Virus record (IMG/VR): IMGVR_UViG_3300033149_003492
Coordinates: 1 to 43,893 of that record
Strand: one strand, 5' to 3'
Origin: a virus
Lineage: Duplodnaviria; Caudoviricetes
Length of the DNA stretch: 43,893 bases
A program made the translations under genes and the position numbers. The notes under the pieces are model-generated. The model saw nothing but the letters and a program-made list of their open reading frames with translations. It made no database searches and was not told where the DNA came from. This document shows, piece after piece, positions 1 through 43,893 of the stretch; within the stretch, counting starts at the first letter, position 1; every line of letters begins with the position of its first letter.

Positions 1-112
1 ACTCGTGGACTTGATGCCGTGCACTGAATATATATCGATGAATCCGTCATCGGTAGTGCCAGTGTTCACCACCGCATCGCCCGCATACCAGTTGTTCGCC
101 CCCGTGCCGTCC
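1..112. repeat. Terminal direct repeat (circular-assembly overlap), copy 1
   Basis: Identical to 43782-43893, and a reading frame continues across the join. Confidence 0.97.
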
Positions 113-3100
113 AGATTGCGCGTAACTGTGTAGCTGTACTCCGCCAGACCGATGAACACGTCGTCGTAGTAGCAGGTCTGGGCACTGGTTCCCGGGCCAA
201 AGAGCTCCACCTTTACTTCGGTGCATCCCGGTGGCGCAGTGAAATAGCGTTCAACCTGGGCATAGGACGTACCCGGCACCTGGGTGCTATTGCGCCGGTA
301 GATTTTGGTGCCGTTGCTAACATCATTCAGATCGAATCGGCCTGCGTAGCTTCCTTCTCCGCGAGTCCAGAAGGACAGCTTGTAAGTTTTCCCTGGTACG
401 ACCGTTGCGCTCTGCTCAATCCTGGTGAGGAGCCCTGCGCCCGAGGTAATCTTGCAGGCATCGCTGCCGCTGTGCACATTCGTCGTCTCGTTGGCCAACG
501 TGCCGTCGATGGCCGCCTCGGACCAGTCGGCCCAAATGTCGGGGTCGCCTGCACCCGCCGTTTCAAAGCCCCCATTACTCAGCAGATTCGTGCTGGCCGT
601 GGCATCACTAGTCGCAGCCATGAACTCGACTTTGCCGTGTGCCTCCAGCCATATCCGGTCGCCATTAGCTATCTCGTTGTGCTTGACGTAGATGGTAGTA
701 TCGCCGTAAGCCGCGTCTCTGGTAAGGTACGTTGTTGGGGCCACCACTATGCGCCCACCGATAGTCGCCACCGTCTCTTGCGCTATCAAGGTCTGTACCC
801 AGAGTTCGGCGGCGTGGAGGCTCAGGAATGGCTTCTGCATAGAGCCGAGGTTGATGTCATATGCAGTCGTCGGCAGCACGTTGTTCCCAGTGGGGTTGAG
901 TTGGGCGTTTCCTGCCGGGGCGAGCACCACGTCCCCACTGCCATCCGAGGTCGTGGCGATGGTCACGTTCCCACCGTCGGTCTGGCTGATGCTCATGTAA
1001 GCCGCTGCATCATAGCCTATCTCTACCTGCGGCGTGGTCGTCGAGCGGAAAACATGCTTGCCCGTCCAAGTCGGAGTTATCGACTCGCTCAAGTCGTGCT
1101 TGTGGTCGGAGCGAGCGAAACTAGAAGCGGTGCCTTCGGCATTTGCGCCCAAGTCCACCGACACCGGCGTCGCGCAGGTTATCTCATGTACGTGGTCTGA
1201 CCGGGCGAACGAAGAGGCCGTGCCCTCTGCAGCATTGGCGTCTGGAGTTATCGTTCCGGCAGCCGCACAGGTCGCAGCGTGGGTATGGCTGTCGGCAGTC
1301 GTGGTATTCGTCGTCACCGGCGTAAGCGTTCCAGGCGTGCCGACCGCTAACGCGCTGCCCCCTCCTCCAATCAGGCCATCACCAGCAGCAGAAGAGGCAA
1401 TACGATAGGTGCTGCTGCTCCATTCTATCCCCGTCCCCGCCAGTGCCGAAGCCGATGTCTCTCCACTCAGGCTCGCTTCGGCGCTCATGGTCACGAAGCT
1501 GGCCGCCTTCACTGCGCTGGGGTCCATTCCATCGACAGTAACACCCGCACCCAGAGAGACGTTGGTATTGAACGTCCAAGACCCGGAGATGGTTTCGTTC
1601 TGACCCAGATGTCCATACTGAGTATGGTCGTCGTCGCCCAGACCCGTAAGCGAGCCATGGTCATAGCTTTTGGTGACGACTTCTCTGGTCTGTATAGAGA
1701 GATTATCAGCATCCATCGGCCCATCGGTGCGATGAATGGCCATCGTCATCTCTATGTTCTCACGCATGAGATCATATTCAGTCGTTGGCCAAGCATCCAC
1801 AGTAGCCACCGTCACATTGGTCGTGTAGGTACCATCTCCAGCGATGATGTCCTCTCGTTCTAAGACCCAATAATTAACAGTGCTCCCATCCATGACGATT
1901 GCATCGTCAACTCTCTCATAATAAGAGACGGGCAAAAGGTTGCCTACAGCCAGAGCCGATTCTAGCTTAGCCAGAGATAAAGTCAGGGTGCGTTGCTCAG
2001 CATAATGGCGTTTCAGATATTGGTAAGCCAAATCAAAGAGGGCGTTGGAGGCATTAACATCGCGAGCCCCAGAAGCATTAGGGGAGATGACGTGGGGCCA
2101 ATACTTGGCTCGCATCGGCGTGCGGCCATAGGCGGCAACCACACTGTCCTTTTCGAGGTAGTTATTATCCCTGTCCAATGTGTAGCCGGTATAGTCTGTC
2201 CCCGGCACATCATAATCGCACTGGCTCAGGTCTACTCGCTGCCCCCCAATTCCACCGCCAGTAGGATATATGCGTCCCACCAATTCGTGGCTTTGCAACT
2301 CCAAAGCCAAGTTAATGATTAGAGCGATATTCGGATTTCCCTCTGCATCCACCGGATCGACATTGTTAACTGCCCGAATCCCAGCAACCGTTTGGTCATC
2401 CTGCAACCATTGAACTTCGCGCCCGTCCCCCAGCCGAAAATGCTCCCCCGTCTGCTCAGCGATGGCACGCAGGGCGCCAAGGACGGTGACTTCCTTGAGT
2501 TTCAAGAATACAGTGTTTTCGGTTGCTGTGTAGTAATCTGTATCTAACGCCCAACCCAGGTCGGTCACATCCGATAGAGCAAAAATAGTAGCAAGGGCTG
2601 TAGCTGTGGGCTGCTCTTGAGTGATGTCCACTTCTGCGATAGGAATATCATTCGTGTAGTCTTCGCTGAATTGAAATTGCAGCCAATATTTGTTTACGCC
2701 GTTGACTGTGGTCTTGGCCCAATCCTGCTGTCTCTCCCATCGAACTTCGCCATCCTGACTAAAGCTGGTCTGATAATCGTCCCTGGTCCCATCTCGATAT
2801 AGCGTAGCGGACATCCAATCGCTGCCATTATAATATTTTGCACTGATCCCCGCTCCTCGATCTGACTCGGATATAGTATGGCTTCCAAAAGTGTAAGTCA
2901 CATAATCAAACTCGTTGTCCCCCCCTACATACAGCAAATCCTCATCGTCCGCCGGAATAGACGCTGTAGTGCTCGTATTCCCATCAAAGGCATTGGACAT
3001 ATCCAGATAGGACGAGGCAGTGCCGTCGAAATATTGCACCGAATCCGCAGTTGTGGTCGAGGTTGTCAGGAGATTAAGTTCGTCAATCAATATATCATTC

Positions 3101-3414
3101 AGTTCGGCCAAGAGATCGGGGCCACGAATGGTCAGGATTCCGGTATGGTCTGCCCCAGTTTCGCCACGTATAGATTCTATGATTCCGGTCTTGCCGACCT
3201 GGGTACGAGTGCCATTTATCATAGCGAAACATTTGACGTATCGCTTTTCCTCGATAAGCTCTTTGCGTGAATCAGCCCAAGCCATCTCAAAGCTGAACTC
3301 ACCCTCCTTATCCAGGCGAGTTGCGCTCTTCCAATTCATAACCTGATAGATTGGACCGGAACCCAGCTTGGTTCCAAGCGGGGATTCTACCTGTATTTCA
3401 ATGTCTGGGTTCAT
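1..3414 (-). CDS. Large tail tip/fibre protein, N-terminal part (continues across the junction to 41865; ~1776 aa total)
   Basis: Absent from the ORF track because it runs off the edge. The ATG at 3414 overlaps the Dit stop (ATGA) and reads MNPDIEIQVESPLGTKLGSG... The frame includes DHGSLTGLGDDDHTQY, two AEGTASSFARSDH repeats and a CBM-like NLLSNGGFET segment, and ends GIKSTS in frame with the 41865..43853 ORF. Confidence 0.88.
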   Translation of the reverse strand, partial: MNPDIEIQVESPLGTKLGSGPIYQVMNWKSATRLDKEGEFSFEMAWADSRKELIEEKRYVKCFAMINGTRTQVGKTGIIESIRGETGADHTGILTIRGPDLLAELNDILIDELNLLTTSTTTADSVQYFDGTASSYLDMSNAFDGNTSTTASIPADDEDLLYVGGDNEFDYVTYTFGSHTISESDRGAGISAKYYNGSDWMSATLYRDGTRDDYQTSFSQDGEVRWERQQDWAKTTVNGVNKYWLQFQFSEDYTNDIPIAEVDITQEQPTATALATIFALSDVTDLGWALDTDYYTATENTVFLKLKEVTVLGALRAIAEQTGEHFRLGDGREVQWLQDDQTVAGIRAVNNVDPVDAEGNPNIALIINLALELQSHELVGRIYPTGGGIGGQRVDLSQCDYDVPGTDYTGYTLDRDNNYLEKDSVVAAYGRTPMRAKYWPHVISPNASGARDVNASNALFDLAYQYLKRHYAEQRTLTLSLAKLESALAVGNLLPVSYYERVDDAIVMDGSTVNYWVLEREDIIAGDGTYTTNVTVATVDAWPTTEYDLMRENIEMTMAIHRTDGPMDADNLSIQTREVVTKSYDHGSLTGLGDDDHTQYGHLGQNETISGSWTFNTNVSLGAGVTVDGMDPSAVKAASFVTMSAEASLSGETSASALAGTGIEWSSSTYRIASSAAGDGLIGGGGSALAVGTPGTLTPVTTNTTTADSHTHAATCAAAGTITPDANAAEGTASSFARSDHVHEITCATPVSVDLGANAEGTASSFARSDHKHDLSESITPTWTGKHVFRSTTTPQVEIGYDAAAYMSISQTDGGNVTIATTSDGSGDVVLAPAGNAQLNPTGNNVLPTTAYDINLGSMQKPFLSLHAAELWVQTLIAQETVATIGGRIVVAPTTYLTRDAAYGDTTIYVKHNEIANGDRIWLEAHGKVEFMAATSDATASTNLLSNGGFETAGAGDPDIWADWSEAAIDGTLANETTNVHSGSDACKITSGAGLLTRIEQSATVVPGKTYKLSFWTRGEGSYAGRFDLNDVSNGTKIYRRNSTQVPGTSYAQVERYFTAPPGCTEVKVELFGPGTSAQTCYYDDVFIGLAEYSYTVTRNLDGTGANNWYAGDAVVNTGTTDDGFIDIYSVHGIKSTS

Positions 3415-4235
3415 TTCCAGGCATCCTTATAGCTAAAAGTCACCGAGGCACCAGTTCCCCCACCACTACGAGTGACCTTTACGAGATTGGAGACTCCGCT
3501 TGGAGCCAACCTAAACCATTCTGTAGATCGATGCGTGTCGGTTACCGAAAGCGCATCCCAAACATCGCTGCCATCCTTGGTCACTGATTTAGCTCCCACA
3601 TCTATCGTGACTGTTTCGCCAACAGCGATACTAGATGCGTAATGCAAATGGCAGGTGTGGCCAGGCACATCGAGCAGGAGATAGACTTCGGTGAGTCCCG
3701 AAGTAGCATCGGGGGCAATATCTATCGTCATCTTACGCACAATACCGTTGCCAGAATGTGGCAAAGTATGAGTGCTTTCAATGGAAGTCAGATTGAAACT
3801 CTCGTTGTGGCTATCTCCCTCCCAAACACGGGCCCAGGTCTCCCAGGTCATTGTGACAGGCAAACCATATAGCTCTCGTGGTGTTTTGGGGCCACTGACA
3901 ACAGAAAGGCACCGGGCCGTCAAGGATTGAGTTGTGCTACTAGTGCCGTCTGGCGTTCGAATAAGCGTCCCTCTGCGACCCTTCATGGCTGCTAGACTAT
4001 CGTAAGTATTACGTACTCCCCCTGCCGTGGCAGCCGTTATGAGCCGCTCCACAGTAATGAACCGCGGCTCCATAACCGATTCCTGCGACCCCAGGGAGTC
4101 CAAGGCATCCCCACGAGGCAAGTCCAGCAAACCGCTCAGGGCCTCACCCTCGTCCATCGAATCGCGGGGTTGCGCCGTTGGCAAAGTTACATCTAAATCT
4201 GTGCCGGAAGTGAAGCGCGTTACCCAATAAGCCAT
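3411..4235 (-). CDS. Distal tail (Dit-like) protein
   Basis: Lies immediately after the tape measure gene. Its C-terminus WFRLAPSG..N......VTFSYKDAW is typical of siphophage Dit. Confidence 0.7.
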   Translation of the reverse strand: MAYWVTRFTSGTDLDVTLPTAQPRDSMDEGEALSGLLDLPRGDALDSLGSQESVMEPRFITVERLITAATAGGVRNTYDSLAAMKGRRGTLIRTPDGTSSTTQSLTARCLSVVSGPKTPRELYGLPVTMTWETWARVWEGDSHNESFNLTSIESTHTLPHSGNGIVRKMTIDIAPDATSGLTEVYLLLDVPGHTCHLHYASSIAVGETVTIDVGAKSVTKDGSDVWDALSVTDTHRSTEWFRLAPSGVSNLVKVTRSGGGTGASVTFSYKDAWK

Positions 4236-5803
4236 CAGTGAGTTACCCCCGCAGCCCTAAGCGCCGATGCCAAGCCCCGTTTTACTTGTCGTGCCCCCAT
4301 TCCCTGTACCACAACGCTCCCTGGTCCAAAGGTCACGTGGCGGCTCTGATCGAGCATCCTCTGGCTGTCCCGATTCGAGTAGACCCGACTACCCCTCGGT
4401 AGAGCCACCAACTCCGGCCCAAGTTCACCGACCAGCCCCAGACCACCAGGCCAGAATTGGCGCCCTGCTTGAGCCGTCGGCTCTCCCCCACCCCCACCCC
4501 CTGTCGTTTCCCCTTTTCGGCCTTTCCATCTTTCATATAATTCAATTGCCTTCTCCAAACCCTCTACAATATTTGCCAAGGCATCAGCGACAAGCTGAAG
4601 AACATCATCTAGTGGAGTGGCCCAATCATATATGAACTGAAATGCTTCGGCTGCTTTTGACCACCCTTCAACCCCCTCCTCATCAATCCCCAGAATTAGG
4701 TTTACTAGATCGCGCATGGCGGCACTAATTTCAACAACCCCAGCCAAAATCTCAATAGAGGCGATTAGAGTTTGCAACCCATCCTCGACACGAGGGCCCA
4801 CTAGCGTGAGAAGAGCCGGAGCTAACTCCCCAATTGCGTCTATAACCATGGGCAGATTCTCAGCAACATCTTCCAGGAGAGGCGTAACCAATAGAGTCAA
4901 CACTTCGCCAAACGCCCGTACACCCTCAATAGTTTCGGGATCTCTCAAGGCATCCAGAAAAGCAGTGAGAACAGGCTGCAAAGCACCAAAGGCCCCCGTA
5001 AGTTCGCCGGTTTCGGCATCCCACTTACCAAAGGCTTCGATAAGGAGGAGATCGCTTATCTCCTTCAATGTTTGAGGCATGAATTGTAACGATCCAGCCA
5101 TCTTCTCAGCGGAACCCTCATATTGCTGAGCCCAAGTAATGAATCTGGGGAAAAACTTCTCCATAGTGATTGTCTTAGCACTTATTGCATCTACAACCTC
5201 TTTCTCAGACATATTCATGATTTGGGCCACTTGTGCATAGCCAAAGCCCGCATTGACTAACTGGCGCATCTCTTCCCCGGCCAAATAAGTTTTCGCGGCC
5301 ATATCACCCAATGCTTTGGTAAACTTGGCTTGGGTTCCTGCCGACATACCAAATGCCGCGGCCATATCAGCCATGGCCTCGACTACTTGCATGGCCATCT
5401 CACTCGGCATACCAGAGATTAGGAGCTTCCGCCAAGCCTCTCGAACACTCTCCATAGTTAGGGAAGATTGAATACCTAACTGCTGCATCCAATTCATAAG
5501 GTCGTTCGTTTGTGAAGCTACCCTTTTCATAGCCTCTTCTTGAGTTAACGACGCGTCCGAGGCCATGAGTTGCGCAGCCAATAACGTTTGAGCCGACATA
5601 CCCATGGCCTGGAATCCACCAGCGGCATCCCACGCGGCATCGCCAATTTTACCAATAAGTTCCCACACTCCGTGCATTGCCCGAGAAACATAAAGAGCCA
5701 CAATAGTAGCCGCAAATATGTCAAAGCTACGAGTAACACTATTTAGGGCATCGGACGCTTCATCTCGTCCCTTTATTGTGATTGTCAATGCCTCAGTTGC
5801 CAC
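4235..5803 (-). CDS. Tape measure protein
   Basis: LTITIKGRDEAS N-terminus, tape-measure core (ALGDM...EEMRQL), Ala/Leu-rich helices and a C-terminal GGLGLVGELGPELV.LPRGSRV motif. Confidence 0.92.
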   Translation of the reverse strand: MATEALTITIKGRDEASDALNSVTRSFDIFAATIVALYVSRAMHGVWELIGKIGDAAWDAAGGFQAMGMSAQTLLAAQLMASDASLTQEEAMKRVASQTNDLMNWMQQLGIQSSLTMESVREAWRKLLISGMPSEMAMQVVEAMADMAAAFGMSAGTQAKFTKALGDMAAKTYLAGEEMRQLVNAGFGYAQVAQIMNMSEKEVVDAISAKTITMEKFFPRFITWAQQYEGSAEKMAGSLQFMPQTLKEISDLLLIEAFGKWDAETGELTGAFGALQPVLTAFLDALRDPETIEGVRAFGEVLTLLVTPLLEDVAENLPMVIDAIGELAPALLTLVGPRVEDGLQTLIASIEILAGVVEISAAMRDLVNLILGIDEEGVEGWSKAAEAFQFIYDWATPLDDVLQLVADALANIVEGLEKAIELYERWKGRKGETTGGGGGGEPTAQAGRQFWPGGLGLVGELGPELVALPRGSRVYSNRDSQRMLDQSRHVTFGPGSVVVQGMGARQVKRGLASALRAAGVTH

Positions 5804-5996
5804 GACTAACCCCCGAACAATATGCCCAGTACCATGTCCACCAGCGCTTTGTACAATGGCGCACCAATTCCCACATCGGTACGCCTAAATCTCGTGCCAT
5901 ATGTACCACCAGAACCTCGGCAGGGGGTTTAACTCCGGCCACACCCCTCACCCAATACCGGATGAGATTCAGGTCGTTTTGGCTTGGGTAGGGTTT
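5793..5996 (-). CDS. Tail assembly chaperone -1 frameshift extension (GT-like)
   Basis: In-frame slippery heptamer A-AAC-CCT (5996-5990). The -1 frame is open (..QNDLNLIRYWVRGVAGVKPPAEVLVVHMARDLGVPMWELV..SRGN*) to a TGA at 5793 inside the first codons of the tape measure gene. Confidence 0.6.
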   Translation of the reverse strand, partial: KPYPSQNDLNLIRYWVRGVAGVKPPAEVLVVHMARDLGVPMWELVRHCTKRWWTWYWAYCSGVSRGN

Positions 5997-6241
5997 GGTT
6001 CCGATTGCTCCCCTCCCATCAGGGCTCCCAAGGCAGCCACAAGTTCATTGACGCTCATTCTCAAGATCAACCGATATGCCTCTTCCCGGTTCTGCGGTTT
6101 TTCTACAAATCTCAAAAGAAACTGGGCTAGTTGTTCTGCTGATTTTGCATCTTTCACTTTCTGTAGGTCGGGGACGGAAATCAGGATTTCCAGGAACCCC
6201 GGCGTATCTGCGTCTATTGCCCGGAACACCAAATCGCCCAT
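5969..6241 (-). CDS. Tail assembly chaperone (G)
   Basis: Small ORF between the major tail and tape measure genes, ending ..NPT.. Confidence 0.75.
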   Translation of the reverse strand: MGDLVFRAIDADTPGFLEILISVPDLQKVKDAKSAEQLAQFLLRFVEKPQNREEAYRLILRMSVNELVAALGALMGGEQSEPNPTQAKTT

Positions 6242-6243
6242 AT

Positions 6244-7230
6244 CTACAGCGAGCTCCTTTCATTCACTATCGTCGTGTCAAAGAAGAGGTTCGAGGTGTC
6301 ATCATGCACGATCCTGGCATTGATGGTCCGTACGTTGTTCCCATCCTGATCGGTAATGGCCTCTACGTTCTCATATATCCCTGCCATGTCGATGCGCAAA
6401 GTCTTGGAATCATAGGTAGTCCCTGCTGTATTCAGGGCCGTGCCCTCCCATTCCAATCGGAAAAGACGGGTGTTGCCCTGGCGAAAGTGCTCTATCTCCG
6501 TGGTCGCAGTTGAATCGTGCTCGAAGGTGAGTTGCAGCGTCGGCGCAGCACCCTTCTGTACTAGAGTGGAAAAATAGAGTTCGCCATCGGCAGCGTGAAT
6601 GCCCTCCTGTCCTGTAGGGACTTCCAGGCGTACCCCCAGCAAGGTATTGCTCTTCAAGTTCGTGCCTACTGTGTTTGCGTCGATATAGAGCTTGCCTTTG
6701 CTGAAGGGAATCTCCTCTACAGATAACAGACTCAACGCAGAGGTAAAAGTCCCTGTTGCCACCTGCCGTCCTCGCCATCGAGCACCGACATTCAGAGGCC
6801 CCCCAGCTTCTCCGCTTAGGGTGAAACTCTCCACATAGCAATAGGTCATTTGCTCTTCTTGCTGATTGTCCCCAGCCTCGATAGTCAAAGTATTGGGCGT
6901 GTGTATGCTGCTGGTGGCTGCACGATACCTGTAGAGATAGCCCGATCCCTCGGTTGTTCCCCCAGTATCAGCCTCCAACGCACACGATAGGATAACCGGC
7001 AATTCCTCAAAGGTCGCCGGGGTCTCGGCGAACTCGATACTACCCCCAAGTTTGGCGGTAAATGACCTATTCTTCGGGGAGAGGTATCCCACGGTCTCGT
7101 CGGGAAACACCTCTTCTCGTTCGTCGGCTATCTGCCCCAACCCCCGCCATTTCTGCGTCGCGTTTACTTCCGTGCCCGCCGTACTCTCGAAGCCATACTG
7201 AATCCGACTCAGTAGCCTTGCTCCTGCCAC
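6244..7230 (-). CDS. Major tail (tube) protein
   Basis: 328 aa with IQYGFESTAGT N-terminus and TLTIEAGD, placed before the chaperone and tape measure genes. Confidence 0.82.
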   Translation of the reverse strand: MAGARLLSRIQYGFESTAGTEVNATQKWRGLGQIADEREEVFPDETVGYLSPKNRSFTAKLGGSIEFAETPATFEELPVILSCALEADTGGTTEGSGYLYRYRAATSSIHTPNTLTIEAGDNQQEEQMTYCYVESFTLSGEAGGPLNVGARWRGRQVATGTFTSALSLLSVEEIPFSKGKLYIDANTVGTNLKSNTLLGVRLEVPTGQEGIHAADGELYFSTLVQKGAAPTLQLTFEHDSTATTEIEHFRQGNTRLFRLEWEGTALNTAGTTYDSKTLRIDMAGIYENVEAITDQDGNNVRTINARIVHDDTSNLFFDTTIVNERSSL

Positions 7231-7972
7231 CGTCCTTCCTTCCTTTCCTAATTTCTTCGCCCGTTAGGACTTGTGCCTCTGGGTCATCTTGTTCCTGCAC
7301 ATAGCGTTGGAATCTGCTTATATCCCCCACTTGGTCCATGTAAAGATGGGGTGAGATCAGTTGGGTATGCACCCAAATATCGTACCCCGCCTTCCTCACT
7401 TTCTCGCAGAAGTTTATATCCTCACTGTGATAAACGACCCTCCCATTCTCAATCGTGTAGGTTCGGAAAAACCAGGGGGATGCCAAAGATTCATACACCT
7501 CCCGGTGCACCATAAAAGCTGCACCACCCACAGCATCCACCTTTACCAGCCCCTTGCCCCACTCGTACAGCGGCGCATACTTCCCGTCGGGCCGCTTCTG
7601 ATAAGCCACTGGTTCCCAGGGCTCCCCCCGTCGGAAATTGAGTCCTGATATGAACTTTATCTCCGGCTTAGCCATCACCACCTGAACGAAATGATTCACA
7701 AGTGTGCCAGAATGTCGATGATCGCTGTCCAGCATAACCAGGTATTCAAAGCGGGGATTAGCCAGAAGATACTCAACAAAGCTGTTCCGTTGGTTATCCG
7801 AACGGCCATAACGAAAATGGATGAACTCCCATCCCTTAACTCCGGCATTCATAGCGATCTGCACAATTCCGTCAAGAGAGAGGTAATGACAGAACCGCTC
7901 CATCGGAATACCAATCAGGACTTTGGGCCAAACCCAGGGCTGGGAATCAACTATAGGTTCGGGTTTGCTCAT
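7067..7972 (-). CDS. Glycosyltransferase family 2-like protein
   Basis: KVLIGIP, RN, YLVMLDSD (DxD), VDAVGGAAFMVHREVY, SEDINFC...GYDIWV motifs. Its 3' end overlaps the tail tube gene. Confidence 0.85.
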   Translation of the reverse strand: MSKPEPIVDSQPWVWPKVLIGIPMERFCHYLSLDGIVQIAMNAGVKGWEFIHFRYGRSDNQRNSFVEYLLANPRFEYLVMLDSDHRHSGTLVNHFVQVVMAKPEIKFISGLNFRRGEPWEPVAYQKRPDGKYAPLYEWGKGLVKVDAVGGAAFMVHREVYESLASPWFFRTYTIENGRVVYHSEDINFCEKVRKAGYDIWVHTQLISPHLYMDQVGDISRFQRYVQEQDDPEAQVLTGEEIRKGRKDGGRSKATESDSVWLREYGGHGSKRDAEMAGVGADSRRTRRGVSRRDRGIPLPEE

Positions 7973-8397
7973 AGGCTTTCCTCCCGTTTATATCTCAATC
8001 GCCACCGTAGACCATAAGTAGGGATGCTGCCGTACTTCATAGTCATGAGACCATCATAGCTCAAGGCCGATTCCTCACCAGTAACCAACGTTTCCACATT
8101 GCCACCCAGATTCCAGTCGTCTAGTATCGCTTTGGGCACCTCCTCAAAGTAATCCAGCATTGTCTGAACAGCCTCCCGAATACCCTTATCCTGTGGCCCA
8201 GCATGTAGATCGATAATGATTTGTCCTAAATTGCGAGCAAGACCGTTGAAAGGCACATCCCATGTGCCTGGACCCGGGTAAGCTATTATCATGGGAAACT
8301 GCTCGATCTTGTTTGAAGGATAGTCGGGCGCCTGCTTGATTCCACTGATGGCCCCTACTAGCGTCTGTACCCTTTGTATTGCTGCCAGTAAACCCAT
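7969..8397 (-). CDS. Putative tail terminator/neck protein
   Basis: Probable start MGLLAAIQ at 8397 (TGATG coupling). Position and size fit. Confidence 0.55.
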   Translation of the reverse strand: MGLLAAIQRVQTLVGAISGIKQAPDYPSNKIEQFPMIIAYPGPGTWDVPFNGLARNLGQIIIDLHAGPQDKGIREAVQTMLDYFEEVPKAILDDWNLGGNVETLVTGEESALSYDGLMTMKYGSIPTYGLRWRLRYKREESL

Positions 8398-8996
8398 CAG
8401 AAAATCCTCGCATATGGCGTTAGCAGGGTGCGGATATGCGGGTCTTCTAACAAGGCCGTCCGTATTCGGTGCATGAACCCTTCTGGACTCATTACCCCGA
8501 AAATAGCGTCCTTTCTCTTGTGCAACTGCTCTACTGCCAGCAAACAAGCCTCGTTTATCGGCGTGGGAGCATCCCCCGTACTATAGCCAAACACCCCTGT
8601 TATCTTGACCCCATCCTCAAGGGTTGGGAAATATTTGGTTCCGTTAGGATGCTGCCGTATATAGGTATATGGCTCATCGTTTCTGGGAGCGTTGCGGGGC
8701 ATCAGCAGATAATCCGTTGTTGCCCAAGTCTCGTCATAGTCCAGGTCCCCATCCCCATCCGTAGCCAAGGTAGTCACACTGAGAAGGTCGTCAACGCGAA
8801 CTTCGCGTCCATTCTTGGCAGTGTAGTAGCGTGTTTCACTAGTTGCCCAGAAACGGGTGTGGCAGATCGAATCTATGACCCGGCTTATGGCCTCGACCAT
8901 AGATTCGATCATGCTATCGTCGCTAGTCACCGTCTCGTCAGTGAACAGCCGCTCTTTGACCTCGGCCAGAGTTGCATAGCCGTTGCTTATGGCCAT
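8397..8996 (-). CDS. Head-tail connector (gp6-like)
   Basis: YATLAEVKERL, GVKITGVFGY, P.PINEACLLAV, LLTPYAR motifs. Confidence 0.85.
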   Translation of the reverse strand: MAISNGYATLAEVKERLFTDETVTSDDSMIESMVEAISRVIDSICHTRFWATSETRYYTAKNGREVRVDDLLSVTTLATDGDGDLDYDETWATTDYLLMPRNAPRNDEPYTYIRQHPNGTKYFPTLEDGVKITGVFGYSTGDAPTPINEACLLAVEQLHKRKDAIFGVMSPEGFMHRIRTALLEDPHIRTLLTPYARIF

Positions 8997-9007
8997 ATAC
9001 TGCCTTC

Positions 9008-9283
9008 CTACGGCTTGAACACCACCGTACCACTTGGTGAAGTTCCCGTCAGAACCCCAAAGATACCATTGGCCACCGAGAGGGCTGCGGGGGGACAGAA
9101 CGCATCCCCTCCGCTTGCCTCCGCTGCCAACTTTACGATGACTGTACCACTAGAGGTCGCAGCATCGTAGAGCGTGAAGCTGGCTGTATCAACGCCAGCG
9201 GCGAGGTGGGCAGATAGAAAGTACCCACCTCCACTCAGAACCGACGTGCTCGCAGTTATGGTCTTGAAAGCCGCTATATCCAT
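9008..9283 (-). CDS. Small virion protein
   Basis: Small-residue-rich ORF after the capsid gene (FTLYDA..SGT motif). Confidence 0.55.
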   Translation of the reverse strand: MDIAAFKTITASTSVLSGGGYFLSAHLAAGVDTASFTLYDAATSSGTVIVKLAAEASGGDAFCPPAALSVANGIFGVLTGTSPSGTVVFKP

Positions 9284-9292
9284 AGTTCAGCC

Positions 9293-9793
9293 TCACAGCC
9301 CAGAACTGAAGGTGATGGCCCCGGAAGTCGCCAGAGCGCCGTTGGGCAACACTAGGGCTAGATACATGCTGGGAGTCCCGCTTGCACTGATGGCTATGTC
9401 CAGGTCTCCATCTGATTCGCTGACTCCTAGAAAGACCGAGTTGTCTACCAGCTCGACCACAAAGCCGTCGGTGCCCGAAGCTATGTCTCCGGTGTTCGTT
9501 ATAGTGTATCTTTCCATAGCCAGAGCATCGGAGGCCAGATACCCAAGGACCGCTGCCGGGGCCGAGACCGCCGTAGCCGCAGCATTCAACAACTGAACGC
9601 TCACGGTGATTACATCCGCACTCTCAGTCCCTATGCTAAAAGAGGCGTCGGCAACCTGATCATCTAGGATATTCAGCTCATCGGCCGTCACCGTGGCCCC
9701 ATCCAGGATGTTCACTTCACTGGCCGTGGCCGTTACGCCCTTGAGGTCGGTGATCTCTGACACCCCCTTACGGAGAACATACAAGTCAGTCAT
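9293..9793 (-). CDS. Putative capsid decoration/head fibre protein
   Basis: Directly follows the capsid gene and has a tandem TA.E(V/L)NILD repeat. Confidence 0.55.
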   Translation of the reverse strand: MTDLYVLRKGVSEITDLKGVTATASEVNILDGATVTADELNILDDQVADASFSIGTESADVITVSVQLLNAAATAVSAPAAVLGYLASDALAMERYTITNTGDIASGTDGFVVELVDNSVFLGVSESDGDLDIAISASGTPSMYLALVLPNGALATSGAITFSSGL

Positions 9794-9803
9794 CACTCAC
9801 CCC

Positions 9804-12344
9804 CTACAGCGTCACGTTGTAGCTGATGGCCGATGCTTCGGTATCCCGATAGGCCAAACCCCACCTCATCATAGCAACGATTTGGTTAGTGTCCGCCTCG
9901 ATGTATCGGTCGGTCTCGATGGTCATGCGCCGCTTCCACTTCATACGCCACTGATCCCATCTCACCGCCAAGATCGAGCCGGTGGTGTTATTCGACCCAG
10001 TATCCTGGTCAACCTTGCCCGAAGTGTTGGCCTTCCGCTCATACCCCGCACTGGTTGCTTTCCAGTGCATGAAGGCACTGGGCCGCAGTGTGTAACCCCA
10101 CAAGCCAGTCAGCCTCCCATTCTCCAGCGTGGCGCGGGTCCAGACATCTTTGGTCTTTACCGCCGCCAACTGAAGGCTCTTCCAGTAGGTGTTCATATCC
10201 ACGATGAACCACACTCTATCCTGATCCACCGCGTTGATACCCGCTGCTCCCAGAAGTTTGACCGTCTCCAGGTAATCATCCTCGGTTAGCGCCCCAGCAC
10301 TCCTTGAGTTATTGGTGTTCGTGACCAAGGGTAACTTACGGAAGCCGTTGACTAGGAGAAAGACCTCTGATCCCCCCGGAGTTCCAGCGATGTCGTTGAT
10401 ATTGGTCGTTGCGCTGGTGTCGGTATCCCCATCGATCAAAGCGTGCTCCATACTCTCCAACCCAGCTCGTTGCAGTTGCCTCATGGCGTTTGCCGCGAAC
10501 CGAATCAAGGAATCCTCCTGCATCTCACCAGTATAGAGGATTCGCGCACCCATCTTCACCAGAGAGCACGTTTTCTGCCCCGTTCCCACCGGGGAGGCAG
10601 TGATAGTCGCTGTGGGTCGATAGCCCGAAGTACTAGTGATGGCTGTGGCCTGACTTACCTTATAGAAGATCGGATCGGTGCTTTCGAGGGGCACCACATC
10701 CGACTCGAAACCATCTGGAATCCTCTCCGAATATGGCTCCAACTGTTGCAGAACCCATAGCTCAGAGCGAATCTTCTCCCAGAGTTTGTTCGAGTAGAGA
10801 ACACCCACCCAATCATCTCCATAGCTGGAGTAAGTCGAGTAGTTGATCTCGTTAGTCTTCATGTCGGGGCGGTAAAACATCTTCATGGTCGAGAGACTCT
10901 CTTCCGCATTGCCGTCCTTCTTGGCCTCACTCTCAACTTTGAGAGCCAAAGCCTTAATGCAAGCATCCGAGGGTCTTCGTGCATCGGCGATGCCCCTTTG
11001 ATAAGCCTTTTCCTGCACCGTAAGCATCAAGGCGTGCTCCGCCGGGTCCAGATTGTCATATTTCCGGGTAAACCCGTGCCTGGTTATTGCTGGCGCACCA
11101 GATTCGTAGTAAGGTAGCCGATTCGCCTTAGCAGTCTCCGCCTCCCACTTTTCCCGTTCCTTTTCCAGACGGGCCTTGAACTCACTTTCCTTGGCTTCCT
11201 CTTCCTGTCTGGCCTTTTCTTGTGCTTCTCGCTCAGCCTTAACGGCTTGGTGAGCCGCCTCAGTAGCCAGTTCTCGAATCTCCTTCGCATCCATTTTGAA
11301 CTCCTTGTTCTCCTTTTCTTTGTTAGAATCATTCGATTTGTCCCTTCCCTTTGCCCCACTCGGCGACGCTGTGCTGGCGTCCTTTGCCTGTGTCTCCGGC
11401 TCCAGGTTATCGGGCAGGGATAACCCTGCCCGTTGGTACAACGCTTTCATCACAGGGATAGCCACAGCATAAGCGTTGGCCGGTTCCCTGCCTTCTCCAA
11501 CATCAAACAAACTCAACTCGGCAATAGGCCAAAGCCGTATGCGCCCATCTGAGTCGCGTCTAGTCAAATGCCTCACCGTCCCCGTGCTGGCCCTGGCTGT
11601 TCCTCGCTTTGCGGCTTCCCAAACACGCTTGGCATATTCGCTGGTCTTCTTCAATACCACGCGAAACCAGCGACCCATATTATCCGTCCAGGTTTTGACC
11701 GTATCCCCAATCCATGCAGGCTCATCCGCTAAGTCTCCATCAGGATCATATCCGTGATAGTACACTACTGGGGGCAAGCCAAACCGATCAAGTTGAAAGT
11801 CGGTTTTTGGCGAAAAATACTCGCCGTGACTGTCCTTTCCTCCTACCGGGCCACCAAAGGGGGCACCAAGCACATCTAGTACCCAGTCCTCGGTATCCAG
11901 AACCGCCTTGACATAGCTTTTGTTGACCTTCCATTCATCAGGTAGCGCAGCAACGAACTTCGGCCCCTTGCGACGACAAAGAGCAATCAACCTGCGCTTG
12001 AACTGCTCGAAACTCTTGGAGCCCTTGTATCTCCCCCAAGAATGTACCGCATCACTTACATCCCCCGGTGTCACGACTGGGAACTTGCGCTCATCGGAGA
12101 AGACAAAATCGGAATCCTTGAGTTTGTCCCTGTCAACCCCACCTCCCACATTAGGGTCTACATCTCTCTTCTCGGCTTCTTTCATCTTTTCCTCCCTTCC
12201 AGCGGCATGAATACAGGCATATATGGCTTGCTGCTCTGTTCCACCTTCCTCCAGAACTGCATTGGCAGCAGCTATACATTTGCGCTTGTCCTCATCAGGC
12301 CAATTCTTAGCCGGTGGCGGCGGATCGCTCATCGACCAGGGCAT
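9804..12344 (-). CDS. Fused prohead protease/scaffold/major capsid protein with extra N-terminal domains
   Basis: Protease-like region (KDSHGEYF, VYYHG, ASTG, WPIAELSL, EPAN), a charged coiled-coil linker, then an HK97-type capsid region (MEHALIDGDT, GRLTGLWGY). Internal ATGs at 12185 and 11294 carry their own SD sequences. Confidence 0.85.
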   Translation of the reverse strand: MPWSMSDPPPPAKNWPDEDKRKCIAAANAVLEEGGTEQQAIYACIHAAGREEKMKEAEKRDVDPNVGGGVDRDKLKDSDFVFSDERKFPVVTPGDVSDAVHSWGRYKGSKSFEQFKRRLIALCRRKGPKFVAALPDEWKVNKSYVKAVLDTEDWVLDVLGAPFGGPVGGKDSHGEYFSPKTDFQLDRFGLPPVVYYHGYDPDGDLADEPAWIGDTVKTWTDNMGRWFRVVLKKTSEYAKRVWEAAKRGTARASTGTVRHLTRRDSDGRIRLWPIAELSLFDVGEGREPANAYAVAIPVMKALYQRAGLSLPDNLEPETQAKDASTASPSGAKGRDKSNDSNKEKENKEFKMDAKEIRELATEAAHQAVKAEREAQEKARQEEEAKESEFKARLEKEREKWEAETAKANRLPYYESGAPAITRHGFTRKYDNLDPAEHALMLTVQEKAYQRGIADARRPSDACIKALALKVESEAKKDGNAEESLSTMKMFYRPDMKTNEINYSTYSSYGDDWVGVLYSNKLWEKIRSELWVLQQLEPYSERIPDGFESDVVPLESTDPIFYKVSQATAITSTSGYRPTATITASPVGTGQKTCSLVKMGARILYTGEMQEDSLIRFAANAMRQLQRAGLESMEHALIDGDTDTSATTNINDIAGTPGGSEVFLLVNGFRKLPLVTNTNNSRSAGALTEDDYLETVKLLGAAGINAVDQDRVWFIVDMNTYWKSLQLAAVKTKDVWTRATLENGRLTGLWGYTLRPSAFMHWKATSAGYERKANTSGKVDQDTGSNNTTGSILAVRWDQWRMKWKRRMTIETDRYIEADTNQIVAMMRWGLAYRDTEASAISYNVTL

Positions 12345-12568
12345 ACTCTCTCCCTCAAATAGGTGCCATCTCCATCTTTGTAGATCACTGCTAATTCAGA
12401 TGAAACACGCCCGTTGTTCACATAGCAACCACCCTGTCGAACCAACCGGCGAGCCTCGCTCTTGGTCTTACATAGACCAACGCGGACGAAGAGGTCTATT
12501 ACCCGAACACCGGCCTCTAGCTCCTCCCGTTCTAAAACGGTAGTTGGAATACCCTCAAACCTACTCAC
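12329..12568 (-). CDS. Stand-alone S4-like RNA-binding domain (tyrosyl-tRNA synthetase C-terminal type)
   Basis: IPT...LEAGVRVIDLFVRVGLCKTKSEARRLVRQGGCYVN matches the TyrRS S4 pattern. ATGA-coupled to the upstream gene. Confidence 0.8.
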   Translation of the reverse strand: MSRFEGIPTTVLEREELEAGVRVIDLFVRVGLCKTKSEARRLVRQGGCYVNNGRVSSELAVIYKDGDGTYLRERVCPGR

Positions 12569-13038
12569 GCCATAATTCTCCTGGCTGCTTTAGCCATGCG
12601 CTTCTCTATCTTTCCCCTCTGTCTCTTCAATACATCCTGCGCCGTCTTCCAGCCAGTATCTCGATGAAAAGGCTGCTGCCATGGCCTATGCTGTACCCAG
12701 GGCGCATACCCACTGGCGTTCTCAACTATCCCTACCAATCCCCCCTGCTTTACTTCCGTCTTCCAACTCGGCCCCAATCTCTTACTCCAAGGGTCACTAA
12801 GCCGACTGTATCGTGGGGACAGTCCAGCCCTCCGTCGAGCCCAGTGATACCAACGCCTTTGCCTCTCCGATTTCCACCGAATAGGCCCACTTCTCCTAGC
12901 GGGATATTGAGCTATATCGTTCTTTATATCAGCTACCACCTCGCCCATTACTCTGCCCATCCAGGCCGGAGGCCGAAGACCATTTAGCTTGCGCTGAATC
13001 CGAGCCAGATCAGCGACATTAACCTGTATCTTAATCAT
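12565..13038 (-). CDS. HK97 gp10-like / virion morphogenesis protein
   Basis: Basic protein with GIVENASGYAPWVQ. Start MIKIQV is coupled to the upstream stop. Confidence 0.6.
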   Translation of the reverse strand: MIKIQVNVADLARIQRKLNGLRPPAWMGRVMGEVVADIKNDIAQYPARRSGPIRWKSERQRRWYHWARRRAGLSPRYSRLSDPWSKRLGPSWKTEVKQGGLVGIVENASGYAPWVQHRPWQQPFHRDTGWKTAQDVLKRQRGKIEKRMAKAARRIMA

Positions 13039-13730
13039 CGGATAGAAACCCAGGTTATCCAGCAACGACACCGGGGATGCGGCGGCGGCCAATCTACCGT
13101 CCAACCCTCCGAACGCCTCTTGCGATGATTCGGCGCACACACACTACATACCCTCTCGTCATTAGCAGTATTCCAAACTGGCTCTAGCCTGAAACCCTCC
13201 CGTTGCAACCTCTCCCCCAATAGCCTCTCACCCTCAGCAAATGCCCTGGTCACTTCGGTTATGGCTATCATCTCAGCCCGCACTCGGCCAAAGTAAGGCT
13301 CCAAGGCCGCGTAAAGGCTCTCCATACTCTGGCCCGGCGTCCTGAGCCAATTCCCTATCGCCTGCTGCAAAGCTCGGCGAGTTGTATCCTGCAAGCCCTC
13401 TACCAGGTCATAGGCATAGCGATTGGCCCAACCCCCGGCAGCAGCATTGGCTTCGGCTACATCTATCCCAATCTCTGGATGCTGGGCTAGAAACGAGACC
13501 TGGGCCTCTTGAGCCATCTCCCGCAGCGGAGCTTCTAGTTCCCTCACCCAAGCGTCCCTCTCCTCGAACCAGAAATCCTGACCCAGTTGCAATATCACCG
13601 GCCAAAGACGCTTGAGCTCCTTGCTCAGGAGAGCTAATAGCAGACCAAGTAGCAGTTCCTCCCAACGATCTTTTTCCTCCGCGTTTGGGTCTCTCTCCCC
13701 GTCCAGGTTCACCCGATCAGGCTGAATCAA
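13035..13730 (-). CDS. Minor head protein (MuF/SPP1 gp7-like)
   Basis: RAEMIAITEVTRA, WNTANDERVCSVC, PPPHPRCRC motifs. Confidence 0.92.
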   Translation of the reverse strand: MIQPDRVNLDGERDPNAEEKDRWEELLLGLLLALLSKELKRLWPVILQLGQDFWFEERDAWVRELEAPLREMAQEAQVSFLAQHPEIGIDVAEANAAAGGWANRYAYDLVEGLQDTTRRALQQAIGNWLRTPGQSMESLYAALEPYFGRVRAEMIAITEVTRAFAEGERLLGERLQREGFRLEPVWNTANDERVCSVCAPNHRKRRSEGWTVDWPPPHPRCRCWITWVSIR

Positions 13731-15187
13731 AAAGGGCCGACAAAAGCCGCTTTCACCTCCTCGGGGCTGGCTGCCCCACGTAAACGGTTGCGAATGACTT
13801 CGGCTAGATCGTCCCGTAGATGGTAAGTTACAAACCGTGCAGCCTTACGCCCACTCCTCTTATTAGCATACCGGCGCCATTGGGCTAACTCCCCCTCCGC
13901 CTTCGTTCCCCCACCATGCTCATCTTCCTCGTCTCCGGGTAGATAGGGCTCCTTTCCCTCCGTGCCTCGAAATGTCGAAGCCAGTGTTCTCTGGGCCGAA
14001 ACCTCGGCAACCATCAATTGGCCCCGATTATCCCCAAGCGGCTCATCATTGTAGAAGGTTCTACGAGTCTCATCTATCGTGTGCGTTCGGAGATATTGGG
14101 TCTCTCTCTGCAAATCCAGAGCAGCATCGGTTATCCGCACATCATCGAACTCGGCATATAAGTCCTCACCATAGATCGGCAGCAGATTGTTGGTTATCAC
14201 CTCAGCCAAAGCAACCATCTGGGTGTAAACATGGTTCTTGAACATTCGCATTCCTGTAGCTGCATTGGCCTCAGTTGCATTCACATCCAGAATGTTGGCC
14301 AGCCCCGGCGCATAAACGCCAAATATCTCCTCCTTGGTGAACTTCCGGCTGAGCAGGAAATCCAGGTCTCGTTGGCTCATCTGGGTGGCAATCCAGTTGA
14401 CCCCCGCCCCAACTCCCTGCAGCATCATCAGCTTCCGCGCCGTTCCCCCATAATCAAGCTGTACCTGCCTCTTTATCTCATCCCACCGCCCCTTGCTCAT
14501 AACATCCTTGAAAGCAAGAATCCCCGACGGCTTTGCATGGTCACGGGCGAAAAAGTTTGCGTTCCACTTCTGCATCCCCTTATCACCCGCAGCTACCACC
14601 ATCAATGCCTGTATCGGCGACAGACCCACATACATGCTCCGAGGATGAAACCGCCGGAAATGAAGAATCTGCCAGGCCGGTATGTTTATCTTCTGCCCCA
14701 AACCAGGATCATATTCGTAATGCCGTATGAACATCCGCTTGTCCGGTATGGGCTTGATTCGATGACTAGGTATGGGCCATATCTCCGCCGGAGGTGCTTC
14801 CGGCGTCCTCCTGTTAAGGTGCCAATATGCGTTTCCCGTTAGCTCCCGATAAGCGGCTGTGGCAAAAAGAAGATCGTATCGCGAATCCCTGGGATTGGGC
14901 CTCCGCAACAAACGCTCCAAGGGATGGTTGTATATCTCAATGGGCTTCTCCTCAGAGCCGATACGCAGTACCTTGAGATGGGCAACAGCCACTTCCCCAG
15001 CTATCTGGCTGACGGCGATATTCACCCAACTCAGAGTCTCATATAAATCAACCTGATCTTCCCATTCCTGCCCACTAGGTATATCCCAGCGGTCTAAATC
15101 CGTCGCCGAGGTCAGCCAACGCGGATAAGACCGCGCAGCCTTGGCCCACCCAAAGCGCTGTAGTAGGTTCGCTACCCACCCCATCAC
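13727..15187 (-). CDS. Portal protein
   Basis: HPLERLLRRPNP, LTGNAYW, ILHFRRFHP, GLSPI, NFF..HAKPSGIL motifs (HK97 family). Confidence 0.95.
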   Translation of the reverse strand: MMGWVANLLQRFGWAKAARSYPRWLTSATDLDRWDIPSGQEWEDQVDLYETLSWVNIAVSQIAGEVAVAHLKVLRIGSEEKPIEIYNHPLERLLRRPNPRDSRYDLLFATAAYRELTGNAYWHLNRRTPEAPPAEIWPIPSHRIKPIPDKRMFIRHYEYDPGLGQKINIPAWQILHFRRFHPRSMYVGLSPIQALMVVAAGDKGMQKWNANFFARDHAKPSGILAFKDVMSKGRWDEIKRQVQLDYGGTARKLMMLQGVGAGVNWIATQMSQRDLDFLLSRKFTKEEIFGVYAPGLANILDVNATEANAATGMRMFKNHVYTQMVALAEVITNNLLPIYGEDLYAEFDDVRITDAALDLQRETQYLRTHTIDETRRTFYNDEPLGDNRGQLMVAEVSAQRTLASTFRGTEGKEPYLPGDEEDEHGGGTKAEGELAQWRRYANKRSGRKAARFVTYHLRDDLAEVIRNRLRGAASPEEVKAAFVGPF

Positions 15188-16386
15188 ACAAAACTCACCA
15201 ATTCGTAGGGCGCCGGCTCCAATAAAGCCCTGGCCATCAACGCCCTAGCTATCACCGTGTCATCGTGCATCCCCTTGGGAGCTGAATACCTGGGACGCAT
15301 CGTCTGAGGATTCAATTCCATCGTGTACGCCTCCAATTCCATTCTTCCCACAGGATCGTCTATCCAGGCTATCTCCTCCTTCTCCAAGGCTATCTGTAAG
15401 TTCCGTATCAAAGAGGGCTTCGTGCTCGCCTCCATCCAGAAAGGTACAACTGGCAAACCAATCTCCTGCAAATCCTCTATGTTCGGCTGCCCCATGGCAT
15501 TGGCCTCACATATTATCCGCGATGGACTCCACTTCCGATGTAGTTGCAGTATCAACTCCCGCTGCGCTGAATACTGTATCTCGTTCAGCCTGGCTATCTC
15601 TACCTCACACATGCAATCCGAACAACCCACCGACACCACGGTGAAATCCTTCTTCTGCGCCCAGTCCGTACCCATAACCATGTAGTGACCTATATGCTCC
15701 TCCGGCTTCCCCTCCCCCAATTTCATGTTCGGGGCTATGTTCCGAAATACCGTGCCCTGATCCTCCAAGAATTCGGCCAAATACTCTTGACGAAATACGT
15801 CGCGGGGTAGCTCGCTCTCAGCTATCTCTATCTCCTCATCCGGTATGTACGGATTCGCACTAGTCGGATACTGAAAAGCCTTCCAACTACCCTCACCAGC
15901 CTTGCCCCGCAAATACAGCCGGTGAAACCAATTCCTGCCCCCAGGCGTCCCTATAAACCAGGCCGAACCCTGCCGGTCACTCAACGCGGGCCTCAAACAA
16001 TTAGTCCAAGCTTCTTCATCCAAATAAGCACACTCATCTACAGTAACATGATCCAGCCCAGCCCCACGTAAGTCGTTGGGATCATACGCACTCCGTACCT
16101 CAACTGACCCACCACTCGGAAAACGCCATACCCAATCCTTCTTCCGTACCTCTGCCCCCGGCACCTGCCGCCCTAAGTCACAAACCCTAAGCCAACCCTC
16201 CGTCGCCAACTTGTAGTTCGGCGCTACCCACCAGGCCCGCCCTCCCCGCAAGGCCACAACTGTAGCCTTCAACCCCCCCAATATCGTCTTCCCAAACCGG
16301 CGCCCAGCTACTATCACCTTGAACCTGGCAGGATAATCCCATATCTTCTGCTGTACCTCAGTCAACGCGGGCAATCGGATTTCCAT
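15184..16386 (-). CDS. terL: Terminase large subunit
   Basis: AGRRFGKT Walker A, LRGAGLD..VDECA Walker B, IGTPGG, RQEYLAEF, HDDTVIA nuclease motifs. Confidence 0.97.
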   Translation of the reverse strand: MEIRLPALTEVQQKIWDYPARFKVIVAGRRFGKTILGGLKATVVALRGGRAWWVAPNYKLATEGWLRVCDLGRQVPGAEVRKKDWVWRFPSGGSVEVRSAYDPNDLRGAGLDHVTVDECAYLDEEAWTNCLRPALSDRQGSAWFIGTPGGRNWFHRLYLRGKAGEGSWKAFQYPTSANPYIPDEEIEIAESELPRDVFRQEYLAEFLEDQGTVFRNIAPNMKLGEGKPEEHIGHYMVMGTDWAQKKDFTVVSVGCSDCMCEVEIARLNEIQYSAQRELILQLHRKWSPSRIICEANAMGQPNIEDLQEIGLPVVPFWMEASTKPSLIRNLQIALEKEEIAWIDDPVGRMELEAYTMELNPQTMRPRYSAPKGMHDDTVIARALMARALLEPAPYELVSFV

Positions 16387-16831
16387 TGGACCAGGACAAC
16401 TCCACCTTCTGTAGTTTCCTCACATCTTGCCGTACATGATACGGCACTCGACCAACCGAACGATCCAGAACTTCCTTCGCAGCCGCTAATACTATCCGAG
16501 CATCCTCTTCGTTCTTCACTAAATCTATGATGGCTTTGGCCGATTCTACAGCCGCATTCTCAAATACCTTCTGTATCAAAAGCGAGGTACGAGCACGCAG
16601 CATCAAAGCTAATTCCCCTAAATAATCCCTCCTCGACCTCGGCTTTACATACCAACTGCCTTGCTTGATACCACACATATCCAAGGCGTTCCTGATAGAC
16701 CGTGTTTGCGCTCTAGCTACCACAAAATCCATCTCGTCTTCGTCAAGACCCTGAAAAATGTCGTCTAGCGGGGGAAGATCGTTCACAGCAGGAAGAACTA
16801 TCGTCCGAGACCTCTCTTCGTCACGCGGCAT
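16358..16831 (-). CDS. Putative terminase small subunit
   Basis: Directly upstream of terL, with AAKEVLDRSVG motif. Confidence 0.7.
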   Translation of the reverse strand: MPRDEERSRTIVLPAVNDLPPLDDIFQGLDEDEMDFVVARAQTRSIRNALDMCGIKQGSWYVKPRSRRDYLGELALMLRARTSLLIQKVFENAAVESAKAIIDLVKNEEDARIVLAAAKEVLDRSVGRVPYHVRQDVRKLQKVELSWSNGNPIARVD

Positions 16832-17191
16832 ATGCTATCCTCTCTCTATAAACAGTCAAGCCGATACAGAAAACTCAATTACTAGACGAGGGTCTTACAC
16901 GCCTACGCGCCCTTGCGTTGACGCGCAGTCCGTCCCCCTGCCCTAGCGAGTATCGCGCTGTATGGTGGTTTGTGGTGCTATGGGGTGTATGTTGCCGCCC
17001 TGATGTTCGTATCCCCCTACCGATCATCGTCTAGTGCCGCCGTTTATCGCAGGTTCCGGTTCGTTGCTGCTCGTATAGTCTTTTGGTGTGTGTTGCTGTC
17101 GTCGGTATTGTCTAGGTGCCCTTGTGTCCTGTGGTATGCTGTCGTATGTGTGGGTGTACTGCTAGTTACATATGTTAGAGTATATGTCTGC

Positions 17192-17229
17192 CAATTATAT
17201 GATTTATTCTGGAATAAATAATATAATTG
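17192..17229. repeat. 38-bp AT-rich near-perfect palindrome
   Basis: CAATTATAT-G-ATTTATTC-TG-GAATAAAT-A-ATATAATTG. Confidence 0.9.
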
Positions 17230-17277
17230 ACGGTACAAGGCTACACACAACAGCAACAACAAGCCTCGAATCGGCGC

Positions 17278-17389
17278 GAAACAGGAGTGATCTTGTCCTG
17301 TTTCACAGGCAACCGGCCCCCAGATTACCCAGGAAACCGGACAAACTTTGTCCTGTTTAGGTAGAAACAGGAGTGAAACTGTCCTGTTT
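17278..17389. repeat. Three copies of a 26-bp palindromic element GAAAC(A/C)GGA-N9-TCCTGTTT
   Basis: Copies at 17278-17303, 17333-17358 and 17364-17389, plus a partial half-site near 17408-17415. Confidence 0.88.
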
Positions 17390-17452
17390 ACGGCGGGCAG
17401 GCCGCAAGCCTGTTTGACCGATTACATACCCATACCCCGTAGGGGTATATCC

Positions 17453-17481
17453 ACTATAGCAGGTTTCTTGCGTCTTGTCAA
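17453..17481 (-). promoter_or_regulatory. sigma70-type promoter facing the late operon
   Basis: TTGACA-17 nt-TATAGT with extended -10 TG. The palindrome ATACCCC-GTA-GGGGTAT (17432-17448) sits at the predicted start site. Confidence 0.75.
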
Positions 17482-17649
17482 GTCAATGCACACCCACACC
17501 CACACCTTTACGAGAAAAAACTTGCAGCCGACACCCCTCCCCTGCAAGACCTTCTGCCCCAGCCAACCGGCCTCGACCACAGCGCACCGCACAGAACAAT
17601 GATGGCATTCTTGCAAACTAGATCGCAATACTACAGGTTTCGCTGCTTT

Positions 17650-17689
17650 CGTGAAAACACATGACTTTTCACGCCGAGTGTGCTATGAT
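17650..17689 (+). promoter_or_regulatory. Promoter of the plus-strand island with an overlapping operator-like palindrome
   Basis: ATGACT-17 nt-TATGAT with extended -10 TG. CGTGAAAA-N8-TTTTCACG (17650-17673) overlaps the -35. Confidence 0.55.
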
Positions 17690-17732
17690 GTTTGCAGAGA
17701 ATATCATTCACGCGCACACGGAGGGAAATCGC

Positions 17733-18062
17733 ATGAAGGAGAGTTATAGGCAGATCAAACGGGCGATCGAATGGGGAACCTCAGCCAAAGACATGATCGC
17801 TCGGCTGCAAGGCAATGCGCGAGCCAGCAGAGAGATAGCCAAGACCTGCTGGGAGGGTGATCGGGCCGGACAGATGAGGCTCTACAATAAGGGAATGCGG
17901 TTGGCCCGGGAGGTGAAACAGGCGCTTAGAGAGCCGATTACACTAGCACTTGCCCTATATGGACTATATGGAGACGACGGTGAGTTTCGGGGCGAGATCT
18001 GGAATAAACACAGTATGGTCTGGTCCTGGGTACGCCAAGGTAAGAGGGACGGCATAATCTAG
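17733..18062 (+). CDS. Hypothetical protein
   Basis: SD GGAGGG before ATG 17733. Confidence 0.65.
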   Translation: MKESYRQIKRAIEWGTSAKDMIARLQGNARASREIAKTCWEGDRAGQMRLYNKGMRLAREVKQALREPITLALALYGLYGDDGEFRGEIWNKHSMVWSWVRQGKRDGII

Positions 18063-18183
18063 CGCGTGGCTCTGGGCGACACTGCCCAGCGAGAGACCGT
18101 GGACTACCTAGAGCATAGGCTGACAATGCAGCCGCACACCAACCGAGCCCCGCCGGTGGCCTCGTAACCGGCAGGAGAGACAC

Positions 18184-18381
18184 ATGGACAGGCAGCTTAC
18201 AAACATTGAGGTTATAGTTCGCGTCAGCAACGATGGAGAGAGGCCATACAGCACCGACATACGCGGCTTTTGCACGTATGAGCCCGATCAGTTCCTGGCC
18301 GCCCTCCACAACCTACTGAATGCCGCGATCTGGCACGACATTGTGCGCATCAATCGGGAACAACAGGGGCAGGAGACTTAG
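18184..18381 (+). CDS. Hypothetical protein
   Basis: SD AGGAG, tightly packed with the next gene. Confidence 0.6.
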   Translation: MDRQLTNIEVIVRVSNDGERPYSTDIRGFCTYEPDQFLAALHNLLNAAIWHDIVRINREQQGQET

Positions 18382-18382
18382 C

Positions 18383-18862
18383 ATGGACGGACTACGAGAT
18401 ACATTCATCGCCAAGACGTGGGAAGCCAGGGGAGTCCGCTTTCACTTGGTAAAGCATCCTGCGGGTCACTATTGTGGCTATTGCGTCTTTCCTGAGAGAC
18501 TAGTGAAAGAGCAGGGGGACAGCGGACTGCTCACTTACGTACCTGTCCACGGGGGTATCACCTACGCCGAGGAGACTGAAGAAGGCAGAATGGTCTACGG
18601 CTTCGACTGTGCTCACGCAGGAGATGAGTGTGATCCGAGGTGTACGGATGAGCTATGGCTGACACATGAAACAGAGACGATGGCAGGAGCCATTCTCATC
18701 GCAGCGAAACACGAGGAGGCTTACCTCCAGGCAGGGAATAATGATGCGAAGGCTGCTGCCATCCGGGCATTCCTCGATGAGACGGTCGAAGTCCTTGAGC
18801 GAGACCTCGTAGTCACCGACAACTTTGGTGCGATGATCAATCTAGTCTTTGGGAAGCTATAA
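18383..18862 (+). CDS. Conserved phage protein, putative metal-binding
   Basis: GHYCGY..VHGGITY..GFDCAH.GD motif, widespread in phages. Confidence 0.75.
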   Translation: MDGLRDTFIAKTWEARGVRFHLVKHPAGHYCGYCVFPERLVKEQGDSGLLTYVPVHGGITYAEETEEGRMVYGFDCAHAGDECDPRCTDELWLTHETETMAGAILIAAKHEEAYLQAGNNDAKAAAIRAFLDETVEVLERDLVVTDNFGAMINLVFGKL

Positions 18863-18894
18863 CCAGGAGCCACAACAGAGGAAGGAGGCTTAGC

Positions 18895-19050
18895 ATGTAT
18901 CACATCGTCACGTTCAGCACAGACATTGCTCGTTGGCTCTGGCGTCGCACCCACACTAGGCTTGCGGCCTGGCTTTACGGCTGGCTTGCGACGTGGCAGG
19001 TGCACTACGCGCTGGGCCAGCATAAGAGGGGGAGGAGGGCAGGCAAATGA
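18895..19050 (+). CDS. Small Trp-rich hypothetical protein (51 aa)
   Basis: SD AAGGAGG, reads MYHIVTFSTDIARWLW.., and its stop is ATGA-coupled to 19047. Confidence 0.55.
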   Translation: MYHIVTFSTDIARWLWRRTHTRLAAWLYGWLATWQVHYALGQHKRGRRAGK

Positions 19051-19232
19051 AAGCAATTAAGTTGTTAGCGGGCATGGTTATTGAGGCGGTGGGGATCTAC
19101 GTCTTGGCAGGCATCGTCGCATCATGGGGGCTTCAAGCCCTCGCAATGCACGGCCACACCTGCCCACGATTGTCGTGGTTCCTGTCGGCGTTTTTCGAGC
19201 CGTTTTTTATCACCGTCTTCGGCATATGGTGA
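19047..19232 (+). CDS. Small membrane protein
   Basis: Two hydrophobic stretches and an SD. Confidence 0.6.
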   Translation: MKAIKLLAGMVIEAVGIYVLAGIVASWGLQALAMHGHTCPRLSWFLSAFFEPFFITVFGIW

Positions 19233-19246
19233 GGGGGGGGGCTGAC

Positions 19247-19492
19247 ATGACTGAGTGTTACCGGCTCCCGACACCGCCAGCAGGGGCCTCGGCCTTGGTG
19301 AGGCGGGCCTACACCGAGGGGTTATACGCCGCGGCCGAGCACTATTGTGGCACGGCGACTGACAAGCGCATGTTGCGGCGCGGGGTACGTCGGGGCGATC
19401 TACACTACGGCCCTGACCCGAACAAGCCCGACGCACCGGGGTGGCGGCAGTGGACACCTATAGCGATAATAGAGGAGGCAATACATGACTGA
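19247..19492 (+). CDS. Hypothetical protein
   Basis: Start MTECY after a poly-G SD, overlapping the next start. Confidence 0.55.
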   Translation: MTECYRLPTPPAGASALVRRAYTEGLYAAAEHYCGTATDKRMLRRGVRRGDLHYGPDPNKPDAPGWRQWTPIAIIEEAIHD

Positions 19493-19799
19493 GCGCTCGT
19501 CGTTTCTGAGCCAACGCATCCGGCAATATCGTATCGACCACAACCGTCCGCCGCCGTCGTCGGTCATTGACCAGTGGCTGGCGGAGTGTGATCAGATACG
19601 AGAGACCTGGCTGAGCACTCGCGACGTAGCTGTCCGCTACGGCCGGACACCACAAAACGTTGCTAGGTGGTGCCGCCTCGGTCTCTTGCCGGGCGCGATC
19701 AACCTGGGTAGTCGTCGGTGGTACATTCCGCCGGAGGCGCTAGATGGCTTTCGGGTTCCGGTATCGGGGCCGAGGCCAAGAGGGGGAAGGGAGAGATGA
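19485..19799 (+). CDS. Excisionase/MerR-like HTH DNA-binding protein
   Basis: WLSTRDVAVRYGRTPQNVARWCRLGLLPGA...RWYIP.EAL motif. Confidence 0.8.
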   Translation: MTERSSFLSQRIRQYRIDHNRPPPSSVIDQWLAECDQIRETWLSTRDVAVRYGRTPQNVARWCRLGLLPGAINLGSRRWYIPPEALDGFRVPVSGPRPRGGRER

Positions 19800-20062
19800 G
19801 TAACGCAGAGAGAGGCATCTCTGACCAGGAGTGGGACATCCTCGGTCGGTATGCGTGGCGTCGTTTCGGCTGGCTTCTTCTACACCGACCACGGGTGCCG
19901 TGGGCCGAGCTGTACAAGGAGGCGGCTGATTGGGCGGTTCGGCAGATCAGCGGCGATGCTGACCCAGGGTCACAGCGCCAGCGCAACCTACGTACAGAGC
20001 TCGCCTATCGCCTAGAGATCGCTTGGATGGAGCCCTACGCAAACTCACTTCACTACCATTAG
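19796..20062 (+). CDS. Hypothetical protein
   Basis: ATGA coupling and SD. Confidence 0.6.
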   Translation: MSNAERGISDQEWDILGRYAWRRFGWLLLHRPRVPWAELYKEAADWAVRQISGDADPGSQRQRNLRTELAYRLEIAWMEPYANSLHYH

Positions 20063-20072
20063 GGGGGGGGAC

Positions 20073-20345
20073 ATGACCGAACTAGAGCAAGTCACTCAGT
20101 ATATGTCTGAGCGACAAAGATGGTACTTGGAGGAACTACTGGGCTATCCCCAGCTAGAAATCGAGCGCACCTACTACAACTTCTACTGCCAGCAGTTGTG
20201 GGTGATACGTGAAACGGGGAAGGAGAACCCGGACTTGAGCCGTGCCCTAGACAGACTAGAGCGAGTTATGAGTCCCTTTCACGCTCGCTTTCTCCGTGCC
20301 GTGGCCAAGGAGAGGAGGGAGGACAATGGGACTCCTAGTGGGTGA
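20073..20345 (+). CDS. Hypothetical protein
   Basis: Poly-G SD and tight packing. Confidence 0.6.
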   Translation: MTELEQVTQYMSERQRWYLEELLGYPQLEIERTYYNFYCQQLWVIRETGKENPDLSRALDRLERVMSPFHARFLRAVAKERREDNGTPSG

Positions 20346-20577
20346 CGTAGTAGTGCATCGTAGAGAGCAAACTTTGTGGCTTATAGCCAGCATAGACCCC
20401 GAGGGGATGACGGTTCTACACGGTCTCGACGGGTCCGAGTCGGAGATACACTTACCGACCTATGCTTGGAGCGAGCCGATAGCTGGCGGCGTACCTATTT
20501 TCGACAGGCTATTCAAGTTTGGCTGGCATAAGCCTGACGAAAACTGGGAGCGAATAAGAGAGGAGGGCTTGACATGA
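20326..20577 (+). CDS. Hypothetical protein (SH3-like pattern possible)
   Basis: SD GGAGG and LLVGDVVVHR N-terminus. Confidence 0.55.
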   Translation: MGLLVGDVVVHRREQTLWLIASIDPEGMTVLHGLDGSESEIHLPTYAWSEPIAGGVPIFDRLFKFGWHKPDENWERIREEGLT

Positions 20578-20921
20578 CCGAGGAACCGACTTTAGAGCAA
20601 TTCGTTGCAACAGTTGCGGATTCCGTTGCAGGTGCCATCGAGAACTTGCGCAACTGGTTTCGGGAAAATCCCGACGCTGACTCTAATGAATGGGTAGATG
20701 TCATTTGCGACTTCGCCGATAACGACACCCCGGCACACTTGAGGGTACACCTGCGCATTGTTGTTGACAACTGTGGTGAGATTAGCATGGTGATAGTGGA
20801 ACCATCGCTAGTTGCGCCCCACGAGGCGTCCCCCGCCGAAGCCGCACAGCTCGCGGTCTTTGAGCGTCTACTTGAGCGGCTTAGGCAGGAGTGGGAGCAG
20901 ATGATGGAGGGTCTGACATGA
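20574..20921 (+). CDS. Ocr-like acidic protein (putative DNA mimic), paralog 1
   Basis: VDVICDFADNDTP...AQLAVFERL..RL resembles T7 Ocr. About 23 D/E versus 7 R and no K. Confidence 0.6.
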   Translation: MTEEPTLEQFVATVADSVAGAIENLRNWFRENPDADSNEWVDVICDFADNDTPAHLRVHLRIVVDNCGEISMVIVEPSLVAPHEASPAEAAQLAVFERLLERLRQEWEQMMEGLT

Positions 20922-21244
20922 CCAAGGAACTGACTCTGAGGCAGCTTGTTGAGGATGCCATTGCCGACCTGCGCGAGTGGCGTCGAGAGAACCCTTGCGC
21001 TGGCGCCAATGAGTACGTAGACGTCATTTGGGACATCGCCGACAGCAGTACGCCAGTCTACTTCTGGCAGTGTTTACGCATTGCAGCCGACAACCTCAGC
21101 GAGATCGGGAGCAGGGTAACAGAGCTAGTCGCGGCTGAAGCATCACCTGCCCATGTTGCGCAGCTCGCGATCTTTGAGTATCTGCGCGAGCGACTTGAGC
21201 AGGAATGGGGACATATGATGGAGGAGGAGTCTATCGAGTCATAA
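20918..21244 (+). CDS. Ocr-like acidic protein (putative DNA mimic), paralog 2
   Basis: VDVIWDIADSSTPVY...AQLAIFEYL..RL resembles T7 Ocr DAIHMAADNAVPHY...LQARIYEQL..DL. About 22 D/E versus 9 K/R. Confidence 0.68.
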   Translation: MTKELTLRQLVEDAIADLREWRRENPCAGANEYVDVIWDIADSSTPVYFWQCLRIAADNLSEIGSRVTELVAAEASPAHVAQLAIFEYLRERLEQEWGHMMEEESIES

Positions 21245-21545
21245 GACAGCGAGCCCCGACAACCGAATACTTGGCGAGGCCCCGGTTGCGGACGCCGGGG
21301 CTTTGCCGTCTACAGCCTCACGTTTTGAGACCTTGCCAGGCGAGCATGAGAGAGTAGCGAAGGGCGTTGAGGCGGTTTGGCATATAGAGACGAATATTTT
21401 GTGGTGCATAAGGCAGTAGGCAGGGAACCGACGGAGCACAGCCCATCGAGAGCGTCGAATCAGATACATATCTACTCCTCTCGCAGCGGGGCTTTGCCGT
21501 CCCCACCCGCCCCAGTCGTCGGCTTCCCCCGCTGGGGTCAGTATA

Positions 21546-22190
21546 TCACGGCTCCTGTTGGGGGGCAACCATGCCCGCTCGTTCCGGGACATAGTAGCCA
21601 CGGCGGGGCATGGTGAGCAGGTAGCGTGGGTGGGTAGGGTCAGGCTCTATGGTCCTACGGATATTCCAGACGTGAGCCCGCACCAGGGCTGAGGTGCCGA
21701 GGCCCAGGGTATAGCCCCAGACCTCTTTGAGGATAGTGCTGGACAGGAGGGGGTTAGGGCTTTCCAGCATGAGGTGGCGGAGGAGGCAGGTTTGGACTGG
21801 TGTTAGGTGGTACTGGCCCTCGGCGGTGGTGACGGTTCCGGTAGCTGGGTGGAGGGTGAGGAGTCCGACGGTGAGGGGGTCTTTACCGACGAGGCGTTGT
21901 TGGGCGTCGGCATCGAGTAGGGAGCCGACTTTGAGGACTTTGTAGGCTTCTTCGGAGTTGCGGACAACAGCAGCCTGGCCGCGCCAAGTGTCGTGCCAGG
22001 CGTGTTGAGCTGGGGTCAGCCTGCCGCCATCGGACTTGACCTCCAAGAGGTAGTTCATTCCCCGGAAGCCACAGAGGAGATCAGGGCACCCGTGGCCGAC
22101 GGGATGGAGAAGAGTAACTGAGACACCGGCTGCTCGGAGGTCGCGCACAATTTCCGCCTGATTTTCATCGACACGAGAAGCATAGCGCAT
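21546..22190 (-). CDS. VRR-NUC-type PD-(D/E)XK nuclease fused to an OmpR/PhoB winged-helix DNA-binding domain
   Basis: N-terminal G.PDLL...LLEVK..GRLTPAQ. C-terminal HLTP...LL..L...ILKEVWGY..LVRAHVWNIRRTIEPDP..PRYLLT..RGY. Confidence 0.85.
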   Translation of the reverse strand: MRYASRVDENQAEIVRDLRAAGVSVTLLHPVGHGCPDLLCGFRGMNYLLEVKSDGGRLTPAQHAWHDTWRGQAAVVRNSEEAYKVLKVGSLLDADAQQRLVGKDPLTVGLLTLHPATGTVTTAEGQYHLTPVQTCLLRHLMLESPNPLLSSTILKEVWGYTLGLGTSALVRAHVWNIRRTIEPDPTHPRYLLTMPRRGYYVPERAGMVAPQQEP

Positions 22191-22256
22191 AGGGCACCTC
22201 CGTAACGTGAAGTAAATTAACGTTTACGCATTTTTTCTTACCGCGTCTAGTTGCGC

Positions 22257-22617
<361 letters not shown>

Positions 22618-22686
22618 CACACACAGAGTAGCGCGACACGCCCCCTGTATAAGAGAGAAAGAAGACGCATTATGTCAACACAACCG

Positions 22687-24081
22687 TCAGGCCAGAGCAT
22701 ACTTCTTGTCATCATAGGTCACCAGGCCCGCGTGCAGCATATCTTGGAGTTGCCGATAGGTGTTCCCCTTGTTCTTTCCCAGCACATCGGCTATCTCCTT
22801 ATTCGTGGACGGCCCCAAGTCCATCAGCACGTCCAGTATCTCCTGCCGGGCATCCGACAGTTTCGGTTCCCCCACCTCTCCATCGCTCTGCCAGCAGCCG
22901 GTCACGGTGTCGAAGCTGAGTTGCAGCTTGCACGGCACCACATCCCGGCCAGTGATAGATAAGATAGTTCCCCGTTTTCCCGGCAACCGGTACAACCCCC
23001 ACAACGTATCAGGTACAGCGGCTTTAGCCGTGCTTCCCAGGATGTCCTCGACAGCATCGTAAACATCCCCCCGACTCTTGCGCAGATGATCTATGAGCAT
23101 GACGCATATATTGAGACGGTTGGCGACTTCGCTCAGCGGGGCCAGCGCATCGGTCATCTCGTTGACTTTGCCCTGGTCGCCTCGGAACGCCCTACTGAAC
23201 GTATCTATCACGCAGAACGTGTAGCCCTCGCTTTCTATCTTGTGGGCCAGCCTAGCCACCTCGTCCAGTTTCAGATCCCCCAACTGATCCAGGAACCTGT
23301 CGATGGTCAGGAACTCCGCATCCACGTATGGCGGCCAGTTCTGCATCTGCATTCTCTGTTTCAGCCGTCGGGCCGGGTCTTCCAGGGTCAGCATGAGGCT
23401 CTTGCCTTGAGGCACCTGCTTTCCCAGCACAACGCCCCCACTGCCGACGGAGGCTGCTATTTGCAGGGATAGCCAGGACTTTCCGACCTTGGGCCGTCCG
23501 GCCAGGATCGTTAGGCCCGCAGGCAGATATTCAGGGATGATCCAATGTGGTTCGGGCCAGTCGATGGCCATAATCATGTCGGCGGTCATGGTCTCAATGA
23601 TGCGGGGCTTATCGGCCCGGGAGTGCAGGTTGAGGGCCTGCCATCTCTCCTCGGCCTCACGGCACAATTCGCCTGAGGTGCCTTTGTGCCCATACGCCAA
23701 TTTCGCCAGGTCTCCGGTGCCTTTGAGCAACCTGCGTTGGAGGGCGCGGGTTACGATGGTGCGGGCGTAGGAGGCGGCGTGGACGCTGCTAGAGCAGCGG
23801 CTGATGAGCTTGGTCAGGGAGGCTGCGCCGCCCACCCTCTCCAACCTCCCCTGTTGCCGAAGCTCGCCGACGACCAGGACATAATCCACGTCCTGGTCTT
23901 TTTCTGCCAGCGAGCTTATGGCCTGGTAGATGGCGCCCAGGTCTTGGCGGTAGAAGTCGGTATAGTGTAGGTGGGCGGCCCGGACTCGCTCTAAAGCATC
24001 GGGGTCTATCAGCAGCGAGCCGATGACGGCTTCCTCAGCCTCCCGATCCCATGGTGGTTCTGCTTGAACGGAGCGAGCCAT
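22687..24081 (-). CDS. Replicative helicase: DnaB N-terminal domain + RepA/AAA_25 ATPase + C-terminal HTH
   Basis: PP.DREAEEAVIGSLL, GLTILAGRPKVGKS Walker A, VIDTF Walker B, IDHLRK, and C-terminal TNKEIADVLGK. Confidence 0.9.
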   Translation of the reverse strand: MARSVQAEPPWDREAEEAVIGSLLIDPDALERVRAAHLHYTDFYRQDLGAIYQAISSLAEKDQDVDYVLVVGELRQQGRLERVGGAASLTKLISRCSSSVHAASYARTIVTRALQRRLLKGTGDLAKLAYGHKGTSGELCREAEERWQALNLHSRADKPRIIETMTADMIMAIDWPEPHWIIPEYLPAGLTILAGRPKVGKSWLSLQIAASVGSGGVVLGKQVPQGKSLMLTLEDPARRLKQRMQMQNWPPYVDAEFLTIDRFLDQLGDLKLDEVARLAHKIESEGYTFCVIDTFSRAFRGDQGKVNEMTDALAPLSEVANRLNICVMLIDHLRKSRGDVYDAVEDILGSTAKAAVPDTLWGLYRLPGKRGTILSITGRDVVPCKLQLSFDTVTGCWQSDGEVGEPKLSDARQEILDVLMDLGPSTNKEIADVLGKNKGNTYRQLQDMLHAGLVTYDDKKYALA

Positions 24082-24156
24082 TTACCTATCCTGTCCATGA
24101 TGATGAGGAGCTCAAGTATACCACAGGAGTAAGCCTAGTTCTAGTTGGCCTACCCC

Positions 24157-24426
24157 CTACTCCTCGGGGCTCGTCTCATGCGCCGGTACTAGCTCCCAAG
24201 AGACGACCTTCTCTTTAGGAACCACTATCTCACCCTCGATTATAATGGCCGCACCGCCGCTGGTACGAAACCAGTAGTTGGGATCACGAGACGGGACTTT
24301 GGAGTGAAACCAACATCCTTGATAGCCCCTTCCTGGAGGCTGAGAGAGCCGCGTGATGAGAGAGGGCTTATCCAAGCCCTCCACGTTCACGTCTCCGTCC
24401 TCGGTGATACTGATAACGAAAAACAT
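24157..24426 (-). CDS. Hypothetical protein
   Basis: Start MFFVISITEDGD after a GGAG SD. Confidence 0.6.
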   Translation of the reverse strand: MFFVISITEDGDVNVEGLDKPSLITRLSQPPGRGYQGCWFHSKVPSRDPNYWFRTSGGAAIIIEGEIVVPKEKVVSWELVPAHETSPEE

Positions 24427-24431
24427 CGTCG

Positions 24432-24581
24432 CTACTCCAATCCCAACGCTGCTAGAAATACACCCACGAACCCCAGGGTGAATAGGGCAGCCGCGACGCA
24501 AAGCACCAGGAATAGCTGAGCCAGGACGAGGCCAATGCCCAGCCGAAAGCCGTCGCCTACCGTCAATTGTTTCTTCTCCAT
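24432..24581 (-). CDS. Small membrane protein (49 aa)
   Basis: Below the ORF-track cut-off. SD AAGGAG, reads MEKKQLTVGDGFRLGIGLVLAQLFLV.. Confidence 0.55.
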   Translation of the reverse strand: MEKKQLTVGDGFRLGIGLVLAQLFLVLCVAAALFTLGFVGVFLAALGLE

Positions 24582-24596
24582 CTCACTCTCCTTCTT

Positions 24597-25037
24597 CTAA
24601 GAGCTTGAACAGATAGTCGATCCATATACCATGTTCGCCACAGGGGGGAACAGAAAGAAGATACCGTATTTGATGAGCAACGCTCGAAACTTGGCGTAGC
24701 TAGTGCCTGCCATAATTGAGAGGAAGGTTTTGGGCGGCGACAGTTCTGTATCCATAAATCGTAGCCAAGGAACGGCTCCGTTATTTATATCCTTTACTGA
24801 CCACGGGCTGTTGGGGTAGTTTTCATCAGCGGGGGTTCTTATACATGTGGTAAAAGGGTTGACAAATATTGCCACCTGAAATAGCTCATAGCTTCGGCCC
24901 CCACGTGGGGGATAGGGGTCTCCTGCATTGTGTTCATAGGGTGCATCATTCCAGTCGTCGCCCCATTGGTTGGCAAAATCCGTAGTGAACCAAACTATAG
25001 GCAATTTCACATAGCACAGTTTCGCTTTTTCGTTCAT
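24597..25037 (-). CDS. Conserved phage hypothetical protein
   Basis: QWGDDWNDAPYEHNAG.P motif and SD AAGGAG. Confidence 0.75.
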   Translation of the reverse strand: MNEKAKLCYVKLPIVWFTTDFANQWGDDWNDAPYEHNAGDPYPPRGGRSYELFQVAIFVNPFTTCIRTPADENYPNSPWSVKDINNGAVPWLRFMDTELSPPKTFLSIMAGTSYAKFRALLIKYGIFFLFPPVANMVYGSTICSSS

Positions 25038-25235
25038 GTCCTTGCTCCTTAAGCTGGCGATTCCTCAATCCTGCCCCGCGCATCCCCACAAGGTTTGACT
25101 AGACCAAGCCTTATGGGTGCACCGCCCCCAACACCTTGACCAGCAGCGTCCTCCCCGCATCCCACCCCCAGTAGTGGGCCATGCCGAACAGGAACCCGCT
25201 GGCGACGATGAACACGAACCAGCCCACAGCCTCAG

Positions 25236-25529
25236 TTAGGTCGCGTCGCATATCTCCTCCTGAGATACCTCTACTATGAGGGGCCGCCCCTCCTCGGCCA
25301 GTGTATAGTCTTGCGCTGTCAACGGCTTACCCTCAGTTGCAATTGGCTCTATTAGGCCCTGCCGCAAGAGAGAATGAAAGCTCTGGTAGGCTTTGGGGGG
25401 CAAGTGTGTCGTTTGTTTTCCAGGAAAGAAGAGGATGCTTGTACGTCCTCTTCGCAGCGGACTGCCAACTTGGGCCATGAGAGCCAATAGCTCGCGCTCT
25501 TCCCCGGTCAACCGCCTCTCCTCAGTCAT
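25236..25529 (-). CDS. Hypothetical protein (wHTH-like)
   Basis: SLLRQGLIE..YTL.EEG pattern. Confidence 0.55.
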   Translation of the reverse strand: MTEERRLTGEERELLALMAQVGSPLRRGRTSILFFPGKQTTHLPPKAYQSFHSLLRQGLIEPIATEGKPLTAQDYTLAEEGRPLIVEVSQEEICDAT

Positions 25530-25613
25530 TCCTCAGCTCTTTGATAATGCCGGGATAAACACCCCTGTGTCTGCCAGACGGCCTCGGCCAAGCTGCGTTT
25601 CACGACCCCTCCC

Positions 25614-26003
25614 TCAAAAAAAAGTCCCTTTCAATTCTTCTATGCCCAGCAAGTCTTCCACGGGTTCAGGAGGAGTTAATGGTAGCAACGACTTGTCTGG
25701 ACAGGAGGCACATATCTTCGTAAGTTCCTCCAGGCTTTTTCCACGCCCCCCAAAAAGGGCCATGAGCCACTCTGTTGCGGCGGAACCATGGGTTTCATTG
25801 ACATGTAGTATCGCGGCTAGAAGAACAGCGTTTTTAGCATCTCGCTCCTCAATCAACATCCCGAAGACAGAGTATCTATCTGTCTTAGCATTGGCAGCCC
25901 ACTTCCCATAAAGCTCCCCGAAGGATGTCCATTCGTCTTTCTTGGGCCGGCAACTTTGTAGAGCGTCAATTGTGACCAGCATAACGTTATCGAGTTTACG
26001 CAT
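25614..26003 (-). CDS. Hypothetical protein
   Basis: SD GAGGGAG before MRKLDN. Confidence 0.6.
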   Translation of the reverse strand: MRKLDNVMLVTIDALQSCRPKKDEWTSFGELYGKWAANAKTDRYSVFGMLIEERDAKNAVLLAAILHVNETHGSAATEWLMALFGGRGKSLEELTKICASCPDKSLLPLTPPEPVEDLLGIEELKGTFF

Positions 26004-26274
26004 GGCTATTCTCCCTCTGTTGTGTCCTCCGTGTGTTCTTCTCATACCACTTGCAATCGGCCACGCAGCCCCACTCCCAATCACTAGCCAGGCCACTGTA
26101 TTCACCAACTATGAGACCTAGTTTGGCGCACTCATACATACTTGAGCCATCGGCATATGCTCTTGGCCGGAGGTGAACGCAGTCTGTCCTCGGAGACTGG
26201 CTGTTACCAGCGACAACATCGACTACCGCCTTCATTTTTTCCTCGAACTCGCTTCGCTCCATTCGCCCACTCAC
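25996..26274 (-). CDS. Cys-rich hypothetical protein
   Basis: Four Cys residues and operon packing. Confidence 0.5.
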   Translation of the reverse strand: MSGRMERSEFEEKMKAVVDVVAGNSQSPRTDCVHLRPRAYADGSSMYECAKLGLIVGEYSGLASDWEWGCVADCKWYEKNTRRTQQRENSHA

Positions 26275-26287
26275 TCTTCATCTCCTC

Positions 26288-26581
26288 TCATTCTCTCGCT
26301 ATACGTATCTCTTCCACGCACCACCCACAAAGCTCCTCTGTGCCCGGTGGTGCTTCGTCGAGTATCACCTGACAGCGCAGGCAGAGCCGTCGTCCTCGAT
26401 GCTCGAAACGCTTGTACTTCCGGCCCCTCACTTTGACGCCCATTCCCTTTAGAATGCTGCGAACCTGGCCGGGCCGCAAGCCCAAAACCCTACCTATGGC
26501 GATACACCCGAAGCCGTCGAGGTAGAAACGACGCGCCTTCTGCGCCGTCGTCTCGTTGGTTCTCATGCTTGGCTGGCGCAC
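26288..26581 (-). CDS. HTH + zinc-finger protein
   Basis: IGRVLGL..GQVRSIL helix-turn-helix followed by CLRC..CGWC. Confidence 0.65.
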   Translation of the reverse strand: MRQPSMRTNETTAQKARRFYLDGFGCIAIGRVLGLRPGQVRSILKGMGVKVRGRKYKRFEHRGRRLCLRCQVILDEAPPGTEELCGWCVEEIRIARE

Positions 26582-26820
26582 CTGCTTTCGTAGATTAGCT
26601 CACCATTATCCCAGAGAGACAGAACGCATTCTTGCATCAATAGGTCTAGCGGATATGGCTCTGCGTCCAGATAGACACGTGAGATGTCCTCTGCTGTGCC
26701 ACCCAAACAGGCTTTGAGCCTACCGTCTAGGCTGACGAAGGTAAAGGAATAGTCATAATAGTTTTTGAACTGCATCTTTCGGTCGCCGTATCTTTGCATC
26801 ACTTGTTCATAGTTGAGCAT
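26563..26820 (-). CDS. Hypothetical protein
   Basis: SD AAGGAG, YYDYSFTF motif. Confidence 0.6.
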   Translation of the reverse strand: MLNYEQVMQRYGDRKMQFKNYYDYSFTFVSLDGRLKACLGGTAEDISRVYLDAEPYPLDLLMQECVLSLWDNGELIYESRCASQA

Positions 26821-26891
26821 CGTCTCGACTCCTTTCTTCGTCCAGCCACTACGCCTTCCGTTTCCGAGTGGACTGAAGTTTCTGCATCGTT

Positions 26892-27458
26892 TTAGTGTGG
26901 GTCATTTTCCGGCATCCTTTCCAATCCATATACCCAGACCCACGGATTGTCCATCCACCGCGTTCCCCGCTTCTTATGTAACTCGTCCCACCAGTCGGCG
27001 TAGTGCTCTACCCACTCTCCAGGATACCGTAGGACACTTTCCTCTCCGTCGAGGTCAACTAGAACCCCCTCAGCCACCGCGTCCACGTCTCTCATTTCGT
27101 GAAGGCGTTCCGAACGGAATGAAGTGATGCGTGCATAGTAGCGACAAGCCCAACGGGGCATGAAAATAGCGGGGAGCACGTCTCGTTGCCAATCCCAGAC
27201 ACGTTGCGAAGCGAGCAGGCCGTCAGCTTGATAGACGATCTCACGATCATAGAACATCCCGTCATCGCCTGGAATAGGGTTGGCTTGCAGAGCTTCCCTG
27301 AACCACACTATCGTGCCAATGGAGTATGCAGGTCCTATAACCCCAGTCGCATTCGGAGCTAGTCCGAGTGGCCTCACTAAGCGTCGTGTCTCATGCTTCA
27401 TCCCAGCCTGCCAAGCCCGAATGGAACGCGAGCCCATGGCCATAGGCTTGGCGTTCAT
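26892..27458 (-). CDS. ASCH/PUA-like phage protein
   Basis: GMKHETRR, WFRE, PAIFMPRWACR, ERL, AVAEG, W.DNPWVWVY motifs. Confidence 0.85.
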   Translation of the reverse strand: MNAKPMAMGSRSIRAWQAGMKHETRRLVRPLGLAPNATGVIGPAYSIGTIVWFREALQANPIPGDDGMFYDREIVYQADGLLASQRVWDWQRDVLPAIFMPRWACRYYARITSFRSERLHEMRDVDAVAEGVLVDLDGEESVLRYPGEWVEHYADWWDELHKKRGTRWMDNPWVWVYGLERMPENDPH

Positions 27459-27730
27459 AGCTCCCATGGCTCCTCCTGTGGGGTTTGAGCGGCACATTCG
27501 GCACACAGCTCTTCTTCGTTCAGCGGCTCCCGTTGCCAGAGGTAACAGCTTGTACAGCAGTACCACCCCCGTTTAGCCATCCCCGCAAGAAAGTCGCTTT
27601 TTCTTATGGTGATCGAGTCTTCCCAGCCTAGTAGGAACTCGTCAGGCCAAAAGTCTGTGCATCCCTGAGCGATGATCTTGGCCCATTCGTCGAAAAGCCG
27701 CTCCTGACAATCTTTGCAAAGCTGAATCAT
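27455..27730 (-). CDS. Cys-rich hypothetical protein
   Basis: CKDC, CTSC and CAEC motifs. Stop is coupled to the next start. Confidence 0.5.
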   Translation of the reverse strand: MIQLCKDCQERLFDEWAKIIAQGCTDFWPDEFLLGWEDSITIRKSDFLAGMAKRGWYCCTSCYLWQREPLNEEELCAECAAQTPQEEPWEL

Positions 27731-27767
27731 AATCTGTTCCTTTCTAGTACCGGCAGGAATTTGAGGT

Positions 27768-28124
27768 CTAGCTGGCCTGTGTGCGTTTATCTTCTCGTTC
27801 GGCTGGAGTCTCTCCTTCTCTATCCAGCCATTCCTCAATAGCCTGGCAAATCGACATCGCGGTATGTTGACTTTCCCCGAGGATTTTCTCCATAGCTACG
27901 AGCGCCTGGCCCACATTGGTGTGTGGCGACCAGATCGAACCGCGAGCAGGAGGCCCACCAACAGTTTCTTTGTGGACATCCCCTCCGTGGTGAGTCAGGA
28001 GCATCAGGAATGGGTCGTTGGGGTCTACCCAGCACCTATCCACGAACTCCCAGCCCATGATCTCTCGTGCAATCCTATCGTCCAGTTCTCTCCACTCAGC
28101 TTCTGTGCGCTCAGTCATCGGCAA
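27768..28124 (-). CDS. Phage ABA-sandwich-like protein
   Basis: ELDDRIAREIMGW..WSPHTNVGQA..MEK..ICQA pattern. Confidence 0.65.
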   Translation of the reverse strand: MPMTERTEAEWRELDDRIAREIMGWEFVDRCWVDPNDPFLMLLTHHGGDVHKETVGGPPARGSIWSPHTNVGQALVAMEKILGESQHTAMSICQAIEEWLDREGETPAEREDKRTQAS

Positions 28125-28482
28125 TCTCCTGGCTTAGCACTTGGGCTATTGCCTGTAGAAGCTGCCTCTTTGTGCCTGTGAGTTTCTCTTCCATCATCTC
28201 TTTGTACTTATCCCAAGGCGGCGTATTAACGAGTCCACCGATCTGGGGCCAAGCATTCCTAACAAACTGGCTTGCTGCGCAACGAGCTGCCTCATAGAAA
28301 AGCTCTCCGATGTAGCCACCCAATTCCTGCTCGACGTATTTGAGGGTGTCAACAATCTCAGGCGCGGAAGGCTCTGGCACCATGCCCTGCCAATCTCTGA
28401 CAAGTTGGCGGATCTGCTCCTTCCTTTCCCTGATTTCTTGTTCCAATGCTCTAATCGTCTGGAGATTATCCCTGGTCTCCAC
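28111..28482 (-). CDS. Hypothetical coiled-coil protein
   Basis: Operon packing and SD. Confidence 0.6.
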   Translation of the reverse strand: METRDNLQTIRALEQEIRERKEQIRQLVRDWQGMVPEPSAPEIVDTLKYVEQELGGYIGELFYEAARCAASQFVRNAWPQIGGLVNTPPWDKYKEMMEEKLTGTKRQLLQAIAQVLSQEIADD

Positions 28483-29209
28483 TAGTTCCCTCCTCCTTCT
28501 GTATCGCCCGCAGAGCCTCGGCGGGGTCGTCGGTATAGTCGAAAAGCTGTGTCCAAATCTCAGTAGTCCATCCTCTAATGCTTCGATAGCGCCCGTCGCT
28601 CCTCACCAAACGCGAGTCTTTCCGCATCCCTCGAACTAACTCCCCTATCTCGGCGTCGGCCTTCAGATCAGCGTTTATTGCTTCCAACTCCACCACCCGC
28701 TGCCGAAGTTGCTCGTTCTCGGCTCTGAGCTCCCGCAGGGCTATATCCTGAATCCCTACCTTGTCAGATTCCATGGGGCGACTCTCCTGTATCGTCCGCA
28801 GAGCCTCGGCGGGATTGCCGATTGTGGTTGCGAGGGCTGTCCACTCCTCGGTAGTTCCTCCTATAATCCCCCGATAACACATCTGATCACCCCTCAACTG
28901 TGTGTAATCTGCCCTTCCCCGCACCAATCGCCCTATCTCAGCGTCAGGTTCTAGTTCAGCGATGCGTTCCTTGAGCCTGGGGATCTCGTCATCGGCTTGG
29001 CCAACGGTTGTGTCGGGGTCTTTGGGCGTCGTCTCACGGCTGAACATCAGGAGAAGGTTTATTCTCGTCTCGTGGCGCTCGACTAGCTGGCTCAGTTCTA
29101 GGAGCCACTCATACAACGCTTCCGGGAAAATAAACGTCTCCTCCCCTCGAACGGTCGCCGTGCGCACCAACACCTTTTCTCCTAGCCGTTCGCTCAGTTT
29201 CTTGGCCAT
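28466..29209 (-). CDS. Hypothetical protein with an internal tandem duplication
   Basis: DAEIG.LVRG...W...PAEALR.IQ occurs twice. Confidence 0.65.
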   Translation of the reverse strand: MAKKLSERLGEKVLVRTATVRGEETFIFPEALYEWLLELSQLVERHETRINLLLMFSRETTPKDPDTTVGQADDEIPRLKERIAELEPDAEIGRLVRGRADYTQLRGDQMCYRGIIGGTTEEWTALATTIGNPAEALRTIQESRPMESDKVGIQDIALRELRAENEQLRQRVVELEAINADLKADAEIGELVRGMRKDSRLVRSDGRYRSIRGWTTEIWTQLFDYTDDPAEALRAIQKEEGTSGDQG

Positions 29210-30060
29210 TCTTTGACCTCTCTTCCTTCTCTGTCCAGCAGCGGCCTGCCTGGCCTCAGCCCTGAGTCTTGCTTTAGAAAGCACGGCACTCCGGTCTCGC
29301 GGCATTGGTCGAGCACATCCCAGGCCCATTCTTTCCTGAATGGTCGCCGGTTGGGGCCCGACTCAGCCCCGACTATGACATAGTCCAGACATGGTCGATA
29401 ACCCTCACAGAACGAACACGGCAGGCAATGGAACTTATGTGGTCGGGGAACCCTGCAAGTTGGATCACAGGTGTCTAGGTATTGTACGATGTCTATACGT
29501 GCTAACGCTGGTTCGTAGCTCAGGAATCTTATAGCCGCAGGTATCCCTAAGAGCAGCGGTATTCGCTCCTCAGCAGTGTTCTGATTCTCCGCCGAGATAC
29601 CCAACCACAGGTTGGGAAAAGGCCACGGGCATTTCTCCCCGGACCTGGGATAGACGCTCCTCCTCCATTCCTCTACCCCCCATAGCTCAGCCATCCTTTT
29701 GGGTCGCTTGGTCAATACCTGCCAATCTATGTCTTGTCTCTCGGCTACGATTCCCAGGAACTGGGCAATAAGTGCAGTCGGCACATCCTCGTGAAACAGG
29801 TCTCCCATATCCACGGCGAAGGCCATGGGCTTGCTGTTCGGCCCTCGCCTGAACGGTGGCTTAGGTTGCCAGCGTCGTAGCCGCTCCAGCTTCTCTGGGT
29901 AGATTTGCACCGTAGAGAAGTCTATGCCCCATCTCTGACCCCAGCGGAACCCATAGCAGTTACGGCACCCAGGACTTACCTTCGTGCAACCCAGCACGAA
30001 ATTGAGGTCTCCGCCTGAAAAGTCCGTCCAGCTTATCTTGCTACGCCTTGGCGTCGTCAT
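29194..30060 (-). CDS. DUF5131 / phage Gp37Gp68 family protein
   Basis: SKISWTD, GCTKVSPGCRNCY, MGDLFH, QVLTKRP, RFLSYEP, VIVGAESG, FLKQ motifs. Confidence 0.93.
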   Translation of the reverse strand: MTTPRRSKISWTDFSGGDLNFVLGCTKVSPGCRNCYGFRWGQRWGIDFSTVQIYPEKLERLRRWQPKPPFRRGPNSKPMAFAVDMGDLFHEDVPTALIAQFLGIVAERQDIDWQVLTKRPKRMAELWGVEEWRRSVYPRSGEKCPWPFPNLWLGISAENQNTAEERIPLLLGIPAAIRFLSYEPALARIDIVQYLDTCDPTCRVPRPHKFHCLPCSFCEGYRPCLDYVIVGAESGPNRRPFRKEWAWDVLDQCRETGVPCFLKQDSGLRPGRPLLDREGREVKEWPRN

Positions 30061-30307
30061 CTTTCGCCCTCCAGTCGGCACAGTACCACTCTGTCCAGTC
30101 TCGGTCTACCCGAGGGGGAGGAGCAAAACACGAACCATCGCTCGCCCCGTACCGACATGTTTCGCAACGTTGCTGCCATATTCGCTGCAACTCCCTCAGC
30201 GCCGACCGATAATTCTCCAAGACTTCAGGCATGTTCGTTTCGGCCAGATGCTTCTCACACCACTCCAGTTGCTCCTCAATCCACTCGTCGCTCAGCGGCT
30301 CAGTCAT
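30041..30307 (-). CDS. Small Cys-motif protein (paralog of 30300..30581)
   Basis: PLSDEWIEEQL..RCETCRY..C..YCADW. Confidence 0.6.
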   Translation of the reverse strand: MTEPLSDEWIEEQLEWCEKHLAETNMPEVLENYRSALRELQRIWQQRCETCRYGASDGSCFAPPPRVDRDWTEWYCADWRAKDDDAKA

Positions 30308-30581
30308 TGGCGGTGTCCTTTCGCTGCCAGCTTGCACAACCCCACTCGGGGCCAAAGTCATCACAGGCCCCGTTGCCTTTTTCACAGAGATACCAGTCTT
30401 CATCCTCAAGATAGCTGAAGAACCTGCACGTCTTGCATCGCCGCTGGCGTAGCTCCAGGAGCTCATGTAGAGCAAGAATCTCGATAGCTTCTCGGTTAAC
30501 GATACCAGCCTTGGCTGACGCAAGCAGATAGTTCAGTTGATCCTTGATCTCTCGGTCCGTCAGCGGCGCGTAGTTAGTCAT
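30300..30581 (-). CDS. Small Cys-motif protein (paralog of 30041..30307)
   Basis: PLTDREIKDQL..RCKTCRF..C..GCASW. Confidence 0.6.
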   Translation of the reverse strand: MTNYAPLTDREIKDQLNYLLASAKAGIVNREAIEILALHELLELRQRRCKTCRFFSYLEDEDWYLCEKGNGACDDFGPEWGCASWQRKDTAND

Positions 30582-30603
30582 CGGCACTTTCCTCTGCCAC
30601 ACC

Positions 30604-30996
30604 TCAGAAGGGAATCTCCTCTTGCGTCTCCGGCTCTGGAGCAGTGGCACGCTCTTGGGCACGCTCTTCCGAGCTCCCCAGGAAAACAACTTTGTATGCC
30701 CGCACATCGAGGCTCGCACGCCACTCGCCATTGTTGGTCTGATAGACCCGTGGCTCCTGTATCGTTCCCTCCACAAAAACCTGGCGACCCTTGGAGAGAT
30801 ACTGGTTGCAGGTCTCCGCCAGCCTGCGCCAAGCCGACACGCGGAACCAGACCGTCTTTTTGTTGGTGGAGCCGTCCTTGCTCGTCCACTTCTGGTCTGT
30901 GGCTACCGAGAAATTGGTAACGGCAGTTCCGTCTTGGGTGTATCGCATCACTGGGTCTGCACCCAACCTACCCACAAGAATGATTTTCTGGTACAC
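30604..30996 (-). CDS. ssb: Single-stranded DNA-binding protein
   Basis: GTG start after AGGAGG. KIILVGRLGADP.MRYT..G.AVTNFSVAT, LSKGRQVFVEG and C-terminal EEIPF. Confidence 0.96.
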   Translation of the reverse strand: MYQKIILVGRLGADPVMRYTQDGTAVTNFSVATDQKWTSKDGSTNKKTVWFRVSAWRRLAETCNQYLSKGRQVFVEGTIQEPRVYQTNNGEWRASLDVRAYKVVFLGSSEERAQERATAPEPETQEEIPF

Positions 30997-31025
30997 TGCT
31001 CCTCCTACTTTTCGGGAGATGTCTA

Positions 31026-32156
31026 TTAGCTCTCGGCCTGGGCCGCTTTTTGAGCTACGTATTTGTCCAACTGCTCTCTGCGCATCTTGGGACCCAACTG
31101 TGTTCCTCGTAGTCCAGCCAGAGTTTCTATTCCCCAAGCCTCCAATATCTCCAAGAGACTGAGGGTCAGAGTGTTGAGGCCGTAGTCCAGCAAGTCCAGG
31201 ATAGCGGATACACCCTCCCAACTCATAGTGGTGTCCTTCATGGACTCAACTCCGAACTCTCGATGCGCGTCTGCTCTCTCCAGCCCCAGATTCTTCCATC
31301 TTGCCCAAAACCGCGCTCGTTTCGAGGAATCGCTTGTCCAGTGTTCCGGGCTATCGTTCATGCGCTCTTCTGGTATCTTAGACTCAGCATCCTGGGGTTC
31401 CTCTTGATCCTGGGGCTCCTCTTCAGTCGCTGTGTCTGTTTCTGTGGTGGGGGTGGGTAGTGCGCGTCCCTCACTACTAGAGGGAAGCGAAAGCATTTCA
31501 CTCCGGGATTTGTCTAGTTGGGCAGCAACCCACGCTGCGGCAGGTTCCAGTTTCACCAACCACTTTATGCGACGTACCCTTTTCCCCCCTGTCGAGGGGG
31601 TAGAGATATTTTCTGCTACTCGACGTAGGCAGAAGCCAATGCCACGCAAATCCTCTTGGCCCCTGGCCTCCACTGTTGCCATGAGAGCAGCCTGTATCGC
31701 CAGGATGTCGTGTAGGCTGTGTGTCTCCATAGTAACATAGCCTACATATCCCGCACGGATAAGTGGCGGCAGAATTAGACTAAGCCGTCCCACCTCTTTA
31801 CATCCCCCAGGGCATGGCTTTGGCTCCTGGCTGTAGCTACCATCCTCTCGGAGCCAGATGGTGCAGGTCTCACCATCACAACGATGCAGCAAACCTCCGG
31901 CCTGCCAGTGCTCCTTCCAGCAAGAGAAGTTGTCCTCAATCCGTGCATAGGGCAGGTAAACGTCGATCTCCTGCGGTTCATCCCCATAGACTGCCTGAAA
32001 AGCATTCACTACATCCGGCCTATCGCTGGTGAAGCGAAAATATTCGAGGTCCTTGCCAGGTCTTCGGCCACTCTCTGGGCGAGGGCCACCCTTGCGCAGC
32101 TTGCCGATGCGCGGGAACGTCGGTAGAACCGTATCGGTCAGTCCTCTAATGGCCAT
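31026..32156 (-). CDS. Gp3-like / recombination directionality factor-like protein
   Basis: FPRIGKLRKG..KDLEYFRFTS, HRCDGE, C..GCK.VGRLSL.LP motifs, located in the recombination cluster. Confidence 0.65.
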   Translation of the reverse strand: MAIRGLTDTVLPTFPRIGKLRKGGPRPESGRRPGKDLEYFRFTSDRPDVVNAFQAVYGDEPQEIDVYLPYARIEDNFSCWKEHWQAGGLLHRCDGETCTIWLREDGSYSQEPKPCPGGCKEVGRLSLILPPLIRAGYVGYVTMETHSLHDILAIQAALMATVEARGQEDLRGIGFCLRRVAENISTPSTGGKRVRRIKWLVKLEPAAAWVAAQLDKSRSEMLSLPSSSEGRALPTPTTETDTATEEEPQDQEEPQDAESKIPEERMNDSPEHWTSDSSKRARFWARWKNLGLERADAHREFGVESMKDTTMSWEGVSAILDLLDYGLNTLTLSLLEILEAWGIETLAGLRGTQLGPKMRREQLDKYVAQKAAQAES

Positions 32157-32412
32157 TGGCACGTGCCTCCTCTTGTAGTTGAATTGGGAGCCCAAGAAAG
32201 ACCTCGTTGACTTTGGCGCGTTGCTTTGCTACCAAAGGCAGGGCTTGGGCCTTGACATTCTCCTTAGCCATGCACCATAACTGGCTCATAGCCTCATTCA
32301 GGTCGTCCTCCTCGTCCACCTCGGCCCAAATCGAAATCTCGATGTGTGCGCTTTGGAACTCACCTAAGTTGAACTTGCGCCCATAGGTAACGCTGACATT
32401 CGTTGGCTTCAC
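32146..32412 (-). CDS. Conserved phage hypothetical protein
   Basis: YGRKFNLGEFQSA motif. Confidence 0.7.
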   Translation of the reverse strand: MKPTNVSVTYGRKFNLGEFQSAHIEISIWAEVDEEDDLNEAMSQLWCMAKENVKAQALPLVAKQRAKVNEVFLGLPIQLQEEARANGH

Positions 32413-32428
32413 CGCCTTCCTGCCTTTC

Positions 32429-32692
32429 CTAAGCGTACTCCGGCATCCCGACCCAGCCTAGACTCCCACCTACCCTTCGCTCCTCGAAAGAGAAGGCTAG
32501 GCGCTGCTGACCCCAGGATATGCCCGTAATCCTGCTGTCGGGCACGGCCTTCTCTATGATGCCCCCTAGCCACCAGATGCTGTCGAATGAGTAGCGGCCA
32601 GGGAACTCCACTTCAAACGACCGTTCGTTCTGGGTCAGAGTGTACTCCACCCCCTCAGCCTCCAACGCGCGATCTAGTTCATCCAGGTTCAT
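32429..32692 (-). CDS. Hypothetical protein
   Basis: SD AGGAGGG and operon packing. Confidence 0.6.
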   Translation of the reverse strand: MNLDELDRALEAEGVEYTLTQNERSFEVEFPGRYSFDSIWWLGGIIEKAVPDSRITGISWGQQRLAFSFEERRVGGSLGWVGMPEYA

Positions 32693-33575
32693 TGTTCTCC
32701 CTCCTCTCCTGATACCAGTTGCACCACTGATTCACCCCGCAGTAACCCCTCGGCTTCCCTGCGCATCGGACGCAGAGGCCGGGGCGCTCTACAATTGTGG
32801 CCCTCATACGGGCCTTCGGGTTTAGGTGACATTGAATATAAAGCTCGGCCTCCTCTGGGCTGGCCAATAGTCGTCTGGCCCTCTTTCGGTCTTTCAGCAT
32901 CACTGCCCAGACTGTCGGTTTTTCCCAACGCTCCTCTGGTGTGCAGACGGGGAGTTCGTCATCGGGCCGTCTCTCGGCTCTCCGATGAAACCCAATCCTT
33001 TTTACCACATAATACCAGACACGTTCGGGAGACCAAACCGAGACCGGGATCATCAGGAACGGCCTGGGGGGATAGTCGCCTCCCTGCATAGCACGGCTTC
33101 CCTGCCAGTCACGCAGGATGGCCGCGATGTAAAGCTCATCAACGCGGAACCCGATCTCCCTGTACATCTGCGCATAGATGTTTACTTGTGCATCCCACTC
33201 CGGTGCCTCCCCCCGTGCTGCTGCCAATGCCTTCCAGACTGATGTGTTCTTGTAGTCTACTACTCTGTATTCCTCATACCAGTCGGGCGTGCCGTAGATA
33301 AGTGTGCCGTTGATCCGCCAGGTCAGGCCCTCCTCTTGTAGCGCATTGGCAACATTGCTGTGCTCAAGCGTGGCGTGAATGGCCTGTCCTTGAAGCAGCC
33401 ATAGCCGTTCGCTGGCATCCTCAACCATCTCGTCATCATGTCGTTTGCGCAACATTCGGATGCGTGGCGGTAGCACCAACTCCGTAGCTGAAAAGTCCCC
33501 TCGTGTTGCGTGGCCATCGTAGGTCACTGCGTTTACAATGGCTTGGGGAAGGCCATAGCGATTCGTGATCCTCAC
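32679..33575 (-). CDS. Cas4-like PD-(D/E)XK exonuclease
   Basis: G.AIH..LE, GTPD, VVDYK, QVNIY motifs and C-terminal RC..YC.V..WC cysteines. Confidence 0.85.
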   Translation of the reverse strand: MRITNRYGLPQAIVNAVTYDGHATRGDFSATELVLPPRIRMLRKRHDDEMVEDASERLWLLQGQAIHATLEHSNVANALQEEGLTWRINGTLIYGTPDWYEEYRVVDYKNTSVWKALAAARGEAPEWDAQVNIYAQMYREIGFRVDELYIAAILRDWQGSRAMQGGDYPPRPFLMIPVSVWSPERVWYYVVKRIGFHRRAERRPDDELPVCTPEERWEKPTVWAVMLKDRKRARRLLASPEEAELYIQCHLNPKARMRATIVERPGLCVRCAGKPRGYCGVNQWCNWYQERRENNEPG

Positions 33576-33793
33576 GACCCTATCTCCTGTGGGCAGCTAT
33601 TCCCAAACACATAGAATCGCCGGGCTTCGTGGTCGATGCGAAAGCTGGTGACAGGTTCCTCGTAAGCTACACCGACATCGTTCTGGTAAGCGATGTAGAT
33701 AGGGTAGTCATCGCTTCGCCAATTACTTTCGTTGAAGACCTCTCTAAGAGTCTTTGCCGGTTCGGGCTCAACGTACATTACTGCGACGCTCAT
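33572..33793 (-). CDS. Hypothetical protein
   Basis: SD, coupled to the next gene. Confidence 0.55.
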   Translation of the reverse strand: MSVAVMYVEPEPAKTLREVFNESNWRSDDYPIYIAYQNDVGVAYEEPVTSFRIDHEARRFYVFGNSCPQEIGS

Positions 33794-33805
33794 CCCTCTC
33801 TCCTT

Positions 33806-34165
33806 TCAGTCTAGTAGTTTTAGTAAAACCTTCATAGTAGCGAACTCAGGGGCCAGAAGATAAGGCAGTCCAATCAAGAGACTAGTCAGAGAGGTAATAA
33901 ACCCCATCGGGGCTAATAGAACGCCAATAGCCTGTTTGTCTTCATCAGGAAAGTGAGAATACCCTTGTCTGCTTCCTAGTCCAGAGCCTTCTCGGTAGAA
34001 CCGGACGCCCACTAACCCAACTACAAACAGAACGATACCCACGCCTGTGTATAGCCAGCCGGTCAGGTAGCTGTATCTTAGGGCTGCGGCCCATACACGA
34101 TTTGCTGCGGGCGTCAACAAAGCACCGATTTGCTCCAAGACCTCAATAATCTCTTCAGGATTCAT
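33806..34165 (-). CDS. Membrane protein
   Basis: Two transmembrane segments, ending LLAPEFA. Confidence 0.7.
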   Translation of the reverse strand: MNPEEIIEVLEQIGALLTPAANRVWAAALRYSYLTGWLYTGVGIVLFVVGLVGVRFYREGSGLGSRQGYSHFPDEDKQAIGVLLAPMGFITSLTSLLIGLPYLLAPEFATMKVLLKLLD

Positions 34166-34291
34166 TCTTCTTCCCCCTCTTTCTGATTCCCCTTTTCCCT
34201 CAGCCGACCCACCACTCCAACCACCAGATCAATGCCTGAATTGCCAGGAGCACCAGCATACATAGAAGGCCCTGCCAAATGGCGGGTTTAT

Positions 34292-35047
34292 TCATGGTTG
34301 CTCCACTCCCAGAGCGCCCGTCAAATTGGCCCCAGTCAGATTGGCCCCGGTCACATTGGCCCGGGTCAGGTTAGCATTGGTCAGGTCGGCCCTAGTCAGG
34401 TCGGCCCCTCTCAGATCGGCATCAAGCAAGTAGCTCCAGCACAACACCGCATTGGTCAGGTTAGCCCCGGTCAGGTTGGCCCAGCGTAGGTTGGCCCAGC
34501 CTAGATCGGCCCCGATCAAGTTGGCCTCCCTCAGATTGGCCCGGGCCAGGTTGGCATTGGTCAGGTCGGCCCCAGTCAGGTCAGCCCAGCGTAGGTCGGC
34601 CTCGACTAGGGCGGCCAAATATAGGCTGGCCCCGCGTAAGTTGGCCCCGTGTAGGTCGCCTTTAGAGAGATTGATCCAGCCCAGGTCTGAATATCGTCCC
34701 CAATTGAAGGGCGGACGCAAAGCCCGACACAGAACCCTCCGGTCTATCCTCCGTAACCGTAATGCAGGAACAGCAACCTTCTCTTCATCCTCTCCAGTTA
34801 CCTCCCAGTATTCGGCAAACCAGGGATACCCGCCGGGGTGAAAGACAAGCGACAGATATTTCATCAGGTGGAAGCGCCCTGGGCCACAAGGCTTGCCGTC
34901 CGGTGGGGCTGGCTTGGGGTGACGCATAACCGGCCCCCACTTTACGCCGGGCCCTGGTACGGCATACTCAGTCTGCTTACCCTTAAACCAGGTACAATAC
35001 GAGGCGCCAAGAATCTTGAACCCTCTGTAGCTGGCACGGCTGCTCAT
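34292..35047 (-). CDS. Pentapeptide repeat protein
   Basis: More than 20 A(D/N)Lxx repeats in the C-terminal half. Confidence 0.93.
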
Positions 35048-35238
35048 GCTTGCGCCTCCATCAGCTCCACAAGCGCAGCCTCATTCAGGTAGACGCGGCC
35101 TCGTTCCTCGTCCACTTCGATGTCGTCCAGGCTACTGCGATAGATTTGTCCATTTTGGACCGTCACCAACCAGATTTCGTCATCCTCGATGGCCTCTAGC
35201 TCGTGAAGCATCTCCAAAAGTTCTCCAACTTTCACCTC
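35044..35238 (-). CDS. Small acidic hypothetical protein
   Basis: (V)KVGELLEML start after AGGAGGGAG. The exact start is uncertain. Confidence 0.55.
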   Translation of the reverse strand, partial: EVKVGELLEMLHELEAIEDDEIWLVTVQNGQIYRSSLDDIEVDEERGRVYLNEAALVELMEAQA

Positions 35239-35441
35239 TCCTCCCTCCTCTCTCCGGGCCAAGCGTAGTCCACTGCCCAACCTAGCTGCTCCTGGCTGGC
35301 CTCACTACGCCGCACGACGCCGCACCGACGGCCAGAGCCTCTCTTCTTGTTGTGGTAGACGATGTGACACTCGCCAGTCTCATTCGCCAGGCGGCGAGCC
35401 TGCCGAATCGCGGCCCTCAGACTCAGAAACTGTTCCCCCAT
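35232..35441 (-). CDS. Hypothetical basic protein, first gene of the replication operon
   Basis: SD GGGGAGGG before ATG 35441. Confidence 0.6.
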   Translation of the reverse strand: MGEQFLSLRAAIRQARRLANETGECHIVYHNKKRGSGRRCGVVRRSEASQEQLGWAVDYAWPGERREER

Positions 35442-35652
35442 TGTCGCCCTCCCCGTTTGCTAGTCCCGGTGACTTTCCTGTCAGTGCGCTCTCCGGGCAT
35501 AGCAAGGCGCCCCTTATCAAGTTTCGCCGTCATGTCACTGACTAGCTGGGGACGTGAGTCCGCTTGATAAGGGGCGCTTTGCCCAGAATATCCTATTCTG
35601 TTAGACGGCGAATAAAAGCAAATCGCCCCCAAAGCTGGCCAGTGACACTCTC

Positions 35653-35681
35653 ACTATAGCAGCTTTCCCCCAGGATGTCAA
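35653..35681 (-). promoter_or_regulatory. sigma70-type promoter of the replication operon
   Basis: TTGACA-17 nt-TATAGT with extended -10. It shares TGCTATAGTG with the promoter at 17453-17481. Confidence 0.8.
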
Positions 35682-35710
35682 TGGCTTTCTGAACGAATCT
35701 GAAAAAGCCG

Positions 35711-35737
35711 TTAGCACTCTCTGGTTGAGAGTGCTAA
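35711..35737. promoter_or_regulatory. CIRCE element (HrcA operator)
   Basis: TTAGCACTC-TCTGGTTGA-GAGTGCTAA matches the consensus TTAGCACTC-N9-GAGTGCTAA at 18/18 positions, and it is intergenic. Confidence 0.85.
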
Positions 35738-35746
35738 CTCATGGAC

Positions 35747-35793
35747 AGAAAAGCAACCGCCCTCCAGCGGGCCGGACGCTAGAGAGCGGTCAC
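35747..35793 (-). terminator. Intrinsic terminator at the end of the late operon/ncRNA
   Basis: GUGACCGCUCUCUAGCG-7 nt loop-CGCUGGAGGGCGGUUGC followed by UUUUCU. Confidence 0.7.
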
Positions 35794-35814
35794 TCAGAGG
35801 AGAGACAGATGATA

Positions 35815-36050
35815 GCTGAGGGAGCTAGGCCAGGCACTAACTCCCTCTTAGCAGGAACCTTGCGGTTCCGCGCTCCGCACCCGAAGGAGCGAAGGAGGCT
35901 TACGGGGGTCAGTCTCCTGGGCCGACCCCCAGCGTGAGCCAATTCCCAGGAAACTGACTCACTGTGCAGTGGCTCTGCTTAGTCCTGTGTTCACAAAGCT
36001 ACGCCCAGCGGCAAAACCCTCAGTGGGTCCCGGGCCTGGGCACTGCACCT
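35815..36050 (-). ncRNA. Candidate structured non-coding RNA of unknown class
   Basis: Consecutive stems with G-U pairs on the minus strand, a GCAA tetraloop, a cUUCGg motif, and two hairpins with complementary loops UCCUGGG/CCCAGGA. Confidence 0.65.
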
Positions 36051-36084
36051 GAATTGGGTGCGATTGATCCCAGATTGGGTACAG

Positions 36085-36345
36085 TCACCCACCATTCAAT
36101 GCGCGGCCTGCGTCGTAGACCTCCATACTGCCCAGTGCTAGGAAAAGCACTGTCCAGATACGCTCAAACCAGGCTGCAAAAGCAGGATTCAGTGCCGCTG
36201 CCTCGTTCGCCGACAAGAGCACGGCAGCCACCAGGAACGCAGCGACCTGGGCCCACCTACTAGGCAATCCGACTAGTTTCAGCGCATCTACAATACGTTT
36301 CACAGCTAGAGCACCGGCAACGCCAAAGATCACAAACTCCTCCAT
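36085..36345 (-). CDS. Putative holin
   Basis: 86 aa with 2-3 transmembrane segments, last gene of the late operon. Confidence 0.7.
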   Translation of the reverse strand: MEEFVIFGVAGALAVKRIVDALKLVGLPSRWAQVAAFLVAAVLLSANEAAALNPAFAAWFERIWTVLFLALGSMEVYDAGRALNGG

Positions 36346-36612
36346 TTATCCCTCCTTCTCGAAGAGAAACTTGTAGGCCGGGACGGTGCGAACTATCGCA
36401 TCCCGGCACATCTGTGGAACGCGCTTGCAGTCTAGGACACCCGCATTGAAAGCACGGTTTAGTATATTCGACATATGGGTTTGTGACAAACCAGCCCACT
36501 CACTCCATTGCCGCGTGGTGTAGTATCCCTCTGGTATACCATCTCCTTCTTTCCCAGAGACCAGTGCCAACAAGTCGTCCAGTGTGAACTCGCTTGGCAT
36601 CTCAATCCGCAT
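36346..36612 (-). CDS. Small HTH-like protein
   Basis: PEGYYTTRQWSEWAGLSQTH pattern. Confidence 0.6.
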   Translation of the reverse strand: MRIEMPSEFTLDDLLALVSGKEGDGIPEGYYTTRQWSEWAGLSQTHMSNILNRAFNAGVLDCKRVPQMCRDAIVRTVPAYKFLFEKEG

Positions 36613-37432
36613 GAACCACCTCCTCTATGTGGGGTAATGGAATGGTGTATAACCGTGGCTTCACTAATATGTCCTTAGTATCCCACTCGATGACTATATA
36701 GCCAATGTGGGGGAGCGTGACGATGCTACTCTTGAAAGCATAGGCGGTGCGCAGTTGCCAGGCCGGAATGGTATAAGCCTGCAAGTCAGGGGCAACAAAG
36801 ACCCCAGCACAGCGATGCCGGTGCGCGCGCACAAAGAGCTTTGTTCTCAGCCCCTCGGCCCCATACCACCGAGCTTCCTCAGACCGCTTCATCAGCATGT
36901 CCCGTAGCAGGGTAGTCACCTCGTACCACGAAACTCGTGTAGCCCCTAAGTGGTGCGATAGGTTCACCACCGGCTCTGAGCCTCCCGGCAACCGCAGGTT
37001 TATCTCCCACCAGCCCCGTTGCTTGGTGGCCGGGTCTTTCTCGGCCTCTAGCATCTCGGACAGCAGACCAAGAGCCTCGCTTGCTTTCCCCTCATGCCAG
37101 GGTGTGCCCTTGACCATGTAGAATCGTTTGGTACATTCGCGCCAGGGCCTTAATAGCTGATAAGCTGCTAGAGCCTGAATGTCGGTGCGATTGGTGACTA
37201 GCTGTCCATCTCGGATGCTGGTGCCCTGCACCGCGTCCCCCAGGAGCGTTATCACATCCGGTTTCAGTCGTCGCACTCGACGGCTTGCGTCCTTCCAGCA
37301 ATCGAGCAGGAACCGTTGGGCCTTGCTCAGGTTATAGTAACCCCCGTCCGGCAAAGGGACTTTGGGAGGCCAAAGGGCCACCGTACTGCCGACATGTAGG
37401 TCGGCGATAGCTACTATTCTGAATGGACGCAT
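36602..37432 (-). CDS. Calcineurin-like metallophosphoesterase
   Basis: IADLHVG, LGDAVQG, KGT.WH, HH and RAHRH motifs. Confidence 0.85.
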   Translation of the reverse strand: MRPFRIVAIADLHVGSTVALWPPKVPLPDGGYYNLSKAQRFLLDCWKDASRRVRRLKPDVITLLGDAVQGTSIRDGQLVTNRTDIQALAAYQLLRPWRECTKRFYMVKGTPWHEGKASEALGLLSEMLEAEKDPATKQRGWWEINLRLPGGSEPVVNLSHHLGATRVSWYEVTTLLRDMLMKRSEEARWYGAEGLRTKLFVRAHRHRCAGVFVAPDLQAYTIPAWQLRTAYAFKSSIVTLPHIGYIVIEWDTKDILVKPRLYTIPLPHIEEVVHAD

Positions 37433-37659
37433 CAGTTCCGCATCCCCAACCAGCCTGCGATGCTGGCGAGAGCAGCCGAGAGTACGGCTTGCAGAGCCGT
37501 GGAGCGGCTTACGCGGTTCTCCACGACTTCTATTCGTGTTTCTAGCTTGCCCACACGTTTGCCGAACTCTTTGATGTCGGCCTTGATCTCAGCCACATCA
37601 TCCTGGGTACGGTGCGTTCTCTCGTCAATGCGCACAAGTAGTTCGTTGTTGTCTAGCAT
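37432..37659 (-). CDS. Coiled-coil membrane protein (XhlA/holin-accessory-like)
   Basis: LLVRIDERT coiled coil followed by a C-terminal transmembrane segment. Confidence 0.65.
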   Translation of the reverse strand: MLDNNELLVRIDERTHRTQDDVAEIKADIKEFGKRVGKLETRIEVVENRVSRSTALQAVLSAALASIAGWLGMRN

Positions 37660-37692
37660 GTGTGCTCTCCTGTGGCTTTCTCATAAATCCCC

Positions 37693-38808
37693 CTATGTCA
37701 CTACCCACTCATCAATCATCTTCCATGTCTCTGTTTCCCCCTTGAGCACGCGGTATTGTCCATACTCCGGGTTGTAGGCCAAGCAGAAGATATACCCACC
37801 CAGTTCCCACTCGGCCCTGTGAACGTATCCCTTCTTGTCGCACCATTTCATCGTTGCTGGTAGAATCGCCAACTTCATCTTGGCAACTTCTCTCTCATCT
37901 GCTTCTGGGTCGGCCTCCTCGTTCTGCCCCTGTAACGCGGCCACTCTAGTATAGTCGGCCAAAGTCCGGCCCACGTAGTGGTCAACGATGTCGAAACCCA
38001 TCTCCTGCCAGTCCGAGGCGGCGCCGGTCTGAAAGATGGCAGCGAACTTCACGTCGTCATCTGGGGCAATGCGCATATCGTAGTTGACCAGCCAATCAAA
38101 ATAGGTATTGGGGTGTGGTGCTTTCCGAAACCCTGCATGACCACCGTGCCAGACGGCTCTATCCCAGCCCACCTCCGTGATAATGATTGGCGGCAGCCGC
38201 AAATTGTGACTCAATATCTCCTGGCGTGTCTTGCGGTATCGAAACACTCGCCATGGGTGCCAGGCGAACGGTACTCCGTCGTTGCTGTCGGCCCCCTCTG
38301 GCCAGGCATATTCATGCAGCCCTAGATAATCGGTTTGGGTTAGCACCGGCGAGTACAGCGGCAAGTGTTCCAATTTGGGCCAGCCGACGCTAAAGTTCCC
38401 TGTGATAACTCGGTTGCCGTGCAAGCGAAAGAGACGTATCAACTCGGACTCGAACTCAGAGAGCCGTCGCATGTCATCGTCCGACCAGGGGATGAACTCA
38501 TTGACACTCTCAACGACGTTGGTTAGTCTACGCCATCTATCGTAAGCCCCCACTGTATGATCGAAGAACTTGTGTGCTCCTGCTGTGCCCTGCAATACCC
38601 ACTCACGTTGCTGGTTATCATCTACCCATTGACGTGGCCAGACGAATGGTCTTTTCACCCCCCTGGCGTCGTACTCCGGCAGCACCTCCCGTTCGAGCCA
38701 TTCTGGGCTAACGTCGGTCATGCACTTGACGGCCGGATACAGAGCCAGCCGCAGATGATGGGCCGCTGCACCGCTCTCTCTCTGCACATGGGCCGCCAGC
38801 TTGGTCAT
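37693..38808 (-). CDS. Putative endolysin: clan GH-A-like TIM-barrel glycoside hydrolase
   Basis: ESVNE (acid/base), GNFSVGWP, LGLHEY and IIITEVGWD (nucleophile) motifs, in the lysis position. Confidence 0.7.
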   Translation of the reverse strand: MTKLAAHVQRESGAAAHHLRLALYPAVKCMTDVSPEWLEREVLPEYDARGVKRPFVWPRQWVDDNQQREWVLQGTAGAHKFFDHTVGAYDRWRRLTNVVESVNEFIPWSDDDMRRLSEFESELIRLFRLHGNRVITGNFSVGWPKLEHLPLYSPVLTQTDYLGLHEYAWPEGADSNDGVPFAWHPWRVFRYRKTRQEILSHNLRLPPIIITEVGWDRAVWHGGHAGFRKAPHPNTYFDWLVNYDMRIAPDDDVKFAAIFQTGAASDWQEMGFDIVDHYVGRTLADYTRVAALQGQNEEADPEADEREVAKMKLAILPATMKWCDKKGYVHRAEWELGGYIFCLAYNPEYGQYRVLKGETETWKMIDEWVVT

Positions 38809-39143
38809 GCTAGAGCCTCCAGTATCTCGATGTCTATATACTTATCATCCTCGTCGTTTGGCACTATCTCCTTTTCGCCGGTATTCCAGGTTATCTCAAA
38901 CTCACCATAGTATGCGCCATAAGTATCTGTGTCATCAGAAGCCCAGCTATATTTCACCGTACCATCCGCTGCGGTTACTATAGTTGCTGTCGCGTCAATC
39001 TTGGCTATGCTTGCACCTTTCTTACGCATGTGAAAGCGCACACCTGTGGCTGCAGTTAAGTCTATACCAGTCCCCGACGCATCCTTCAATGTGGCCTCTA
39101 GGTCAGGCTCCAAACAATTCTGCTTTATCACAAAATCGGCCAT
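38805..39143 (-). CDS. BppU-N-like baseplate/tail protein
   Basis: IDLT.AT.VRF.M, G.VKYSW...DTDT.G.Y.GEFEI motifs. Confidence 0.75.
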   Translation of the reverse strand: MADFVIKQNCLEPDLEATLKDASGTGIDLTAATGVRFHMRKKGASIAKIDATATIVTAADGTVKYSWASDDTDTYGAYYGEFEITWNTGEKEIVPNDEDDKYIDIEILEALA

Positions 39144-39334
39144 CAGTAATCTACCTCCACACTGGTCTTGTGCGCCGCGATACTTACACTTGTCTTATGA
39201 GATTCGACACTTGCACTCGTTTTGTGAGAGGCAATATCTATACTCGTAGGGTAATCTATATCCGGCGGCACAGCCGTCACCGTCTGCCACCATTTGAGAG
39301 CCCACCGAAACACGCTGCGTATCGTAGCCATCAC
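39143..39334 (-). CDS. Small protein with SHKTS repeats
   Basis: Coupled ORF with three 9-aa repeats. Confidence 0.5.
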   Translation of the reverse strand: MMATIRSVFRWALKWWQTVTAVPPDIDYPTSIDIASHKTSASVESHKTSVSIAAHKTSVEVDY

Positions 39335-40668
39335 GTCACCGCCGTTATGGGGGCAGCAGTATCATCCGTGGTTACGGTCTTAGTCGTGAATGTGGTCCCG
39401 TCCGTCTTTTTGATTGTCCAGGTTGTGCCGCTCAAAGCCGATTCCAGCGTTGCCAGTATGATTGCAACGAGGGAATGTGCATCTGCCGCATCTTCGACAT
39501 TGCCCGCTCCTCGTTTCAGTACCTCGTCGGCAATCGCCTGCGCCGTTGCCGTAGCGATGGCTACCCCATCGGTACCTGTATCGGCGAGGATGGAATCCAC
39601 ATTGGTATCAACGGTATCTAGTTTACCATCATGCGTTGTTAGAGCCGCTGCGGTTGCCGCATTATCCGTCCCCCGCATCGCTGTCCCGTGGGGGGCTGTA
39701 TCGCGTAGAGGCTGCAAGCCATCGGTGCTAGGATCGAACGCCGATGTGTCGCCGTTGGCGAGTATTCTGCTGATGATCGTGTTGTCGGCGACCTCAGCGG
39801 TCATGTCTGCCCCCACCGTCGCGGTCTTGCACAGATGGTCGAGGTTGTTCGCCACTATCGCGTCCTCGGCCTCGGACTGCACTTCCGCGTCCCAGGCCGC
39901 ATTCCAGGGCACGTCAGTGAGTCCTGCTCCAGCGGTGCCAATCTGGGTTTGTAGATCATTGGTGTCGGATTGCACACCAGCAACTTCATCACTTATATCT
40001 TTCAGCGTGTCGCCATCCGCACCACTCAGGTCGTCCAGGGTATTTTTCGTCCCCTGAATGCCCGCGACCCTGTTATTGGCGTCTACCGTGGGCAGGCCCC
40101 CGTTCGCGGCAGGTGCAACATCGGGCAGCGCCTTAGCAATCAAGCCCGTGTGAGCACCCTTGGTCTCATCCAAAACCGCGTCGGCGATGGCTGCTGCCGT
40201 TGGGTTGGGATTGGTCAGATTCGTAGCTGTGCCTATAGTGCTCGCGGACTTGTTGTAGCCGGTGCCATCATAGTCTGCCTCCAGGTTATCCGCCGCTGTG
40301 CTGTCCCCGCTGACCTCCACCACGTCTACTTGGAGCTTGTCTGTGCTGTACTTGGCATCGTAATCGTTCTGGTTCATGACCATGTACTCATGCCAGACCG
40401 GTAACGCACCATCCTCGTGAACCGCCAGCAAAAGCCTGCCCGATGTTCCGGTGTCGGTAGTATCTACTGGACAGTCATAGTATCCCAACTTGTCGTACGT
40501 GCACGCGGAGGACTCATTCTTCTGAGCCAGACTCCCGCCGTTCTTACTCAACTGAACATCGGCTTGGGATATAGTTAGGCCCGGCTCAGCGGTCTTGCCG
40601 TCACTATCGTCAAGAAACGGCCCGATTTTCAGGGTCGCAGCCGTAGATTGTCTGAGTTCTTGCATCAA
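39331..40668 (-). CDS. Putative tail-associated structural protein
   Basis: D/T/A-rich. LRQST..IGPFLD..DG.T N-terminus and repeated A.AIAD.VL motifs. Confidence 0.65.
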   Translation of the reverse strand: MMQELRQSTAATLKIGPFLDDSDGKTAEPGLTISQADVQLSKNGGSLAQKNESSACTYDKLGYYDCPVDTTDTGTSGRLLLAVHEDGALPVWHEYMVMNQNDYDAKYSTDKLQVDVVEVSGDSTAADNLEADYDGTGYNKSASTIGTATNLTNPNPTAAAIADAVLDETKGAHTGLIAKALPDVAPAANGGLPTVDANNRVAGIQGTKNTLDDLSGADGDTLKDISDEVAGVQSDTNDLQTQIGTAGAGLTDVPWNAAWDAEVQSEAEDAIVANNLDHLCKTATVGADMTAEVADNTIISRILANGDTSAFDPSTDGLQPLRDTAPHGTAMRGTDNAATAAALTTHDGKLDTVDTNVDSILADTGTDGVAIATATAQAIADEVLKRGAGNVEDAADAHSLVAIILATLESALSGTTWTIKKTDGTTFTTKTVTTDDTAAPITAVT

Positions 40669-41333
40669 CCTCTCCTCAATCTAGCGTAGTGCATGACCAC
40701 CGGAAGGCTGATTCCCCCAGCCTCCAAATCCTCATCGTGAACTTCAACCTCGTCGTAGTATACGTCTACAGACCAACTCCAGCTATGCTCCACAGTTCCA
40801 ATACGAACCCTCTCAGGTTCATATAGTGTTCCTGATGATTCGTCTGTATGTGATGCCCGCTCTACCCCATCAACATAGATTCGCGCGACCGGATTTACTC
40901 CAGACCAGTCGTAGAGCAAGCCTATTTTGTACCAGGTCTCGGTTGACAGGTCAGGATCGAGTGCAACTGTGTCATCACTGCCGTCTTTATTCCTGCACCT
41001 TAGTGCCCATGTCCCCCCATTCCAATAAAGCAGAACAATCTCTTTATATAGCGGGTCCTCGCGGCGTAACGTAAGAGCTGCGCCATAACCACCGCTGCTT
41101 GAGTTCAGTCTGAGGTAGCATTGCGCATACACCACATCGCTTTCGGGGATAGTAAAAGTTTTGTACGCTATTGCCTTGTGACTAGTGCCGCCTGTACCTG
41201 CCGAATGCTGCCCATATGTACCAGCATGTGCAGCGGCCTCGACGACTTCCAGTGTACTGGTGCCGTCCGTGGTAGTGCCAGTGAACTCCGTAAAATCGCC
41301 GCTTTCATAGCCATCAGAGAATATCTGCGTCAT
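40665..41333 (-). CDS. LamG/ConA-like beta-sandwich tail protein
   Basis: IFSDGYESGDF, WYKIGL, IYVDG and YYDEV motifs. Confidence 0.65.
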   Translation of the reverse strand: MTQIFSDGYESGDFTEFTGTTTDGTSTLEVVEAAAHAGTYGQHSAGTGGTSHKAIAYKTFTIPESDVVYAQCYLRLNSSSGGYGAALTLRREDPLYKEIVLLYWNGGTWALRCRNKDGSDDTVALDPDLSTETWYKIGLLYDWSGVNPVARIYVDGVERASHTDESSGTLYEPERVRIGTVEHSWSWSVDVYYDEVEVHDEDLEAGGISLPVVMHYARLRRG

Positions 41334-41650
41334 GCCATTCTCGCCTCAGCAAATCTTCGCCACCAAGCCCCGTCGCCTTCGGTGACGACCTTCTCGCCAG
41401 GGTTCACAATGAGTATGGCAATGCGGAGCGGGTCTTTGGAATGCACGTGCATGTATACATCACCGTATTGCTGCTTTTTTGGTCTCACGGCAACGCATAC
41501 GAAATCGGCAACGTCACTCAAGGTCGCCGAGGGGTTGAGCTTGCTCCAAGTGCTCAAATCCTTGCTCGTGACCGTCATTATGCTCTTGTCCGAGTAAGTT
41601 ACCTCAGCGATGGACTTACCGCCACCACGGAGCGAGATCACTTTAGGCAC
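41330..41650 (-). CDS. Hypothetical protein
   Basis: Coupled to neighbours on both sides. Confidence 0.55.
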   Translation of the reverse strand: MPKVISLRGGGKSIAEVTYSDKSIMTVTSKDLSTWSKLNPSATLSDVADFVCVAVRPKKQQYGDVYMHVHSKDPLRIAILIVNPGEKVVTEGDGAWWRRFAEARMA

Positions 41651-41855
41651 CTTCGCCCTTCTCCATCCTCACCAGCCACACCCCGTCGGCCCGACCCTGG
41701 AACTCGTACTGCCCCGACTCACCACCCCACTGCTCAGCGAGCTGGTTGATGGCCGCGTTGATCGGCTCGACCATCTCTCGAATGATGCGCTGCCTGCGCT
41801 CCACCAGCGATGCGACGATGGCCGCCTCCCAATTCTCCAGCTTCCGAATGTCCAC
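41643..41855 (-). CDS. Small coiled-coil protein (possible tail-fibre chaperone)
   Basis: SD AAGGAGG directly after the tail fibre stop. Confidence 0.6.
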   Translation of the reverse strand: MDIRKLENWEAAIVASLVERRQRIIREMVEPINAAINQLAEQWGGESGQYEFQGRADGVWLVRMEKGEGA

Positions 41856-41864
41856 GTGTCCTCC

Positions 41865-43893
41865 TTATAATGCTTTGAACATCTTGTCCACTTGATACTG
41901 TGTGTGCCAATCCCACACGACCACCTCACCAGAGATCTCAGGACCGCTAGAAGCTATCCTGCGAAGTCGGATTGCCAAGTTGTCGTGAGGTACTATTGCA
42001 TCTCCAGCGTCGATGTCGTAGTCAAGGGTGAACTCAGCCCAATATGTTGCCCACCTGGTACCGTCGACTACGGTGATCTCATCCGTTACAGTATGGACTC
42101 CGTCGGGTACAAGATCGTCCGAGCCTACCTGGTTCCAACCTACCTGGAGCTGGAACTTGTCTCCCACGTCCTCCGGGTCTGATAGCGCGACCAGCACATG
42201 AAAGATAATATCGCTTGCTCCATCCCAACGTCCAGGCACACTCTCGCGGAAAAATAGCTCCTCGTTATCCTCATTCCAGATTGGCAAACTGTACCCTACA
42301 AAAGCACTATCGTCATCCCGAAGCACCCCAGACGGTTTGCCTTGGCCTAAGATCCTTGAATACTCGAGCTGCGCTCGAAGCGTCAGAGCTCTCTTAGCCA
42401 CCAACCGAAAGGTCCCGTCACCCAGAACCCGCATGAGGGGGGTGGTGCGATTCCGTATATCCAAGACCGTCTCAGCATCACCCAAGACCTGCGATGAGGT
42501 ACCGCTACGTTTGCGTCCGCTCAGTGTGATTGCTGCCGTTGTGTCAGTAGGATCAGTGACTCCAATAGTCCCGCGAAGAGCCAGCGCATCTGCATCGCCG
42601 TCGGAATAGCCCTCTATCCATGCTCCACCCAGAGTAGCACTGCGTTTCCTTACCCCAAAGAAAGTGTTAGCATCCACATAGTCGGTCATGCTGTGAGAGA
42701 CATCGGAGGACTGGAGCGCAAACGCCAAATCATCGTTGGCGTCCTGGTCAATCACCAGGCCCTTAGTCATGTGGCTCTCTTTAGCCGCATTGGAGATGTC
42801 ACCAGAGAAGAAAACATCCCCAGTGCCTGCCCCCGACGCCGTGCCGACGTTGAGGCCGCCATCAATATATAGCGATGGTCTCCAATCATCTGCCCCCGTA
42901 ATATAGGTTATCCACATATCGCCGCCAGAAAACTTGTAGGCATACTTAACTGGAGCTTTGGTTTCATCCACAGAAAAATGAATTGTAGAAATGCCATCAG
43001 TGTATTCGTTCAGCGCAATGTTGTTAGAATGTGAGCCTATCCCTCCACCCGTGCCAACGCCAATAATCACAGTATCTTGAGTTCCATCATGTAGGGTAAA
43101 GATCTCGCCACGAAGTACGCTATCGCTCACCCATTGCACGGCAGCCTCTTTCGCCCAAACATCGCCAGGTAGCAAAGCCAGACCGCTGACGTCTAACGTG
43201 ACATTCCCCGCCCCCGCCGTTATCGACCCGTCTGTGTCTATGTACGCTTGCACCGTCGTGCCGCCGCGAAAGTTCCAGCGACCCTCACTTTTGTCCCAGA
43301 ACAGGTTGGCCTTGTTCGTCGAGTTATCGCCGAGAAGAAGGTCGCCAGACGAAACCGACTCGCTGTTATAGGTTTGCGCTGCTGTAAAGATGGCAAGATT
43401 CGTCGTCGCGGGCGCCGAGGTATCTTCACCAATGAAGACATCTCCGTCCGTCTGCAAATCGATGTGCACCGTCGTGTTCGTTCTGAGCTGCACTGCCCCA
43501 GCGGTGATGTAGACGTTGCTCTTATTCGCCGCGACCTGCCCTAGTGTCCAGGATCCCCCGGTGAGTTGTGCCTGCACCACATCGCTGTCGTCCAGGAATC
43601 GAATGCCGTTCGTGCTGTCGATAGTGAGATAATCCGATTCGCTGTATGCACCCAGGCCGACTCCGTAGGCCGTGGTGCTGAACCCATAGACGCCGTTCAG
43701 GTTGCCGAGGGCCCAATGCTCCGTCCAGTCGTTGTAGGTTGCGCTGTTGCGGATGTTGCCCACGATGGTCGGGCCATACTCACTCGTGGACTTGATGCCG
43801 TGCACTGAATATATATCGATGAATCCGTCATCGGTAGTGCCAGTGTTCACCACCGCATCGCCCGCATACCAGTTGTTCGCCCCCGTGCCGTCC
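41865..43893 (-). CDS. Large tail tip/fibre protein, C-terminal part
   Basis: The 662-aa ORF-track frame is the in-frame continuation of 1..3414. It is G/T/S/D-rich and beta-type in composition. Confidence 0.85.
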   Translation of the reverse strand, partial: DGTGANNWYAGDAVVNTGTTDDGFIDIYSVHGIKSTSEYGPTIVGNIRNSATYNDWTEHWALGNLNGVYGFSTTAYGVGLGAYSESDYLTIDSTNGIRFLDDSDVVQAQLTGGSWTLGQVAANKSNVYITAGAVQLRTNTTVHIDLQTDGDVFIGEDTSAPATTNLAIFTAAQTYNSESVSSGDLLLGDNSTNKANLFWDKSEGRWNFRGGTTVQAYIDTDGSITAGAGNVTLDVSGLALLPGDVWAKEAAVQWVSDSVLRGEIFTLHDGTQDTVIIGVGTGGGIGSHSNNIALNEYTDGISTIHFSVDETKAPVKYAYKFSGGDMWITYITGADDWRPSLYIDGGLNVGTASGAGTGDVFFSGDISNAAKESHMTKGLVIDQDANDDLAFALQSSDVSHSMTDYVDANTFFGVRKRSATLGGAWIEGYSDGDADALALRGTIGVTDPTDTTAAITLSGRKRSGTSSQVLGDAETVLDIRNRTTPLMRVLGDGTFRLVAKRALTLRAQLEYSRILGQGKPSGVLRDDDSAFVGYSLPIWNEDNEELFFRESVPGRWDGASDIIFHVLVALSDPEDVGDKFQLQVGWNQVGSDDLVPDGVHTVTDEITVVDGTRWATYWAEFTLDYDIDAGDAIVPHDNLAIRLRRIASSGPEISGEVVVWDWHTQYQVDKMFKAL
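43782..43893. repeat. Terminal direct repeat (circular-assembly overlap), copy 2
   Basis: Identical to 1-112. Confidence 0.97.

Follow-up and report, generated by a model that had tools for sequence, protein, structure and literature searches.

The window analysed here is the whole 43,893-nucleotide stretch of one IMG/VR record of a Caudoviricetes phage (IMGVR_UViG_3300033149_003492). By searching its proteins against the PHROG (71 ORFs) and Pfam (74 ORFs) families, we found a siphovirus-type gene set with TerL, portal, MuF, head-tail adaptor, tail tube, tape measure, Dit-like protein, DnaB-like helicase, SSB and exonuclease. The late operon ends on the minus strand (36085–38808) with a putative endolysin (37693–38808), a metallophosphoesterase (36602–37432) and a putative holin (36085–36345). 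The replication/recombination operon (21546–35441, minus strand) holds small ORFs, a pentapeptide protein, a Gp3-like protein, SSB, DUF5131, the DnaB-like helicase, the exonuclease (32679–33575) and a VRR-NUC/wHTH gene. The product of the latter (21546–22190, minus strand) is a VRR-NUC nuclease fused to an OmpR-type winged-helix domain, which are two separate genes in another phage record, G059. The head genes include an 846-aa protein that resembles fusions of a prohead protease with an HK97-type major capsid protein (9804–12344, minus strand) and is a candidate chaperonin client; a stand-alone 79-aa S4/TyrRS C-terminal RNA-binding domain is also encoded amid them (12329–12568, minus strand). 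The ends of the record carry a 112-bp terminal direct repeat and a 1776-aa tail frame spans the junction; despite this repeat, the CheckV completeness estimate is only 59%.

Six-frame family searches of this phage (G000) gave no match to HrcA, Hsp20, GroES or GroEL. The first-pass annotation had seen neither an integrase nor a repressor, and the same six-frame searches, on a record that CheckV rates as 59% complete, agree with it for tyrosine integrases, serine recombinases and HTH_3 (Cro/CI-type) proteins, while HTH proteins of other kinds are present at 19485–19799 (HTH_17) and 21546–22190 (OmpR-type wHTH). In addition, the Pfam scan of 74 ORFs revealed no DnaK, DnaJ or Clp family, no partition family turned up among the proteins compared with PHROG and Pfam, and the window contains no tRNA.

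Between the two operons lies a non-coding gap (35442–36084) that contains a match to CIRCE, the operator of the heat-shock repressor HrcA. On the minus strand the order is the holin-like gene, a chain of hairpins, a terminator, CIRCE, a 29-bp spacer, a promoter, a leader and the replication/recombination genes. The chain is a structured non-coding 3' region of about 340 nt that follows the holin and is rich in hairpins with G-U pairs (35745–36084, minus strand); its folding z-score is -5.1 on the minus strand versus -2.8 on the plus strand, and it is possibly an undescribed structured RNA. Within it, a 19-bp G-U-rich hairpin with a U-rich tail (35745–35795, minus strand) probably serves as intrinsic terminator for the late operon, which comprises the structural and lysis genes. 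The U-tract of this predicted terminator is short, and the operator begins 7–13 nt beyond it. Then comes a predicted sigma-70 promoter (TTGACA-17-TATAGT, extended TG; 35653–35681, minus strand) which would drive the replication/recombination operon. Read from 35681 to 35653, it is one of only two promoters in the genome that match at 11 of 12 positions. Its predicted +1 falls at 35646–35647 and the centre of CIRCE is therefore at about -78. The 29 bp that separate CIRCE from the -35 (35682–35710, minus strand) comprise a T-tract and a weak imperfect inverted repeat, and may form an UP-element region. CIRCE thus fits inside the gap of about 65 bp between the late terminator and the replication promoter. 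The placement described by the first-pass annotation, which was intergenic with a terminator upstream and a -35 about 30 bp away, was borne out by these measurements. The second near-consensus promoter (17453–17481, minus strand) has the same CTGCTATAGT -10 context and no CIRCE; it lies about 620 nt ahead of a putative TerS, with a C/A-rich low-complexity leader (16832–17452) in between.

The leader of the replication/recombination operon (35442–35647, minus strand) is 205 nt long, stands ahead of the first gene and can form mutually exclusive long helices. At 115 nt from the predicted +1, it folds as a closed rod with its 5' end paired with 35547–35533, and at 146 nt it refolds round a 20-bp helix between 35582–35563 and 35521–35502. 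Several further alternative helices of 7–10 bp extend to the region of the ribosome-binding site. The middle segment pairs both upstream and downstream, which we take to be reminiscent of P4-type RNA immunity. Folding windows over the control region rank 1, 3 and 7 of 292. Rfam gave no gathering-level match in the window; two chance-level matches fell in 35200–36200, and the leader had no match.

The element at 35711–35737 (no strand assigned; 12-bp arms, 35710–35738) reads TTAGCACTC-TCTGGTTGA-GAGTGCTAA, with TCTGGTTGA as the spacer between the arms. It matches the CIRCE consensus TTAGCACTC-N9-GAGTGCTAA, as given in the available parts of the sources (PMC1676014, PMC545781, PMC8762339; also PMC12038028), at 18 of 18 arm positions with 0 mismatches and a spacer of 9. 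It is the sole match at up to 3 mismatches in the whole window, and such a match occurred in none of 100 dinucleotide shuffles. An exact CIRCE is expected 4.6e-7 times per genome from base frequencies and 1.2e-7 times from a third-order Markov model. The exact CIRCE claimed by the first-pass annotation therefore stands. Eight other operator consensuses were scanned as well and gave nothing convincing in non-coding DNA.

The same letters could also be read as RNA. The palindrome forms a perfect 12-bp stem (-20.4 kcal/mol, 6 of 12 pairs G-C) and passes an intrinsic-terminator consensus scan. The minus strand 3' of the stem, on which stem-GGC-UUUUU had been noted earlier, indeed reads GGCUUUUU. 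The element might then be a second intrinsic terminator, its stem spelling CIRCE by accident, with GGCUUUUU following the stem on the transcribed strand. However, the run of five U begins only after 3 nt beyond the stem, there is a better terminator immediately upstream, and the neighbouring RNA hairpins use G-U pairs whereas CIRCE is a perfect DNA palindrome. The odds that any given 9-bp arm spells the CIRCE arm are about 1.7e-6.

We then compared the motif with altered versions of itself throughout IMG/VR. The exact N9 motif occurs in about 170 stretches, from which 120 loci, drawn from 47 of the 64 IMG/VR parts, were examined. The reversed motif was found nowhere in IMG/VR. With the same arms, spacers of 3–8 gave 10 loci, all N8, and spacers of 10–15 gave 8, all N10, so that neither the loops of 3–7 that are typical of terminators nor those of 11–15 occurred at any IMG/VR locus. 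Because about 170 N9 stretches stand against 0 for the reversed motif and 0 at N3–7 and N11–15, the element behaves as an operator and not as a generic hairpin. Two counts favour the terminator: the arms are extended on both sides, as they are here, in only 2 of 95 distinct contexts, and exact matches inside reading frames (4 clearly within long ORFs and 3 doubtful or overlapping ORF ends, of 120) prove that chance matches occur. Taken together with the chaperone-free CIRCEs of other phage lineages described below, these controls side with the first-pass annotation in preferring an HrcA operator to a second terminator. That 35711–35737 represents a true HrcA operator, maybe with a minor role in termination, is well supported by this comparison of motifs, and an accidental terminator is very improbable. 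As a side observation, the N10 variant of CIRCE is found at both ends of one 15.8-kb viral record (L158 and L162), next to a TGTTTCACGTGAAACA palindrome that is presumably parS-like.

Chaperone genes accompany many of the 120 loci. One lies within 700 bp of 59 of them (28 GroES, 21 Hsp20, 6 HtpG, 2 GroEL, 1 HrcA and 1 ClpB), and 16 further loci share flanking DNA with chaperone loci, which brings the chaperone-linked loci to 75. Many of these are located at prophage edges or belong to phage-borne Hsp20 genes. In seven loci (L001, L024, L053, L056, L063, L064 and L071) an exact CIRCE is found 23–29 bp before the start codon of a phage-type Hsp20, which is apparently tied into the host HrcA regulon. 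Eight 5–7-kb records (L005, L013, L021, L036, L048, L059, L062 and L095) have a microvirus-type replication gene abutting Hsp20 and CIRCE, a junction that is possibly an integration site. In one (pro)phage family (L039, L054, L070 and L097), tRNA genes are preceded at about 110 bp by a promoter whose -35 CIRCE overlaps, which is a canonical repressing position at a non-chaperone target.

The remaining loci include 34 intergenic orphans, which have a chaperone gene neither within 700 bp nor at a shared flank; this count leaves out 7 loci that lie in ORFs or overlap them and 4 situated at unresolved edges of contigs. In one orphan locus (L015), which has two sites, the first lies beneath a 194-codon ORF of doubtful reality. 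Long regions were compared for 28 of the 34 orphans. By their shared proteins these fall into 12 groups of up to 13 records, and no such link to our phage was found. Several records carry repeated sites whose spacers differ: G001 has four, spaced at 49 bp, G035 has three, and G002–G005 and G040 have two exact copies each. Many orphan sites are near TerL or in early/late hubs; in another record (G034, L137:6412–6438), CIRCE occupies a 56-bp gap, 19 bp ahead of a major tail protein gene. We searched 32 of the 34 orphan records along their whole length for Hsp20, GroES and GroEL. Hsp20 exceeded the cut-off in none of the 32, GroES-like genes were present in G007, G015 and G025, and GroEL only in G025, 30 kb from its CIRCE. 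G007 and G015, both incomplete records, thus have their own GroES-like gene and no GroEL match. Among the 7 orphan records that are at least 90% complete, none had GroEL or Hsp20 and 2 had a tyrosine integrase.

These loci bear on whether the site could be a neutral remnant, that is a piece of a host groES, dnaK or hsp20 promoter that was captured by recombination and is not yet decayed. The 75 of 120 chaperone-linked loci indicate that such DNA does enter phage records, and the site was absent from all eight distantly related records that we inspected (see below). Nevertheless, we found no chaperone gene or fragment in the genome, and all 18 arm positions are intact in an element confined to some 65 bp between terminator and promoter. 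Moreover, other lineages retain orphan sites although the flanks have diverged: in three related phage pairs, with TerL identities of 85% and 65% in two of them, the 18 arm bases and their orientation are kept while the adjacent 27-bp blocks match at 3–15 of 27 positions. Since the pairs were chosen for exact matches, they indicate shared retention and not a rate. We consider a remnant unlikely.

We next examined where CIRCE sits relative to called promoters. Among 52 distinct chaperone-linked contexts, 33 sites were centred between -45 and +30, over the called promoter or shortly behind it, 6 were distal and 13 had no promoter called, compared to 9, 11 and 10, respectively, among 30 distinct orphan contexts. 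Fisher tests gave p-values of 0.002–0.006, which overstate the contrast because related sequences were counted several times. The phage site, at about -78, falls outside the interval that holds 33 of the 39 chaperone-linked cases for which a promoter was called. At chaperone genes, the farthest upstream position that is plausible is -56, seen at three htpG loci. Outliers at phage Hsp20 loci, two at -165 and -173 and one at +61, have called promoters that are probably not theirs. The published operators, as described in the available parts of the sources, lie 3–4 nt downstream of +1 in L. plantarum (PMC1676014), 5–9 nt upstream of the -35 in Chlamydia, a position from which HrcA represses (PMC13750654), and over the core promoter in H. 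pylori (PMC6032397), and the phage site is outside all three. In terms of a class I heat-shock (HrcA) regulon, no chaperone or protease gene was found that the phage site could control, and the site is located neither at the core promoter nor at the +1.

Could HrcA nevertheless act on the replication promoter from this distance? Bound at -78, it might damp the promoter, e.g. by blocking contact of the alpha-CTD with the T-rich spacer, in which case replication would proceed when the host GroEL is overloaded and a host repressor would replace the CI switch. Repression from just upstream of the -35 in Chlamydia is a precedent (available part of PMC13750654), the three htpG sites at -56 are about two helical turns nearer than the phage site, and the host regulators LexA, Spo0A and CtrA run phage switches elsewhere, according to the accessible text of PMC9437464. 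However, the 29-bp gap exceeds that of every chaperone-linked context with a plausible promoter as well as the published positions seen in those sources. Also, no integrase, recombinase or partition family was found that could hold a silent state, CIRCE is missing at the other strong promoter (17481), and the tandem arrays that other phages carry far from promoters do not need promoter control. Damping is possible, but on the whole we judge it somewhat unlikely.

The comparison with other phages speaks to the same question. By single-protein and alignment scans with the metallophosphoesterase, the exonuclease and the endolysin, no close relatives were obtained, and the metallophosphoesterase and exonuclease scans yielded no loci or loci of differently built phages. 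Six records aligned with the endolysin (53–60% identity) and two phage records with the metallophosphoesterase (61%), all of which have only 1–4 of 70 proteins in common with our phage. A 2661-bp contig encodes a metallophosphoesterase (P0117) that is 96% identical to that of the phage. The first-pass annotation had proposed to look for CIRCE in related phages; at up to 3 mismatches, it was found in none of the 6 endolysin-sharing and neither of the 2 metallophosphoesterase-sharing records, all of them distant. No cultured phage resembles the control region. The TerL matches do not exceed 32% identity, and a 30-base BLAST is too blunt to detect CIRCEs in cultured phages.

In four endolysin-sharing records, we mapped the junction between lysis and replication genes. 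Two of them (G059 and G062) have there a TTGACA promoter together with genes for an HTH_3 repressor and a Cro-like protein; our phage has no HTH_3 match. Both observations are in favour of damping. A third (G058) has a similar promoter and other palindromes. The CI/Cro-like pairs lie in complete phage records, at L186:12364–13201 (G059) and L189:11860–12714 (G062), and despite these pairs neither record had a tyrosine integrase or serine recombinase match. Because CI/Cro-like pairs occupy the slot in G059 and G062, and other palindromes in G058, the lysis/replication slot is a variable control module, filled here by CIRCE and the structured leader. In the light of these data, the replacement of a CI switch proposed by the first-pass annotation gains from the CI/Cro-like pairs in the same slot and loses from an operator about 78 bp upstream of the start.

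The terminator next to the operator suggests yet another role, in which HrcA would act as a roadblock or insulator behind the late operon and halt late read-through into the replication promoter and the structured leader. An operator 7–13 nt past a predicted late terminator with a short U-tract fits such a role. However, the HrcA literature that we examined, as far as its text was available, contained no report of an HrcA roadblock, and most orphan sites elsewhere do not follow a terminator but occupy divergent or early/late hubs. A roadblock is thus quite improbable.

The host is probably a member of the Chloroflexota (Anaerolineae), as judged from protein homologs. First, among the best 120 SSB homologs, the 7 that are taxon-named are all Chloroflexi or Anaerolineae. 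Second, 2 of 112 exonuclease matches are taxon-named, the close one (63%) from Anaerolineae and the other (40%) from Thiococcus. Third, endolysin look-alike clusters are most frequent in Chloroflexota, although across ten endolysin clusters the sole protein with a name belongs to an archaeal MAG. HrcA has been reported in Chloroflexota (PMC6180586, PMC11994032), yet it was lost in streamlined SAR202 (PMC11994032), both according to the available parts of these papers. A literature search for hrcA and Anaerolineae found no paper, and the accessible part of PMC7448276 is not decisive.

We tentatively favour, with somewhat less than even confidence, that the exact CIRCE is a replication-amplified decoy which would draw the host HrcA off the groESL and dnaK promoters. 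HrcA is a GroE-dependent repressor of groESL and of the operon that encodes it (PMC1676014, PMC6032397, PMC3842655, in the parts available). Taking the host as a Chloroflexota bacterium with HrcA, and assuming that HrcA binds the phage site, a single incoming genome would leave chaperone control unchanged. After replication, with tens to hundreds of genomes present, the few sites of the host would face competition for HrcA, and more GroEL and DnaK would be made. This rise in chaperonin would coincide with the making of the HK97-type capsid protein. Lying in the untranscribed gap behind the terminator, the site would stay clear of passing RNA polymerase. In the available text of PMC3012670, the HK97-fold capsid protein gp23 of T4 needs the host GroEL, a need that the capsid protein of our phage may share.

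With assumed values (20–500 repressors and 6 host sites), a toy titration gave 1.0–1.1-fold derepression for a single genome, rising to 1.2- to 12-fold when 100 were present, with little effect if HrcA is abundant. From this range, the decoy would work only if HrcA is scarce. For a decoy speak the lack of any chaperone gene match in the phage, the centre at about -78 and the recurrence of chaperone-free CIRCEs, some of them in 2–4 copies. Against it, there is a single site per genome, which lies 29 bp from a strong promoter in the CI/Cro slot of G059 and G062 while a decoy needs neither, and 9 of 30 orphan contexts do overlap a promoter. Autoregulation of hrcA would buffer the titration, and in L. 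plantarum the deletion of hrcA raised groEL only 2-fold at 28 °C (PMC3842655, available part). Thus, of the decoy already put forward in the first-pass annotation, the fit to the operator geometry and to the multi-copy arrays, better than for any other model, was retained, and the single copy and the absence from all 8 distant relatives weigh on the other side.

Decoy and promoter damping are compatible. In a combined switch, HrcA would damp the replication promoter at single copy; heat, protein overload or the first replication rounds would release it, and the new genomes would titrate HrcA, locking replication on and raising chaperonins. The same device would then have been invented independently wherever orphan CIRCEs occur, in 12 or more other groups of phages. 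We regard this scheme as doubtful.

Compared to known systems, the phage site is like the CIRCE/HrcA sites of hosts in its exact consensus, its intergenic location and its proximity to a sigma-70-type promoter, and unlike them in residing on a phage genome, with no chaperone gene and its centre at about -78. Operators for host regulators are likewise found near the control regions of other phages, for LexA (GIL01, CTX and others), Spo0A (phi29), CtrA (Caulobacter phages) and PhoB (cyanophage S-PM2d), as described in the accessible parts of PMC9437464, PMC10976474 and PMC11511902. Those sites regulate phage promoters, whereas the role favoured here is titration of the host regulator; HrcA has no occurrence in the available text of PMC9437464. 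In comparison to the LexA/GIL01 and Spo0A/phi29 switches, our CIRCE is in the CI/Cro slot and yet distal, and neither an integrase nor a serine recombinase was found in a record that may be incomplete (CheckV 59%). The co-chaperonin gp31 of T4 and other chaperonin strategies serve the same goal as a decoy would, GroEL capacity for an HK97-fold capsid (available part of PMC3012670); T4 encodes a protein, whereas the search for chaperone genes found none here, and a DNA site of 27 bp would take that part. The chlamydial HagF derepresses the HrcA regulon by lowering HrcA-CIRCE binding (PMC13750654, in the part available), but HagF is a host protein and the phage element would compete as DNA.

Our search of full-text literature, mostly without subscription papers, found no phage-borne CIRCE. 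Two candidates were rejected: the prophage rows of PMC3842655, suspected to include an HrcA-controlled gene, fall under CtsR, and a paper on the Campylobacter carrier state concerns the host hrcA and no phage CIRCE (PMC4534711), both as seen in the available portions.

The dependence of phages on the host GroEL has long been known. We found no description, in the searchable papers, of how phages of HrcA-using hosts gain more GroEL. On the strength of its sequence, the element is a real host operator on a phage, with a role that is predicted. As a host marker, CIRCE suggests that the host should use HrcA/CIRCE, in a phylum with few studied viruses. If the switch were true, it would be a lysis decision linked to proteotoxic stress, and HrcA would be added to the few host regulators by which phage switches are run. 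If the decoy were true, 27 bp of DNA whose dose scales with genome copy number would constitute a protein-free takeover with built-in timing.

Follow-up and report, generated by a model that had tools for sequence, protein, structure and literature searches.

The post-holin spacer and its surroundings

The window (the whole stretch of DNA analysed here, 43,893 nt) is an entire 43.9-kb virus record with direct terminal repeats, and its minus strand carries nearly all of the genes. The genome encodes a large terminase, a portal, a tail tube, a tape measure, a helicase and an SSB; no tyrosine integrase was found in it. Protein relatives of the lysin-like gene and of the holin are named from Anaerolineae MAGs, and for this reason the host is probably a member of the Chloroflexota and the virus a probable Anaerolineae phage.

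A folded spacer sits between the holin gene (36345–36085) and a strong early promoter (35681–35653). The relatives of the holin protein were 60–94% identical to it, a more distant one being named from an Anaerolineae MAG. A gene for a calcineurin-like metallophosphoesterase (36602–37432) lies between the lysin-like gene and the holin; used as a query, it returned no related locus. The element itself spans 36087–35745, about 340 non-coding bases with a modular arrangement, and exceeds the ∼240 nt described in an earlier note made from the sequence alone. All the helices listed in that note were present where it had placed them. The features of the region, and the module that it shares with a related phage locus (L122, see below), are as follows:

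36461–36489, minus strand: Sigma70-like promoter TTGTCA-17-TATACT upstream of the holin (10/12; one of four genome sites scoring ≥10/12)
36085–36345, minus strand: holin-like gene, 86 aa, the last gene before the element (PHROG 1299 holin, E 6e-4)
36042–36085, minus strand: h0, an 8-bp helix directly after the holin stop (36085–36078 with 36049–36042), rival of P1; from folding
35964–36048, minus strand: P1, 8 bp (36048–36041 with 35971–35964), closing a three-way junction; from folding, not kept in L122
35970–36042, minus strand: module M1, made up of P2, a hairpin in two parts, and hairpin P3; homologue at L122 1748–1822
35979–35992, minus strand: conserved P3 loop GAACAnnGGACUAA, 14 nt; candidate protein or tertiary contact
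35934–35962, minus strand: h1, an 11-bp hairpin with loop UCCUGGG; from folding
35904–35930, minus strand: h2, a 9-bp hairpin with loop CCCAGGAGA; from folding
35958–35945 with 35921–35908, minus strand: alternative 14-bp helix with one G·U pair, which excludes h1 and h2; from folding
35891–35871, minus strand: CGCUCC/GGAGCG stem with UUCG; from folding
35871–35898, minus strand: two CUCCUU anti-Shine-Dalgarno-like words overlapping the UUCG stem; from a word count
35854–35869, minus strand: GGAACC-GCAA-GGUUCC, a 6-bp hairpin with a GNRA (GCAA) loop; from folding
35818–35847, minus strand: h5, an 11-bp hairpin (35847–35837 with 35828–35818) with loop UGCCUGGC, the second CCUGG loop
35745–35822, minus strand: module M2, an unpaired CU-rich linker plus a 19-bp hairpin with a pyrimidine tail; from folding and a covariance model match
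35711–35737, no strand assigned: perfect CIRCE (HrcA operator), adjacent to and outside the RNA; 9-bp inverted repeat, 9-bp spacer, 0 mismatches to the consensus
35653–35681, minus strand: strong early promoter TTGACA-17-TG-TATAGT, 11/12; from the promoter search

The promoter at 36461–36489 could yield a holin-plus-RNA transcript of ∼700 nt. The promoter search detected neither a dedicated promoter between the holin and the RNA nor an antisense promoter on the plus strand opposite the element. The post-holin spacer contained no credible ORF: on reading, the ORFs of ≥20 aa in the spacer and in L122 had nothing in common, and none encoded a short hydrophobic peptide. A type I toxin-antitoxin or small-ORF locus was rejected, there being no conserved short hydrophobic ORF in or opposite the RNA. 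The earlier note had ended the element in a terminator. The likely terminator is the 19-bp hairpin of M2 (35795–35751, with five G·U pairs), which would then mark the 3′ end of the RNA, whereas the next hairpin (35738–35710) is the CIRCE.

The consensus used for the CIRCE was that of PMC1676014, and none of 100 shuffles contained any match to it at up to three mismatches. The -35 of the strong early promoter follows 30 bp downstream of the operator. A CIRCE was found in none of the 140 loci examined, and the literature search returned no study of a phage CIRCE. An HTH_3 repressor was present in three of three related records and absent from that of the window; in L139 and L144 a repressor/cro-like pair occupies the corresponding place. 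As judged from these gene contents, the heat-shock repressor of the host may take the place of one encoded by the phage. A TTCAGA direct repeat with a 10-bp period (35704–35689, minus strand) shortly precedes the early -35, and a protein with VRR-NUC and Trans_reg_C (OmpR-type winged helix) domains is encoded at 21546–22190; binding of this protein to the repeat is possible.

The leader of the early promoter (35648–35459, minus strand) appeared to be a second structured RNA (z −3.99). In it, a ∼23-bp helix (35648–35624 with 35554–35532) is the first to form; as the transcript grows, a 20-bp helix (35582–35563 with 35521–35502) is predicted to displace it, and the freed strand can pair with 35486–35480 and 35465–35459, near the first ribosome-binding site. 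Modelled in this way, the leader looks like a kinetic strand-displacement switch. It had no homologue among the related loci compared. Another strong promoter (11/12) is found at 17481 on the minus strand, in front of the ORF that precedes the large terminase gene. The leader of this promoter (17481–17260) folded at z −4.09, contains three ACAGGAC-headed palindromes (at 17387, 17356 and 17301), repeats the h1 word GTTTCCTGGG at 17338, and is followed by an A/C-rich stretch (17220–16960); the region is a possible operator or packaging region. Pairing of the h2 loop with this late-promoter leader (17339–17327, a 13–15-nt duplex) was discarded as not outstanding genome-wide.

Folding of the element and its complementary loops

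The folding energy of the element, which the earlier note had proposed to compare with that of shuffled sequences, stood well apart from them (minus strand, z −3.77; 0 of 200 shuffles as good). After correction for GC content, the 240-nt target had a residual of −4.0 sd, below those of all 182 windows of 240 nt tiled over the genome (best −3.24). Over 36050–35745 the minus strand reached −154.1 kcal/mol with 17 G·U pairs, and the plus strand −131.2 kcal/mol with five. Inverted repeats fold on both strands, and the plus strand also folded well (z −2.99), so the bias toward the minus strand is moderate. Selection at the RNA level, argued for in the same note, is supported by this asymmetry together with the covariation of M1 with a relative described below.

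The pairing of the 5′ end was predicted to depend on where the RNA begins. When the 33 nt after the holin stop were included, h0 won at 37 °C (P(P1) 0.02), and P1 formed in the untrimmed RNA only at high temperature; P1 was formed (P about 1.0) only if the RNA started near 36052. The 19-bp terminator hairpin was present in every full-length fold. Both kissing ‘loops’ partly self-paired in the nested folding model.

The loops of h1 and h2 are complementary over seven of seven nucleotides (p about 3e-4 per loop pair), which as a duplex corresponds to −11.9 kcal/mol, and a 14-bp helix with at most one G·U pair appeared in three of 400 dinucleotide shuffles. The two-hairpin state (−34.8 kcal/mol) and the 14-bp state (−32.9 kcal/mol) are within 2 kcal/mol of each other, the probability of the latter increasing from 0.06 at 37 °C to 0.44 at 65 °C. 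When h2 was compared by hand with the reverse complement of h1, 19 of 27 positions were identical, 15 of 18 in the loop plus 3′ arm. The differences between the stems comprise two double changes, two repairs, and one change of A-U to G·U; the repairs affect positions that are G·U in h1 and that inverted copying would have turned into mismatches. As a result, each copy can still form its stem on the same strand, and the 14-bp helix between the copies is left intact. This pattern suggests an inverted duplication that was followed by compensated refolding on one strand under selection, although inverted duplication by itself already makes complementary loops. The loop pair was found in none of the six related post-holin spacers, and a strict pattern for the 14-bp helix had no match across IMG/VR. 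In the kissing-loop proposal of the earlier note, the 7-nt complementarity and the 14-bp helix stood, with internal support from compensatory differences between the copies and from balanced energies; comparison gave the pair no support, as it was absent from all six relatives.

Only 3 nt join h1 and h2, so that an intramolecular 7-bp kiss would be strained and pairing between molecules would be favoured. Inverted-copy hairpins whose loops nucleate a longer helix are known from ColE1 RNAI/RNAII, R1 CopA/CopT and HIV-1 DIS; here, in contrast, both partners are in one strand, those same 3 nt apart. CAGG or CCUG occurs in four of the six longer loops of the element. The h5 loop can form 5 bp with the h2 loop, and CAGGA in the P3 loop could make a second complementary pair with CCUGG in the h5 loop.

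Post-holin spacers of related phages

Searches with the holin and the lysin gathered relatives with at least six distinct readable post-holin spacers. Those compared were L001 (the same DNA as L123, L125 and L136), L122, L124, L139, L140 and L144. L138, which ends before its post-holin spacer, and L143 were left out; the contig with the 94% identical holin (P0001) lay outside the relatives compared, and a GTDB match (L126) was a false positive in a transporter gene. All six relatives carry a folded post-holin spacer with GC-rich hairpins, about 95–630 nt long. Shuffle tests on three of these gave z −4.2 for L001 (240 nt), −4.5 for L122 (630 nt) and −2.6 for L124. None of the six contained a full-length homologue of the element. 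Because a spacer of about 95 nt suffices in L144, the shortest case, the long form is not essential. Two kinds of post-holin RNA stood out:

L139 6551–6670, L140 7338–7438, L144 6078–6172: element of two hairpins that follows a holin of a different family; it has a bulged U and a CU-rich linker
L122 1213–1846: nested non-coding RNA, 630 nt; no Rfam match

Window positions 36042–35970, corresponding to M1, aligned with L122 1748–1822, at the same position and on the same strand. The SW score of 44 was reached by none of 1000 dinucleotide shuffles and none of 120 control loci, these being unrelated loci that matched a loose loop-pair pattern in IMG/VR and had no BLAST similarity. A single-sequence covariance model returned M1 in L122 as its best non-self match in 88.6 kb (23 bits, E about 0.001). 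The two M1 sequences are 65% identical (48/74), near the conservation of the holin genes (66% at the nucleotide level). All 19 pairs of the three helices are standard in both phages, with five double and four single changes; controls in which the partner was slid gave 32–57% pairing and at most one double change, and 25 of 500 column shuffles reached the score, which is about the floor for two sequences. The P3 loop was identical at 12 of 14 positions, compared with 24 of 38 stem columns, and a loop more conserved than its stems fits a contact site. An exact pattern of the loop GAACAnnGGACUAA matched one of 144 loci, that of L122. Six other parts of the window tested against L122 did not align. 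M1 is thus the best evidence, from two sequences, for a selected RNA structure. The earlier note had looked to relatives for covariation, above all in the loop-loop pair: M1 provided it (19/19 pairs, five double changes, two sequences), while the loop-loop pair was absent.

The two-hairpin element common to L139, L140 and L144 is about 95–120 nt long, and 11 of its 30 predicted pairs have double changes, in part an effect of the alignment. For a covariance model built from these three, the best two matches outside the training set were window 35822–35747 (20.0 bits), which corresponds to M2, and the post-holin spacer of L001 (18.6 bits); 80 control loci (96 kb) gave at most 11.3 bits. L122 (10.3 bits) and L124 (7.3 bits) were within the control range, and a filtered search did not recover the window and L001 matches of the unfiltered one; for both reasons M2 is probably, not certainly, a 3′ end characteristic of the family. 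Models R1 (from L139/L140/L144) and R2, run over five whole records, added nothing.

The RNA of L122 is closed by long-range helices (1277–1288 with 1722–1733, 12 bp; 1253–1260 with 1827–1834). M1 is common to this RNA and the window; its 18-nt 3′ end recurs in L001, and a CAACC-loop hairpin in L139. The L122 RNA is a better target for study than the window element. A pattern for the 16-mer at the L001/L122 3′ end matched 11 loci, 10 of them unrelated on reading. The 240-nt post-holin RNA of L001 (3261–3500) has a possible 9-bp pseudoknot (3375–3383 with 3439–3447) and a CUCCUU in a hairpin loop. Putative homing endonuclease ORFs were seen inside the lysis cassettes of L122 (274–861, HNH-like) and L140 (about 6177–6890, repeat-rich).

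Novelty and possible role of the RNA

Rfam 15, whose families include ROOL, GOLLD, OLE, raiA, manA, pRNA, ribozymes and riboswitches, gave no match in the window at the gathering score; over 35300–36300 the best match had E 0.52, far below gathering, and L122, L123 and L124 gave none at E ≤1. The novelty proposed in the earlier note was borne out to the extent that no known family was matched. ARAGORN predicted no tRNA or tmRNA gene in the window or in six related loci and, on this and the Rfam result, the possibilities of a group I or II intron, an RNase P RNA, a tmRNA and a riboswitch were rejected. A retron, DGR or DRT ncRNA was rejected since the phage’s own record has no reverse transcriptase (PF00078, 0 matches); a CsrA sponge seems unlikely, two GGA words in loops being too few sites. 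No match was obtained by blastn of the region against GenBank phages and plasmids, by blastn of the L122 RNA against GenBank phages, or by tblastn of the lysin and holin against GenBank phages. No description of the element was found in the literature; the supplements of Fremin et al. 2023 (PMC10690425) were covered only partly, by keyword, and may hold a match. The element is a real and new structured RNA motif in which one module covaries and the kissing pair is putative.

The phage-borne GOLLD, ROOL and manA RNAs are reported to oligomerise by intermolecular kissing loops (PMC12286853; 10.64898/2026.07.01.735769; PMC12990946). The element resembles ROOL and GOLLD (PMC12286853) in being phage-encoded, non-coding and multi-domain, with kissing loops and a conserved plus a variable part, and the 630-nt RNA of L122 is within their size range. 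It differs in that the window region of the element gave no such Rfam match at E ≤10 (L122, L123 and L124 none at E ≤1), in lacking a tRNA island, in the length of the window form (about 300–340 nt), and in its probable Chloroflexota host; moreover, its oligomers are only predicted. The manA RNA of cyanophages and Photobacterium is likewise short and has two potential loop-loop pairs, which are described as intermolecular and as differing between variants (10.64898/2026.07.01.735769). However, manA is a 5′ leader, whereas the window element lies at a 3′ end after a holin and has no Rfam match.

The best explanation, to which we assign a probability of roughly 0.36, is that the 3′ end of the lysis transcript gives rise to a stable RNA, which oligomerises via h1/h2 and displays the M1 loop. 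The lysis operon would thus finish in a non-coding RNA cassette, likely co-transcribed with the holin; transcription would start at the 36489 promoter or at the late one (17481) and likely end at the 19-bp hairpin. Trimming of the 5′ end near 36052 would let P1 form, and an RNA of about 300 nt would likely persist as a stable species. The complementary loops would then pair between molecules to give dimers or small oligomers, with the P3 loop (CAGGA)/h5 loop (CCUGG) pair offering further contacts. Such oligomers would present the conserved loop to a partner, our working guess being a sponge or scaffold for a host protein late in infection. In favour of this are the nested RNA of L122, which is far larger than a terminator needs, and the presence in L122 of an M1 homologue at the same position and on the same strand when other window parts do not align. 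Against it, M1 comes from two sequences, there is no dedicated promoter, and P1 is not formed in the untrimmed transcript; the oligomer step has no covariation behind it because the kissing pair is absent from all six related spacers.

A close rival, nearly as likely, is an ornate cis-acting 3′ end: the tandem hairpins would serve the lysis mRNA as terminator and stabiliser and would also insulate the early promoter. The kiss would then have arisen incidentally, through a local inverted duplication, and M1 would be what is left of a larger ancestral RNA. The location of the element, with the last lysis gene on one side and the early promoter on the other, agrees with this possibility, as do the three relatives with only the two-hairpin element of about 95–120 nt, the match of M2 to that element and the kissing pair not being conserved. 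What exceeds the needs of termination is a covarying M1 with its conserved loop, the 630-nt nested RNA and the compensated refolding of h2. There is a bolder extension of the oligomer reading, which we consider doubtful: Anaerolineae phages would keep a dedicated post-holin ncRNA slot (95 to 630 nt) whose modules are shuffled in the manner of protein domains, the window’s loop pair, made by inverted duplication, would build a protein-free oligomer or cage, and the GAACAnnGGACUAA loop, shown many times, would trap a host factor late in infection.

It is rather unlikely that the element is a 3′-derived antisense sRNA whose exposed CU-rich words pair with Shine-Dalgarno sequences and damp the translation of the holin or of early genes. 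Unpaired CUCCUU words between hairpins are a feature of RNAIII, RsaE/RoxS and cuckoo RNA, which the element shares; for the element, however, no specific target or Rfam match was found. CTCCTT occurs eight times on the whole minus strand, two of them in the element, where the CU-rich seed is exposed (unpaired probability 0.57–0.81). It is also present, mostly unpaired, in three of five related spacers tested (L001, L139 and L140), with CUCCUC or CCUCC in the others, and the linker is conserved in L139/L140/L144. Yet terminators carry pyrimidine tracts too, and no long specific target appeared among the top 20 genome-wide duplexes. Pairing in cis with the holin Shine-Dalgarno was rejected: the cognate holin-spacer pair was the best in only two of six cases, and the window Shine-Dalgarno pairs better with foreign spacers.

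Slightly less probable still is an intramolecular two-state, possibly thermal, switch from the h1/h2 kiss to the 14-bp helix that alters downstream folding or termination. The near balance of the two states, its shift with temperature and the heat-shock operator 170 bp away speak for it, but the nested model omits the kissing energy, the states are not conserved, and no expression platform overlaps h1/h2, the terminator lying 110 nt downstream and forming regardless. A DNA-level feature, i.e. REP/BIME-like paired palindromes or protein sites, is improbable. REP doublets are inverted copies, as are h1 and h2, and ACAGGAC occurs six times on the minus strand, four of them behind the late promoter and one in the P3 loop; nevertheless, the G·U-rich, strand-biased stems, the UUCG and GNRA loops and the compensatory changes point to RNA, the L122 loop lacks ACAGGAC, the element is present in a single copy, and the genome has neither a reverse transcriptase nor a tyrosine integrase. 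The least credible proposal is a packaging RNA like that of phi29 ringing the portal: of the analogy drawn in the earlier note, only the idea of two complementary loops linking molecules into oligomers survives, since phage type and packaging genes differ (large terminase, portal, tail tube, tape measure), Rfam gave no match, the 7-bp loop pair here extends to a 14-bp helix, and the RNA, including that pair, is not conserved among relatives.

If the element is only an ornate terminator, its significance is modest. The RNA motif is new and comes from a poorly studied host group. ROOL and GOLLD are large phage RNAs that build protein-free cages. Here the RNAs of a single genomic slot form a graded series, two-hairpin elements standing at one end and the 630-nt nested RNA at the other; they include a module covarying in two phages and a seemingly newly made kissing pair. 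If the bolder extension is true, this would be an RNA-only assembly caught early in its evolution, which would be new.
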